Source of the DNA: Styela clava
Taxonomy: Eukaryota
Direction: 5' to 3'
Length of the DNA stretch: 64,000 nucleotides
Assembly: GCF_964204865.1 (NCBI RefSeq)
Contig: NC_135256.1
Span: 11,656,001 to 11,720,000 of the forward strand
The notes beneath the pieces were generated by a model, which made no database searches, had not been told where the DNA came from, and worked only from the letters and a program-made list of their open reading frames with translations. Positions 1-64,000 of this stretch are shown piece by piece (within the stretch, counting starts at the first letter, position 1; the number at the start of each line of letters is the position of its first letter). Position numbers and translations under genes: made by a program.

Positions 1-8
1 TTTCTCAG

Positions 9-711
9 GTCTTAGAGAAAGAACAAAGAAAGTATATTCAATGTACAGCCGTCGTCCACTGAGTGTTGTACATCAAACCATAACTGATATGGGAGTCACA
101 CACTTTGTGCTTGAGGATTCATGGTGCGTTAGAAAAACACGCGATGGATGCCAAATGCCTGAGATATGGGATTTAGAAGACGTTGAGTTCAGGGTAAGAA
201 AATTTTTTTAATGTCTGTTTTTTAAATTTTTTATATAATATGTTTGATGTAATCTATTTTGGATTTTCTTGATGATTTGGGAGTGAATGTATAGTTTATT
301 GAACCATCTACAATTGGAAAATTTTATCTTTATGTTAGTGCATGTTTGTCTGTTCAAAATTTGGATGTGTTTAGGTTTGAGATTTTTTGTTGTCGCATTT
401 AAATTAAAGATCAATCACCAATAAATAATCCATCTGTGAATAGGATGTGTGGTTCATGATCTGCAATCTTCAGAATAAAAGGCTCCGTCGTTTACTTGTT
501 CTTAAATATTTATTTCAGTTGTTTGAACCACTTATTTGTCGGTCATTTATTGCCGCATATTGCTCTATTCATGATTTTTTTTGTTTCACAGGGTCGAAAA
601 CCAGCTTGTGCTGTTGCAAGGAAAAATCCAGAGCCATATTTCACAGAAGTGTTCAAGAACAAAGTTTATACGTTACTGAAAGTCAATGAGGTCAAAGGCA
701 AAAAGAACTAG
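9..711 (+). CDS. DPY19L1: C-mannosyltransferase DPY19L1-like, last two exons (gene begins upstream of the window)
   Basis: Exons 9-193 and 592-711 (AG/GT flanked) give LRERTKKVYSMYSRR...FVLEDSWCVRKTRDGCQMPEIWDLED...YFTEVFKNKVYTLLKV...KGKKN*. This matches the DPY19L1 C-terminus as I recall it (RTKIVYSMYSRK...EESWC...GCSMPEIWDVED). It ends in a KxKxx-type ER-retrieval signal. Confidence 0.9.
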
Positions 712-3054
712 TACTAGCCATTGCACATCTGTAGCATTTCTGTGACTTTTCGATATTAGATTACCGGTAACAGATCACGTTTGGTAGTTTTAAAATTCAT
801 TGTATGTAATTTAGTTGATTTGTATTGTAACTTCCATGAGACAAACGTACTACCTAATACAACTTGTAGCATATATTTTTAAAATTCATTTTCTGGTACT
901 CTCACCGCTTGAAGCACATTTTGCGGTGTATATAAACTTCTTTATACATGCAGTATATATATATATATTTAAATATAGTTCATTAAATTTGTTTTGGTAG
1001 TCGGTGGCTCTAATTGAAATATTAGTTGTTGTAATGAGTTCAAATTAATCGGAAAATATTAAATAAATTTACACACATTATTGCATATTGAGCTATTGTA
1101 CTCATTGGAATGTGAAGGCATTCAATAGTAACAGTGGGGACAGAGATATCATTATGATGACTTTGTGAGTAAAAATTTGCCCATTTCATTTACCTCGGCT
1201 ATGCCTATGTCACGGTTTGAGTAGTATGCAAAATAACATAGAAAGTTCTGAGAGGTAAACCCCAATACTCCCTTTCGGAGCATAATAAGTATATATTTTG
1301 GCCATTTTTTATCCTGTTGCGGATATATAGAGCTCAACTGATGTTAGCAAAGCAAGTTTTGGTAACACTGAACGAGGTCTATATATACGCAACAAAAATA
1401 TACCTGGTGGCAATCATGCGTCATTTTTCTCCTATTAGCAATCGTGCCTTGTATCCGCAATAAACCTACAACAAAATGTGCACACGACAAATGCAATGCA
1501 GATTCTTTATATTACTGATGCTTTTCTTGCCTTATTTGTGGCGCTGTGCTATACTATATCAATCATCATTTGGGGTGTACTTCCCCAATTCCGGAAAACT
1601 ATACAGCAACATCCAACTTTATATTGCCTTTTTCCAGCCATGTGCATTATGTGAATGAATCATACCTTATTATTCTCTTGCAAATATTTTTGTTCAATTG
1701 TTAATGTTTATGTTGAGATTTTTCACCAGTTTGTTACACTTTAAATATTAACTTGTTTTGAATAGCCAAAGAGATTGCCTTGCACCAAAGTGCCTGATTA
1801 TCTAGTTTCATAGTGGTGTGCGGTGTGTTGAAACATGTAATCTTAATCTTCTGACAAATGTTCAATTTCGTTCAATAAACTTTGTCTTTGGAAATATTTT
1901 GTTATATGGTATTTTGGTTGAGTTTGTACCAAAGTAATCACAGATGCGAGAGAGATAAAAGACAACAGACATGGAACATGACTGTAGTGTTATTGTTAGG
2001 AAGGCATTGACCACGGGACGGCAACCATTAGCATTGAAAGGGCCATTTGAAATCCTTTCAATCAAACTGAAAGCTACTCTGTGCCACAAAATCTACTCTA
2101 AATGTCATCGACTACTAAAACTCCCGGAAAACTGATACATACAATAATCTAGTTCTTACTAAGAAAAAGCCATGGTGCAATAGTTTAGTTTTTCATGACG
2201 AAGAACCTGAAAATGAAAAAGTGTGTTTCGACAGACTTCAATCATTTTAAATGTGAACCATTTTTACTGTTCACCTATTATACTTAGTGAACCGCTGTGA
2301 TATGTAATTGGTGAAAAGTATTTGCTTTTATGCCTCTCTTTTTATTGAATGCCCCCGGCTTCTAACAAAAAAAAACTGCTGTAACCACTTTGATTATCGG
2401 GAGCCAAAACTGTGAGAACAAAGAGCCGCAAGTTGCCAATTGTGGGCTAGACCTATTGATAGTACAAGTCTGGTTCATTAAATAGCACATGTTTCGAAGC
2501 CCGGATGTCAAACAGACTTCCCCGAAACACTGGTGATCCTAGATTACAGCATCAAGAAGACTCTAGTTATCAGTTAAGTTTAGACTAGACTACTTAGGCC
2601 GACTAAACTGTGGCGATGCCAAGGTTTTAAGGTCCATTATATTAATACTCATCTTTTCTTTTCACATCAGGGAATTGTATTCACCACTCTATATTGTTAG
2701 CTCTTTGTTGTTGTTTAAGAGAAGTCATCATGTTGTATTTATCATATGAATAAACACTTTTAAGAAAAACTTAGTGAAAATTGAAAAAGAAAACTGAGCA
2801 AGGTTGTTGTTTGCTCCTGTTTGTATAGCTGAACAAGCGAGCCTTGCTTACATACTACACATACCGGTATATGTAGATTGTGATTTATTTCCATTGTTTA
2901 GTTTAGTCGGCATAGAGTAAAATACCACCAGGCATAATTACCACAAACACAATTAATGTAAACTGCTAACAAATCCATAAAATGACCAAACTTATATACA
3001 AGAAAGAAGCGAAGAGAAAATATATATGTACAGAAAGTTAGATAAGCCAAGAGC

Positions 3055-6000
3055 TCAGTATGTATGCAAAGATTGCCATGCAGTGAAAGCCGAACGGACA
3101 CCATCAAGTGAGAGAGAAGAAAGATAATTCATAAAAACATCACAAATGATAGAATTTTTTCCCCATTTTGTAGATCTGTATGCAAATGTTTCAGATGCAT
3201 GCAGAAGCAACCAGTCTGTGATGGCGACTTCAAATCCTGAGTTAGAATGATGTTGTGAATTCTCACTATTCTTTTCATTCATTGTCTGAAATGGAAGGAA
3301 AATATCACTAACAAATACATGTTAGAATTCAAATATTTCATTGTTATCAAACTAATACGAATATAAAGAAACTGCCAATTAGAATGAACAGTTTAGTACT
3401 TAATTGGTCTATCATAGTGCCGGACCTGTAAACCAAACTAAGAACCGACAAAACACGTCAATGATGCACAGAGGATCACGATAAATGGGATAGACAAGCT
3501 AGTCAAGAAAAGATTGCTAACAGGTGACAGTGTATATGATGTTCATTTAACAAATTCTTGTTGTCACATCACTTCTATAGCTAAAATTATGTACACACAG
3601 TCTTTGAATTTCATAATTGACTTGGAAAGTTCAACCATATCGAAGAAAGCTCCTCGTCTACAATCGTAGGAGAATGGTCCACCTAATATATTGTATAAAT
3701 TTTGATCTAGAATGAAAAGATTCGAAAAACCAAAACAAACCTCAAAGATAGGTCCAAACAATTCCAGATGGAGAACACTGGCAGCAACTGTGCAAGACAT
3801 TCTCTGTTAAAAACAAGATTGACAAAATAAAAATTTTGGGGGCTCCCGAAGTATGCGAACCAAGATGGCGGACATCGGAATGTAATATGTGTACTAGGTT
3901 AGGGTTAGGCCATAATTTTAGGTATAAATACTACGGGAGGCTCTTGGCTAGTCTTCGAGCTGATAATAGGGCTAAAATAAGGAAAATTGGAAAAAAATTA
4001 TCGCCTAACCCTAACCTAGTACACATGTTACAATCCGATGTCCGCCATCTTGGTTCGCATACTTCGGGAGCACCAAATTTTGTAAATTTATGAACATTTA
4101 TAATCATTTCCATTCCCTACTGCCCTTTATACACGAAGTATCGAAATAATAAATTTCAAATCTAAACTAAACTTCGAGCAACCAGTCCTTGTACGGGTAT
4201 CAAGTATTTCTCTAGTCTACTATCTGTATATCAGGTTACCTCCTTAGGGTTTTCCATTAACATCATTTGTATCAATTCTTTCATAAACAAGATTCTTCTG
4301 TCGTCATCATTTACCGCAATTTCATCGTATAGGTTGTTCCCTAATATCAACAAAAATTGATTTGAATTAGGCAAGTACCGGTAATTAGAAAAATGACGAA
4401 ATTTCAAATATTTATATCCTTACTTTCTATCCCAAATATCTCACATAACAATAGTCCAGCAGCCCATGCATCTGATTTTCTATAATCTAACACGGATGTA
4501 GAGCCAGGCTGGCATTTGGAAATCTGAAAATTAAAAACTTGATAAAACATAATTTTCATCAACTATTAACTTAATTATACTTAACTCCACCTAGTTGTAT
4601 ATATACAACATTTTTTTTTCTATTCACTGTCCTGATAAATTTTGTCTGTATAGATCTGACATGGGCAAACTACAGCATGCGGGCCAAATTCGGACCACTT
4701 GGATAATTCAATTTGGCCCGCCTGATACTGCGACAACCAAATTTTGATGTTCCAGCTAAAAAAAAAGCTTAAGGAATTTGTTGAGGTTGTGATTAAATTT
4801 AGTTTTGGCACGAGGCTTATTGTTTTCCGCTTTTGCTTTTGTAAATATTGTTCGTAATATGTACGGTAACTTTTTACGTCACACTTAAAGGGCCCCCCAA
4901 TCTATGTGAGCGAAATTTTTAGCCCCTGGTCCAAAAGCCCTGCCCACCCCTGGTATAGACCTTCGAAACGCTGACTAAACCAGTCGTTCCCAAACGAAGG
5001 TATTTTTGACAGTCTGAATGAGAATTCGATGTTTTTCTGTCGGCGTAACCCCTTCATGGAAACTACAAAGCGGCGTTATAATGCGTGCTAAGTGTTAATA
5101 GTCCTGCAAAATCTAGGTGCAGTGTAATCTCACTTTTTGTGTGTGCCATTTTTGAAGTTTTGATTGAATTTTGATTTTGAGTATGTCGGTACACTACCTA
5201 TGTGTTTGCTCTTCAATATGTTAATATTTCATGGTCTTATGAACAAATTTAGAGAATTATGAAAATACCTCTGGTGGTTGTACATATGGATTTCCATCTC
5301 TGATGTCATACTCTGAAGATGGGAAGGGAAATATCATATCTTCTTTCAACTCAGGTACATAACTGCAGCCAAAATCACCAATGACCAATCTTGGAAGACG
5401 ATCTATACAATAAATATGCTTGTTTTAAATACTCTGTTATTATATAGTTTACCTGTTATTCACATTTTTATTTTCTATAACATACAGTATATTAGTATTT
5501 GCTAGCGCGTAGTGTACCACAATGAACACATATAATTTCAGTTCCTCTTGGCAGTTCCGTTTTGTCAATAACTTTGCTGACATATCTGTCTCCTCTACTT
5601 TCAAGTGATTGCACACTACCTTACAACGATTAAATTCATTAAAATAAACATAAATATCCAGTTTGTTACAGATAGCTATGATGCATAATCATTTTGTAAA
5701 TTAATATGATACTGAAATTTATAAAGTTGTGAAATTGTATGCACTCTTTCCCAGATAAATAACAGATGACATGAACAGTATTTATATATTTAGGCAAATA
5801 CAATACATTGTAACAAAGACAATCAATTAACGAAAATAAAAGCTGTTGATTCCAGTTGGCGTATTCAATAAACTAGGACTTTGATGTGTATAAACTTGCA
5901 TAATCGTAAATCATACGGAGAAACTTTGCAAAATCAAAATTAGTAATCTTCCATTTACTTACTTAAATCGTGTTCAACTAAGATGTTATTTGATTTTAGA

Positions 6001-9000
6001 TCACGATGAGCAACATTATTTCTTTCCAAATGTGATATTCCTTGCAACAGCTGCAAAGCCAGTAGATACTTTGTTTGAAATGACAGAGACGTTTTGTTCA
6101 AATATTCCTCCAATGTACATTCATATCTGAAAGAAGATTTTCAATAAGGCAAAGCACCAAGCAACGAAATAATGAAAGGGCAACTAGCAATTTATCTGAA
6201 CAAACCCATAATGACATATAATTGTTATGATTATTTTCTGTCTAGTATGATATTTTGGGTCAAGGTTAATAAAACACTATTATTAGTGATTTTATGGTAT
6301 TATTTATATAAACCAAAGAATAAAAAATTTACAAATGGTAAAAAACTATTTAAGATAGCAAAATCTCACTGTGAAACAATAGAGTGATGCTCAAATGTAG
6401 AATAAAAAATTTACAAATGGTATAAAACTATTTAAGATAGCAAAATCTCACTGTGAAACAATAGAGTGATGCTCAAATGTAGAATAAAAAATTTACAAAT
6501 GGTATAAAACTATTTAAGATAGCAAAATCTCACTGTGAAACAATAGAGTGATGCTCAAATGTATGGGCATGAATGTCAAATGAAATATATGGCCAACACA
6601 ATGTCAGCAAAATTCTAGCCAAATGTTAGAACAATTTAATAAATATGAGTTTTAAAAGAAGCCAAATTTCAGATAAATATTGGTACCATAAGTAAAAATT
6701 AAAAAAAAAAGTTATTTCATCTACGAGTATAGAAAATTTAAACAGATTGTTCCAATAGTTTCGAGGAAAAGCAATTTTTCACATTTTCTATGAAAACAAC
6801 GCCAACAAGAACAAAAACAACAATTTAGTAAAACGACACTTTGGCAACAATATTTATCATACAGTTTCCTCCGAAACAAAAGAAATTACCTTTTCATGAT
6901 CAAAAACATTGTTGATGTTCTGCCAAATCCAACAGGCCATGCTAAAGAAGAGGGATGCCTAGTTCTGAATTCTGAATGCTCAGGAACCTTATCAATGATA
7001 GCCTGATGCACTGCCATGATGTTAGGATGTGATGGAAGACGTTTCATCCTTGCACGATTGCTAAGAAATAATCCCATAAGATAACTACTTACTTCTTACT
7101 GGATACAGATTTATTAATTTATAACTAGGGCTGGGCATTTTTGAATATCTGATAATTTCAGAATCAAATGGAATATTTTTTTCGAATCGAATCTCGAATA
7201 ATTGAAGATATGTGATTTTATGTGACTTTTTATTGTAATGTGTCCTTCAGACACATTAATTACTGAAATCAAAGATCCCAAGAGTTCGCTGAGAGTTCAC
7301 ACATGATATGAGAACAAGTTTCATCCATAACTCACTGGGGAAAAAGCGTCATATGTCAGAATTGCATTAAAAAAATATGGCTCCAATAAAAATACCAGCG
7401 GGATTCAACCTTCCGTTCATCTTCAGTCAACAAAAACAAAACAAGATGGCGACAATTCAAAACTTTCGTCTGAACTGATTCAAATAATATACTATTTGAT
7501 TTGAATATTCAATGCGAAATGCCCATGCCTTATAACAAATTCAGGAGAAATCTTGTAAAAACAAAGATAACTTGTGGTTGCGATGGTATCGCAGTTAAAG
7601 CGTTAGATCAACTGTAATCCCTATCTCATCTGGGGTGTAATAAATTGGGTAGGTAATGACAAACCAGAAAAATTCCAGTCCCAAGAAGCCAAGATAGTAG
7701 CTCCTTACATATCATTAGATGTCAGTGGCAGATTGTTCAAAAATAAAGACACGAATAAGCATTGTTAACAAAAGGAATAGAGGAAAAAAAATAACTCCCC
7801 TACTGCCCACTATGCTAACTAGTACTAAGTACACTATAGTTTTTAATTTGTACTGCAATTTAAATTATTAAATTTATTGTTCCGAAACTGTATTCATGGT
7901 CATGAGCCAGATAAACTTGATTTTTAATCATTAAAGCAATAGAAAGTAGATAAAATCATTGAATCAGGAAAAAGCACATTATTGCTATAATGCTATAATT
8001 AGAAACAATTTGAGAGAAAGAAAGAATGAAAATTTTAGTAGAGTACCCGTTTTGCCAATCTTTTGACAGGCTGGCAAGTGCACCTCTCCCACAGGTAATT
8101 AATTCTGATCTTGTTTGTCTGAAAATCCTTTGAGAATCGGACGAATCATAATTAAAAATCATCTTCACAGCAAATTCCTTCTTTGATTCTGCATAATATT
8201 ATAAAGATTGTTGGAGATTTTTTTTTCATTTTTAAAACATGGCTGACTACTAGTCAGTTATATTTTCCTACATTACGATCATTGATATGAAACGTTAACA
8301 AACTTATGAAGCCGGTAAAGAGGTTGACTATTATTTACAGAGCCCACAATAAATTTCTGGTTTTTCTCACAGAGATTGAGCACTTCGAGAACCTATTTGC
8401 TATTTTATTGGCTTTCCACTCAGCCAGGATAGGTATTAACATCCTATCTCAACCTTTTTATTATATGATACCGGACTAAAAAATGTTTCCACTTACTTGT
8501 TTTCTTAACTTGTTGCTTCGATTTTCTGATATTTGAAGTTTTCTTGATACTTGTGGGTGTATTATTTTTGTCATCACGGATTACATTCTCAGAAACATCA
8601 TTAACCTGCATAATAATTTTCAAGATCTTCATATACAAGAGCTGTTATATTTATTTTTGAGTAGCTGAACGCCCAAGTTAGTGAAAACCATTAGTACGGT
8701 ATATTATATCGCACATTACAGAAACTGCCATAACCAGATTAATTTACTATCCCGAAATATTTTGTAAGACAATATTTTGCCACATATTCCTAAATGGGTC
8801 ATGTCTAGCCCCTATTCAAGGAGTTTAAATTTGAAAATCCCGGTATTCTATGATAAAACAGAATAACTAGTTTACAGATCATTTTACAAGTTTTGAAAAT
8901 GACATCAGGGCCTGTTTGGTCATACTGTGACTCTGCGAGACCTCAAATGGTCAAAATGATTATTTTCCGGAGGAGAATTATTCTGAATTGTTCATCAATC

Positions 9001-11228
9001 AATAACCTCTGCTTCATAAACTGCTCCATTACAGCCGACTGCAATACATTTTCCAAGTTTGAAATCACTTATCCTTCCGCTTAATTTTGGCAACAATCTG
9101 ATATTTTCATCCTGGTATTTACAGTCTGCAAAGATATCCTGCGAACATATAAAGTATATGTTAGATAACAGAAGACAACGAAAAAAAAAAATAAGATTTT
9201 TTGACAAACAAACCAATTTCAGTTCTTACCACACCTTAACGATGTTTCTATTAATCATTAATGAATGAAAACTATGAACATGAACTTGTGTAATTAGGAT
9301 CATAAAAGCACAAAACTCAAATGAAAATGTGATCCCAAACAAACAAAACTATGTGAAAATATTATACTTGTGTGAAAATAAGCACACAAAAAACTTCCAA
9401 GAAGTGAAATTATAAAAAGAGGAATTTTCAAACTTATGTGAAAATAAGATCACAAATAAACTCCTAAACTCATGAAAAAATATGATCAAAAACACACAAA
9501 ACTCCAAAAGTTATTTGAAAATTAATTATAAAACACATCCCCAATTAATGCTATATAACATGAAATACACCTTAATTCCAGCACACAATCTTGTCAAATC
9601 ATCCATCCTTTTATGAAAGGCATTCTCTTCCTCCATAGTTTCTTCATGAGCTAGAAATAAAGCTGCAAATCCAAACAGGTGACCAGTACGGAGACGACGC
9701 CAGAGAAAATCCCTGTTGAAGGGACCTACTCTTCCATTCATCATCCTACCTCTAACTGACATTTGCTGTTGTATTCTTGCGGCATATCCTGGTAAAACAA
9801 CACAGATTTACAGACTCAGATATAATAGAATTTAACAAGTAGTTCAAAAATCAAAACAATGATTAGTTACAACAGCTAAAAAAAGTCCACTGTCTCAGTA
9901 TTAATGAAGTACAAAACTAACCAGTAATAGTGGTTTATTCAGTAACACTCGGGAACAGTTTATATTTTATACGATAGTGCTTGCAATTTTATTACACAAT
10001 TCACTCAAATATAGATCTACCGGTATATATAAAAATAATACAAAAATAACCCAAACAAAAGATTTAATTTGTTTTACAAGCATATGAAGTATTATTAACG
10101 AAACAGGAAAAATAATAAGCATCCGTTGCCAAATATAGCAGTAATTCAATGACTTTTTTTCACCTAAAAACTAAGATTGTTCAAATGGTTGATATTGCTT
10201 GAAAAAGTGAGCTTACTAGTTACTACAAACTAGCACTAACAACATTTAAAAACGAGAATATCAGTTGGAAACCGAAGACTTATCGATCGATAGTTAGGGG
10301 ATCCCCCAAAACAGTAACTGCAGTTTCGATTCATCCGCTCTTGTAACTTGCGCACTGCGCATCGCACACACACACTCGGCGGGTTTCAAAATTCTCTCGC
10401 TTTAAAAAAATCTAGATCACTATATCAATAATTGATTGATAACTCGCTAATTATACGACATAATTCGCCCAAAATCAATAGGCTTCTGGTCCGAGATAAG
10501 ATGAATGCACATGCAAAATCTGGAGCAGATTCAATCTCGCTTTCGTGAGATATCGCGTGCATCTAACAGACAGACATACATACATACATACAGACAAATA
10601 CCTATCAATATACTTACCGATCTTAAGATCGATAAGTAATCAATGAAACAGAATAAAAGTGCATTAATCCCACAAGCTGCTATACTGCATTACTGCATTG
10701 TCCATTGTCTCAGTATTAATGAAGTACAAAACTAACCAGTAATAGTGGTTTTATATCCCCTCAAAATCTGCTGCCTGGATACATTACTTGTAACATCAAC
10801 AATCTGAGACAGTTCGGCGGTACTTTCTGGAATTTGCTTCCTGATGGCTGAAATACATTTTGGAAAAGACAATTATGTATAAACAGTACAGCTAACAGTC
10901 CAATAAAACATGAAAGCTGATAACATTCATAGTTCGAGAATGTCTCGTTTATTTTTATTCATATACGCTGATATGCCGATGCCATCCCAAGAGCCATCAC
11001 TAACATTTTGCTTTACCTACTTATTATAACACTCGGGAAGAGTTTATATTTTATATGGTATTTTTCAATCATTTATCAATAGAAAACAAAAACAGAAAAC
11101 TTACTTTTGAAATAAGCATCTTGAAGTGTTTTTTTCACTCGCTGGAACTTTTCCCATATAGTTGTAGTGGGTCCCCTACCCCAAAAATGGGGTTGAGTCT
11201 TCACGAAATAATTCGCAAAATTCTTCAT
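3055..11228 (-). CDS. PINK1: PINK1 mitochondrial serine/threonine (ubiquitin) kinase, about 12 exons
   Basis: Phase-consistent exons, approximately: 11228-11105, 10846-10787, 9788-9571, 9138-9007, 8605-8497, 8188-8047, 7061-6889, 6126-5963, 5402-5269, 4523-4424, 4340-4240, 3803-3741, 3285-3055 (boundaries may be off by a few nt). Motifs: basic N-terminal presequence, hydrophobic segment HLFGFAALFLA, IAVGCNGAVYEA, AVKMIFNYDSSDS, LPSHPNI, GFGRTSTMFLIMK, HRDLKSNNILV, DFGC, DYRKSDAWAAG, AASVLHLELFG. Confidence 0.92.
3839..4074. mobile_element. Palindromic MITE with GG...CC termini and 8-bp TSD (Merlin-like), in a PINK1 intron
   Basis: About 80-bp inverted arms containing CAAGATGGCGG and TTAGGGTTAGG. 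TSD AAATTTTG at 3831-3838 and 4075-4082. Confidence 0.85.
6317..6562. repeat. Tandem repeat, 3 x 82 bp, in a PINK1 intron
   Basis: Unit agaataaaaaatttacaaatgg...gatgctcaaatgt starts at 6317, 6399 and 6481; the copies are near-identical. Confidence 0.95.
7126..7532. mobile_element. hAT-type MITE (TAGGGCTGGGCA termini); same family as 22229-22559
   Basis: Left end tagggctgggcatttttgaat, right end aatgcccatgcctta; internal similarity to the 22.2-kb copy. Confidence 0.75.
9977..10692. repeat. Copy of segment 12926-13243 (downstream of the kinesin stop codon) inside a PINK1 intron, split by an insertion
   Basis: gtgcttgcaattttattacacaattcactc...aacatttaaaa (9977-10250) and atcaatgaaacagaataaaagtgcat...tatactgcatt (10639-10691) are contiguous at 12926-13242. 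Confidence 0.9.
10251..10637. mobile_element. Non-autonomous Helentron/DINE(HINE)-like element
   Basis: Absent from the paralogous site at about 13190 and inserted in an A/T run with no TSD. Sub-terminal inverted repeat ACTTATCGATC (10278-10288) / GATCGATAAGT (10627-10637), terminal hairpin 10612-10637, short palindrome GGGGATCCCC, and a CAGA/CATA microsatellite at about 10567-10600. Confidence 0.7.
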
Positions 11229-13458
11229 GTTTTAAAGTATCGTCCTATCAATCCACAACACTCCCTAGTCAGGTTTTGTTCACCAGACTAGGGATGTGAA
11301 TTTGTGTATATTTTAAACAACTCCAAAACTAAAGAAATCAAATAAGAGCATTAGTTAAAAAAGCATCAGTATAATAATGGATACAATACAAGCAGTAGTG
11401 CATAAATTCAGAACCCAATAGTTCAACTGCATTACTTCAGAAACAAAACGTAGGTAATGCATATGTTACTACATTATTTCAAACAAAAAATGTTACAAGA
11501 TTACAACACGTAAAGGCTGATTCAACTTCTATTAAAAATGAAATCGGCTAACCAAAAACATTACTACATGGCAATGCTAAGTTATGCCACAATATAACTA
11601 TTTTGATACTCTAATACTGAGCACCTAATCTGTCATAATTTGGTTAGGACTACTGTTATGAGCATGACATGAGCTGGGGATGGCAAACCTTTTTTCACTG
11701 AATAGGTCCGGCATTATACTTTTATAATGATAAAGAAAACGAATGAACGGGCAATTGATTTTATGAATGTCAACATCAATGAGAAACATAGTGGTGCATT
11801 ATTTCAATAATCGCCGGTGCGTGTTGAATAAGTTTTTATAACCTTACTACAAATTATTTTATCAGTGGAGTGTTCAAAAACATGGCGGGCCACACTGGTT
11901 CACCATCTCTGGCATAGGCACTCATACCTCAGACAAATACTCATTAAACATTTTTTCATTAGAAGAGGCAAAACAGTAATGTATAAAGTACCAATTTGTC
12001 CGAGCAGAACTTCTTAATTTATGGTAGAAAGAGGACTTTAAAGCAAGAACCCCAAACAAAAAAATAATTTTTAGTTAAAGAACCAAAAAAATTATTTATT
12101 AAGCAAAAATACAGCATGTATGAAAAAATAACAAATTCAAATTGCCTTATAGTTAATGAATAGAATCTTATATTGTTTCTGAAAATGCATGCTGTCTTCG
12201 GTTTTAATTAGAAAAATAATCTGTGACCTTAACAGATAGGGTTTCTCCCTTCCTAAAGTTTATAATACTTGGTGAAATATATGAAGTATCATAATGATAA
12301 ATAGCATGCACCGTGGTGAAAACGTGTTCAGTCAGACTCTGCAATTATAATATTGTTTGACTACACAATGCAGATATAAGTGAGCATAAAATATTCCTAC
12401 TATTCAGTGGATATAAAGTGCAATGTTATAAAACAATAGGAAATTGTGCAATAGTGTACACTACAGAAAAAAAAGCACCAAAGAATACTAAATATTGCAA
12501 ACAGGATGATATAAGCTAAGGTATAGATAATATGATTGAAGAATATGTCAGACATATTCTTAATTTTGAACAGATTCTCAAAATACTGGACATTAAGTAA
12601 ATGAATAAACCATGATTGTACCATATAATATAACCCTTTTGTACTTGCAACTGTTGTTAAAAAAATTATGTGTAAAATACCTCAAAAATAAAATGTAAAA
12701 TCAAATAAAAAATTGTGTAATTAGGCTAACGGTAGGCAAAAACAAAAATAATATTTGGTATTTTGAATAATAAGTATATGACAATTTAGTTGACTTCAGC
12801 GTAAATATATGAATGTAAATTGATAAGTAAACTAATACTTGGTTACGTTTTGAAATCTGTCTAATAGGCAGTGGTTTAACTATTGGAAACATGATGTACA
12901 AAGTTTGTGAATTATGGCAATCAAGTGCTTGCAATTTTATTACACAATTCACTCAAATATAGGTCTATATATAATCATACAAAAATAACCCAAACAATAG
13001 ATTTAATTTGTTTTACAAGCATATGAAGTATTATTAACAAAACAGGAAAAATAATAAGCATCTGTTGCCAAATATAGCAGTAATTCAATGACATTTTTTC
13101 ACTGAAAAACTAAGATTGTTCAAATAGTTGATATTTCTTGAAAAAGTGAGCTCACTAGTTACTACAAACTAGGACTAACAACATTTAAAAATCAATGAAA
13201 CAGAATAAAAGTGCATTCATCCCACAAGCTGCTATACTGCATTGTAATATACAAAGTGTGCATTATTTTTGTAAAATAAAAATAAGACGTCGGCTAGGAT
13301 TGACATACAGCAACGATGATTCAATAGTGGTGGTATTGAATATGTAAAATTTCTTAATGTGCCAACAATATATAACGGTCATACAAACAAATGATATAAT
13401 GAACAATTACTGTGATAAAATGAAAGATTAATAATTGAAGACTAAAACCATTACAGGC

Positions 13459-16400
13459 TTAAAATTTCTTCCTTGATTGCTGGCCAGTTTTAGACGATGG
13501 GATTCCGCTTTTCCGGGGAGTAGAACTCGAGTCATCTTGCTTTATTTCCTCAGTTTTCTTGCTCGCTTGACCTAATTCCACCTTTCTTACTCTTTGAGCA
13601 AATGACAATGAACACAAAGTCTCACTCACATTTTTCTCCACAGGAGCAACTTGAACCACCATCAATGTTTTACTGTCTTTACTTAGTGAATCTTGAAGCA
13701 AGTAAGTCAATTTAGAATTTCTAAATGGAACGTGGGTTTGTCTTCCTCCCAATGCATGAATTACATCACCGAGAGCTGAGAGACTTTTGTTGATATTTTG
13801 GGCTTCCTTCAATCGGTCACCAGAAGCACCAGATTTGGATACCCTTTCTGAACCTGCCAAATCTATCAAATTTAGCTTCCCAAAGCTTCTAACAGCGGTC
13901 GTTTCATTGGTACCCTCCACATATACCATAAGTACAGCATGAGAACGAGAACTATGTTCATTCATATTTGTTGAAGCTGTTTTTCGATTGGTATGCCCAA
14001 GTTTAAACAATGCATTCACGTCATCAATGTTTTTAACTTTTTTACAAGTTAATCCAGGAACATATAAGCCGCCATCGCCGTTCATTTTAATTTCCAGTTT
14101 TTCTGTAGTTGGTTTTAGATTCAGTAAATCCTTTAAAGTTTCATTGTAAATTTCTACCAAAGAAACGGACACTTCAAATTTCCATTCTCCTTTTCTTTCC
14201 TCAATGTCTTGAAATAAATCACTAAGAGCTCTTTGATTGATTCCCGGGTCAGATGTTGGCCCTTCCATCGTGTATGTCTTACCAGAGCCAGTTTGACCAT
14301 ATGCAAAAATACAGACATGATACCCGTCGATGCATGATGTAACCAATGATCGAACTTCAGAATAAACTTCAGGTTGAGTTGAAGTTGGTTGGAAAACTTT
14401 ATCCAGCTCGAAAAGTTGACTTCTTCCTCTTTGAGAATTATGTACAAATATCATACCATCATCATCATTATCGTACGTTACAGCATTCTTAGCTTGATTA
14501 CCAGACCCGTCCTCGGATATTGTTGGTCTCACTCTAACAAACACCCTAATATTACCTTTCAGTTCAACCAGTTCATTATGGTATTTCTTTCTCAAGTTCA
14601 TTTCTTTTTTATATCTTCTGATTAATTCTTTGCTGTTTTCACTGATTTCAGCAATAGCATCGCCAATTTTTCTCTCAGTGTGTCTCATTACTTCCTCAAT
14701 TATCAATGGAAATTTAGAGCACTCTTTTTTAATATGATTATTTTCCTTTACCAAAATATGTACAGTAGAAAGCAGATGCCTCAAAGAACATTGAACTTTA
14801 TAAAGTTTTGTGCTGACATTGTGCAAATCATTACTTGCAGACGATTTGATATCATTAAGAACAGAATCATGATTTTCTTGTAATTCATTAAGCTTTCTCT
14901 GGGTTTCTCTTCTTTCGTTTGCAATTTCCTGATCAAGTTTATAGCATTGTTGCTTCATTTGTTCCTCTTTGTCGTCAGCATCTTTTAATTTTCGTTCATA
15001 TTCTGATACAATATCATTCATCTGTTTCAACTTATGTTCCAGTTTTGATTTGTCACTTTTCAGTGTAGATAACTCAACAATTGCCACATCAGATGCTCCA
15101 CTGAGATCATTAATTTGTGATTGGAGATTTTCATTCATATCATTAGCAGAAACGAGTTTCTGTTGAACAGAAAATAATTGTTGCTGTTCTTTTTTCAGTA
15201 CAGAATTTATCTCATGTAATTCAGTTTGAAGCGAAGTGACTGAATCTTCTTTGGTTTCCAAATCGTTTGACAAGGACTCAATCTTTGACGATTTTTCATT
15301 TAGTTTTGTATTTAATTCCTGAATTGTGTGTTTTGCTTTCTTCAATTTCTCCTCAGTTCGTAACACTTTACTTTCCAATCGTTCAATGTCTTTATCAAAC
15401 TCATGTTTTTGTTTCTCTGCAGTGTCATTTCCTTCTTCCAGTTCCTTCGTTAAATCGTCTTTTTGCTGCAGCATTTTCTTTTTCAAAGCCTCAATTTCAA
15501 ACATATTTTCATCACGATTCTTCCTCGAAGACGCTTTCAGTTCTTGCATTTCTTGTTCCAAGTTTACAAATTTTTCTTTCTCTTTTGTCACACTTTTCTT
15601 TAATTTATCATGACTTTTCTTTTCAGAAGAAAGTTCTGCTTCAATCCTCCTTATTTCATCTTGCAGTTTAGATTGTTCATCAAGATATTGAGAACTAGCT
15701 TCATTAGCATCAGATTTGAGCTGACTCATTTCCAATTGGTATTTACTCAGCTGATCTCTCAAACGTGTTACTTCATTCCTCGCCTTCTGAAGACTTTGTT
15801 GAGCATCATTGCGGGAGTTTTCCAATTGAGTTATTTTGTTTTTTGCTTCGCCTATTTCACTCTTTTGCTCAGATGATTCAACCTCAACAACTTTTTCAAT
15901 CATTTTTGTGACTATTTCTGGGGGTTTATTTTCCAAATCATATATTTTTTCATTTTTCGTCTCTAAGTCTTTTCTTAAAACTTCAATTTCCATCCATGTT
16001 TTCTTCTCAATTTTTTTCTTGTCATCTTCCAATTTTCGGACAGTTTTTTCCAATTTTTCTATCTTATTATGGGACAATTCAGTCTTATCTCTTTCAACAA
16101 TTAATTCATGATTTTTATCTTTTAAAGCGCTTTCCAATTCAGAGATAGTCTTTTTTAACTTTTCAACAACCTTTTCATTATCTGTTTTTTGATTGTCTTT
16201 GATTATGAAGTTCCCATTCATCGTTTGATTTTCTTTCAAATCCAACATTTCTGATGTCTTTTCATCTAGCTCTTGTTCCAGATTAATTAGCTGTTCACGC
16301 ATAACAGATTTTTCATCATGTAACGACTTTATATTATCCACAAGTTTTTGAATGTTTGATACTTGAGCAGATCCATCAACAGTCGGTCTAATAGGATTTC

Positions 16401-16878
16401 CTTTCAAATCATCCTCTAACTGCTTAATCTTATGTTCACATTCGAAGACAATATCTTCTAAATTTGTAATCAGTTGATTTTTATCTTTCAAAAGTTCATT
16501 TTGAGCTTTTTTCAGAATTTTTACATGGCGGCTTCGCTTTGTTTCCTCTCTATGTAATTGTCCTTTGCATAATCTTAATTCATTATCAAGTTCTTTATTT
16601 TTAAATAGAAGGTTATCTCGTTCTCTCTGAAGTATATCATATTCAGCTTTGGTGAGTCCAGCAACTGTAGATAAGGTATCATCATCACTTATGTCAGAAC
16701 TTTCCGAGCTTTCTGATGTCACGTTATCTAAATCCGCAAATCCAAGTTCTTGCATCATTAGTTCCCGCTTGGAAGGTGATGGTTGTGGTCTTCTTGGAGA
16801 CAATAGCCTGCTATTGTTAGAAGACTCAACAAGAGGCTTCGGATATTTGAAGTTATATCTTCTGTTATGGGACGTCAT
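13459..16878 (-). CDS. KIFC3: Kinesin-14 family C-terminal motor, KIFC3-like (1139 aa, single coding exon)
   Basis: Long coiled coil, then neck RKKYHNELVELKGNIRVFVRVRP, P-loop GQTGSGKT, switch I NEHSSRSH, switch II DLAGSE, and HVPFRNSKLTYLLQDSL. Confidence 0.92.
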   Translation of the reverse strand: MTSHNRRYNFKYPKPLVESSNNSRLLSPRRPQPSPSKRELMMQELGFADLDNVTSESSESSDISDDDTLSTVAGLTKAEYDILQRERDNLLFKNKELDNELRLCKGQLHREETKRSRHVKILKKAQNELLKDKNQLITNLEDIVFECEHKIKQLEDDLKGNPIRPTVDGSAQVSNIQKLVDNIKSLHDEKSVMREQLINLEQELDEKTSEMLDLKENQTMNGNFIIKDNQKTDNEKVVEKLKKTISELESALKDKNHELIVERDKTELSHNKIEKLEKTVRKLEDDKKKIEKKTWMEIEVLRKDLETKNEKIYDLENKPPEIVTKMIEKVVEVESSEQKSEIGEAKNKITQLENSRNDAQQSLQKARNEVTRLRDQLSKYQLEMSQLKSDANEASSQYLDEQSKLQDEIRRIEAELSSEKKSHDKLKKSVTKEKEKFVNLEQEMQELKASSRKNRDENMFEIEALKKKMLQQKDDLTKELEEGNDTAEKQKHEFDKDIERLESKVLRTEEKLKKAKHTIQELNTKLNEKSSKIESLSNDLETKEDSVTSLQTELHEINSVLKKEQQQLFSVQQKLVSANDMNENLQSQINDLSGASDVAIVELSTLKSDKSKLEHKLKQMNDIVSEYERKLKDADDKEEQMKQQCYKLDQEIANERRETQRKLNELQENHDSVLNDIKSSASNDLHNVSTKLYKVQCSLRHLLSTVHILVKENNHIKKECSKFPLIIEEVMRHTERKIGDAIAEISENSKELIRRYKKEMNLRKKYHNELVELKGNIRVFVRVRPTISEDGSGNQAKNAVTYDNDDDGMIFVHNSQRGRSQLFELDKVFQPTSTQPEVYSEVRSLVTSCIDGYHVCIFAYGQTGSGKTYTMEGPTSDPGINQRALSDLFQDIEERKGEWKFEVSVSLVEIYNETLKDLLNLKPTTEKLEIKMNGDGGLYVPGLTCKKVKNIDDVNALFKLGHTNRKTASTNMNEHSSRSHAVLMVYVEGTNETTAVRSFGKLNLIDLAGSERVSKSGASGDRLKEAQNINKSLSALGDVIHALGGRQTHVPFRNSKLTYLLQDSLSKDSKTLMVVQVAPVEKNVSETLCSLSFAQRVRKVELGQASKKTEEIKQDDSSSTPRKSGIPSSKTGQQSRKKF

Positions 16879-17995
16879 TTTTAGGATTAGTCCCTATAAA
16901 ATATTAGAAATTTGCAAATATTTAGAATTCAATCAATAGCATGCCATCAATTTTCTTAAATTTTCAAATATTGCCCTCTGGAATTTATTTGTTATAAAAC
17001 ATATAGGCCCAGCAAAAAATGACCTTTGATGGTAGTGCCTTCAATGTGCGAGACTACTTACAGACTTAAGATATAAACAATGTATAAAAATGAAACAGCC
17101 GGTAACAAATCCAAATCTTTAGTTTTTGATATAACACAACACTTGATGTATTCAAGAATCTTATCATTTCAGCATTTATTATTCTTTACATGGCAAGTTA
17201 GAAATATTGACATGACAAAACTTCGTGGACACGATGCTTTAGATTATTTTGAACAAAGGATCCCACTTACATAAAAAATTAGAAGGATCAATCAAAAAAA
17301 AAATTGTTTGATATTCCAACATCAAATATCATTCAAGCTAACATAAACAAACAAGTACAAAATTAGAAAATACTGAAATATACATGATTACTAGTCCCAG
17401 TTTTCTGTTTTTATAATTACTAATTCTTTTATATTGCCTTTACGAGACGAATAAACATACATACATTGTATACTACAGCACACCAAAGAATAAAAGGTTG
17501 TTTTCAGGTTTTGCTACCCATTCTACAGTATCACCTGGCCAGAGAATCGACAAATTGTTCCTATTTAAATCATTTATCAAATGTAAATACAGAAATAGTC
17601 AGGTGACCTATTTGTTTATTGTTCCTGCATTTTTCCGACCTCTGACCTCCCAAAACAACTCTTTGCCACGAGAGTGTTTACGCAAGTTAGCGCGTACAAA
17701 CTGGTTTACATGTTTCTAACTATAACTTTGAGATAAAGCAATTGACCACCCGCTGTTTGTGAATAGTGGTGGCTCATTTTAGACAAGTCTATCGCAGCCT
17801 TTTCGGGATAAATTTTATTTACTGCTACGAAAACAAACTCCTCGGAATACATTAATGACCATTGGGCTATATGAAATATTTTTTAAAGGACTAAATACCG
17901 TACTGACAAACAACAAGCAAAACCACGAAATGCTCGAACATTTGTCTTCTTTTGCTAATTGATCATGAACAAAAAATGGATGCCCGGGGAACGTA

Positions 17996-19599
17996 TATGG
18001 ACCTTTCCCCGACCTTTGACCCCAAAATTTTTTTTCCTATACTTCATAGGGTGACCATACGTCCTCCTTTTGGAGGATTTGTCCTCCTTTTTCGTTGAAA
18101 AAATTGCGTCCTCCGAGGACGCTCTAAAATGCCAAAATGTCCTACTTTTTCACGAGATAAAATATTTAAAATTATATCTTTTGATATGGTAAGAAAATTT
18201 GGAAGAAAGTAGAGACTTAATATCATTATACATATGACAAGCAATGCATTGAGTTGTGATAGAAAACACACTCTTATTAAATGCATACTCGTTTATAACG
18301 TAAAAATCGTTTTGTTCTGCAATTATTTTTTACGTCATTCCACGTTGTATTTCACAATATGGTAAAGTTTCGATTTACGTCAGCAGACCCAATAAATTAT
18401 TCCGGAAAGAAATGCCTTTATCACTCAGTAACTAAGGAAAAAGTATCCATGCTTTAGAAAAGATAAACTGATAGCGAAGCGGAGTGCATTACATACGGCT
18501 ATGAGTCTATGACACTTTCGTTTCTGTGGCGAATAACGGCAAGCTTAACAACAGTTGCACGTTGAGAGTTCAAGCATAAAACAGCTGTTAGAGAAGAATC
18601 ATCATCGGCGGAAAGAGACCGACTATATTTTGCGCCTGCAACTCATATTGAAGAAAAGGTTGCTCTTGCCGGAGCTAGAATGACGTTTCATTGTGTAAAA
18701 CATCACCAGTGTTACAGATCTAACAATTGTACGTTAAATCTAATGAAGAAGGTTTTCCCAGGTTTGTGATAAAATAAACTACTGCCTGACTGCAACCACA
18801 ATGGCCGAAAGAACCATTTGAGTCTGCTGCTAATGTACTCACTAAATTTGATTGACACTTCTTGCAGCCAGTTCTACCGTAGTAGTATATATTTACGGTT
18901 CTACGATATTGAAAAAAATAATTCAACAATATTCACGAAGGAACTGCCAAATACCCATGCTGCTCTAATGACAAATAAATTGATTGTTCTGTGTATGTTT
19001 TTTAACGATATTGTCGTCGCTTTTATATTTAATCCTAGGGAATTTAGCATATATATAATGTATATCTCAGGCACAGAAATGAGGTTCTACCAAACGATGT
19101 GTCCTCTTTTTAAGGTTTGGAAAATATGGCCACCCTAATACTTCACCATTGCAAAATTTTAGGGGGTTATTTTAAGAATGGTTTCGCGAGTTGGCGAATG
19201 TAATATGAGATATTTGTTTCAAACCATCATTATAATTCATCGCATACAACAATCTGTTTTTTAAAAGTACCGGTAAAGAATTTTAGCCTAGTCTATCACC
19301 CTATTTCTACACCAGTTTTTTATTACTGCAATTAAACTAGAACTTCTAAGAGAACAAAGTGAACATTGAATTATCTGATTTATATTCAAATTTCCGAAAG
19401 ACAAATGAAAATCAACGAATAGAGTTCAAAAATGCCAAAACGAGGCAATGTTTACGACCACGCCTGAAAATCTGTCTGAGTGAAAAAAGTGTCTGAGCGG
19501 ACGGGAAAAGGGGACATTGTTACGTCACGTTTTGTGTATTGCTGATTGGCTAATGTCACGAAGTAAACAAAAAAGTCGATGCTCGGGGAAAGGTCCATA
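17996..19599. mobile_element. Putative TIR element hosting a nested hAT insertion
   Basis: Perfect 17-bp inverted repeat TATGGACCTTTCCCCGA (17996-18012) / TCGGGGAAAGGTCCATA (19583-19599). No clear TSD. Confidence 0.6.
18047..19137 (+). mobile_element. Internally deleted hAT transposon with a degraded transposase N-terminus
   Basis: TIRs TAGGGTGACCATA / TATGGCCACCCTA; 8-bp TSD ATACTTCA (18039-18046, 19138-19145); frameshifted remnant ...EEKVALAGARMTFHCVKHHQCYRSNNCTLNLMKKVFP. Confidence 0.9.
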
Positions 19600-20185
19600 G
19601 GCTACTTTATCACTCTGAAAACGAAACGACTAACGTTCATTTATTTTTTTTAACTATTGTTTTATTGTCTGTTATTCTGCTTACGGAGTCAAAATAAACT
19701 TATTTATGAATCTATTTATTTTTAACATTCATTCATTTGTTTTTGGCTATTGTTTTTTTGTCTGGTTTTCTGCTTAAGAAGTCAAAATAAAACTATTTAT
19801 GCGAAAAAGGAGACTGCCAAAATTGTAATTGTTACGTCATCGTTGACCTCTTCCTGATTGGCCAATATCACGAAAAAACAGATACGAGGAAGTCGATGTT
19901 CGTCAGAAGCATCATTGAGATGTAATATGAGAACCATTCTTAAGGATACCACAATTGTGTAAAAGGAATGAGTAATACGGTACTTTGAAATTTTTTTTTC
20001 GAAGTGCATAGCTTATTGGGATCGAACTAATAAAACCCGGCGATTCCACGCGAATGGGCGCATCGAAACGTCTGCGGAAAACTACCACGATTTGTTTATT
20101 TAATGAGAGCCTTGAGGCACACTATTGCATACGTACTAAGTTGCAAAGCAATTTGCAATGTAATAATTTCTAGTACTTTTAACCG

Positions 20186-20357
20186 CGAGTAGTGTGGCTC
20201 ATCGTGCTAAGCGTTAGGAATACGCTCGCCACCGCACTTCTGATTACTCTTCGTGGGTTCGAATCCCATGCGGGAATGGTCATGTGCGAGAAATTCCAGT
20301 ACTTTTAACCGCGAGTAGTGTGGCTCATCGTGCTAAGCGTTAGGAATACTATCGCCA
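20186..20357 (+). mobile_element. tRNA-derived SINE head with a partial tandem duplicate
   Basis: A-box-like TGGCTCATCGTGCTAAG and B-box GGTTCGAATCC (about 20256-20266). The first ~55 bp are repeated at 20299-20357. No tRNA cloverleaf. Confidence 0.65.
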
Positions 20358-20720
20358 AATATGTAAATCCTATATCAATTTATGTTTCATGTTCCGAAAT
20401 ACCTGTTCTTTGAGCTTTCATAATGTCGAGCTCATGTGACAACTATGTTATCTCGTCTGTCACATACAACCAAGAAGATAATTACATATTATCGGTATCA
20501 GACGGTATGTTAGTCGTTGGTATCAGATTTTTGAAATATTGGAGAAAAAGGTGGTATCGGTACATTTTTACTTGAGAACATTTCCCACCAGGTGGCGGCA
20601 AAGGCCTTGACAACGGGCCTTTAGCAAGTCTTGCAGGACGCTAAAGCAAAAGGTTCAGAGATGTTGAGGGTTTCCTTGACCTGTTTGGACTCTTGAAGAA
20701 TCTGCTAATGGGCGCGAGAG

Positions 20721-20822
20721 GTTCCATTGGCAACAAATGAAATTTGTTATTGGAGCCAACCTGGCCCCCTTCCTTCCTTTAAAATATTTTCGAGATTTTT
20801 GGCCTTAGCAACGTTGCTATAG
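20721..20822. promoter_or_regulatory. RFX X-box-like motifs upstream of CFAP107
   Basis: GTTCCATTGGCAAC (20721-20734) and palindromic TAGCAACGTTGCTA (20806-20819), 160-260 bp before the ATG of a ciliary gene. Confidence 0.55.
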
Positions 20823-20982
20823 TGTCTCCAATTCCAGACTGTATTATCTTATAAATTTATATAAACAGAACTTTTGAACTTATCTAGTGCAAAGGAGTAA
20901 AACTGTATTATGAACTATTGAATAATATAAGAAAACCATTTCATTCTGCAAAAGTTTTTTGTGAGTAATCCGAATCACCAGT

Positions 20983-22753
20983 ATGCAGCAAGGTGAAGCA
21001 ATGAAATGGCACATGCCGGGATGGCGAATTGAGCAGCGGTTTTCGAACAATACACTTATAGGAAATTGGTGTGAAGAAAGAAAACAGGTTAGTTACTCAA
21101 ATATGAATCGATGCATTCAACGCAATATCGAATATTCAAATTCTGCATTCTTACAGAATAATTTTTGTTTTCAGTTTCAACGAGGAACACATTCAAATAC
21201 AAGCACACATTTAACTGATTTTCGTTTGTATAAAAATCACAAGCCTGATGTTACAATTCGACGTTCTGCATTAATGAGAAATGAAGGACTCCGCAAAGAA
21301 AATCTTTTCACTCATCATGGGAAAACGTACGACCTAACATTCACAGTTGCATGGGCACTTACTGTACAGAGCATTGCCAGTTCAGCTATAAGGAAGATTA
21401 TTGTACACTTGTATATGTTATATTACCTACATCACAACAGTCACAGCAGACATTTTATAATTCAAACTTTTCATGAATTTTACAATATTTTTGAGAAATC
21501 ACTGTAGCGATTAAAGCTCATGTTAGATCATTAAGCCGTAAGTACGCTTTCATAACTTTTTCAGATACAGCAACAACTTAATATCATGGTATGATGAACA
21601 ATTTAATAAGAGAATGAGGGATGAAAATGACAGGCTACCAGATGTACGTAAATGGGATGGCCACAAACTCGCCTGGGCTCCTGAAAGATCTGATTATCCT
21701 ATGCAAGGTAAATTAAGATATACCATCATTTTTATGGAATATCGCTGATAGGCTCTAGGTAAAATCTGGGGATGAAGTATTCATTAACTTTAGAGAATTG
21801 CCCCTTATCAACCGTGAAAATATATAGGTGATCTTTTTTCTACCTATATATTGGATGAATTGAACTGAAATACTAAAATTTAACAATACTTTTGTGACAA
21901 AAAATGGTTGGACAAGAAGTTTAAACTATTCTCTAAAATAATGACTAGCAATGAGACTTCATAAAAATTTTGGATTACAGGAAAACCAACAAACTATGGT
22001 CTTCACAGTAAAATGAAGGACAAGTGGATTGCAGAATTAAAAGCAGAACGGTCCGGGCATTACACTACAGATTATGGTCAAGCATACCAAGGACATCCTT
22101 CAACCGCTTTCCCTAGAAGATTTGCTTCTGCACCCAAATATCTTTCAAGCCATTTTAATCCAATCAGTAAGGTAAGTTGAGTTAAATATGAAATTGTATT
22201 ACCTGAAGATTGATGTTTTACTATACTGTAGGGCTGGGCATTTTCGAATACCCGATGATTTCAGAATCAAATCGAATATTTTTTTCGAATCGAATCTTGA
22301 GATATATATAATTGTATGTAACTTTCTTGTTGTATTGGTTGGGTCCTCCAGACACGTAACTTACTGGAAACGTGAATTGCTGAACATTCACACACAATAA
22401 AAAACAGGTTTTCATCAATAACTCCACTACAGAAAAGAGTCTTATTTCAGAATAGCGTTAAAAAAATATGGCTTCAATGAAAAAAATTGAGAAATTTACC
22501 TAGACCATTGGCAGAGAGGGAAAAAACAAGATGGTGGCGATTCAAAATGCCCAGCCCCACTATACTGGTATTATGTTGTAAACTACCGGTAACTTTATCT
22601 TTGTTTCCCAAAATACATGGATATTAGTACTAACCAAGTAACAAACACTCTCACTTTTTCCTCATCTAGCTAAACAAAGATCTTTGGTTGAGAAGAACTC
22701 CATTCAACATGGCACCGGAATATCCACCAACAGTAACACCACCTTCTTCCTGA
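20983..22753 (+). CDS. CFAP107: Cilia- and flagella-associated protein 107 (C1orf158), 5 exons
   Basis: Exons 20983-21087, 21175-21326, 21565-21707, 21981-22171, 22670-22753 give PGWRIEQRFSNNTLIGNWCEER...HKPD...EGL...THH...LISWYDEQFN...RKWDGHKLAWAPERSDYPMQGKPTNYGL, matching remembered CFAP107 motifs. Confidence 0.88.
22229..22559. mobile_element. hAT-type MITE in CFAP107 intron 4
   Basis: TIRs TAGGGCTGGGCATTTT / AAAATGCCCAGCCCCA; 8-bp TSD CTATACTG (22221-22228, 22560-22567). Confidence 0.9.
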
Positions 22754-23687
22754 ATAGACTAGATCTGAACTCAAATTTACCTTCACTTTTTTTTCTATTA
22801 GGACTGCAATGTTGAGATTATTTTATTATTATAAAAAAGCGCTTATTCTTATGTTTGAACTAAAACTGTGGCCAGCCATAAACATCATTGCGATTAACAA
22901 TTCTTTATTTACTGATTTATGTGCTCAAATAAAATCGTACTAAGTGGATTTTAATAAATATGCTTTATTTACCGATTTTAGATACACAATCAATACACAC
23001 CCAGAGATATGAGTACATCCAATCAAAATCTGGCAATAACCACAACATTTATGACATTCTATCAGCCATTTCAGAGTGACAATATTACGAATACTGACAA
23101 TCACATCCGTCTGGCTCCTATGGCAACTGTTGTGCATTTGTACCTTTCTAGTCTCCCAACTGCAGTGCATAGTTAATCAGGATTGTTAGCAGAACCCCCC
23201 AATTTTTAATGGCAGATCTCATAAAGATATAACTATTCACCTGCAATATAAAATTCTCAAAAACAAGGATTTGAACAGAATCCCCATGCTAAGTGATTAA
23301 GATGGTAGTTAAATTGAAAACTTTTGAACAGAGAATATGTCTCCATGTTTTATACATAGCGAAAATATTCCCTGAGGAGCATGATGTCAAATATACTTAC
23401 AAGTATATATTTCACAAAAAAGCATATGAACTTCAATTTCTGAAAAAGCAGATAAGGCAATGAATATGTTCTTCAAATTTAAAACCTCAGCAATACTAAA
23501 AAAACAGGTGACCACTTCACCATTTTTGAAATTATAGACACACTTGAAAACTTAAATTAACATATAAATAAGTAGTAATATAATTTTAATTGTGCAGATA
23601 AAACAGTAAAATGCACTAATTACGGTAAGACAATGATTAAAAGGTTTTTACCATATAGCAATACGAAGAAGAAAAGGCGAGTCTTTG

Positions 23688-25030
23688 CTACCTTGGTAAG
23701 AATTTACCAACAGGCCTAGGAAATATACCAGGATACATAGTGGAAAGAAATAACTCTGTTGCTACAGCTGTCAGTCCCCATATTCTAGGTTTTGTAGTGA
23801 ACACTGGCAAAATATATGGTAGTGCATGGGCGGAATCCACAGGAGGACGAAAACTTGTTTGCTTTATATTTTCACGACAACATAGATATTCTAATGGAAC
23901 AGTGAATACCTTAGAGACCTGAAAATAAAATTTTATCATATTAATAAACAGGTACATTAAATCTCAACGATATATCAAGAAATTTTATAGTACTCACCTC
24001 CGAATCGTTTATCATGAGATCATCAACTGTTACGCTACCAAGGTTCCCAACAACTGGATGAATTGGGTTCATGTAATACTAAAAATATTGATTGTAAGCT
24101 TACACACAAAAAGCCTTTTAAGTAGGAAGTCAATTAAATATGTATTTTACCCTCCCAATTGGTGGTAAAACCTCCCAAACATCGATTGAAGATTGTGGTA
24201 TACCAATTTCCTCTTCTGTTTCTCTGATTGCAGTATGAATCACATCTCTGTCACTCTCATCAAATTGACCTCCAGGAAAACTGAAATTAGTCAACTTATT
24301 ACAGTATTAGAGCTATTTTGACTAAAGAAATGTCTTCCAGAAATTAGAATGCAAGGCAAAAAAAACAGACTTTTAAATGTTCTAACTTTTTTGAATTTAT
24401 AGCTAGTCGTGACATCCCAGATTTTATAAATTTCATATATTCGCAATATCCATAAACAGAATAAATGCTGAAAGAATGATAAAAAAATGATATTAGTTAT
24501 ATTCAGGTTATAAGATTAAATTGTGTAACCAAATCGAAAAGAGATAGCCAGCTTACAGCTACATGTTCACTGATTGTTCCCTTTTATAATTAACACACTA
24601 CTGTAATGCATAAATGAGAATGAAAAATTAGAAGAAAGTGCTGCTTTACTATTTTTACATTGAGTTAGTGTTAAAGGCTTGTCTGACCGTTTCAATACTG
24701 ACGTCACCATCAGGACACTACTACTATTACATTACTAGCTTATACCTAGTACCGGTACACATGTTAAATTAAGATACTGCACCTCACTTGGCCACTGTGG
24801 CTCCTTAAGTCCTGTGATCGCAGAGTGTACAAAAGAGAAGGAATTCCCTCCACGCTGCATAATGATACAAGAATTGCGGACGACTGAGTTCTTTTTAATT
24901 TAACCACTTTCTTACTTTTTAGTATACGAATTCTTTGAATCGTTTGATATTTTGACGACGGCGATAGAGCTTCAGAAAAGAGAGACGAATGACTAAGCGC
25001 CGCCGCTACAGTTGAGGCCGATCGGCACAT
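23688..25030 (-). CDS. NUDT8: Nudix hydrolase NUDT8 (mitochondrial CoA diphosphatase), 4 exons
   Basis: Exons 25030-24783, 24280-24151, 24078-23998, 23918-23688. CoA-Nudix motif LLYTLRSQDLRSHSGQVSFPGG, Nudix box GGQFDESDRDVIHTAIRETEEEIG, and C-terminal LPVF...RIWGLTAVATE. Confidence 0.88.
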
Positions 25031-25555
25031 ATCAGCACCAGTGAAGTCTGTGCGTCTTCGCTACTTGACTGTGCCGAAGTGTGTGTTAGGAGTCGCATGG
25101 TGCTCGCAGCTCAAACAAAGCTTATTGCACCAGGTCGTGATAGGCTATTTCTCACCTAAAGGAGGCGATTTGCAAACATTCATTTGTTGGTATTAAATGG
25201 ACCTATCAGTAGATTCGACAAATTTAATCATATAAAATAAAATTCTTAATAAATGTTGAAGTCTAAATGATTCATCGGAATCGGTACATAATTTTAGTAA
25301 ATTAGTTCGTTGAATAATGAAACGATTATTGTAAAATAAAATTAAATGGGAAACATTTTTCTTCAGAATGAGCGTAGTGCGTCTTGATGGCATCCAATTT
25401 TTTGTAAATAACCATTTAGTCGACATTGCTCAGTTTGTAAGCAAAACAACTTTATTTCGTACTTCCGATCAATAAGGATTGTTCCGATGTAAGTTTGAAT
25501 ATTGAATTCTGTGCCGTTCTAGGTGAAACATCTTATGGATAGATATAGATATTTC

Positions 25556-25790
25556 GGTACTCCAGTAGTACGCGAATCAAGATGGCGGATACCGGAGCGT
25601 AGTATGTGAACCAAAATAGGGTTATGCCATAATTTTATTCCAATTTGCATTATTTTAGTTCTATTACGAGTTCGGAGACTAGCCAAGTGACTTCGTAGTA
25701 TTTGTACCTGAAATTATGGCCTAACCCTAACCTGGTACACATACTACGTTCCGGTGTCCGTCATCTTGGTTCACATACTACGGGGGTACC
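25556..25790. mobile_element. Palindromic MITE, same family as 3839-4074
   Basis: GGTAC...GTACC ends, inverted arms with CAAGATGGCGG and CCTAACCCTAACC, near-perfect TSD GATATTTC / GATATTTT. Confidence 0.85.
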
Positions 25791-26086
25791 GATATTTTAT
25801 TTTTAAAATTCCACAATCTACACTAATTAAAATGAAGAATCCTGGAGAGCGAGCAAAACCTTTAAAATTTAAAACATGAGAAATATCATGTGCCCGCTTC
25901 CCCACCTACACACAGAAAACACAAACCTAGATAAACGAGGCCTGCGTCAGAAATGAACAAACAAAAAATACGCGAATGTATTGTTAAAAATTTAAAATTT
26001 AAGCTAATAATGACCCATTCAATCTCATCTCATAGAAAGATAACGTGTGAAATGTAATGTGATAAATTGGTGAGGATAGTCAAGAC

Positions 26087-28399
26087 CAGTGGTTCTCAAA
26101 CTTTTTTAGTTCTGGAGCCGCATTTCAGACCTCAAAGTTATGAAGAGCCGCACAAATACAACGCAAGGTAAAATAGCAACAAACCTTAAGCGCGTATTTA
26201 AAATACCAAGTCATCGTAACAACAACACACGTAACAACTAGGTCTGGTCAAAATATTCGAATAATAAAATATTCGATTGACATTTTACTATTCGAATATC
26301 CGGTACCACGTGACCTGCGCCACTCTGCTCGGACACCGAACTCGCGCGTCTCCAACTCAATCGTGATTTGTGCGAGATTTCCCAACGGCGCTCGCTATCA
26401 GAAAAAAAATCGTTGTCTTTGTGTTATGGTGTTATATGCTTATCTTTGCACTTAACGTATCAATTCAAATCATTTTTTTTGCAAAAAAAAAAACGTACCG
26501 ACCGTTCCGTAAATTTATAAACATCAAACCAGATTAGGTATTCAAAATAAATTTCCCAGATTTTAAACTCCACATGCTTGGTGTCATGTCATTAGCCGTT
26601 TCTTGCATTACCGAACATAAAGTTGATTGAAATTGAATGTTAAAATGACTTTTCGGCGTTTCATTGTGAAAAAGGCTATTTTAGGTCGTTAGAAAACTCT
26701 AGTTAAGTAAATAGCATGGATTTAAAAATGACCAAAAGATTTTTCAAAAGCTGGTATGAGTTACTTGTATGAAAAATACTCATTAAGTTGTAACCAGATA
26801 AGAAATGTCATGTCCTACTATCTTTAAAGCACTTTGTATTAGCTCTTTATTGATCCCTTCCATCCTTGGCCAAGTAATGTTTTGAATATGTAACATTGTA
26901 ATCGACCATGCATGGCCGTTGAGCCAGGAGTAGAACGTAAAATCAAAGTGAATTTCGTTGTGACAATGCACACTGACTCGTTCACGAATTGTTGCGTCTA
27001 TTATCATCGAAAATGATTACAATTGGTAAATTTTGAAGCATTAGGTGGTAATAATTAAGCCTTATAGCATGACATAATCAAAATCATTAGGTGAAGTGCT
27101 GAATTTGCAAATTCCGTAAAGAAAATTGAGCATTACTCAGTAAGTATTTTAGCTATAATAACCATCGGGGTGTTGTTTTGCTGAAAAAAAAAATGTTAAA
27201 ACTTGAAGGAATTAGGTATAATTAGCGTCTGGCCCTCTATTAGGCACGAAGGCTTAGAAATGCCTTTATTGCCAATTTATTTAATCGCTATTTTAAATCA
27301 ACACTCAGGATTCACGCAATCGTAAATTTGCTAGGTTTATCTATCTAATACTAAAATAACACGAACACCATAGAAAAGCATGAGAACTCAATTATCCTTT
27401 AAACATCTGCATTTCGGTTACCGTTCACTTTAAACAGACACGTTTAATTTACAAGCGGTGATAAGGAAGATCAAATCCAAGGCAGACGATAAAACTCAGA
27501 ATAAAATTAATTTGGTTTTGAAATCAGCCCTTAATGTATTCAACAGCTGTCGCTGATGTGAACGCAAGGGGATATTAGAAATATGAAACTTCGAAATTCG
27601 CCGACCGCTTATTCTTGCAAAAAACGAGAAAGGGCGGGAATATAAAATACCAACTTTAGGATATCGCCGCCAATACGATCGTAGTGACAATCAGCGAATA
27701 TGATATAATTAACCTTTAACCAGTAAAAAAAAACGCTTTTTTGTGGACTTTTCAATGTTTCTATCAATTTCTAAATGGTGTATCGAATCGACCTCCGACG
27801 TTCTGGATCCTTGTTATGTATAAAAAAAATATTCAAATTATTCGATTCGAAAAAAGATTCGATTCTGCCCGCCCTAGACTAACAGCCAATTAATTCAGTT
27901 TTGATTTCTAATAAGTTTGTCAAAGCGGGTCGTAATCGTGGAGGATGCAAAGTGCAGTAGCTGCTTGAGATGATCGCCAGATATTCCGGGACTATTTTCG
28001 ATTACTGGAACAAAATTAAAATGCTCTAGAATTAAAATAATTATTGAGTTATTTGATTTATGCATAATATCCGGGAATGCAACAAACACTCAAAATCCAC
28101 GGAAGCAAGCCAATGATTACAGCCATGTCTAAAATCTTTCCAAGTGAAAAGTGTCCGAGTGGCCGTGAAAACGCTCACTGTTGCGTCACTATTGCATCTT
28201 GTAGGTTAGTCACTACGCAAATAAACATGGGGGAATCCATTCGACTAATAGACCTCAGCATTTTAATTTCGAGTCAATGATTAGTTTTCAATGAACATTT
28301 TTTTTTTAAAAATAATTAATTTTTAAAGCGTTAACGAGAGCCGCAGGAAAGGTTGCTGAGAGCCGCATGCGGCTCTCAAACCTAGTTTGAGAATCACTG
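26087..28399 (-). mobile_element. Defective hAT (Charlie-like) transposon with a probable nested element (about 26239-27876)
   Basis: TIRs CAGTGGTTCTCAAACT / AGTTTGAGAATCACTG; 8-bp TSD GTCAAGAC (26079-26086, 28400-28407). Transposase-like C-terminal remnant LLHFASSTITTRFDKLIRNQ on the - strand. The inner segment is bounded by TAGG.../...CCCTA with ATTCGA-rich subterminal repeats. Confidence 0.85.
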
Positions 28400-29803
28400 G
28401 TCAAGACTCAAGAGCCTTAAATAACCAAACTGATTGGGCATTGCTGATGATAAAGTGACTTTAAAAAATCTTCCGAGTAAAACAATGGGATTTGAACAAA
28501 AAAGTCTAATGTCATATAAGATAATATAATAAAACACTGTTAGTTTTATTAGTATGTCACTAACTCACACATCACGGTCTATTTAAATTCTTTGTCATAT
28601 CATTTTCAGAGACACAAAAGACCACTAATACTGAGCCCACTTGATAAATTAAATTAGGCTATCAATCATTTATTTTAGGCAAAATCATACAATATTAAAA
28701 TGCGATAAAACAATAAATATTACCATACAAATTTTAGATTAAAGATATGACAGAATATAAGATACCGTACGGTAGTATTTTTTTTTTATAATATAACAAT
28801 ACAAATTCATTTCAAAATCTAGGCTAGGCTACATACAAAATACTGTGAGCTTTTCTCCAATTCTGCAGTTAAGAATTTGTTCAGATTTTAGTCTATATTA
28901 ATATTTTTATTGAACCCCTGCTTTCACACCGGTGGCTTTGGTTGTTGTAATAGTCCAAAAAGTCACTTACAGACGATCCTTTGCTTCGAAAACTTGTCAT
29001 CCGCAGAGAACCTGGCTGGATGAGCAGCCTGCATCGGTAAGCCACCAGGAACTATATCTTATCATGCCGTATTTAAAATTGTTCGAGCAAGATTTTTATA
29101 AAGTGCAATCAAATAAGATAACTAAAATCTACAATTATCGCCTGTTCTGTCCGTGCCAGTCCATGATACCAAAGGACACAGTTCTGATATGTTTGAATAG
29201 CGCTGTGTAATGATAGCTTTTAGAAATTGATCCTAGTTATGGGAACACTTGAGTGTGTGTTGTGAGTGGGAGCGTGTGATTCGATTTAAATGAAAATTTT
29301 TTACCGAAGTGCCATGCAAAACAGTAAACACACCAGTTTCGAATATATGATACTATTTTTGAAATACAATTTAGGCTTTCAACATACTCAGAAACTGTGA
29401 TAAAATGGTATATTCGATGTTTGAGATAACATTGTGCAAAGAATGTATTTATTATAAAACACGTTCCTTCTGATAATGCATGGAAGCTTTCAACAATTTT
29501 TCAATAAAGCAGAAAAGAGGCTGATACTAGCCCGGTTTCTAAGAGTTGCGTTCTCAAAAGTTTCCAATAAATGAACACAGCAGTTTGCTGATTGGTTGTA
29601 CCTTTAACACGATTATTTTTGTCACTAATTCCATCGCAACGATATTTCAATATTCAACAATTGTCCAACCATACTTATAAGTTAGTTCTTCCGATGACAC
29701 ACTTCCGGTCTGAGTAAAGCTGGCCTTTATCAACAATGTGACGTACATGTACAGTGATTATTCAACGTATGATTCCTGTCGAGTAGAAGTTTGTCTGTGC
29801 AAT

Positions 29804-31418
29804 ATGGCAACAGCCGTAACATACGAATTTCAATGCAAACATTTTGGTTTCACTGATGTCACACCGAAGCATTTTTACGAGTCTCAGGTATGACTGTTAA
29901 GGAATTGACACGAATAGTTTAGCTAATATGCTGTTTCATTGGTGTAACTAATATCTAATTTGTATCTGCAGTCTGCACAAAAATTGTTTACAATTCTTGA
30001 GACTCATGTTATGCTAACAGGGTTTTCGCTTTACTCTTGTGCTGTTTAATATAGTTCGAGGATTTTACAGAACAATTACATATAAATACTTTTTCCAAAT
30101 CTTGAGTATATCAATTATGTCAATGTAATGTATCTATTGTATCGCTGTGATTATGCCCATATGAAATCAACTGGACTCTGTCGTTAAATGAGTTTATACA
30201 GTAAGACATATGATGTGATTAGAAAGTGTTTATGGAAAAATCTGCTCAACTTGGATTACCTCGCAATATATGCCACATAGTGCGATTTTACCAACAGTTT
30301 TTTATGGTAAAGATTTTTCACATTAAACAACTGCCATCTAAGACTAATGTTATGGGGAACCCCGTGAATTACCTTGAAATGGCGAAGGGTACAAAAATCT
30401 TCTTGTGCCCAATTATCCCCCGTGGGATTCTAGGAGTGATACCGTCGTTATAACCACATTCTCGTATATGAATATTTACAGCTTACCGATGAAGTGTTAC
30501 TAATTACTCAGACTTGAATATCATTTTCATTTTTGCAGTGGACAGAAAGAAAGGAATATTTTGTCGTCTATCGAGCGATTATGTTTCTATATTGTTTGAT
30601 TTGGGCAATTTATGACACCAACTTTTGCGTTAGTTCATATTCTGGGTACTATATTACCCATCTTTCGAGCTGGGGAGAGTGGACCCTCGTTGTTCACTTC
30701 GGATTGGCATTAGCCGTCTCGATGTTTGGACTAATTCAAGATTCCGATTTTTGTTTTAAAAACAACCTCGAACGAACAATCTGTTGTGGTAATGGGAACA
30801 CTTGTCAAATAAGTGAGTTGAAATCAAAAACCACTATTTTATTTCAACCTAATAAAGTTTAGAAACACAAATAACAAAATGATTATCTTTATTCCAGATG
30901 ATATTAAATGGTTCCACAATTTATGCTGGGTGGTAATGACAGCAGCGTCCGGAGTTTCTTATATTGTGACCATATCATATTGGTGCTTCTCCGATAACAG
31001 GATGTATTCAATCGCCGTGAATACTCACCAACATATCATGAATTCTGTGTTGATGACAATGGATCACCTACTAAGCAGAGTGCCTACTCGATATCTTCAT
31101 TTTGTTTATGTTTCTTTGTATGGGGCAGTGTATACTTTGTTTACCGTGATACTACACCTAATTGGCATTCGACCTATGAAATACTCAGGCACACTAGACT
31201 GGACAAAGAGTCCTGAAATTTCAATAGTAGTTTCATTAGGTTTAGTCACGGTAGGGGCTTGCGTGATTCACTTTATCACCTTTACCATTTTTAAACTAAG
31301 AGATTTGACTCATTATAGACTTCGCACGTCTCAGACTAAGAGTGCGTTATTTAGCGACACGTCTAGCCATTCGAATAAAGATATTAATGCTAACGAAAGA
31401 TCACGAATTTTGCAATAA
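29804..31418 (+). CDS. Protein rolling stone-like multipass membrane protein, 3 exons
   Basis: Exons 29804-29887, 30539-30812, 30898-31418 give MATAVTYEFQCKHFGF...FYESQW...YR...YITHLSSWG...VTISYW...HIMNSVLMTMD...P.RYLHFVY..LYG..Y..F...YSGTLDW. About six hydrophobic segments, as in the rolling stone / FAR-17a-like family. Confidence 0.85.
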
Positions 31419-31494
31419 TTGCCAAACAAACCCCGATCTATCAACAATGTAGTATAATTTGGTTTAGTTTACCCATCAAAATGATAATTTAAAA

Positions 31495-31597
31495 GGACCT
31501 CCAAAAGTATGCGCACCAAGATGGCGCACAACCTGAACTTAGTATGTGTGTACCCGACCGGTTAGGATTCGGGATGTGCGCATACTTCTGGAGCACC
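31495..31597. mobile_element. Short member of the GG-ended palindromic MITE family
   Basis: GGACCTCC...GGAGCACC ends, CAAGATGGCG core, 8-bp TSD ATTTAAAA (31487-31494, 31598-31605). Confidence 0.8.
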
Positions 31598-32871
31598 ATT
31601 TAAAATTAATAATTATTACATTTGTTGTGCATTTACGTTATAGCTTGTTGTTTTCACACTGACTAGATTTGTGATTATGATGTCATAATTGCTCGTTGGT
31701 TTTACCGTAAATATATACGTTGCGCGCGCTTATTGTATTTTGGAGTATACGATACCACATTTTGCTGTATAATGAACTGTAATATATATATTTGTTTATT
31801 AGTTATATGGCAATACGCAAGACATCACAGCCTTGGCTTGAAGGATGAAGTTTTAAAATTTGCAAGAAATTACGTCTTATAATAATCTTTAAGATATTCG
31901 GTGGAATTGTACTAATGTAATGATGCAATATTAATGTTGAAAATATTTCCTTTTTTTAAAAATTATTTCAATAGCTCGAAAATAAATAAAGCAAATGCCT
32001 AGACAAGGGAGCACATATCAAATATATGTTAGCCGTAGCGTAAAGAACCATGCACAACCAATTGAATGTTGGGCAAAAGAGCAATTCTGAAATGTTTTTG
32101 TATGGAGGTGAATTTGAACGTGTGTCCAAGAAATATAAAAACATTGAAATATACCCAAGGTAAAAATATCGGGCCCTGTAGGACTCAGAGTGATTCGAAA
32201 AGAAGTACTAGTCTTCTAGCGACTTCGTACATCTTTAAATATTGAAAATAGAATGGTTCATAAATTGCAAAGAAAAGTGATTTTTTTTCTCAACAACTAC
32301 AATAAACTCAAAGCCTCCAACAATAAACGCAAAACAGATAAAATGAGGATGACCTAAAAAACGAGTTGAATTTCTAGCGCAGTCTGAAGTTCTAACCCTG
32401 ACTGGATAATTAGTAATTTTCTTATTTTGAGCGTTGGCTGGGGTTTTGTACACAAGATAGATAGATACACAAGATATCATTAAAATAATAAACAAACACA
32501 TTTTTGTTTTGCATGTACTTTAGACACTTGATTTAACTGAGAGAGACCATGCCTCGAAAAGTTCATTTTGACAATGCTGGGATGCGAATCGGGGCCGTGT
32601 AATAGCTTGTATATTCTTGTACAGGAAGGCTTAGATATAGCATGACACGGCCATACCTCTTTTAAACAAAGGTGATACTTTCGATCATAGATTTACGCCT
32701 TTGTTGGCAATAACAAATACAACAGTTAGTGAACCTATTCTATGCACGACACATCCAATGATATGTACACTGTGTACTGCCAATATAAATGTGCGATCAA
32801 AAAAAACATGCACATTATTAGCAGTTGTCACTGGCTTCACTTCTAGGCAGGCGTACATCTTGTTACTGAAC

Positions 32872-33630
32872 ATGATGTTTCACTTAGTAATACTGAATTT
32901 TATTGTTGTTACTGGCACAGTAGGGCTTGATCCAAAATGCTCAAGTGAATGGGACACAACCAACTCGTTCCTCAACATCGCTTTGGACTGGAGCAGTAAC
33001 GTCGCACAAAGTGACAGCGACAAGACAAATATGGAATCAGACAATAATAAGATTCTCCAAGCGTCATCTAGTCCTACGTGTTCTGCTCATATGGATGAGA
33101 AATCATCACTAGTCACCATGACTTTAGATTGGGAAAGTCCAGATAATGCTATGATTGACGAAGATACATTGTCAGTAAATTTCGATTCGCAAATTAAGGA
33201 AATTGAAAACCGTTTAAATCATGTTGAGCAGGGTTGGTTGGTAATTGACAAAAGACGTTTTTGGTTTGGTGCACATGAAATGACTTGGCAAGCGGCATAT
33301 TATGAATGTATGTATAAAGGTGGAAGACTCCTCTCGAAGGGAATGCGTGATCACGAGGAAAAGGGCGAAATTATATCCATAGTTCAACTTAAGAATGCAG
33401 TTTATTGGATTGGGCTGAATGATATTAAAAACGAAGGCACATGGATATGGTCAGATGGGACGTACGCTAGTTCCGACGAAATACCCAGACGCAGTAAACG
33501 GAAGTTAATACGAGAAGATTGTGCAACTTTATTTTGGCAGCGTGAAAACAAAAAGAAACTGCGGGGTGCAGTTGAAGATCAAATATGCTCAAATAAATTT
33601 CGAGTCATATGCGAAAAAGATTCATTATAA
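32872..33630 (+). CDS. Secreted C-type lectin domain protein (intronless), paralog A
   Basis: Signal peptide MMFHLVILNFIVVTGTVG, short coiled coil, then a CTLD: MTWQAAYYEC..KGGRL, YWIGLNDIKNEGTWIWSDG, EDCA, C...FRVICEK. The true start is likely ATG 32872, by comparison with paralog B. Confidence 0.88.
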   Translation: MMFHLVILNFIVVTGTVGLDPKCSSEWDTTNSFLNIALDWSSNVAQSDSDKTNMESDNNKILQASSSPTCSAHMDEKSSLVTMTLDWESPDNAMIDEDTLSVNFDSQIKEIENRLNHVEQGWLVIDKRRFWFGAHEMTWQAAYYECMYKGGRLLSKGMRDHEEKGEIISIVQLKNAVYWIGLNDIKNEGTWIWSDGTYASSDEIPRRSKRKLIREDCATLFWQRENKKKLRGAVEDQICSNKFRVICEKDSL

Positions 33631-36600
33631 TTCAGTTCCAAGTCTTTCATCAATAATCACAAAATATTTCCACACGATCTCACTATTCTATATCGATTTC
33701 AAATAAAATATTAATACCTCAGGGGAGTGGAAAACATACAAGATATATTAAAGTAGAGCTTATTATATATTTATTATTAATATCACTTATATTCATCATT
33801 ATTTAATTATATGATGTTTATTCAGAATGCATAAAGTTTTCACCCTTTTCGTCTGGGATCCGATTGTCTGGAACTAGTTTTGACATTTATAATACCACGC
33901 ATATATGAAACTTTCGCCAGAAAACTTCGAAAAAATTTGTTGAACTTCACCCCAGTATCTAATCTATACAAGGCAAAAATTGGTGCAGCTCAAACGCCAT
34001 TTAGCTACGACCAGTGTTTGCTGTACCAATCTAACATGAGTGTGATTGAACCCAAATTTCCGAATTAGTTCAGAACGAGATATACCGCTACAAATTAGTT
34101 GGTGTCATTTTTAGAATATACCCCAAGTTGAAATGACCACTCTTCTGTGAATTTTTAGTTGCATTCATGTCCTAAAAACAACTCACGGGATGTATAGAGT
34201 ACACGTTTGCGTAGATGGTTCACATACCTTTTCTGGGCATCTATTTAGATTGGACACCATATAATCAGCTATTTTGCTTACCGCAAAAACTCTTAGCGAA
34301 TTATATGAATACGAATAAGGCAGCTATATTTATAATTAATTATCCAGGTTCTTATTCAAATTAAATATGCGTACCCGACTGTAAAGAAATGTGCTTTCGC
34401 ACGTATACTATGGCCATAGGAATTTTACATTTATGAGATATATTGTCATATTCCGTAAGGTGCATTGGTTTCATTCTGGATGGATGATCTGGACAGATTA
34501 GCGTGAAGCTGAACATCCCGCATCAACATGATTTAAACAAATAGGTAGCGTGTAGTGACGGTAGACGCTCATAGTCTTTAATCGCGGCTACTAGTGAACA
34601 TGACTGGGTGCGCAATAGCAGTGTTTTTTAACTGTCTACATCGCCGGGTGGGTAAGATATAAATGTACGCATCAAACTACTGAAACGGATGGAATAGACA
34701 AAAACATGACTTGCACCTAGGCCCAATAATGCAATATTTTGATACGCAAAAGGAATTTCGCTTCACAGGGGTGTTCGAACGAGAATATGTTAGTTTGACT
34801 AAAATACACGTTTACGCTTGTTTCACAAAAGTTTTTAGGGATAAATTCGTTATTTCAGGTAAAATTCATTAAAAAGACTTGAAATTGCTAATTTCTCCAA
34901 ATTCATGAATTGGATCGATATAGTTCCCGTTGTAATTAGACAAACAGATGACAACCAAAAATTTAATTAGATCGATGACATATGGTAGTTAGTATTCCAA
35001 ACCCGAATCGATATCACCATACGCACATACGTATAAAAAGGTTTCAGTTGGATATTTGGGGGTAAGGTATTGAAGAAGGAATGTATTGAGAGGTCTTGTA
35101 AGTGTCGTCTCGTTTCTCGATGTCGTCATGTCTTAACAATTTTCTGTATTCTGTGTCTACAACATTAAACTACATCTACAACGTCAAAACGTGTTTTTAT
35201 TGGCTAAAAGTTTTCCAATTATTTGAACGGAAGATTAAATATATGATCACTTGACAACCACGCTTTTATGCCTTCAACACCAAGAAAGACAATTTTTCAA
35301 ACAGTTCGAAGGTTAGTTGCGTGTCAATGTCATACAAGAAGGCAAAATACGCACAATAGGTACAAAAACGCATTTTATTTATAGATAGCTGGGTGTGCCA
35401 ACCTTTTTTGATGTCCAGGGCGAGCTTCTGATAATGATGCCGCATCTAACAGCCCTAAATCACGCAACGACCAGACGAGAACATTGTCAGGGAAGGGACT
35501 TTCATCCATTGCTGACTCACCATCAGTCACGTAAGACTACGCGCGTAAATTTTAACTTGAATAAAAACATGTGTAATAACTCGAACCATAGAGCTTGATT
35601 CTACTGTCCCCTACATGGTGCTGCCTGGGAAAGGTCCTATGGCCTTTCGCTAGCTCGCCTGTAATATAGAGAGAATAAGATGAAGATTTTCCGTCAACCA
35701 GAGATGATCGTAAACCGAAGCAAAATTATAATAACAAAAAAAATTTAATGTGAATCGATTAAATGAAGCGATAAGGCCATACAAGTATAAATATATTTAT
35801 ATATGGTCATAAACTCCCCCCCCCCCCAATATTCACTGCTATACATATAATTCACAATTATTGGATGACACTGTATAAAACGCCTAAACAATAGAGTATT
35901 GAATTTTTTATGACATCAAGAAAGTATATACAAGGCATAAATTTGGCATACTAAAGATCGGAGTGATAGTGAGGAAGTTAAATAAAAAGTGGTTGATAAT
36001 TTAATGGTTTAAAATAGAATTTAAATGATAAGCTTGGACGGATATATCGAGAAGGTATTTTTTTTTTTTTCATAAGAAACAATACACGATAAAGTCTATA
36101 AGCCCCAAATACACAGCATCTAAACATATTACCTCAGATACCTTTGCGTAGAATAAACATGGAGAAGTTGAACATAAGAGAGCAAACTCAAATATTTTGA
36201 CACTGAGTTCAATATAAAGGTAGGCTATAAGAAGTATATAATATCAAAATTTAGAGGAAGATATTGGGGTCCACGGGACCCAGAAAAACATTGTGAATAA
36301 ATAAAAGTAATAGCCATCAAGCGGTTTCTTCATATTTGGTTACGAAATATAGATTGTTTCATTACTTCTGTAAATAATTTTCACTACAACAACTACAACC
36401 CTAACAATTATACGACACAAAAATATATCGTCGACGACTTGAAAAACTAACAAACATTCTGAACTTATCACGTACAGAGAGATGGAGTTATTGCCACAAA
36501 ACAAAGTAAACACTATTATAAACATAATACAATGATGAAAAATATTTCAGCAGTAATAACAGTGATTGGTTATTGCTTTGTGCGGGTCGGTGTGCATGAC

Positions 36601-38745
36601 CGATTAGGGCCATCTAGGCTCCCGACCATTGTGTATATATATGCTGTATAATACGCTCGTGACGGCATAATATGGTACCATAGGTGGATGCAAATGAGAT
36701 TGAATATAAATGTATAAAATATAAATAAGATAAAGAAATGAGTGAATGAGTCGGCAATTTGATGGTATTATGGAAGCTATTAGAGGCAATTTAGAACTTT
36801 GAGAGGTCATGTATTGGTTGAAGCCGGACATGTCCAACGGAAAGATTTTCACAAAAAGAATTTTCATTATTGGACACAGACCGGGATCAAAAATGGAAAA
36901 ATAGGGACGAGAAAATAATATCATAACAGATTCAGCCAATAGACCGAGCGCGTGATGTAAAAGTATCATTTGACACATTAATTAGTTCACGAGAAGAATA
37001 TAGGGAAAAAATAGTAATATTCACTGGAATATTATTATACGATTCTCAATTAAATATACAATTCACTTGTTACATAGTGGGCTACAATATAAGAAGGTCA
37101 TTACTTGAAATAGACTGGAATATTAATGTATGATCCAGAATTGAATATGCATTTCATCGCTTATTACATAATTAATTTTAACGATACAAAAAAGTTATGA
37201 AATTAATTTACGAAATAGAAAAATGGACAAAAAAAACCCAGTGACAATCACTGTATATTGTCTACCAACATTCATAAGTATTAATACATACTTGAGAAAT
37301 GGAATATTAATTAATGTATGGTCCACAGGTAAATATGCACAATTAAATATGCAATTAATAATGCAGTTAATCACTTTTTTACACAATGATTTTTATCAAT
37401 ATAAAAAGGTTATTAAATTAATTTACAAAAAGGCTACCAACATTTATTAGTATTCATGAGCCATTCCAAGCCAATGTTGAATTTCATCAATTTTTAAAAA
37501 GTTCAGTAAAAGGAATTGTTTTGTATTTTTTATATCAAAAGACACTAGAATTTTATTGGACTGCATTCATTTCATGGAAAAAGGTTTTTGATGGTTTACA
37601 CAAAATGGCCTGAAATGTAGAAATTTTAATATAATTGACATTTTCTGTGATGACTCGAAACAAAAAGTGTTTGATTGTTTGGTACAGTTATTCATATCAA
37701 AAAGACGCACTGGACTTAAGTTAATGAAGATTAGGTGTATTGCAATGCTGTAGGGCTTTCTTTCTTTCCCTATTTAACGATTTGTTGTTAGAATTTTAGG
37801 AGATGATTGAGGCCGCTGCTCCGGAGTGGAATAATATCCAGTAGTGTCACGTCCTATAGAGTCACGTATAATGTCATGGATCTACAGTGTTACATTGAGC
37901 AATTTGAGTGGCACATAGAGGGGTCCTTCAGTTACTGCACCAGAAAATATTGATGGCTCCCGCTGTACCAGAGTGACAATTTACAACACAATGAAATGTT
38001 AATGCATAGTGGATTCGCTACACAGTAGAGTAGCGCTATATTTTAATATAGATATATTTTATACCCAATAAGTAAGTGTGTAACTTTTGTGCAGTTTTGT
38101 TCAAACCCCATAAAGCAACTGCTTGGACAGTAATACAGAACATGTAGCTGTCAATGTAAAAATATATTGTTTATAACAATATGCAAAATTTCTGTAATTG
38201 TCCTGTAGGGTCACTTGGCATAGCCCCCATACACACTTGAAAAAGAACTGGAATATTATTGTATGATTCACAATTAAATATGCAGTTCATCAGTTATGAC
38301 ACAATAACTTCTGATGACATAAAAAGGTAATTACAGTATAATAAACAGTATTATACGGATCAGAGAAAGAGAGATTTTATGCTCAATTTCATGGAGAAAT
38401 AAAAATAATAATAAGGCAATCAGATTATCACAGATTCAGCAATAATAATAAAAAGATACAAATATCAGTAACAATGGTTTTCAACGTTAAACATAATATT
38501 CTTCAGATTGATGACAGAGCAGTAATTTGTGTAAAACAAGAAAGAGAAAAGAACAGCAACTTTCAGTTATACACATGCAAAGTTGGAAAAAAAAACATAT
38601 GACTCTCAATGTGCAGTGTTTATATGAGACAGGTAAATTTATAGTATTAAAATACTGTCTTCAACACACTTACAACAAACCTTTAAAGGCATATTAAACT
38701 CAAGATAATAGGACAAGTTAGAATATTTTAGTGGGAAATACTTTT

Positions 38746-39660
38746 TCAGTTTCTTACTGAAAACATGCACAGAATTTTTTTTAGTTTGAGGGGGACATTG
38801 CCCCAAACCTGTACACCCATATACTTCAGAGATGTTTTGCCCACCTTAGTGGACACTTGTGGAGTAAAGAAAACCTTGTTCCTTTGGGACCCGGTGCAGT
38901 AATTTTGCACTTTTTTTAATGGGGTGAAATAATGTTTAAAGACAGGAGGAACAAGGTCATTTTCATATCGATGCATGAACTTTGCAATTTTTAGCGTAAG
39001 CATATCAGACAGCTGTGGGAGTTGATACTGGTAGAGCAGCAAATTAGTTACACTAACTTTCTCTGCAAATGCCATGCATCCCAAAACTTTATTTTGCAGA
39101 ACTTGGATTGGCTGTGAGGAAGACCTTGTTGCTGAGCCCCAACTTAGCAGGACATATTGCAAACGCGAGTGAAATAAACTGAAATATAATAATTTAAGTG
39201 TTTTAATATTCAAAATATGCCTTAACCTGTAAAATATTTCAAGAGTTTGCGATAATTTCTTGAATAAGTGGACAATATGTGACTTCCAACTCAGTTTGTC
39301 ACCAATTCTAATTCCCAAATATTTAATGGTTTTTGTGTGTTCCATAATGTAACTGCCATTTCAGCTCTAAGTGTGGAAATAGCGTGCTTTTTATTACAGA
39401 ACAACATAAATTTGGTTTTGGAATAATTTAGGGAGAATTTGTTTGCTTTAAGCCAGTTATCAACCTTCTGGAGTTCATGATTCACCACAGTTTGGAGTTC
39501 TGAACCACAGGATGCTGATTTTAGCAGAGAGGTATCATCGGCAAACAATGTCGGATAAAATGCAGATGCCAAAGGTAGATCGTTTATGTAGCATAAAAAT
39601 AACAGCGGGCCAATCGTGGAACCCTGGGACACCACATTCAGGGACGGATTATGCCCCATT
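38746..39660 (-). pseudogene. 5'-truncated, frameshifted CR1/L2-type LINE reverse transcriptase remnant
   Basis: QGSTIGPLLFLCYINDLP, LFADDT, WLKANKFSLNYSKTKFM, KYLGI, LLYFSLFHSRLQY...WG, spread over two frames. Confidence 0.9.
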
Positions 39661-41456
39661 AGTGCCCTAAGCACTTTGGTGAACCCTGATGTGTGATTTA
39701 AAATATAAATACAATACTGTATACCACATAAGTATATTATCAATCAATAACAACACTAAAAATCCATCAGAAACAACAAAAAACACAGCGAACATTTTCA
39801 GGTCTTCTGATAATTTTGAGAAATTACTGTTGAAATTCACTGGGTTAGTATCAATAAGCTTTTGACAACACTGCCAATACCCGTCCTTGTCAACAGCTAA
39901 GGAGACATTTGATTGTAGCGGTACATCATTGAGTAAAATCGTATTTCTGCAATTTTATTTTATATCTATCCTCTTTTCTTCATTGCAGTTACAAAATAGT
40001 CAACAACTGAGCAAAATAAAGTGATATGAAATTAGTCTCTGGCATTCAAATATAAATCTGCTGCATCTCCTTAATTGAGCAAATTATTTCTGATACGTTT
40101 ACGAGTTGGAACTGCCTTGCAATCCACACCTGGTAGTATTTCCGTTGCAGCTGCATCGCAGCGAATAATAGCGTAATAATATATTAGGATCTGCACGTGT
40201 TTGTTTTGAAATATTCTGTGGAAATTCCTTCTGAAACGATAACACGAAAACAAATTCTAGCTCTTGCATATTATTTGCATCTATTCTAGCATCTTTGTTT
40301 TGTGACTTGTACATTTCACTGCTTTTTGAGAAAAAAGTTTAAAATCGCCAACCATCTGGTATCAGTGAGGGATGTCAAAATTTAATTTCCATACCAAAAA
40401 ACTCTCCCATATAAAAACATTCCCGACTTTGCCGAACACTAAAGATCTCAGAAATGCGATCGCGTAAATTTTGATGATGCCGTCACTCGTCAGTATAACA
40501 TGGGATTGAAAACAAATACCATTGGACCCAAAAAAAATTTTTGAAAAATAAATAGCCTATAGTTCTAGCGGAAACAACAATCTTTAGCCAACAAGCAATT
40601 GGTCCCATCGTTTTAAGAGGAAACAGATTTCTCTAAAACGATGAAAAAAAAACAGCAAGAAGAAAAACACGAAACTCGATTTAACAAAACGATCCATAAG
40701 TCCATTTCGTGTCTAATAAGTAATTTTGAGTGTTCATTACTAATTGATGGCCAAGATATGAATATTTTACATGATTTTGGAGATATTTCGAAAAACATCA
40801 TAAAAGAGAAGATTAACGATACCTAAATAGGAAGAATGCGAATATTTTCAAGTCTGTTCCGTCTTACCAACACTGATGCACAATTGCAAATTCAGCTATA
40901 AAAATTTCTGTGGTGCCCCCTTTTGCTTGGTGCCTTAAGCACGTGCTTATATTGTTTAATGGTTCCTTCCGGCGCTGACCACATTCATACATATTAAGTT
41001 TTCTATGACCGACACGACAAGCGAGAAGCCATGTGTATCAGTTTCAAAGGTCATTGTGAAAATAATAAATAATAATAAACTATTGCATTATAGATTTACA
41101 CGTACTTTAGATACTTGATTTAACCTAGCGAGACCATGCCAATGGAAGTTTACAGCAATATTTTGACAATGCCGGGATGCGAAATTGGGGTCGTGTATTA
41201 ACCTGTACATTTCTGTACAGGAAGGGTGAGATATATCTTGACACGGCCATGCCTCGCTAAAACAAAGTTGATGCTTTCGGTAATAGCAAATTTCGGCGAT
41301 AACAAATAGAACAGTAAGTAGCCTTATTCTATACACGACACATCGATTGTGCACTATCAATATAAATGCTCGATCGAAAAAAGCATGCACATTTTTATCA
41401 GTCGTCAATGCGTCCACTTCTAATAATATTTATCAGGCAAGACATCTTGTTACTGA

Positions 41457-42251
41457 ATGTACATCATGCTTTATTTGGTAATACTGAATTTTATTGTTCT
41501 TACTGGCGCAGTAGGGTTGGAGCCAAAATGCTCAAGTGAATGGGACACAACCAACTCGTTCCTCAACATCGCATTGGACTGGTACAGTACCGCCGTACAA
41601 AGTGGCGACGATGAGGCAAATATGGAATCAAGAAATAATACTCTTCTTCCAACGTCCTCTAGTGCTACGTGTTCTGCCCATATAGATGAAAAATCATCAC
41701 TAGTCACCATGACTTTAGATTGGGCAATTCCAAATAATGGCATGATCGACGACGATACATTGTCAGTTTCTGAACTTTCAAATGCGATATCAGATTTAGA
41801 TTGGCAAATTAAAAAAATTGAATACCGCTTGAAACATGTCGAGCAGGGTTGGTTGGTAATTGGCAAAAGACGTTTTTGGTTTGGTGCACAGACAATGAAT
41901 TGGCAAGCGGCATCTAATGAATGTAAGTATAAAGGAGGAAGACTCCTTTCGAAGGGAATGCGTAATTACAATGAAAAGAACGAAATTGTATCCATGGTTC
42001 GACTTAAGAATGCAGTTTATTGGGTCGGGCTAAATGATATTAAAGATGAGGGCACATGGATATGGTCAGATGGGAAGTACGCTAGTTCCAACGAAAGACC
42101 CAGACAAAACAGAAAAAAACGGAAAAGAAGACGTGAAGATTGCGCAACTTTATTTTGGCAACGTGGCAAAAACAAGAAACTGCGTGGTGAAGTTGAAGAT
42201 CAAGAATGCTCTAAAGAATTTCGAGTCATATGCGAAAAACATTTATTTTAA
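41457..42251 (+). CDS. Secreted C-type lectin domain protein (intronless), paralog B
   Basis: Highly similar to 32872-33630, including flanking DNA (41100-41450 resembles 32510-32870). CTLD YWVGLNDIKDEGTWIWSDG...EDCA...CSKEFRVICEK. Confidence 0.9.
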   Translation: MYIMLYLVILNFIVLTGAVGLEPKCSSEWDTTNSFLNIALDWYSTAVQSGDDEANMESRNNTLLPTSSSATCSAHIDEKSSLVTMTLDWAIPNNGMIDDDTLSVSELSNAISDLDWQIKKIEYRLKHVEQGWLVIGKRRFWFGAQTMNWQAASNECKYKGGRLLSKGMRNYNEKNEIVSMVRLKNAVYWVGLNDIKDEGTWIWSDGKYASSNERPRQNRKKRKRRREDCATLFWQRGKNKKLRGEVEDQECSKEFRVICEKHLF

Positions 42252-42294
42252 TGCATCTTCAAGTCTTTCATCAATCACAAAAGATATTCAAACT

Positions 42295-42670
42295 ATCTTA
42301 ATATTCCATATCGAACCATGCCCAAGGAATACATTTATACCTATGTACAAGGAAAGTGAAAAAGATTTGCAAGATATATTAACGTAGAGCATACTATATA
42401 TTTAATATTAATATCATCATATTATTATTATCATCATGTGCATCGTTATTTAAAAATTAAAATATTCAATCAGAATATTCATTTGATCTTACTATTCCAA
42501 ATCGAACTATGTCCGAAGAAAACATAAATACCTAATATAAAGAAAGTGAAAAAAGTATGCAAGATATATTAACGTAGAGCATATTGTATATTTATTATTA
42601 ATATCATCATATTATTAGTATCATCATATGCATCGCTATTTAATAAATATAATATTTAACCAGAATATTT
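42295..42670. repeat. Diverged tandem duplication (2 x ~192 bp) downstream of lectin B
   Basis: atctta.tattcca.atcgaac...gcaagatatattaacgtagagcat... at 42295 and 42487; only one copy follows lectin A. Confidence 0.8.
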
Positions 42671-43072
42671 GATTATAAATATAATATTTAACCGATTGTT
42701 TGGAACTGGTTATAACATTCATAGGACATGTGCATGTATGGAACTTTCGCCAGAAAACTTTAATTACCATCCTTGTCCTCAAAAGTTCATTGACTTTTTC
42801 CTAAGAAGCTAATTTGAACCCGGCCAAAATTGTTGCAGCTTTAACGCGATTTAGTACAACCATTGTGCTTGCAAATGCACCAATCTAACGTAAGTAGGAT
42901 TGAACCCGAACTTCCGCATTATAGTCCGGCAGATAAGGGGACCTTTTTGGCCCAAGTTTGATTTCAGACATAAAGTTTTTTTTATTTGTGATTATTCATC
43001 TTGGGGTCATTGCCAATCATTTCTACATGGGTTTGGAGTTCGCAGCCTTGAGCAATTTTTTTACGGCTCGAT

Positions 43073-43570
43073 ATTTGTATTAGTGTTTTTCGTCAAACCT
43101 GTGCATCATAATGACGCACAACCTTAACCATAACCTGTTACAATACTACGTTCAGGTTGTACGCAATCTTGGTGCACAAACTACGCAAGCACCAAATTTA
43201 CTAGGAAATAAAATCAATAACTTTTAGGTATTTGTTGAGATATTGGTATTAGTGTTTTTCTTCAAACTTGTGCATAATAATGACGCACAACCTGAACCAT
43301 AACCTGCTACAATACTTTGTTCAGGTTGTGCGCAATCTTGGTGCACAAACTACGCAAGCACCAAATTTACTAGGAAATAAAATCAATAACTGTATTTGTT
43401 GAGATATTGGTATTAGTGTTTTTCTTCAAACTTGTGCATCATAATGACGCACAACCTGAACCATAACCTGCTACAATACTTTGTTCAGGTTGTGCGCAAT
43501 CTTGGTGCACAAACTACGAAAGCACCAAATTTACTAGGAAATAAAATCAGTAACTTTTATGTATTTGTTG
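43073..43570. repeat. Tandem array of three ~165-bp units, each carrying a MITE-derived hairpin
   Basis: Units tattagtgttttt...gcacaacctgaacc...gttcaggttgtgcgcaatcttggtgc...agcaccaaatttactagg; related to the 31495 MITE family. Confidence 0.85.
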
Positions 43571-43703
43571 AACCCAGCTTTGGGTCGCGACCAATATAGA
43601 GAGAAATACTGCTGAAACGTACGCGTAAAATAAAGAGTACTATTTCAAAATACCCTCTATTGTTGCAATTAACAATACAAGCCTGCTAATGCAGTCGCCA
43701 GTG

Positions 43704-44223
43704 GTTCAAGTGGATATACATCCGGTGGAGAACAGTCAATTATTTGTTAGCGAGAATTGTTATGCAGAGGGATGATCACGACGACGCAGTGAAAGATAAT
43801 TATATCACGAGAACAAGAATGAGAAAATTTGAGCATCGCTTTCTTGTCTCACACAATACAATATCAGGTACAATTGAAGATTTTCAAGACTGGAAATATT
43901 TATAACATACTTGCAGTCCAACAGCTAATATTTTCCATGCTTTCGTACGGACAAAGTCCAAAGTTCAAGTGGATATACATCCGGTGGAGAACAGTCAATT
44001 ATTTGTTAGCGAGAATTGTTATGCAGAGGGATGATCACGACGACGCAGTGAAAGATAATTATATCACGAGAACAAGAATGAGAAAATTTGAGCATCGCTT
44101 TCTTGTTTCACACAATACAATATCAGGTACAATTGAAGATTTTCAAGACTGGAAATATTTATAACATACTTGCAGTCCAACAGCTAATATTTTCCATGCT
44201 TTCGTACGGACAAAATCCAAAGT
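43704..44223. repeat. Near-perfect direct tandem duplication, 2 x 259 bp
   Basis: gttcaagtggatatacatccggtggag...ttcgtacggacaaa at 43704 and 43963. Confidence 0.95.
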
Positions 44224-44439
44224 CGTTTTCCCATAAACAGTATAGCCCACAATTAATTTAGGACTTAAAATTTGGTTACACCAAGCATTAGATGAATATT
44301 TATTTTGGTTTTGCGTTGGCTTGAATGTTTGAGCGTGTTTTAGAGGAACAAAGATGAATGTTAAATTAATAAAGTCGGCAATACTTTCATGAATTACTAC
44401 ATTATATATCTATGATATATATAATCATTGCTCTTATAT

Positions 44440-47358
44440 TTACATTAACTTTAATTTCAGTGATTCACGGAGCTCGTTCAAGTAGTTGGTGTCCGGGTAT
44501 CCATTGCTGAAATTAAAACATACCTGGAGTTGGAGCAACCAAAAATTACACATAATATCCTAAAGAAGTATACTGACTTGTCCAGCCCCCCGTCAATACT
44601 GGTCTTATGCGGTATGTCTTTCCATGTAATAGTTCCGCACCCATCACTCTGCTTCTCAATCTTAAATATCATCCCGGCATTAAATGCCAGTCGGAGATAA
44701 TCAATAAGTTGTATTACGCCATCTTCTATTGGTAAATAGGCGGTGATTTTTTGAGCTGAATAAGGGATTCCCTGCATATTGAAATATATATATTGCATAT
44801 TAAAAAATTATAAGTCCGCCTTCTTCTCAAACTGTCTTTGCACAAAAGTTACCTCAAAAGTTCCAGCAGGAAAGCTATAGTTAATAACATAGTAGTTACA
44901 CCACCCAAACTCAGTCGTATAAAGTTCTGAAGGATGGATATTCATTTGACCACCAGATATTCTATTCAGCACCGTTATGTGTTGGTTTTGTTCTAATTTA
45001 CCTGAAAAGTTGAAAAATATTTCATTGAATTGTCAAACCGATTAAGAAATGACACATCAACTTTGTGTTTGAATGGTATAGTGAATTGTTCATAAATAGG
45101 ATTATCGTGAATTATTTTCCTGGTTCTATAATAAACAATATTTAAAAACCTGTATGAATATTTCGTGTGGTTTCCGAGAATGCGTTTCCAGATCTAAACA
45201 CCGAAGGTAGAGTCGTTGCTGTTGTCGTGTTGTATGTTGTAGACGTATTTCTGAGATTAAATTGGTTGGGAATTGTGGTTACCTGAGTTGTGGCACTTAA
45301 TGAAGTAAATTCAGATTGACTTGTACTACTAATCGTTGAAATTTCTGCTCCAGAAACGAATCCAGACTGAATTGTACTTTTAGGGGCTGAAAATCCTGTT
45401 CCAAAGCCGGATGATCCAGGTTGACTTGTACTTTTAGTCGCTGAAAATCCTGTTCCAAACGCGAATTCAGATTTACTTGTACTTTTAAGGGCTGAAAATT
45501 CTGTTCCAAAACCGAATCCAGACTGACCTATACTTTTAGGCACTGAAGATCCTGTTCCAAAGCCTGATCCAGATTTACTTGTACTTTTGGGCGCGGAAAA
45601 TCCTGTTCCAAGACAGAATCCAGACTGACCTATACTTTTAGGCACTGAAGATCCTGTTCCAAAGCCTGATCCAGATTTACTTGTACTGTTGGACGCGGAA
45701 AATCCTGTTCCAAGACCGAATCCAGACTGACCTGTACTTTTAGATGAAGATCTTGTTCCAAAGCCGCATCCAGGCTGACTTGTACTTTTAGGCGCTGAAT
45801 ATCCTGTTCCAAAACCGAATCCAAACTGACTTGTACTTTTAGGCGCTGAATATCCTGCTGTTCCAAAACCGAATATGGACTGACCTGTACTTTTAGGCTC
45901 TGAATATCCTATTCCAAAGCTCCATCCAGACTGACTTGTACTTTTAGGCGCTGAATATCCTGTTCCAAAACCGAATCCAGACTGACTCGCAGTTTTAGGC
46001 GCTGAATATCCTGGTCCTAAACCGAATACAGACTGACCTGTACTTTTAGACGCTGAATACCCTTTTCCAAAACCGAATCCAGACTGACTCGTACTCTTCT
46101 GCGTTGAAAATCCCTTTCCAAAGCCGAATATGGGCTGACTTGTACTGCCTGACTTGGTTTCATCCGTATTTATCCGACGAAATAATTCATCAATAAGCAA
46201 ATCTTTGCATTCATGAGATTCGGTAACAAGAGTATTGCATCGCACATTTTCACGTAAAAAATCGACAGAAAATTGTTTGAGATCGATCATCCTAATCAAC
46301 TTCGGAAGTGTTTTCTTTCTCATCAAAACATCATGGTTGATCCACATCATTGCTGCCTGCCACCTGTTAGAGCTAGATAGTGAGTGAATTCCTTCTCCTG
46401 ATTTTACCACAAAAACAATCTCTTCGTCACTGAGACTGCCGAACTCTTCTAAATTCATCATATGTTGCAAATTTCCTCTAATGAATCGATGAATTTCAAG
46501 TTTGATTTTACTCCAAATATCGATTTCATTCATCTTATACTTTTGCAATAGGCTTTTCAGCGCAAAGCAAGTATCAATTTCTAAATGCTTCTCAATATCG
46601 GAAAACAGATTGAAAACCACAAAACTCTCCACTGGCTTGTTACCATTCACTAGTGGATCTTTTAAAATGGTCTCCAGAACAAAACGACACGGAAATTTTT
46701 TTAAATTCAATGCATGTACTAGTTCTAAAATATGTTGTTGGTGCGCATCATTTGAGCCCTGCACCCACGTTATTACTGCTTTCCAAAGTGCTTCATGATT
46801 TGCACGTGAAACCTTTATACAATTTGCCAATGTTGCTTTGTTGATAGATGGGAATAATTCATCGGAAATGACGGCTTCGAAATTGGTGGTTACAACTTTC
46901 AATGCGGCCTGTTTTACGTCGCCTCGACTGTACAAATGTGCTAAGTTTAATACATGCAAGCAATTATTCAAAAAAATATTTGATTTCAGATACTGAAAGC
47001 AATAGTCTGTCAACGACAATAGTTGTAAAATATCCGACGCGTTTAAAATATCTCGTAAGGTATCCATCTTCAAATCAACCGTCCCTAAGTACATGAACTG
47101 AATGCACTGAGTGATATCAACAGCGGTCACTCCTGTCATATTAACAAACCCATCAGTAGCCTCCTTCATGTTGTTGAATAGCATGCTCTCAAAATAAGCA
47201 GAGGAAGATATCAATACATTTCGATGAACTAGAAATGATTCATTCTCCACGTTTATTTTGAAATCGCAAAGAACTTTGTTTTCCCTTAACCTAGCAAGGG
47301 AAGTCATCAAACGGTCAGCTTGGTCTGTTTTAAGGGAGCCTGTAATTTTAGGATTCAT
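44440..47358 (-). CDS. BTB-BACK-BACK protein with FG-rich repeats, predicted to splice to a C-terminal Deltex C-terminal (DTC) domain
   Basis: Large exon 47358-45150: BTB (LCDFKINVENESFLVHRNVLISSSAYFESM...MKE), two BACK-like regions and a repeat tract. It joins in phase 1 (ACA G|gt...ag|GT AAA) to exons 45001-44853, 44771-44578 and 44506-44440, which encode GGQM...INYSFPAG...GIPYS...TAYLP...LRLAFNAGMIFKI...ITWKDIPHKTSIDGG..NGYPDTNYLNEL. Confidence 0.75.
45310..46146 (-). repeat. Coding minisatellite: about 16 x 51 bp encoding 17-aa STSQSGFGFGTGYSAPK-type repeats
   Basis: Read directly from the 741-aa ORF; the DNA unit ...cctgttccaaa.ccgaatccagactgac.tgtactttta... recurs. Confidence 0.95.
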
Positions 47359-47419
47359 AGTAAACACTGAAACAAAAATTGTATGAGAGGTCTATGGTGG
47401 CCCATCGGTGTCACGTGTA

Positions 47420-47632
47420 AAATTTAAAAAAATAATGAAAAAGCGGAAATAAAAAAATAGTTGTGAAAAAACATAAAAATAATTGAAAAAAAAGAAATAA
47501 AAAAAAAATTGAAATTAAAAAAAAAATTGAAAAATAAAACAAAAAAAAAAAATTAAAAAAAAAGTTAAAATTAAAAAAAAAAATTAAAAGAAGAAAAAAA
47601 AAAAAAAAAATTGGATAAAAAGAAAATAAAAA
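47420..47632. repeat. A-rich low-complexity tract
   Basis: Runs of A separated by tt/ttg; flanked by copies of gtggcccatcg.tgtcacg. Confidence 0.85.
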
Positions 47633-47644
47633 GGTTGACAACGA

Positions 47645-48742
47645 TGGTCCGCCTCGTGGCCCATCGTTGTCACGCGTTTTTATTTTTGGAAAATTTGATG
47701 CTGCTTGGGACCAACGTTGTCAGGCTTAATCCTACACGCACAAATGTGTTTCCTGGGTTTCTAACTCACTACTGATTTTCATGAGCAATATCCAATAAAT
47801 TCAACATGAAAAAGTTCTATAAATTCTCCATGCTACAAGTTCAACCACAACCAATATATTTATAATAATGATAAGAGAATATAGAATTGGATACGAAAAT
47901 TTGTTTTTACGTGTAGAAGATAATTTAATTGGAAAATGCTGCTTAACTGCTCAGACACTCGTGCGATGCCGGTACGGTACCGTCTGACCGTACCGGTACC
48001 CATGCAATCACTCGTGAAAGAATGGGAGATACGGATAGTCTCGTAGAATATAGTCTACTGAAACACTCTCTGCGCCTGCCCCATACCGTACAGCCGTAAC
48101 GCACCGATCCAGACAAATAATAAATCGCCCGTGCTCAACCATTTATTTCAATCCATACCTCGACTCACTATATTCTACTAGGATCGAGGTATGGATTGAA
48201 ATAAATGGTTGAGCACGGGCGATTTATCATTTGTCTGGATCAGTACGTTACGGCTGTACGGTATGGGGCAGGCGCAGAGAGTGTTTCAGTAGTCTATATT
48301 CTACGAGACTATCCGTATCTCCCATTCTTTCATGAGTGATTGTATGGCTACCGGTACGGTCAGACGCAAAACGACTATAACCGACTACCGGTATTTGGTA
48401 AGACGGTACCGGCATCGCGAGTGTCCAGACAACTGAGTAGTTAAGCAGCATTCTCCAATTAAATTACCTTATACACGTAAAAACAAATTTTCCGAATTTT
48501 CGTATTCAATTCTATATTCTCTTATCATTATTATAAATATATTACTTCTTGTTGAACTTGTAGCATGGAGAATTTATAAAACATTTTCATATTGAATATT
48601 GCTCAAGAAAATCAGTAGTGAGTTTGAAACCCAGGGAACACATTTATGCGCGTAGGATTATGCCTGACAACGTTGGTCCCAAGCAGAAGCAAATTTTCTA
48701 AAAATAAAAACGCGTGACAACGATGGGCCACAAGGCGGACCA
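47645..48742. mobile_element. ~1.1-kb foldback (long inverted repeat) element
   Basis: The arms are reverse complements over about 500 bp (tggtccgcctcgtggcccatcgttgtcacgcg... / ...cgcgtgacaacgatgggccacaaggcggacca), with a ~20-nt central spacer at about 48163-48183. Confidence 0.9.
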
Positions 48743-49612
48743 AGAACTCAGCATTAACTTCTGCGTTTCGTTGCCATTTGTCGAATTATAATTAAATTAT
48801 ATAGGCTCAATAAACGAGAGTAATTGTGATTTTTATACTTGTTAAGTTATAATACAATTTAACCTACACGTGTCTCAATAATTTCTGTTACGTAAAGAAA
48901 ATAATCGTTAAAACAGCTGTTTTGTTACTATAATTCGGTGAACCGTCGCGGGCCGGATTCTATCACTCGCATCCGGCCCGCGGGCCGTAGGCTGCCGACC
49001 TCTGCCTTACGGGCATAGCTGAAGATTTTGAAGGGGGAGGGGGGTCTGAAATTTTCAATTGACAAGTTAGACCAAAACACCTAGCAGGTCCGATCGGAAG
49101 CCGGCAAATGTTAGTTTTCAATAGTCCCGATGGTCTAACTCTAAAAAGTGTTTCAAGTCACGAAAAATTTATATGTATGAATATGATATAGTAAAACAAT
49201 ATGGAAGACTTTTATGTTACACTTAATTAAAGGGGGGTCTGACAGATGTTTGATCTAATATGGTATACTGTACAGTATTTGGAGCCCTTTATACGCTGTA
49301 GAAGCAATGAAATGTTGTTGTTTTTTGAATATGAGTACAAATTGTGTTGCATGCAGCTGTATAGCATTTATTTAGTTAAAAAATCCTTGAGACAATCACC
49401 TGTTGTAGACTTCCAGTGTGTAAAAATATTTATGAAATTTTGGCTGATCCACTGCAGTCTTTTGTTTCCCCCCGTTCATCTGTTATTAATGACCTGAATA
49501 CTGTTGGTAATTTTAGAAATAATAATCAGAATCCAAGTATTTAAATGCTCAATAGGAGATAGATCTAATAGGAAATTACAAATGAATTAATATCCAAAAC
49601 AATTCTCTGTGC

Positions 49613-51545
49613 TAGGCTTGCACGTAATTGACAAAAATCAATTCCGTAATTACGGCAAAATCAATTACGTAATGACCCCGTAATTGCGATATTTTTCCAC
49701 GCATTTACACCTATCATAACAACCGATTGAATCCACTTCTTTTCCGAATGGGACATTGAAGTTGGGTTTTCATATTCTTGGCAGTAGTACACGCCGTCGG
49801 CAGATGTTAAAGACAAATATCAAGGAGTGAATTCAAATTAATTTTATTCTGATTTTTATCTTTTGTGTCAGCTTTGGTTTTCCTTTATCACCTTCGCAAA
49901 CTAACCGTCCCATTTTTATGCGATCAATTTTATTTTATCATTACCGACAATCGTATACGGATATTTATGGAAACGATAGTTTTTTAAAACCACCTTAGTG
50001 CTGAATCAAAATAACGAGTTTCTAATTTATTAACTAACGACGAGCGTATTCTCTCGTTTGATTATACTTGCGATTTCCTCGCGACGAAGACTTGTTTTTG
50101 CAGCGTCTTCTGCATTATCCGACATTACTGCCTTGTTAGCATTTTATAATAATAATTATTGATGTCGACTTATTGACGATATTCCGATTACCAGGCTTCA
50201 TTTTACATTTAATCATTTCGCGGACTGAATGTTTATAACATTATTTGCGATAAATTTAGATCAAATATTATTTATTTGAGTATAATTTAAATATGGAACT
50301 TATATGATATGCCTTCTCCGAAAACACAAAGTTATATCGCAAAACAATGCATTTTGTGACATTTATTTTACACTCACGACATTTATTTGCTAACTCAAGT
50401 CGGCGATCCTATCGGCCAAGATTGACACAAGTTTGGTCGAGTGCCGGTGGTATTCAAGTCGACGATAAATCAAAATAAGTTGCCGCATTTGGTAAGACAG
50501 TTAATCATATATGGCCGAAATATTGAGAGGAATTGTGAAAAACATCATGAGCAAGGCCAAGGCGCGAGGAATCCGTCGTTTAGCTGTTTCTCTGCCGTCT
50601 CAATCGCTTTACCGATGCCGAGAAGACGAAGTTGCGTTGGTTCATTACGCAATCTCTCTTTTGTCGTCATATTGCTATTTGATAAGCGCGACATTAATTA
50701 TCACGGCGAGGTGTTGGCGCGAGTGATCAATCGCTCTTTTCGCTTATTTGGTTCCAATTCGTCGTGAAAGCTCTTCGTTAAATTTCACAAGATCGTCGTG
50801 TTGAAAGGTTATGGATATTTTCCTGTTTATACCCCAAATCTGAAATAAAACAGCCAAAAACAGTATGATATTCCATGTTCATATATCAAGTGTTGATATT
50901 AACAATAAAGAATGGTTAAGCATTGCTAATCCACACTTGGTGGGGAATTCCCACTATTTAAACGCGTGACTATAAAATAGAAACGGAACATATATATTAT
51001 ATACCATAAGTAACGGAAAACTGGAACAAGTAAATAATAAATAAAAGTAAAATGGATACAAATGTTTGATAGACCATGTTTGAAACATTGATCTCCTGCG
51101 TTCATTAGTCATTTCACCCGAAGAAGTTGAAACCGGGCGTGTTAGCGTCCATCGGTCTCAACGCAATTCTATCCCTTATCTACGGTTAAGTTACGGGAGA
51201 AGTTAAAACCAGGTGTGTTGGCGTCAAACGGCCCTACTCAGTTCTTCCCCCTTAACTACGTTAATAATTTACATTGGCCATGCCAGAGAAGTTGATAATA
51301 GGTTAGTAAATGGCAACGCGTCATGCCTTCCTTCACCTACGTAACAAGAGAGAAATAAACGACTGCGAATACCGGAACTCTCTTCTACTTGTTGAGCTTT
51401 CATTTTTCGCAATCGACGAAATTGACTGCTTTGAAGAAAGCTCGTTTCAATGCAATAATTACGACTTTACGTAATTCGTAACTTCCCTTCCGTAACTCCA
51501 AATAATTACGTAATTCCGTAAATCCGTAAATTACGTGCAAGCCTA
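49613..51545. mobile_element. Non-autonomous hAT element, 1.9 kb
   Basis: TIRs TAGGCTTGCACGTAATT / AATTACGTGCAAGCCTA; 8-bp TSD CTCTGTGC (49605-49612, 51546-51553); CGTAAT-rich subterminal repeats. Confidence 0.92.
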
Positions 51546-51565
51546 CTCTGTGCTATACCTGTGCT

Positions 51566-51970
51566 CAGTGGCGTAGCATCCACCCCCGCAACCCCCGCGG
51601 GAGGGCCCACGGCGCAAAGGGGCCCAAGCGGTTGGAATTTAGAAATTTAAGCCGCAGAACCAAAAGCTGCATTGCAAAACCAGTAATGCACATCTTATAA
51701 CGTTGATGTTAGTTCGGCTCAAATCATTTTGTTACGTAACAATGCCAGGGAGTCGTCGATTTTCGGCGTTTTGTGGTTTGATCTTGATCGCGCCGGCAAA
51801 ATTACGAAGGCTGTCAGAATGATGTCGAAAGCAAAACCTCTCAGTGGCGCACAGGAACGCAGAAAAAGGGTAGAAGAGGAAAAACGTATGAAACAAATTA
51901 AAGTAACCAAGATAAACGGCAAATTTTAGGTTACCATTGCCTTTTTATAGCGAGTCTTGCTACGCCACTG
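51566..51970 (+). mobile_element. hAT (Tip100-like) deletion derivative
   Basis: TIRs CAGTGGCGTAGCA / TGCTACGCCACTG; 8-bp TSD CCTGTGCT (51558-51565, 51971-51978); retains a transposase-like start MSKAKPLSGAQERRKR. Confidence 0.9.
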
Positions 51971-52740
51971 CCTGTGCTTGATATTTAACAGACATTTTAA
52001 TAAAGCTATTGAGTGAAACATGTTGGTCTGTTAATTTACATGGCTGTTTCAAATGTTTTTAGACATATCTTCATAAATTAGCTCTAGTTATGTTTCCATG
52101 CCAAAACCCCATCTGGTGACAGCAAATCATTCTTTAAATGCGAGTTTCGAGCCGTCTGCAAAAATTAATATTTTAGTTACGATATTTTGAAATAAATTGC
52201 CTCAATAAATGAACCTTGTCTACCATCTAAGCATGTATGTGTTTATATATATATATAAGTATAACAGCCACTTTGACAAAGTATTATTTGAAACAAACAT
52301 GTGAATACCCACAAAACAAATTGGAATTAATAAAATGTAACGGTTCCAGGAAAAATATTAATGCATTCAATGAATGTGGTGTATTTTTCAGTAGCAAAAA
52401 AGTTATTGTTATTGATCAAAAATCAATAATTTAAAAACACTCGACAAAATAATTCAAAATTTTTTGGCACATCTAAAATTATAAATATAGGTATTTAATT
52501 TATGTGAAAAAGTTATTAGTACCAACCTGAAATCAAGCAAAATGGATTATCAAGGCAAACGTAAAACACCTCTTATGTTGTAATATGCAGCTGGTGATAC
52601 AATGACAGAATGACTCTGGGAAAAAATTATCAAGATCAGTAGAACTCCATCATAAAACACTTATTAATTAAAGTTTAAATATGTGTGTTTAATTTATGTT
52701 TTTCATACAGACGTCACAGTTTCAGGATGTCGCTCACCAC

Positions 52741-53422
52741 TAGGGATGGGAATTTAAGGGAAAACACTTTAACCGTTAACCGGGTAACATTAACCGGTTA
52801 ACCGCCGCGTGACGTTTGACGTAATAATTATAATTTCAGCTTGTTACGTCACAACGGTTATAAAGCAATTTCGCGTGTTCTTTTCCCAGAATCGCTCAAA
52901 ATTATTCACGAATCGAGATAGTTTCATTATTCCTCTGCTGCAAAAGATAGGCAGCGTGGTTCGGGCATGTGGAAATGTTTTAGCCCGATCCCATTGTTAA
53001 ACGTCATTTATGTGACAAATTTTGTGTTCGATGTGCAAATTCTACTTCGAGATATATATCATAAAGAAAAACGGCATCAACTGCACACTTGTTGTATGAC
53101 ATTCATTGGATATCCGATTTTGCAATGAAATCGTGAACAATATATTTCGGAATCGACCGAAAACTAATTCTGAATTTATCATTGTAAATTTTCATTATCA
53201 GCAATCTTGGTACTTCCATTATTTTTCACATTACTTGATTCCTTACCCAAGTTAGTAATATTTTTTTGAATTAAACGCCGCAAGAGATAAATTTGCTATG
53301 ACGTAATTATATTTGACGAGATTGTACGGTATGAAGATGATTTGTACCTGAGATGTCAGTTAACGGTTGAAATAAATCATAACCGTTAACCATCTGAAAT
53401 CGGTTAACCATTCTCAACCCTA
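52741..53422. mobile_element. hAT-type MITE; same family as 61063-61697
   Basis: TAGGGATGGGAA / TTCTCAACCCTA ends, GTTAACCG subterminal repeats, 8-bp TSD CTCACCAC (52733-52740, 53423-53430). Confidence 0.9.
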
Positions 53423-53886
53423 CTCACCACATTTGTTTTTTTGCTGAAAGTTTTAGCTGCTCCACCAAAAATTTTCATTGATATGGTGTAGGCTAATTCT
53501 GATTTTTGAGATAAAGATCACCCATCAGTCAATTTATATTCTTGCCTACCGATTAGATCACACAGCATAAATCCTCACACTGCAACTTTTTATGATCCTT
53601 TCTTCCTGAAAATATACATATCTCTTATAAAAATCTACATTCCTTGACAAATCATTACTGTATTGGGTACCTATAAGAACATTTACAACTGTGGCGGGAC
53701 TGGAATTGCCCTTTTTTTTATTGTTTTGTATTTTATTTATATTTAGTGTCTAGTTATTGCATATGCATTGGTGTGTAGAGTCTGAGCCCTAATTCGGCCG
53801 ACAGTTGGTTTCAGTTACTCGACTCCAACCGCCACTGCATATGTGAACTGTGTTGCGGATTCGCAGTGCCATTCTTCTTGCTTCTG

Positions 53887-56658
53887 TATTGTGTTACAAT
53901 GTTTGGAGTATATTAAAATGGAATATCCGGGTTATCTGGAGATCTATACTGACGGTTCAAAATCTGCAACTCGCTGTGGTGCTGCCTTTTTTATACCAGA
54001 TTGTGACGTTTCGAATAAATTCCGCCTCGATCCATTGTCTACTTCCTACTGTACGGAATTATATGCCATATATCGAAGTTTGATATGGATATCACAAAAT
54101 AGGCCTTCAAAAGTATTAATATTGTGCGATTGTCTTTCTGCATTGGAAAGCATACAGAATATTTGGGATGTTAAGCATTTTTTATCGACAAAAATACAAC
54201 TACTTCATTCTATTATTTGTCACACGACTGATATCAAGTTTATGTGGATACCAGCACATATTGGAATTAGCGGTAATGAGGCAGTGGATCGACTGGCGAA
54301 AGACGGAGCAAATGGAACTGTCATCAATGCCTGAATGCTGTTCTCCAACGGTCATTGAAAGAAGCTAAGACATTGTGCAAGCAAACATGTCTTGCAAAAT
54401 GGAATTTAACATACCAAGCTAACGATACTGCAAGCCATTAAAAGAACTTTCGAACTTATATAGCCCAAAAGACTGTCTATTTTAATTTTTCCCGCCAAGA
54501 AGAAATAGTATTTTTTCGGCTTCAAACTGGACATATTAGACTCAACTATCATTTATTTAAAATAGGGCTACTTCCCACAGGGCACTGTAGTCGATATGAC
54601 ACAAATGAAACTGTTTCTCATTTTATTTTATATTGTCCCAAGTATAATACCTTACGATGCGAATTAAGACGTTAAGCAGCAAAAATGAATGTGCCCTGGG
54701 AAATTATTTGTGTTTTCAATGTTCCTGATTTGATTCCATTTATTATTAGCTTTGCTATATCCACCAAACGAGAGTTGTGAACCTATTTTATTGTATCATA
54801 CTGACTGCTCTTTTTGATATTTGACGCAAAAGACCCAGTTGTCAAAGACGCCATTAACCCTTTTACCTTACCTTCTTGCTTCTGCTGTCAATGGGTAAGG
54901 ACCGTATTTTGTCGCTAGCCCAAAAGACTGTCTATTTTAATTTTTCCCGCCAAGAAGAAATAGTATTTTTTCGGCTCCGAACTGGACATATTAGACTCAA
55001 CTATCATTTATTTAAAATAGGGCTACATCCCACAGGGCACTGTAGTCGATATGACACAAATGAAACTGTTTCCCATTTTATTTTATATTGTCCCAAGTAT
55101 AATAACTTACGATGCAAATTAAGACGTGAAGCAGCAAAAATGAATGTGCCCTGGGAAATTATTTGTGTTTTCAATGTTCCTGATTTGATTCCATTTATTA
55201 TTAGCTTTGCTATATCCACCAAACGAGAGTTGTGAACCTATTTTATTGTATCATACTGACTGCTCTTTTTGATATTTGGCGTGGCGTAAATGGAATTTAA
55301 CATACCAAGCTAACGATACTGCAAGACATTATAAGAACTTTCGAACTCATATAGCCCAAAAGACTGTCTATTTTAATTTTTCCCGCCAAGAAGAAATAGT
55401 ATTTTTTCGGCTTCAAACTGGACATATTAGACTCAACTATCATTTATTTAAAATAGGGCTACTTCCCACAGGGCACTGTAGTCGATATGACACAAATGAA
55501 ACTGTTTCTCATTTTATTTTATATTGTCCCAAGTATAATAACTTACGATGCGAATTAAGACGTTAAGCAGCAAAAATGAATGTGCCCTGAGAAATTATTT
55601 GTGTTTTCAATGTTCCTGATTTGATTCCATTTATTATTAGCTTTGCTATATCCACCAAACGAGAGTTGTGAACCTATTTTATTGTATCATACTGACTGCT
55701 CTTTTTGATATTTGACGCAAAAGAGCCAGTTGTCAAAGACTCCATTAACCCTTTTACCTTACCTTCTTGCTTCTGCTGTCAATGGGTAAGGACCGTATTT
55801 TGTCGCTAGCCCAAAAGACTGTCTATTTTAATTTTTCCCGCCAAGAAGAAATAGTATTTTTTCGGCTTCGAACTGGACATATTAGACTCAACTATCATTT
55901 ATTTAAAATAGGGCTACATCCCACAGGGCACTGTAGTCGATATGACACAAATGAAACTGTTTCCCATTTTATTTTATATTGTCCCAAGTATAATAACTTA
56001 CGATGCGAATTAAGACGTGAAGCAGCAAAAATGAATGTGCCCTGGGAAATTATTTGCGTTTTCAATGTTCCTGATTTGATTCCATTTATTATTAGCTTTG
56101 CTATATCCACCAAACGAGAGTTGTGAACCTATTTTATTGTATCATACTGACTGCTCTTTTTGATATTTGGCGTGGCGTAAATGGAATTTAACATACCAAG
56201 CTAACGATACTGCAAGCCATTATAAGAACTTTCGAACTCATGTAGCCCAAAAGACTGTCTATTTTAATTTTTCCCGCCAAGAAGAAATAGTATTTTTTCG
56301 GCTTCAAACTGGACATATTAGACTCAACTATCATTTATTTAAAATAGGGCTACATCCCACAGGGCACTGTTGTCGATATTACACAAATGAAACTGTTTCC
56401 CATTTTATTTTATATTGTCCCAAGTATAATAACTTACGATGCGAATTAAGACGTGAAGCAGCAAAAATGAATGTGCTGGGAAATGGGAAATTATTTGTGT
56501 TTTCAATGTTCCTGATTTGATTCCATTTATTATTAGCTTTGCTATATCCACCAAACGAGAGTTGTGAACCTATTTTATTGTATCATACTGACTGCTCTTT
56601 TTGATATTTGACGCTAAAGACCCAGTTGTCAAAGACGCCATTAACCCCTTTACCTTAC
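53887..56658 (+). mobile_element. 5'-truncated I/Nimb-clade-like LINE (RNase H + C-terminal Cys/His motif) whose 3' end is tandemly amplified five times
   Basis: IYTDGSKS...TELYAI...ILCDCLSAL...FMWIPAHIGISGNEAVDRLAK; RLRTGH...C...ETVSHFILYCPKY repeated five times; 3' tail TTTTACCTTACCTT; 13-bp TSD CTTCTTGCTTCTG at 53874-53886 and 56659-56671. Confidence 0.88.
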
Positions 56659-57134
56659 CTTCTTGCTTCTGCTGTCAATGGGTAAGGACCGTATTTTGTC
56701 GCTTTTATTTTATCTGCTTTAAGCGTGGATTTTACACAATTTTAATAAAGTCTCTTCGTTTGCATCGTGAACTTCGAACCTATTTGTGTGTCATTGCAGC
56801 ACACTGGATCTTCTGAACAAATTATTACAGTATTGCTAGACTGTATTAGTGGCGAGCACCTACCGGTATTCCGGTTAAGTCGTACTGTTGCACAACTTAC
56901 TCTTTTTTATGCTGAACAATCGTAGCACAAAGCGGCTCTCTACGTAGCTTTAAAATGAATTTAAAATCTTACTGTCAATGTGCTTTCGAGTGCTGGACCG
57001 GTCCTAGGGCCTCCTCACTCAATTGATTGCTCCTCTATTTTGTTTTGTAATCTACATTCTATCAGTTCTATAGTCAAATATATCGTGTAATATTCCATGT
57101 GCACAACCAACTTGAATATTTATAAGTCACTCAC

Positions 57135-57560
57135 TCAATCTTGACGCGAGACAGCGCGCACAGAACACAGAAAATTGCAATACGTCGCGCCAACGACTAA
57201 CATACCGTCGCACGATGATTTTCGAATCAATAATCTGTCAGAACCAAGGCGAGCGTGACGGCGAATCCAACATAGGGCGAAAATTTCCGGAGTTACATGG
57301 CGTTGGTCAAATACATATCGCATTTTTATAAGTTTGTACAAATAGTTCTCATCGCTTATAGCAAAATATCTATCACCTCCTAAATTTGAAAACACCCACC
57401 CTAAAATGAAAACTGGGTAGCTAACCAATTGCAAATGCCCCGCAGTACAGAGAAAGTCAACTCGTCCTTCACCTGTTTACGCCTGTACCGTATGATATCG
57501 GTAGTCTGTTGCAGGAAACAGAGCGCGTGTATCTTTCGCTGCGCATTTTCATGAATCGTG
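57135..57560. promoter_or_regulatory. CpG-enriched, probably bidirectional promoter region
   Basis: Locally CpG-rich, directly upstream of the DM9-SOCS ATG. A minus-strand donor GA|GTGAGT at about 57134 suggests a non-coding first exon of a leftward transcript. Confidence 0.45.
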
Positions 57561-58919
57561 ATGGCCAAGCGTTCGCGCCGCAACGTTTTTGGAAATCGGA
57601 CTGCCGCCAATGATGAGATTAAAACTGGTTCTTATCCGCTGGTTACTGGTGATTATCAATGGGTACCAGGACCTGAATCCGATGAGCAATTCCCCGATAA
57701 TATGGTATGCGGTGGAAAGTTGGAAACCGGGCAATTTGCTTACATTGGACGTGCAGACGTTGAAGATCAAACCCCGTCCGGCTTTGTTTTGAAAGAAACG
57801 CGAGAATTACATGTTCCCTATGGTACCTCGGAGCACCGTCTACGTAACTATGATGTTTTGGTTGTCAAGGATCAAAATATTCTGGAATGGCAGGAGTGTG
57901 AAAATGGTCGTCCTCCCTCTACCACGTGTTGTATACCACTAGAAGTGGGTGGAAACTTTCGTGAAAGCATGCAAATTGGTCGAACCTGTACCCCTTTGAT
58001 TGAGGGTCACACATGGAATGAAATGCAGCTAGAAGTATCTCGATGGGTTAACACTGATAATAATGTGCATAGGTGAGCATCACTAGATTGCAGTGTCTCT
58101 GTATAATAATTTTATGTGTAGTGTACACCTGTTATTAAATATTGTTATTGGATCAAACACCAAAATGTGAAGCAATATGTATACCGTAAGTATATTTTGA
58201 TTTTCCCGCAAAAAAATCAATGAACACACAGAAGATTGGGAAAATCGGGGAAACTTGCAAAACCTTTATAAATGTTTAATACGGTTCCATTACATTTGAA
58301 CCCACGTACATTTGAACCCATGACAATTGCACCTGTATGCTATTGCAACTATGGATTTTTTTTTGTTTCACGGATAGTTAAACCCATACTAACCCTAACC
58401 CATGGGTTTTAGCACCCGCATATAGATTGAACCCGTGGATATACGCATGGGTTCAAATGTACATGGGTTCAAATGTACAGTCACCGTTTAATACATGTAA
58501 ATATACATGCGCCAGTTTACTTCCTTACTAAAGAGTTTATTGTACAGTGAATAAACTTTGTATATGGTTGTTAGAATCATTCTTTGTGTTTAAATAACTG
58601 AAAGCTTCATAGGCAACCGCATCTAGTATAACCATTTGGTTAATGGAAAAAATAATCTTCATTCATTACACATTGTTTCAGATTGGGAAAAATTCATCGG
58701 AATCACCAATGTCTATATATACCATATCAAGGACGGGAATACATTTTTAGACGCCACGAAATGCTGATGCTTAAAACTTCACCAGGATCTTTAAAAAGGA
58801 TTTGTCGTTGGTCTATCTTAAAATATTTAGAACACATCAGGTCCAAATCCAGCAAAACAATTGATAGCTTGCCACTACCTAACAAAATTAAGGGATATCT
58901 GAAGCACACAGACAAGTGA
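57561..58919 (+). CDS. DM9-repeat (DUF3421) protein with a C-terminal SOCS box, 2 exons
   Basis: Exons 57561-58072 and 58682-58919 (AG|gt...ag|A). Two DM9 repeats: YQWVP...PDNMVCGG...AYIGRA...GFV...LHVPYGTSEH...YDVLV, and LEW...GRPP...VGG...IGR...LGKIH...LYIPYQGREY...EML. Then a SOCS box PGSLKRICRWSIL...IDSLPLPNKIKGYL. Confidence 0.85.
58283..58485. mobile_element. Foldback MITE with a 9-bp TSD in the DM9-SOCS intron
   Basis: TACATTTGAACCCA / TGGGTTCAAATGTA repeats in inverted orientation; TSD GTTTAATAC (58274-58282, 58486-58494). Confidence 0.85.
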
Positions 58920-59839
58920 CTATACCTACTGACATACAACCACCGTATATATAAAACTTATTTTCTAATATATACCTTTTTGTTGATTTTATTTTAGCGT
59001 GATAGTTTCTTTTGCAAGATGTTGCATTTTTTCTGATTTGACATTGATTTTGACATGAAATATATACAAGTGCAATCTGATGTAAGTCACAGTTAAATTA
59101 TTTATTTGGGTTCCGCTGGTTATAATATTTTACAGATTTTAGGAGCATAATGGTATGTAGTTCTAATTTGTCTCTGCCATTACTGTGTGATAAAATCCAT
59201 TGAAGGGTGACATCAATGTTGCTCAAGCTCACTATTTCTCTCACATCTACAACATTGCATCTAAAGTATATATCAGACCCAGTGTTTGGGTTAGTCTCTC
59301 TTACACTATGAATCTGGACTCATCCCCGGAGGGGGAAATTTTGCTTTGTATTCTCTGTACAATTCTAATATTCTTCAGTCCTTTGTCACTACTATAATAC
59401 CTATTTACGGACACATTATCAACTACTTGAACTGTACAAAAGCGGGAGGGCGATTTGTACATAAGACTAGCTAACACCCATTAAAGATTGAATAAAGCAT
59501 ATATATAGCGAGGCTTTAACGACAAAGGTTTGGAGCCACAGACTCTCATTTCTTGGTAAAACAAGACTAGCAATCAACAGAGGCTTTGGTACTTCAGGAA
59601 ACTCAAGTCTCAAACTCTTCAGATGAATCCTGCGCAAGTATTCATATTGCATCACAATATACAACAATACAGTTTATAAAAAATTTATTTGCAACATGTA
59701 CACTACACGTTATTCCTGCCAAAAGTATGTATATTTATTAACAACAATGATGTTAACAGTAATGTCACATCCAATCTCCTAGAGATGATCAAAACACAGT
59801 GCGTACATATATCCGGGAGTATATATTACAAAATGACTG

Positions 59840-62817
59840 TCAGCGGAAGCCTCTTCCTGGTCCCCACTTGATATCTTGCATTCCTTGAAATTGACTTTTC
59901 AATCTGTTGTTATCTGCCCATTCTGAGTTCAAGTGAGCGTTGTCTTCTGATTCGTCAAGTTTCTGGAAAGAATTGATCCTCATAGTTGGTAGTGTGGCAT
60001 GGCACAGGTTCACAAAAAAAAAGAGAACTGTGTCTGTGTGTATGTAATGCCCTACTGGTTTTAATTAATTTCCAGATACATTGGACTTGTCTAAGGGTGG
60101 ATGGTAAAAAAAGAAACCTGCATGTAATCATTCATTAACACCAGTTAGTTTTTAGTCTCTTAGGTGAGATATCAGCACTATTATCTTCCATATTGAGTAT
60201 GTGTAATTTTGCTACCAGGGTAAGACATCAATAACCACATTGGGTATGTCATGACAGAATTTAAAAAATGCCATATAAAATATATTTACCTTAAGTTCTT
60301 CTTGCCTTCTGTATGCATGTAACATCATTTGTTTCTTTTGTTCTTCTGATACAACTGGCTCCCTTCCAGGTGGGCCAGTACCTTTTTTCTGCAGTTTAGC
60401 CACAATTTTAGTTTTATCATTATTTCCCACATAATCTTGCAGTTTCTTTCCAGGTAATAGTTCTTTACCAGCCCACCAAAGCGTTCCTTTGTCTTCTGGG
60501 ATTACTTGTAACGATGCTTGAGTTCCTAAACGTAAAAAAGACAATTCCTATAGGTTGCAATTTGGCTCATCGTAACAATGTTAACTCACTAGGTTAAATT
60601 GGGAAGCTAATTCTTACAAAATAGGCTATTTAGTTTTAATACTGTCAAGTGTCAATCTAAAATTTATGACTGATGGAACATGTTTTCTGAAGCAAACAAC
60701 AGTTAATCATTGCTCACATTTGGAGAATTTATTTAAAAACAAAATATTATTATACACATACCTGTTTGGGAAGCTGCCTACAAAAAGAGATACAATAGCA
60801 CTTTGATTTCACAACTTACCTGAAAGTTCTTCTTGATTATCTAGCTCCAATTGTATAGGATCATGTGGTGGTAATCCCATTGGATACACAATCATCACTG
60901 CACCACGTAGCTGTCCTAAAGCATCTTTTACTATTTCATTTGTCATCAGTGTGTTTGCTTCAACCAGTTTCTGTCAATTTGAGATAAGATTTGAAGTTTT
61001 CAAGATACAAAAAACCCTCCTGCTGAGATTGGTTCAAGTCGTTTTGTAAATTATGTAAATACGGTTATGGCTGGGAACAGTTAACCGATTTTAGATGGTT
61101 AACAGTTACGATTAATTTTAACTGTTAACTGAAAATTCAGGTACAAATCATCTTCATAATGTACAATTTCTTCAAAAATGATTACGCCATCGCAAATTTA
61201 TCTCCTGTGGCGTTTAATTCAAAAGAATATCACTAACTATATTGGTAAGGACCCAATAAATATGAAACATAATTGAAGTACCAATATCACTGATTGTAAA
61301 AATTTGACAATGATGAATTCACAATCAGTTTTCAGTGGAAATATATCGTTTACAATTTTATTGCAAAATAGTATATTCAACAAGTGCGCGGTGTTTTTCT
61401 TTATGATATCTCAAATTAGCATTGGAAGTCTAAAACTGGAAATTTGTCATATATAATGACATTCAATAACGGATTTGGGTTTTACTAAAATACTTCCATA
61501 TGCCCATTGCATATCTCTTGCAGCTGAGAGATCACGGAACTATCTTCATTTGTGAATAATTTTGTTCAATACCGGGATAAGATCACCCAGAATTGTTCTG
61601 TAACCATTGTGACATAACAAGCTAAAATTATAAATTATTACGTCAAACGTCCTGCTGCGGTTAACCGGTTAATTTTTCCCTGAAATTTCAAGCCCTAGTA
61701 AATAGGAATAGAATGTCTCAAAATCATTTTAAATAAACCAAATTTTGTTTGGCTGTAATCTCTGACAACTTGTTGAAAGATGCTCATTTGGTGAAGTCAA
61801 ATTTATTAATGCATTTAAAAGATTACAATTGTAGTGAAAAATATTCTAAGACAAAGATGCCCCATTTACCTTGCTAATACTTGCTTTTGCGTCTTTCACA
61901 GTCTTAGTCAAAATCTCCGCCATTTTTGTATTCGGTGCTTGACCATTTCTTCTGCCAATATCATCCTTACAAAATACGGCTCCACCACTTGGTATGCACC
62001 TTATGAACAAATATATGACAGGGGATAAAGCTCCACAAACATTTTTCACAAATAATTTCATATCAAATGAAACCATCGCTTCACTTACTTTTCCACCCAT
62101 TCATCCTTCAACTTTAAATCGACTATTTGATCATCCGTCAATCCCTGCATGTTAGGTGGAAGTGTTGTGCCATGTTTTGCAAGAAATTCCATCTCTGAAA
62201 TAAGCGAAAAACATTTTTATATCATTGTATACCCCTGTCAATTGGCAAATAATTGTTGGGTTTTCAATTTTCCTGGTTTCTTTCTCAATTTTTAAATTTC
62301 CAATTGATGATGACGAAATTTGTTGTTTTCCAAACTAACGTATATTTTACAATTTTGATTATTGACTCTATAACACATGCTGGAAGCTAATGATCAATAT
62401 TACTGCTACATCTCAAAAAAATGTAACATAGCAATGCGGATATCTTATTTTAATATGAGTAGTTGGTATAATTTAACAGATTACTAAACTCATAAAATCA
62501 GACATTTGAACCATGTGAAAGTTGCTATAAAAACAAACAACAGTGAGTTTGAATCTGATCATACAACTCATTCTGGCACAATTGAAATACACAGTTTTCG
62601 ATTTTTCAGCAAGAAGTTAACTAATTTCACAGAAATATATTCACTTGATAATATAAAACATATATCATACATCCATACCCTGGCATATTCTATCAATTTT
62701 CAGACGTGCATTGTAAATATATATTAGCTTCGATAACAATTCTTCAATATCCACCGCCACCGCAGTTTCATACAGAAATTGACTTTCATCTCCATGTTTG
62801 ATATGTATGCGAACCAT
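59840..62817 (-). CDS. CFAP298: Cilia- and flagella-associated protein 298 (C21orf59/Kurly), 6 exons
   Basis: Exons 62817-62679, 62194-62089, 61999-61870, 60970-60820, 60525-60290, 59962-59840 give MVRIHIKHGDESQFLYE...HGTTLPPNMQGLTDDQI...PSGG...KDDIGRRNGQAP...LRGAVMIVYPMGLPPHDPI...LWWAGKEL...GPPGREP...AYRRQEELKKL. Confidence 0.95.
61063..61697. mobile_element. hAT-type MITE in a CFAP298 intron (inverted relative to the 52741 copy)
   Basis: Reverse-complement similarity to 52741-53422; ends in GCCCTA; near-perfect TSD GTAAATAC / GTAAATAG. Confidence 0.8.
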
Positions 62818-63530
62818 GATGTGAAAATAATAGTTGAGCTGTGTGTTCTACATTAAAAAATCAAAAAAGAATCAATCTCATCTGCTTGAACTGGATTAAA
62901 TTAAAAGTTTGGTATTACAACAGCAGACCAGTGATTGAGTTTCATTTGATCCAAAAATATGCAAAGTAGGTATTCAAGAAAAACAAATGATATAGCCAAT
63001 TTGAGTTGAAGTCGTGTCAATAATATTCATTATGCCCATATTACATTGAGACTATACCACAAAGACGTACGATTCTAATTGTCTTGTCTATTTATTTATC
63101 TTTATTCATAAAAAACATTGAATGGAACAGAAAGTATTAAAAATATATAGTTTTTAAGGGTAGTTAATACAGTAATACTTTGTAAGTATCTAGTAGTACC
63201 GTACTATTCGAATATGTTCTTTGCGTATAGTCTATTGAAAACTCATTTCAATGAACTAACTATTCGTCCATATTCCTGTATTCAAAGTACTGTGACACTA
63301 ACGGCCGGAATAATAACTATACCCGACCAAAACCCCCGACTAGGTTTATTTTTAACGAATCTGACTGAAGTGAACAGCCCAAATTCTCGCATCACGAATA
63401 ATTTTATTACCAATATATTAATCATAAACATTTAGAACTATATTCCAACATAAATCAAAATTTTAAATACGTCATTGTCATTGCGTTATTTTACAATTTA
63501 TGCACGAGTGCGCAGCATGAATAACACAAC

Positions 63531-63544
63531 GTTGCTATGGCAGC
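63531..63544. promoter_or_regulatory. RFX X-box in the divergent promoter between CFAP298 and the next gene
   Basis: GTTGCTATGGCAGC, two mismatches from the palindromic consensus GTTGCCATGGCAAC. Confidence 0.7.
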
Positions 63545-63639
63545 GTTCACACAGTATGTGGTCGCATTGTGCTTTTCCTATGATTCGATTAATTTCGTGA
63601 TTATGGGGGAAATACAAAACAAATTGTTCGCCTAATTGC

Positions 63640-63996
63640 ATGATGACGCAAGTCGAAACAAGAAACGATGAATTGGCTAAAGTTGAAACAATAAGTGGTG
63701 AGATAGTTCTTACTTATTATTATTATGACGATGCTATATTTTGAGGCCGATAAACATACAATATCATACAGTCATACACACGCGAGTACTGAAATTACTG
63801 CGAGTAGTACAGTATGTACAATACAAAAGATATATTGTGACGGTTTAAAACAGGTTCTGGTTTATTTGACAGACGTGAAGGATGTTCAACCACAGGAAAA
63901 CCGCAAAGGTCATGGACGTTTGTACATTCCTCATGGAAGGGGGGAAGAAGATGTTTATAAACCACATGCTCAGCACATTGATGTGGAATACTCCGA
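63640..63996 (+). CDS. First two exons of a divergent gene, possibly SPATS1-like (runs off the window)
   Basis: Exons 63640-63697 and 63873-63996 join in phase 1: MMTQVETRNDELAKVETISDVKDVQPQENRKGHGRLYIPHGRGEEDVYKPHAQHIDVEYS. The identity is a weak recollection only. Confidence 0.55.
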
Positions 63997-64000
63997 GTAA

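Follow-up and report, generated by a model that had tools for sequence, protein, structure and literature searches.

Can a DTC domain that has lost both its RING partner and its catalytic residues still act on ADP-ribose, and if not, what might it do instead? The question is raised by LOC120328352 of the ascidian Styela clava. RING-DTC is described as the shared core of the DELTEX family (PMC13658767; bioRxiv 10.64898/2026.04.23.720386), and the DTC is treated as RING-bound, with a strictly conserved His/Glu pair (PMC7615817, PMC10810221, PMC13658767, bioRxiv 10.64898/2026.04.23.720386). A preliminary description of this DNA recognized a DTC domain with replacements at the catalytic positions, and proposed that loss of the RING came with loss of catalysis, leaving a domain repurposed as a binder or decoy.

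Gene structure and domain organization

LOC120328352 is a minus-strand gene with four exons that splice to 2,619 bases, and their translation is identical to the 872-residue RefSeq protein XP_039250750.2 (P0005). The introns are all GT-AG, with lengths of 148, 81 and 71 bases. The window, meaning the whole 64,000-nt stretch of DNA that was analyzed, has a GC content of about 35%. The coding exons are:

45150..47358, minus strand: coding exon 1, with the ATG, BTB, BACK 1, BACK 2, repeat tract and linker (residues 1-736), ending in phase 1
44853..45001, minus strand: coding exon 2, with the first DTC strands; the QxxxHPxPG loop that comes next in canonical DTCs is absent
44578..44771, minus strand: coding exon 3, the DTC core with I795, W836, P840, H841, K842 and T843
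44440..44506, minus strand: coding exon 4, with N852, GYPD, the last helix containing S866, and the stop codon

The splice sites are based on the match to the RefSeq model and on gap-free alignment to solved DTC structures. Other readings of intron 3 were considered (retention, other donor/acceptor pairs), and only 44577/44507 yields both the RefSeq protein and a gap-free alignment. This last intron (44577..44507, minus strand) splits the peptide from which the preliminary description was made, which corresponds to residues 836-870. The domain had been placed at 44440..44771, and a minus-strand DTC is indeed located there, but this interval covers only exons 3 and 4, whereas the DTC also takes in exon 2 (44853-45001).

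A search with exon 3 returned P0005 at 100% identity and an earlier, 820-residue version of the protein (P0006) at 97%. Word-index searches, run on exon 3 and on residues 737-872, found these two versions of the LOC120328352 protein and nothing else; wider relatives were gathered by HMMER and by a profile. When the family DTCs described below were compared with the 64,000-nt window by tblastn, LOC120328352 was the sole locus among the matches listed.

XP_039250750.2 consists of a BTB domain, two BACK domains, a disordered tract of 17-residue repeats and then the DTC. The N-terminal features are:

46978..47292, minus strand: BTB domain (residues 23-127), Pfam E = 2.5e-20
46675..46962, minus strand: BACK domain 1 with 3-box helices (residues 133-228), Pfam E = 5.1e-18 over 2 stretches; its fold matches KLHL11/KBTBD2 in CUL3 complexes
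46162..46551, minus strand: second BACK-like helical domain (about residues 270-399, approximate limits), the second Pfam BACK stretch; helical, with pLDDT mostly 70-87
45308..46146, minus strand: 16.4 copies of a 51-base unit encoding a Gly/Ser/Phe-rich 17-residue repeat, predicted to be disordered

A BTB domain followed by a 3-box/BACK dimerizes and binds CUL3-RBX1. By sequence, the BTB-BACK half is closest to gigaxonin (E = 3.9e-24), KLHL3 (5.4e-24) and KLHL11; by fold, it is closest to chains of KBTBD4, KBTBD2 and KLHL11 solved with CUL3. Both sequence features of such CUL3 adaptors are present, namely the BTB followed by 3-box/BACK and the hydrophobic-x-Glu motif. The latter is M64-K65-E66, which aligns with F130-S131-E132 of KLHL11, residues that contact CUL3 from the α3-β4 loop (PMC3597819), and the equivalent of Glu 66 is a Glu in 36 of 37 BTB-BACK-DTC rows.

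No Kelch family was detected in XP_039250750.2 at E ≤ 0.1, and residues 399-748 have a pLDDT under 50 over most of their length, which predicts disorder. The repeat tract within this region is particular to the LOC120328352 paralogue. It contains 21 FG dipeptides, compared with 0-2 in 35 other BTB-BACK-DTC rows, and is 53 residues shorter in P0006 than in P0005.

The DTC fold is retained without its catalytic residues

Residues 754-870 match the Pfam DTC family with an E-value of 5.7e-18, and exon 3 by itself matches it at 9.2e-08. In a phmmer search of the PDB, residues 737-872 found DTX3L (3pg6, E = 4.3e-10), DTX2 (6y22, E = 4.5e-08) and DTX1, and the motif region aligned to the solved structures with no gaps. 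The predicted model of the domain has a pLDDT of 88.7 from a 45-row alignment and superposes on 3pg6 with a Z-score of 15.3 (r.m.s.d. 2.7, 124 aligned residues), while the next unrelated chain scores 4.2. Against DELTEX structures the Z-scores are 15.3 and 13.6 and the Foldseek E-value is 1.7e-08; a search of the ESM Atlas returned DTC clusters and nothing else. Thus, the domain is predicted to have an intact DTC fold, in a model whose alignment is rich in canonical DTCs and so favors the canonical result.

The alignment to the solved DTCs places the following replacements:

44610..44612, minus strand: P840 (CCG), in place of the catalytic His (DTX2 H582, DTX3L H707; the first His of IHHK)
44503..44505, minus strand: N852, at the site of the aromatic before GYPD that stacks on adenine (DTX2 H594, DTX3L Y719)
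44461..44463, minus strand: S866, in place of the catalytic Glu before the last Leu (DTX2 E608, DTX3L E733)
44745..44747, minus strand: I795, where DTX2 has the diphosphate-binding Arg (R535); most members of the Styela family have Phe here

The first three had been named in the preliminary description, with DTX3L H707, Y719 and E733 as their counterparts. Both the residues and the numbering prove right (PMC11460948, PMC10810221), and neither the catalytic His nor the catalytic Glu is retained on a proper alignment. The W, HKT, GG and GYPD motifs named as retained are present as well. The fourth loss, that of the R535 equivalent, was overlooked in the preliminary description and emerges from the residue count along the DTX2 alignment.

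Among the ADP-ribose contacts R535, W578, T585 and the aromatic at 594, two of four are present: the adenine-reading residues W578 and T585 remain as W836 and T843, with I795 and N852 at the other two sites. The S567/S568 phosphate loop is two residues shorter and carries two acidic residues, with Q827 and S828 at those places, so that S828 may be the counterpart of S568.

A RING is likewise absent. No Pfam RING family was detected in XP_039250750.2 at E ≤ 0.1, a RING profile scored 0.2 bits against 30-48 bits for most canonical rows, and there is no cysteine within the 75 residues preceding the DTC.

Consequences for catalysis and ADP-ribose binding

The catalytic pair is H582/E608 in DTX2 and H707/E733 in DTX3L (PMC7615817, PMC10810221, PMC11460948). 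Ubiquitylation of single-stranded DNA by DTX3L is abolished by the H707A mutation and impaired by E733A and Y719A (PMC11460948), and the DTX reaction fails with the RING and DTC in trans, as it needs both in cis (PMC7500938, PMC11460948). Because both catalytic residues and the RING are absent, while DTX hydroxyl ubiquitylation depends on the His/Glu pair and on a RING in cis, ADP-ribose ubiquitylation by the Styela DTC appears very unlikely, in line with the loss of catalysis first proposed. The neighboring H841 and E865 were considered as possible substitutes and rejected; DTX3L has a His and a Glu at these places too, yet H707A abolished and E733A impaired its activity.

Several of the lost residues also bind ADP-ribose. 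In DTX2, R535 binds the diphosphate and H582 and H594 are likewise binding residues; a S568A/H582A/H594A mutant built to abolish binding is defective (PMC7442474). W578 and T585 stack on or read the adenine (PMC7500938, PMC13714323), and position 594 is aromatic in every human DTX (PMC7500938). Even canonical DTCs have an affinity for ADP-ribose of only 42-95 µM (PMC13714323), which, with three contact residues lost, would leave little margin for binding. Some residual nucleotide binding is possible, since the W578 and T585 equivalents remain and S828 may stand for S568. The suggestion of a repurposed binder is therefore weakened as far as ADP-ribose is concerned, as this is not the likeliest role for a domain whose lost residues include ADP-ribose binders, but it leaves room for a binder of some other ligand or for a decoy.

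LOC120328352 belongs to a large Styela family

A profile built from ten such DTCs, scored against 7,999 candidates, recovered 99 proteins, 69 of them from Styela clava. In the current assembly, these comprise 43 rows from 42 distinct loci, a lower bound whose classes were assigned by hand from Pfam assignments: 26 have BTB/BACK, 11 a kinase and 5 another N-terminal module. Twenty-two loci lie on one contig, 17 on another, and 3 elsewhere, including LOC120328352. In every case the DTC stands at the C-terminal end, following BTB-BACK, kinase or ZU5-like modules, the last represented by three further paralogue rows with weak, below-cut-off ZU5 matches; tandem DTC proteins were also found. In the kinase paralogues, the HRD catalytic loop is present in 18 of 19 rows and DFG in all 19. 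A Logan protein (P0028), 33% identical, also has the BTB-BACK-DTC arrangement.

The pocket is altered throughout the family. We compared 77 Styela-type domains (the 69 Styela clava rows and 8 more), a redundant set that includes isoforms and two annotation releases. None has the catalytic His (Pro 69, Ser 3, Leu 2, gap 3) or the catalytic Glu (Ala 65, Ser 3, Val 2, Ile 1, gap 6). The Arg site is occupied by Phe in 70, Ile in 3, Leu in 2, Tyr in 1 and a gap in 1, and the aromatic site by Asn in 68. By comparison, Trp is kept in 74, the second His in 72 and Lys in 71, along with GG and GYPD. No domain exceeds 2.5 bits with the RING profile. Not only are the substitutions conserved, as the preliminary description had suggested checking, but so are the replacing residues themselves, although among the Styela paralogues this partly reflects shared descent (mean DTC identity 65%).

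These data support a DTC that is kept rather than decaying, because the 77 domains retain Trp, the second His, Lys, GG and GYPD, and because the two versions or alleles P0005 and P0006 differ less in the DTC (3 of 136 residues) than in BTB-BACK (25 of 400; p = 0.075). LOC120328352 is not a lone decayed copy but one of a large family with interchangeable N-terminal modules. Its own DTC, however, is a divergent long branch (length about 1.0) that has Ile at the site of the family's Phe, and since it is divergent, conclusions drawn at the family level may not hold for it. Its identity to the paralogues is 0.43 in the DTC, 0.42 in BACK 1 and 0.31 in BACK 2.

A vertebrate group with a similar pocket

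A like pocket occurs in vertebrate NID/RRM/KH proteins that end in a DTC, found in teleosts, shark, axolotl, lizards and birds (for example P0049 of Umbra, P0237 of Pristiophorus, P0242 of Ambystoma, P0244 of Anolis and P0234 of Passer), with no mammals among the matches listed. All 15 rows have Phe at the Arg site and Asn at the aromatic site, 14 have Pro at the His site, and none has the Glu. Nor was a RING detected in these rows, although several teleost members have a cysteine cluster preceding the DTC, perhaps the relic of a degenerated RING. The vertebrate proteins therefore resemble the Styela ones in the Phe/Pro/Asn pocket, in the absent Glu and in the undetected RING, but differ in having a DTX3L-like N terminus and an HPxPG-type loop.

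Sixty-six columns are conserved in 30 chosen canonical DTCs, and only six of them are missing from the ascidian and the vertebrate group alike: R535, S567, H582, E608, a Gly two before S567, and the position two before R535. As four of the six are R535, S567, H582 and E608, the loss appears targeted at ADP-ribose chemistry.

The two groups form a clade with support of 97/91 when all columns are used, in trees that are weak, being built on 111-137 columns. When 34 trait columns are removed from these same weak trees, the clade appears in 0 of 300 bootstraps and the ascidian group joins P0014, P0108 and P0041 in 228 of 300; nevertheless, an AU test without the 34 columns does not reject monophyly of the ascidian and vertebrate groups (p = 0.44).

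RING loss and His loss

The proposal that catalysis was lost along with the RING was examined across DTCs at large. The best 150 of 793 HMMER hits together with P0005 gave 201 domains, or 196 without five partial ones, in a sample biased towards Pro, as the query itself has Pro; 26 domains start too close to the N terminus for a RING call. In this set from the best 150 of 793 hits, RING-adjacent DTCs (n = 117) have His in 88 cases, Pro in 18 and another residue in 11, whereas RING-less DTCs (n = 53) have His in 8, Pro in 42 and another residue in 3. His is thus lost in 45 of 53 RING-less but 29 of 117 RING-adjacent domains, a strong raw association, and of the 96 residues other than His found here, 77 are Pro.

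Only four independent pairs fall on well-supported branches, however, and a sign test on them gives p = 1, so RING loss as the cause of His loss is unsupported by independent pairs. Nor would it be the cause of the His-to-Pro change, because Pro also occurs in the 18 RING-adjacent DTCs; Styela P0014, Patella P0048 and Dimorphilus P0149 have a RING and Pro in place of His, which shows that the His can be lost from a protein that retains its RING. This part of the original proposal is weakened.

Possible functions of the pseudo-DTC

The DTC probably has a second, unstudied job. The reading that we favor, with a confidence about evenly divided for and against, is that LOC120328352 encodes a CUL3 substrate receptor in which the pseudo-DTC takes the place of Kelch and recognizes a ligand other than ADP-ribose. 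The BTB-BACK part would recruit CUL3, and the long disordered repeat would tether the DTC. The remodeled pocket (Trp, Pro, Thr, Asn and, where the Arg was, a hydrophobic residue), or a nearby surface, would then bind the ligand, most likely a protein epitope, and the bound protein would be ubiquitylated on lysine by RBX1-E2. The DTC, which intact-kinase paralogues also carry, would then serve an immune or stress pathway as a common recognition module.

A non-catalytic DTC might instead still read the adenine end of ADP-ribose or PAR, or the end of ssRNA or another nucleic acid, and bring modified substrates to CUL3 for lysine ubiquitylation. W836 and T843 are in place for this, PAR is pulled down by human DTC domains on their own (PMC7442474), and avidity could come from BTB dimers and PAR chains. 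We nonetheless consider this reading unlikely given the missing R535, H582 and H594 equivalents, the shortened and acidic phosphate loop, the defect of the S568/H582/H594 triple mutant (PMC7442474) and the aromatic at 594 in all human DTXs (PMC7500938). Somewhat less probable again is an integrated decoy, in which the DTC would mimic a pathogen-attacked surface of DTX3L and its capture would lead to CUL3-dependent degradation or kinase signaling. Clustered loci with swapped effector modules are typical of immune families, and two contigs account for 39 of the 42 loci, with such swapped modules. A decoy would also fit the positive selection on the DTC surface of DTX3L in mammals (bioRxiv 10.64898/2026.04.23.720386), but the pocket replacements show uniformity and not diversification, the loss of a loop of canonical DTCs would make the family a poorer mimic, and the idea is without a known pathogen partner.

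That the DTC is a relaxed remnant, carried by tandem duplication and functionless in LOC120328352, with Pro an easy single-base exit from His, strikes us as improbable. The long branch of this copy, the truncated DTCs in three Styela rows (P0256-P0258) and the prevalence of Pro among non-His residues in the best 150 of 793 hits would agree with it; the open frame, canonical splice sites and confidently predicted fold would not, nor would a DTC identity to paralogues that is about that of BACK 1 and above that of BACK 2, nor alleles whose differences are sparser in the DTC than in BTB-BACK. We give least credence, and very little, to a homotypic interaction module that would link BTB adaptors to kinase and ZU5 paralogues in a death-domain-like manner. 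The constant C-terminal place of the DTC behind these modules and the existence of tandem DTC proteins would suit such a role, but the DTX4 crystal shows little DTC-DTC contact (PMC13714323).

On a broader and more doubtful view than that of the CUL3 receptor, the Phe/Pro/Asn pocket might mark a DTC subtype of its own, either passed down from the chordate ancestor or evolved anew since then, with a conserved ligand that is not ADP-ribose. Ascidians would use it as a mix-and-match sensor on CUL3 adaptors and kinases, possibly with alternative first exons joined to DTC exons that they have in common, while fish, amphibians, reptiles and birds would keep an unstudied DTX3L-like protein on the same pocket.

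Relation to known systems and implications

With the DELTEX RING-DTC E3 ligases (DTX1-4 and DTX3L; PF18102; 3pg6, 6y22, 6y3j and 6y5p), the Styela protein shares the DTC fold, the Trp, the second His-Lys-Thr, GG, GYPD and the C-terminal position of the domain. It differs in having no RING, in Pro, Ser, Ile and Asn at the places of H582, E608, R535 and H594, in a shorter phosphate loop and a deleted QxxxHPxPG loop, and in a BTB-BACK-BACK N terminus where DELTEX has WWE or RRM/KH. Judged by its sequence, it is not a DELTEX ligase with respect to RING, catalytic pair or pocket. With the BTB-BACK-Kelch CUL3 adaptors (KLHL3, KLHL11, gigaxonin and KBTBD2/4), it shares the BTB together with the 3-box and the BACK, by sequence as well as by fold, and the CUL3-contacting hydrophobic-x-Glu, but it has a second BACK, a 300-residue disordered repeat and the pseudo-DTC, and no Kelch repeats.

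In the literature outside subscription journals, we found no description of RING-less or His-less DTCs or of the Styela family. Section 5 of bioRxiv 10.64898/2026.04.23.720386 mentions unassigned DTX-like sequences, and neither 'tunicate' nor 'Styela' occurs in that section. Since database annotations already display the domain combination itself, what is new is the altered pocket, the fact that this change recurs, and the family.

A family of at least 42 loci, a vertebrate group (zebrafish-class, bird) and some RING-bearing proteins all lack the His/Glu pair, which indicates that the DTC fold is separable from ADP-ribose ubiquitylation and points to a second DTC ligand. These proteins provide natural controls for the binding versus catalytic residues of the DTC. 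Members of the vertebrate group are labelled E3 ligases in databases, and automatic names such as 'DTX3L-like ligase' would be wrong for such proteins. If the BTB-BACK half works as expected, the pseudo-DTC would be a new kind of CUL3 substrate-recognition domain.

Genomic surroundings of the DTC gene

The entire N-terminal module of the DTC gene is encoded by a single exon. A splice acceptor lies at window position 47367 on the minus strand, 9 bases upstream of the ATG, implying that the gene has an additional 5′ non-coding exon. The older protein sequence of the gene is the same in two RefSeq accessions. Shortly 3′ of the stop codon, the gene is followed by three tandem arrays, and the remainder of the window holds two C-type lectin genes, other coding genes and retroelement fragments.

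Neighbouring genes and elements in the window
13459–16893, minus strand: kinesin with a C-terminal motor, intronless
20965–21507, plus strand: CFAP107
30518–31418, plus strand: rolling stone
32641–33630, plus strand: single-exon C-type lectin gene, similar to the one at 41457–42251
38746–39743, minus strand: retroelement fragment, a frame that looks like a LINE tail and has no match in Pfam
41457–42251, plus strand: single-exon C-type lectin gene, with the DTC gene ending 2.2 kb away
42295–44223: three tandem arrays (190 × 2, 164 × 3 and 259 × 2 at 99% match)
53786–56520, plus strand: retroelement fragment, RNase H at 53786 followed by three near-identical short frames
57555–58076, plus strand: DM9-repeat protein
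60212–60547, minus strand: CFAP298

Possible module exchange and repeated DTC domains

Two proteins from the older Styela annotation, P0193 and P0194, are identical over their C-terminal 144 residues, one of them carrying BTB-BACK and the other a kinase. Their common end reflects either shared DTC exons joined to alternative first exons or tandem copies fused in the gene models. With the N-terminal module confined to a single exon in the window, swapping of first exons onto the DTC exons would be possible. Several kinase and ZU5-like paralogues (P0013, P0016, P0017, P0022 and P0025) contain short Gln/Asn/Gly/Ile/Val-rich motifs that may be akin to the RHIM type.

Related proteins can also bear two or three DTCs each, as seen in P0011, P0012, P0020, P0037 and about 40 similar matches. 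Often one DTC has His at the catalytic His site and another has Pro, and the catalytic Glu is absent from most, even where His is present. In the Styela protein P0014 (LOC120348513), RRM/NID is followed by two strongly degenerate DTCs, a RING and a last DTC; the RING-adjacent DTC has Pro at the His site and retains Arg and Tyr. P0014 might conceivably be an intermediate towards, or a source of, the Styela RING-less DTC family.

Proline at the His site in other organisms

The bacterial protein P0249 from Endozoicomonas gorgoniicola (1,254 aa, encoded on a 6.3 Mb contig) has Pro at the His site of a C-terminal RING-DTC. The bacterium is animal-associated, and this pair of ubiquitin domains is eukaryote-like. 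P0255, a WWE-RING-DTC Deltex from Hypothenemus hampei, has Phe, Pro and Asn at the Arg, His and aromatic sites, respectively, and retains Glu. Judged from this pocket sequence, some Deltex proteins of insects may lack ADP-ribose ubiquitylation activity.

What the first reader, a model, noticed from the sequence alone, without database searches (positions are those of the whole stretch)
44440..47358. BTB-BACK adaptor fused to a RING-less Deltex C-terminal domain: candidate new type of CUL3 substrate receptor
Seen: the 741-aa BTB-BACK-BACK ORF has no Kelch repeats. A donor three codons before its stop (ACA G|GTTTTT, 45150) is in phase with an acceptor 148 nt downstream (45001), and three further small exons then read openly through a complete DTC domain. 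No RING, WWE or separate start for a Deltex gene lies in between. Established: DTC domains normally follow a RING directly in DTX1-4/DTX3L and bind NAD+/ADP-ribose; BTB-BACK proteins with a hydrophobic-x-E motif (here MKE) recruit CUL3-RBX1. Inference: the DTC serves as the substrate-binding module and the RING is supplied in trans by RBX1. I do not know this architecture from characterised proteins.
Basis: partly seen in the sequence, partly recalled or inferred. Interest (0 to 1): 0.9.

Follow-up and report, generated by a model that had tools for sequence, protein, structure and literature searches.

The report
BTB-BACK protein with RING-less Deltex domain
This sea-squirt (Styela clava) gene really does join a cullin-3-type BTB-BACK adaptor to a Deltex C-terminal domain that has no RING and no catalytic residues, and it is one odd member of an unstudied family of about 90 such genes whose Deltex-like end evolves fast, as a target-recognition module would.

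Summary
On the minus strand, a 4-exon gene (47358-44440) encodes BTB, two BACK-like helical domains, about 300 disordered residues of 17-aa GFG repeats, and a complete DTC domain. NCBI's model LOC120328352 (Styela clava, 872 aa) is exactly this splice model.

It is not a one-off. The genome holds about 88 family-type DTC exons, nearly all open. In all 20 paralogous loci sampled, a DTC exon lies downstream of a BTB-BACK exon on the same strand, with the same intron positions where examined. About 45 predicted Styela proteins carry BTB+BACK+DTC. I found no paper and no named protein from another species.

The BTB keeps the CUL3-contact motif (M-K-E). It resembles solved CUL3-bound adaptors and is predicted to homodimerise.

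The DTC keeps the fold. It has lost the residues equivalent to DTX2 His582, His594, Glu608 and Arg535, and the HPNPG loop. Canonical ADP-ribose binding or ubiquitylation is therefore unlikely.

In the C5 array, dN/dS is 0.15 for BTB and about 1.05 for DTC.

Best reading: a CRL3 substrate receptor with a repurposed, diversifying DTC. First-stage readers noted the same family on other pieces of this genome.

The parts
45150..47358 (-). Exon 1 (ATG at 47358-47356). Encodes BTB, two BACK-like helical domains and the GFG-repeat linker, and ends in the phase-1 donor ACAG|GTTTTT.
   Evidence: The paralogue alignments start at residue 1.
46978..47292 (-). BTB/POZ domain (P0001 residues ~23-127).
   Evidence: Pfam PF00651, 2.5e-20. 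AF2 pLDDT 83-94. Predicted homodimer: score 0.77 against a best control of 0.00.
47161..47169 (-). M64-K65-E66, the hydrophobic-x-Glu CUL3-contact motif in the alpha3-beta4 loop.
   Evidence: Aligned to KLHL11 F-S-E and KLHL3 M-S-E (PMC3597819). M/L-K/R-E is kept in 36 of 37 family members.
46675..46962 (-). First BACK domain, including the 3-box helices (P0001 ~133-228).
   Evidence: Pfam PF07707, 5.2e-18. Foldseek matches to KLHL11-, KLHL3-, KBTBD2- and A55-CUL3 complexes.
46162..46641 (-). Second BACK-like helical region (P0001 ~240-399).
   Evidence: Pfam BACK reports two stretches. The AF2 model is all-helical here, pLDDT ~80-90.
45308..46146 (-). 51-bp x 16.4 coding minisatellite giving 17-aa GFGFGTGYSAPKSTSQS-like units. 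It forms a disordered linker that is unique to this family member.
   Evidence: TRF. pLDDT is below 50 for residues 399-748. The other family members have linkers of 8-45 aa. P0002 has 3 fewer units.
45002..45149 (-). Intron 1, 148 nt, GT..AG, phase 1.
   Evidence: The junction is the one used in NCBI models P0001 and P0002.
44853..45001 (-). Exon 2: DTC N-terminal beta-strands.
   Evidence: AF2 strands 755-780.
44578..44771 (-). Exon 3: DTC core (YLP...W...IPHKT...GG). Carries Ile for DTX2 Arg535 and Pro for DTX2 His582.
   Evidence: Pfam PF18102, 9.2e-8. Alignment to DTX3L 3pg6 and DTX2 6y22. The exon boundaries are shared with paralogues.
44440..44506 (-). Exon 4: DTC C-terminal NGYPD...helix plus TAA stop. 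Carries Asn for DTX3L Tyr719 / DTX2 His594 and Ser for Glu733 / Glu608.
   Evidence: The acceptor TTTCAG|CAATGGA is identical in the C5 paralogues.

Best explanation
The locus is a real four-exon gene of the ascidian Styela clava (LOC120328352). Its protein has five parts. The first is a KLHL-type BTB domain that dimerises. Next come two BACK-like helical domains carrying the 3-box. Then there is a ~300-residue disordered linker of GFG repeats. Last is a Deltex C-terminal (DTC) domain with no RING. It is a divergent, solitary member of a Styela family of about 90 BTB-BACK-DTC genes. That family arose from BTB-BACK-Kelch relatives when the Kelch propeller was replaced by a DTX3L-like DTC. Most likely mechanism (inferred): the BTB/3-box binds CUL3-RBX1, which supplies the RING in trans. 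The DTC acts only as the substrate-recognition module. It has lost the His-Glu catalytic pair and most ADP-ribose contacts of Deltex ligases, so it no longer performs or directs ADP-ribose ubiquitylation. It has been repurposed as a fast-diversifying binding surface, probably for proteins of pathogens or other non-self or variable targets. Shown here: the gene structure, the domains, the residue losses, the family size, and the selection contrast in the C5 array. Inferred: CUL3 binding, substrate recruitment by the DTC, and the biological role.
For: Gene model. The splice sites and phases are as described. NCBI model P0001 is identical to the model, and P0002 from an older assembly has the same junctions. 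In all 20 paralogous loci sampled, a DTC exon lies downstream of the BTB-BACK exon on the same strand. tblastn with P0001 found it in 17; Pfam had already placed it in two more; the last (C19:1738031) has none detected. The DTC intron positions, phases and even the exon-4 acceptor are shared with the C5 paralogues.

Family. There are 92 matches to a family DTC exon 3, about 88 of them of family type and only about 5 with stops. About 45 predicted proteins carry BTB+BACK+DTC.

CUL3-adaptor features. Pfam BTB and BACK. The best PDB sequence matches are gigaxonin, KLHL3 and KLHL11. Foldseek finds the KBTBD2-, KLHL11-, KLHL3- and A55-CUL3 complexes. M-K-E aligns to KLHL11 F130-S131-E132 and is kept in 36 of 37 members. 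The predicted BTB homodimer scores 0.77 against a best control of 0.00. That mark was reached by 21 of 30 proteins solved as pairs and by 0 of 23 solved as single chains. The runs agree in at least 96% of contacts and the partner's pLDDT is at least 88. The pass may come from memory of solved BTB dimers.

DTC. The fold is kept (pLDDT ~85; Foldseek 3pg6 DTX3L, E 1.3e-6, TMt 0.70). The family-invariant core residues (W836, PHKT, GG, NNGYPD) are present in the window gene.

Recognition-module signature. Among 10 C5 paralogues, dN/dS is 0.15 for BTB, 0.22-0.31 for BACK, 1.05 for DTC and 1.35 for DTC exon 2 (dN>dS in 37 of 45 pairs). The hypervariable sites fall in beta1, beta2 and the loop after YLP.

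Origin. In a quick tree the DTC-bearing proteins lie next to Styela BTB-BACK-Kelch proteins.
Against: The exon-1 donor GTTTTT is weak, and a stop lies three codons beyond it, so an unspliced BTB-BACK-GFG isoform without the DTC is possible. CUL3 binding is inferred only from likeness to solved adaptors. Styela cullin genes are split into many small exons, so no CUL3 chain could be handed to the complex predictor without joining exons. A dN/dS near 1 could partly reflect relaxed constraint or gene conversion rather than positive selection. It was measured on 10 array genes, not on the window gene. The window gene is only 30-50% identical to the other members and is the only one with the long GFG linker, so it may do something different from the array genes.
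Confidence: 0.6

Rival explanations
1. Deltex rebuilt in trans. The DTC still binds ADP-ribose, NAD+ or nucleic-acid 3' ends, so that CUL3-RBX1 ubiquitylates ADP-ribosylated proteins.
For: The DTC fold is kept. Trp (DTX2 W578), the second His of HHKT and the GYPD motif are kept in 35-37 of 37 members. The closest DTCs outside Styela are DTX3L-type.
Against: DTX2 Arg535 becomes Ile/Phe, His582 (DTX3L H707) becomes Pro/Ser, His594 (Y719) becomes Asn, and Glu608 (E733) becomes Ser/Ala. The 6-residue HPNPG loop is deleted in every family member. In the human enzymes these residues are needed for ADP-ribose binding and for Ub-ADPr or Ub-nucleic-acid formation (PMC7442474; PMC7615817; PMC11460948). 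Canonical Styela DTX genes that keep all of them exist elsewhere in the genome.
Confidence: 0.12
2. Not a cullin adaptor. The BTB-BACK part serves only as a dimerising scaffold. The protein acts without ubiquitylation, for example as a decoy or sequestering factor, with the GFG linker driving condensate or nuclear-pore association.
For: Many BTB proteins do not use CUL3 (my own knowledge). The linker is long, disordered and FG-rich. CUL3 binding was not tested.
Against: The hydrophobic-x-Glu motif and the 3-box-bearing BACK are under purifying selection (dN/dS 0.15-0.31). The nearest solved relatives are all CUL3 adaptors. The GFG linker is absent from the other members, so it cannot explain the family. 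Pfam's nucleoporin FG model gave no hit at E<=1.
Confidence: 0.15
3. Gene-model artefact or decaying locus. The ORF ends at its own stop (45142), and the DTC exons are unexpressed remnants or part of another transcript.
For: The donor is weak (GTTTTT), with a stop three codons after it. No read evidence was obtained. NCBI models are predictions, and some models in the family look like read-throughs, for example kinase+DTC (P0220, P0223).
Against: All three DTC exons are open, with matching phases and with the family-invariant residues intact. The same four-exon layout is found in paralogues only 30-50% identical to it. A similar GTTTGT donor is seen in a paralogue. There is no other start and no upstream domain in the 148-nt intron. 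About 87 of 92 exon-3 copies are open.
Confidence: 0.08

Closest known systems
KLHL/KBTBD BTB-BACK-Kelch CUL3 substrate adaptors (KLHL3, KLHL11, gigaxonin, KBTBD2/4, vaccinia A55)
   Same: The N-terminal BTB followed by a BACK with a 3-box. The hydrophobic-x-Glu CUL3-contact motif. The predicted BTB homodimer. One polypeptide serving as both adaptor and receptor.
   Different: No Kelch propeller. A second BACK-like region and a DTC domain take its place. In this gene a 300-aa GFG-repeat linker is inserted as well.
Deltex E3 ligases, especially DTX3L (PDB 3pg6)
   Same: The DTC fold and the sequence motifs YLP, W, HKT, GG and GYPD. DTX3L-type DTCs are the nearest outside Styela.
   Different: No RING, WWE or KH-like domains. 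The catalytic His and Glu, the adenine-stacking His/Tyr and the Arg are replaced, and the HPNPG loop is deleted.
MATH-BTB (BATH) expansions of nematodes and grasses, and SPOP
   Same: A large, tandemly arrayed, lineage-specific family of BTB adaptors, with a conserved BTB and a fast-evolving substrate-binding domain. Pathogen defence is proposed for those families (PMC1866355, citing Thomas 2006; the detail is from my own knowledge).
   Different: The recognition domain is a DTC at the C-terminus, not a MATH domain at the N-terminus. The organism is a chordate invertebrate.
BTB-BACK-PHR proteins (BTBD1/2/3/6)
   Same: A BTB-BACK adaptor in which a non-Kelch domain follows the BACK (bioRxiv 10.1101/575910, listed).
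   Different: A different C-terminal fold, and no large expansion.

Membership tests
CRL3 (CUL3-RBX1) BTB-BACK substrate adaptors | BTB/POZ fold | tested here: met
   Pfam 2.5e-20. AF2 pLDDT 83-94. Foldseek and phmmer matches to KLHL/KBTBD BTB domains.
CRL3 (CUL3-RBX1) BTB-BACK substrate adaptors | BACK domain with 3-box helices directly after the BTB | tested here: met
   Pfam BACK at 136-231 of the ORF. The alignment to KLHL3/KLHL11 BTB-BACK runs through the 3-box. Structural matches to 4ap2, 4hxi and 6i2m.
CRL3 (CUL3-RBX1) BTB-BACK substrate adaptors | Hydrophobic-x-Glu motif in the alpha3-beta4 loop that inserts into CUL3 H2/H4 | tested here: met
   M64-K65-E66 aligns with KLHL11 F130-S131-E132 and KLHL3 M-S-E. 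Kept in 36 of 37 members.
CRL3 (CUL3-RBX1) BTB-BACK substrate adaptors | BTB homodimerisation | tested here: met
   Prediction only. Score 0.77 against a best control of 0.00. The mark was reached by 21 of 30 proteins solved as pairs and 0 of 23 solved as single chains. The pass may come from memory.
CRL3 (CUL3-RBX1) BTB-BACK substrate adaptors | Physical binding to the CUL3 N-terminal domain | not testable with these tools
   Styela cullins are split into ~60-aa exons. No unjoined CUL3 chain was available for complex prediction.
CRL3 (CUL3-RBX1) BTB-BACK substrate adaptors | A second domain that recruits substrate | tested here: inconclusive
   The DTC sits where Kelch would be, and it evolves with dN/dS ~1 against 0.15 for BTB. 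No substrate is known.
Deltex (DTX) RING E3 ligases | RING domain immediately N-terminal to the DTC | tested here: not met
   No RING in Pfam on any exon. The DTC is preceded by a 148-nt intron and the GFG linker. No RING in the family proteins either.
Deltex (DTX) RING E3 ligases | DTC fold | tested here: met
   Pfam PF18102 on exons 3 and 4. Foldseek 3pg6_B, E 1.3e-6, TMt 0.70.
Deltex (DTX) RING E3 ligases | Catalytic His-Glu pair (DTX2 H582/E608; DTX3L H707/E733) | tested here: not met
   Pro and Ser in the window gene. Pro/Ser and Ala/Ser/Val across 37 members (PMC7615817, PMC11460948).
Deltex (DTX) RING E3 ligases | ADP-ribose pocket residues (DTX2 R535, W578, H582, H594) | tested here: not met
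   Only the Trp is kept. Arg becomes Ile/Phe, His582 becomes Pro, and His594 becomes Asn (PMC7442474).
KLHL (BTB-BACK-Kelch) | C-terminal Kelch beta-propeller | tested here: not met
   No Kelch hit. The related Styela proteins P0010, P0215 and P0216 do have it.
FG nucleoporins | Pfam Nucleoporin_FG-type repeats or a NUP anchoring domain | tested here: not met
   No such Pfam hit at E<=1 on the 741-aa ORF. The resemblance is in composition only.

The most novel reading that the evidence does not exclude
The ~90 BTB-BACK-DTC genes form an ascidian intracellular recognition repertoire. A catalytically dead Deltex domain has become a hypervariable binding module that feeds pathogen-derived or other non-self or variable targets to CUL3. 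This would be a chordate counterpart of the nematode and plant MATH-BTB or vertebrate TRIM expansions. The window gene, with its FG-repeat linker, would be a specialised member that partitions into FG-type condensates or the nuclear pore.
Probability: 0.25. Interest if true: 0.8.

Novelty: new variant of a known kind. Interest (0 to 1): 0.6.

Why it matters
All characterised DTC domains sit next to a RING, and they work as ADP-ribose readers and catalysts. Here the fold has been detached from the RING, stripped of its catalytic and ligand-contact residues, grafted onto a cullin-3 adaptor scaffold, and amplified to about 90 copies with a fast-evolving surface.

If the CUL3 link holds, this adds a new substrate-receptor class to cullin-RING ligases. 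It also shows that the DTC fold can serve as a general, evolvable binding module. It would give tunicate biology a candidate large family for immunity or self/non-self discrimination.

The practical caution is that the family is annotated only as 'uncharacterized' or mis-named 'kelch-like'. Nothing about its expression, partners or substrates has been shown.

Tried and rejected
That protein is 546 aa, BTB-BACK-DTC, on a 2175-nt contig, and at most 42% identical to any S. clava locus. An intron-free ORF on so short a contig suggests a transcript from another species, but this is inference.

CUL3 complex prediction. Not run. The Styela cullin genes are in ~60-aa exons, and I was not to join exons.

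First protein search. The single ORF found only the gene itself. The family appeared only with an alignment query.

ESM Atlas. Returned only generic BTB-BACK clusters at scores of 0.83 or less. This is uninformative.

Literature. Searches for BTB together with the Deltex C-terminal / DTC domain, and for Styela clava with BTB, found nothing relevant.

Tree. The careful tree did not finish in time; only the quick tree is reported.

Nucleoporin reading of the linker. Rejected for lack of any Pfam hit.

Origin of the DTC. I looked for a RING or BTB in the 10 kb upstream of the intermediate-type DTC on C1:11.087 Mb and found none.
Full report
**What is there**

The window is Styela clava, G000 contig C8:11656001-11720000.

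On the minus strand, a 741-codon ORF (45142-47367) carries Pfam BTB (2.5e-20) and BACK (5.2e-18, two stretches). It has no Kelch.

Reading the sequence, exon 1 ends at 45150 in ACAG|GTTTTT, three codons before the ORF's TAA. A 148-nt intron ends in TTTTCAG at 45002. The split codon G+GT gives Gly.

The downstream exons are:

| Exon | Coordinates | Splice signals |
|---|---|---|
| 2 | 45001-44853 | donor GAG\|GTAACT, phase 0 |
| 3 | 44771-44578 | donor AA\|GTCAGT, phase 2 |
| 4 | 44506-44440 | acceptor TTTCAG\|C, stop TAA |

All are open.

Pfam DTC (PF18102) hits exon 3 (9.2e-8, profile 46-110) and exon 4 (0.014, profile 114-131). Exon 2 aligns to the N-terminal DTC strands of relatives.

I searched the exons separately by reference and did not build the joined protein myself. 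The joined form I used is a database protein.

**Gene model**

The 90%-clustered protein database returned an NCBI protein, P0001 (uncharacterized protein LOC120328352, Styela clava, 872 aa). Its sequence is exactly this four-exon model starting at the ATG at 47358.

It also returned P0002 (820 aa, older record), with the same junctions but three fewer linker repeats.

The comparative evidence is strong instead:
- A whole-genome six-frame search found at least 52 paralogous BTB-BACK exons.
- With a family exon 3 as query, there were 92 DTC exon matches. About 88 are of family type and only about 5 contain stops.
- The copies lie on C5 2.6-4.8 Mb (~50), C6 21.7-22.55 Mb (~31) and C19 (4), with single copies on C1, C8 (this one), C9 and C10.
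- I fetched 20 paralogous loci. tblastn with P0001 found the DTC exon downstream on the same strand in 17. Two more (C1, C19:1.45 Mb) have it by the Pfam search. In the last, the C19:1738031 locus, none was detected.
- The C5 genes have the same four exons. The intron positions and phases in the DTC are the same. The exon-4 acceptor TTTCAG|CAATGGA is identical. At least one exon-1 donor is of the same weak type (GTTTGT).

A layout kept in paralogues only 30-50% identical to the window gene is not a prediction artefact.

**The BTB-BACK half**

- The best solved relatives by sequence are gigaxonin, KLHL3 and KLHL11.
- An AlphaFold2 model built on 36 family sequences is confident for residues 12-399 (pLDDT 80-94).
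- Foldseek matches that model to BTB-BACK adaptors solved with CUL3: KBTBD2, KLHL11 4ap2, KLHL3 4hxi, vaccinia A55 6i2m.
- The motif M64-K65-E66 aligns with KLHL11 F130-S131-E132. Those are the loop residues that insert into and hydrogen-bond CUL3 (PMC3597819).
- M/L-K/R-E is kept in 36 of 37 family members.
- A BTB homodimer is predicted, with score 0.77 against a best control of 0.00. That mark was reached by 21 of 30 proteins solved as pairs of one chain and by 0 of 23 solved as single chains. The runs agree in at least 96% of contacts, and the partner's pLDDT is at least 88.
- Since BTB dimers are solved, this pass shows likeness and may come from memory.

Binding to CUL3 itself could not be tested. 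Styela cullins are split into ~60-aa exons.

**The DTC half**

The fold is retained. pLDDT is ~85 for residues 750-872, and Foldseek hits DTX3L 3pg6 (E 1.3e-6, TMt 0.70, 34% identity).

The functional residues of Deltex enzymes are gone.

| DTX2 residue | DTX3L residue | Role in Deltex enzymes | Window gene |
|---|---|---|---|
| Arg535 | not mapped | contacts ADP-ribose | Ile |
| Trp578 | not mapped | contacts ADP-ribose | Trp (kept) |
| His582 | H707 | contacts ADP-ribose; catalytic pair | Pro |
| His594 | Y719 | contacts ADP-ribose | Asn |
| Glu608 | E733 | catalytic pair | Ser |

- The roles come from PMC7442474 and PMC7615817.
- In DTX3L, H707, Y719 and E733 are all needed for ubiquitylation of nucleic acids (PMC11460948).
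- The residue mapping comes from the HMMER alignments to 6y22 and 3pg6 and from an alignment with fish DTX3L-like DTCs.
- The six-residue KHPNPG loop is also deleted.

Across 37 family members:
- Phe at the Arg position in 35
- Pro at His582 in 34
- Asn at His594 in 32
- Ala at Glu608 in 31
- Trp kept in 37

Canonical Styela DTX genes with a RING and all of these residues exist elsewhere, on C19:4.66 Mb and C1:1.358 Mb. A Deltex-like ADP-ribose reader or catalyst is therefore unlikely here.

**Family and selection**

- An alignment query found about 45 Styela clava proteins annotated with BTB+BACK+DTC. They are named 'uncharacterized' or, wrongly, 'kelch-like'.
- No named protein from another species had this combination.
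- One unnamed Logan-assembly protein, P0006, has it. It is at most 42% identical to any S. clava locus, so it is probably from another species.
- A full HMMER scan of 1.84 billion cluster representatives gave no further BTB+DTC protein among the top 150. More distant examples below that list cannot be excluded.
- Typical members are ~590 aa with an 8-45-aa linker. Only the window gene has the ~340-aa linker.
- That linker is a 51-bp x 16.4 coding minisatellite and is predicted to be disordered.
- In a quick tree of the BTB-BACK region, the DTC-bearing proteins group together (SH-aLRT 91), next to Styela BTB-BACK-Kelch proteins. The window gene is a deep, long branch.

Nei-Gojobori dN/dS among 10 genes of the C5 array:

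| Region | dN/dS |
|---|---|
| BTB | 0.15 |
| BACK regions | 0.22-0.31 |
| Whole DTC | 1.05 |
| DTC exon 2 | 1.35 (dN>dS in 37 of 45 pairs) |

- The most variable sites fall in DTC strands beta1 and beta2 and in the loop after YLP.
- The core motifs are invariant, and nearly all copies are open.
- This mixture argues for diversifying selection on a surface rather than decay. Relaxed constraint and gene conversion were not formally excluded.

**Interpretation**

The best-supported mechanism is a dimeric CRL3 substrate receptor. CUL3-RBX1 provides the RING, and the repurposed, catalytically dead DTC provides target recognition. This follows the logic of the MATH-BTB expansions, for which pathogen defence has been proposed (PMC1866355).

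The steps from 'has the adaptor features' to 'binds CUL3' and 'recruits substrates' are inference. The ADP-ribose part does not. The gene is also not unique: it is the odd, FG-linker-bearing member of a large family.

No paper in the held library describes BTB together with DTC.

First-stage notes of this scan flagged the same family on other pieces of this genome, and flagged the residue loss and the repeat linker on this window. I reached the same points independently and tested them here.

**Verdict**

This is a real feature and a new variant of a known kind (CRL3 adaptors). It is of moderate to high interest, and is limited by the lack of any expression or binding data.

Noticed in passing
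window 45308-46146 (-): A 51-bp x 16.4 coding minisatellite gives 17-aa GFGFGTGYSAPKSTSQS-like units. The older-assembly protein P0002 has three fewer units, so the array is probably length-polymorphic.
   Followed up: partly
G000:C1:11086549-11087518 (L002, L051, L052): A DTC that keeps the HPSPG loop and the Arg but already has IPHKT (His to Pro) and Thr for the catalytic Glu. No RING or BTB was detected in the 10 kb upstream. It may be an intermediate between canonical DTX and the BTB-DTC family.
   Followed up: partly
G000:C6 array; proteins P0220, P0223, P0217, P0218: NCBI models join protein-kinase domains, or no known domain, to a family-type DTC. These are either read-through predictions between neighbouring genes or further DTC architectures.
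   Followed up: no
G000:C14:3.85-3.95 Mb, C13:19.48-19.61 Mb, C4:19.68-21.41 Mb: Further tandem arrays of related single-exon BTB-BACK genes with 630-760-aa open frames. Related Styela proteins on another chromosome (P0215, P0216) carry Kelch repeats, so these may be Kelch-type too. The BTB-BACK scaffold as a whole is strongly expanded in this genome.
   Followed up: no
window 32701-33630 (+), 41457-42251 (+), 57558-58076 (+), 53843-54334 (+), 13459-16878 (-): Neighbouring ORFs are two C-type lectin domains, a DM9-repeat ORF, an RNase H fragment (retroelement remnant) and a C-terminal-motor kinesin.
   Followed up: partly
window 43268-43599, 43744-44261, and 48008-48339: The ORF listing shows near-identical peptides from direct repeats just 3' of the gene. 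It also shows an inverted pair (48008-48142 minus, 48205-48339 plus) 5' of it. These look like repeat or transposon-derived sequence flanking the gene.
   Followed up: no
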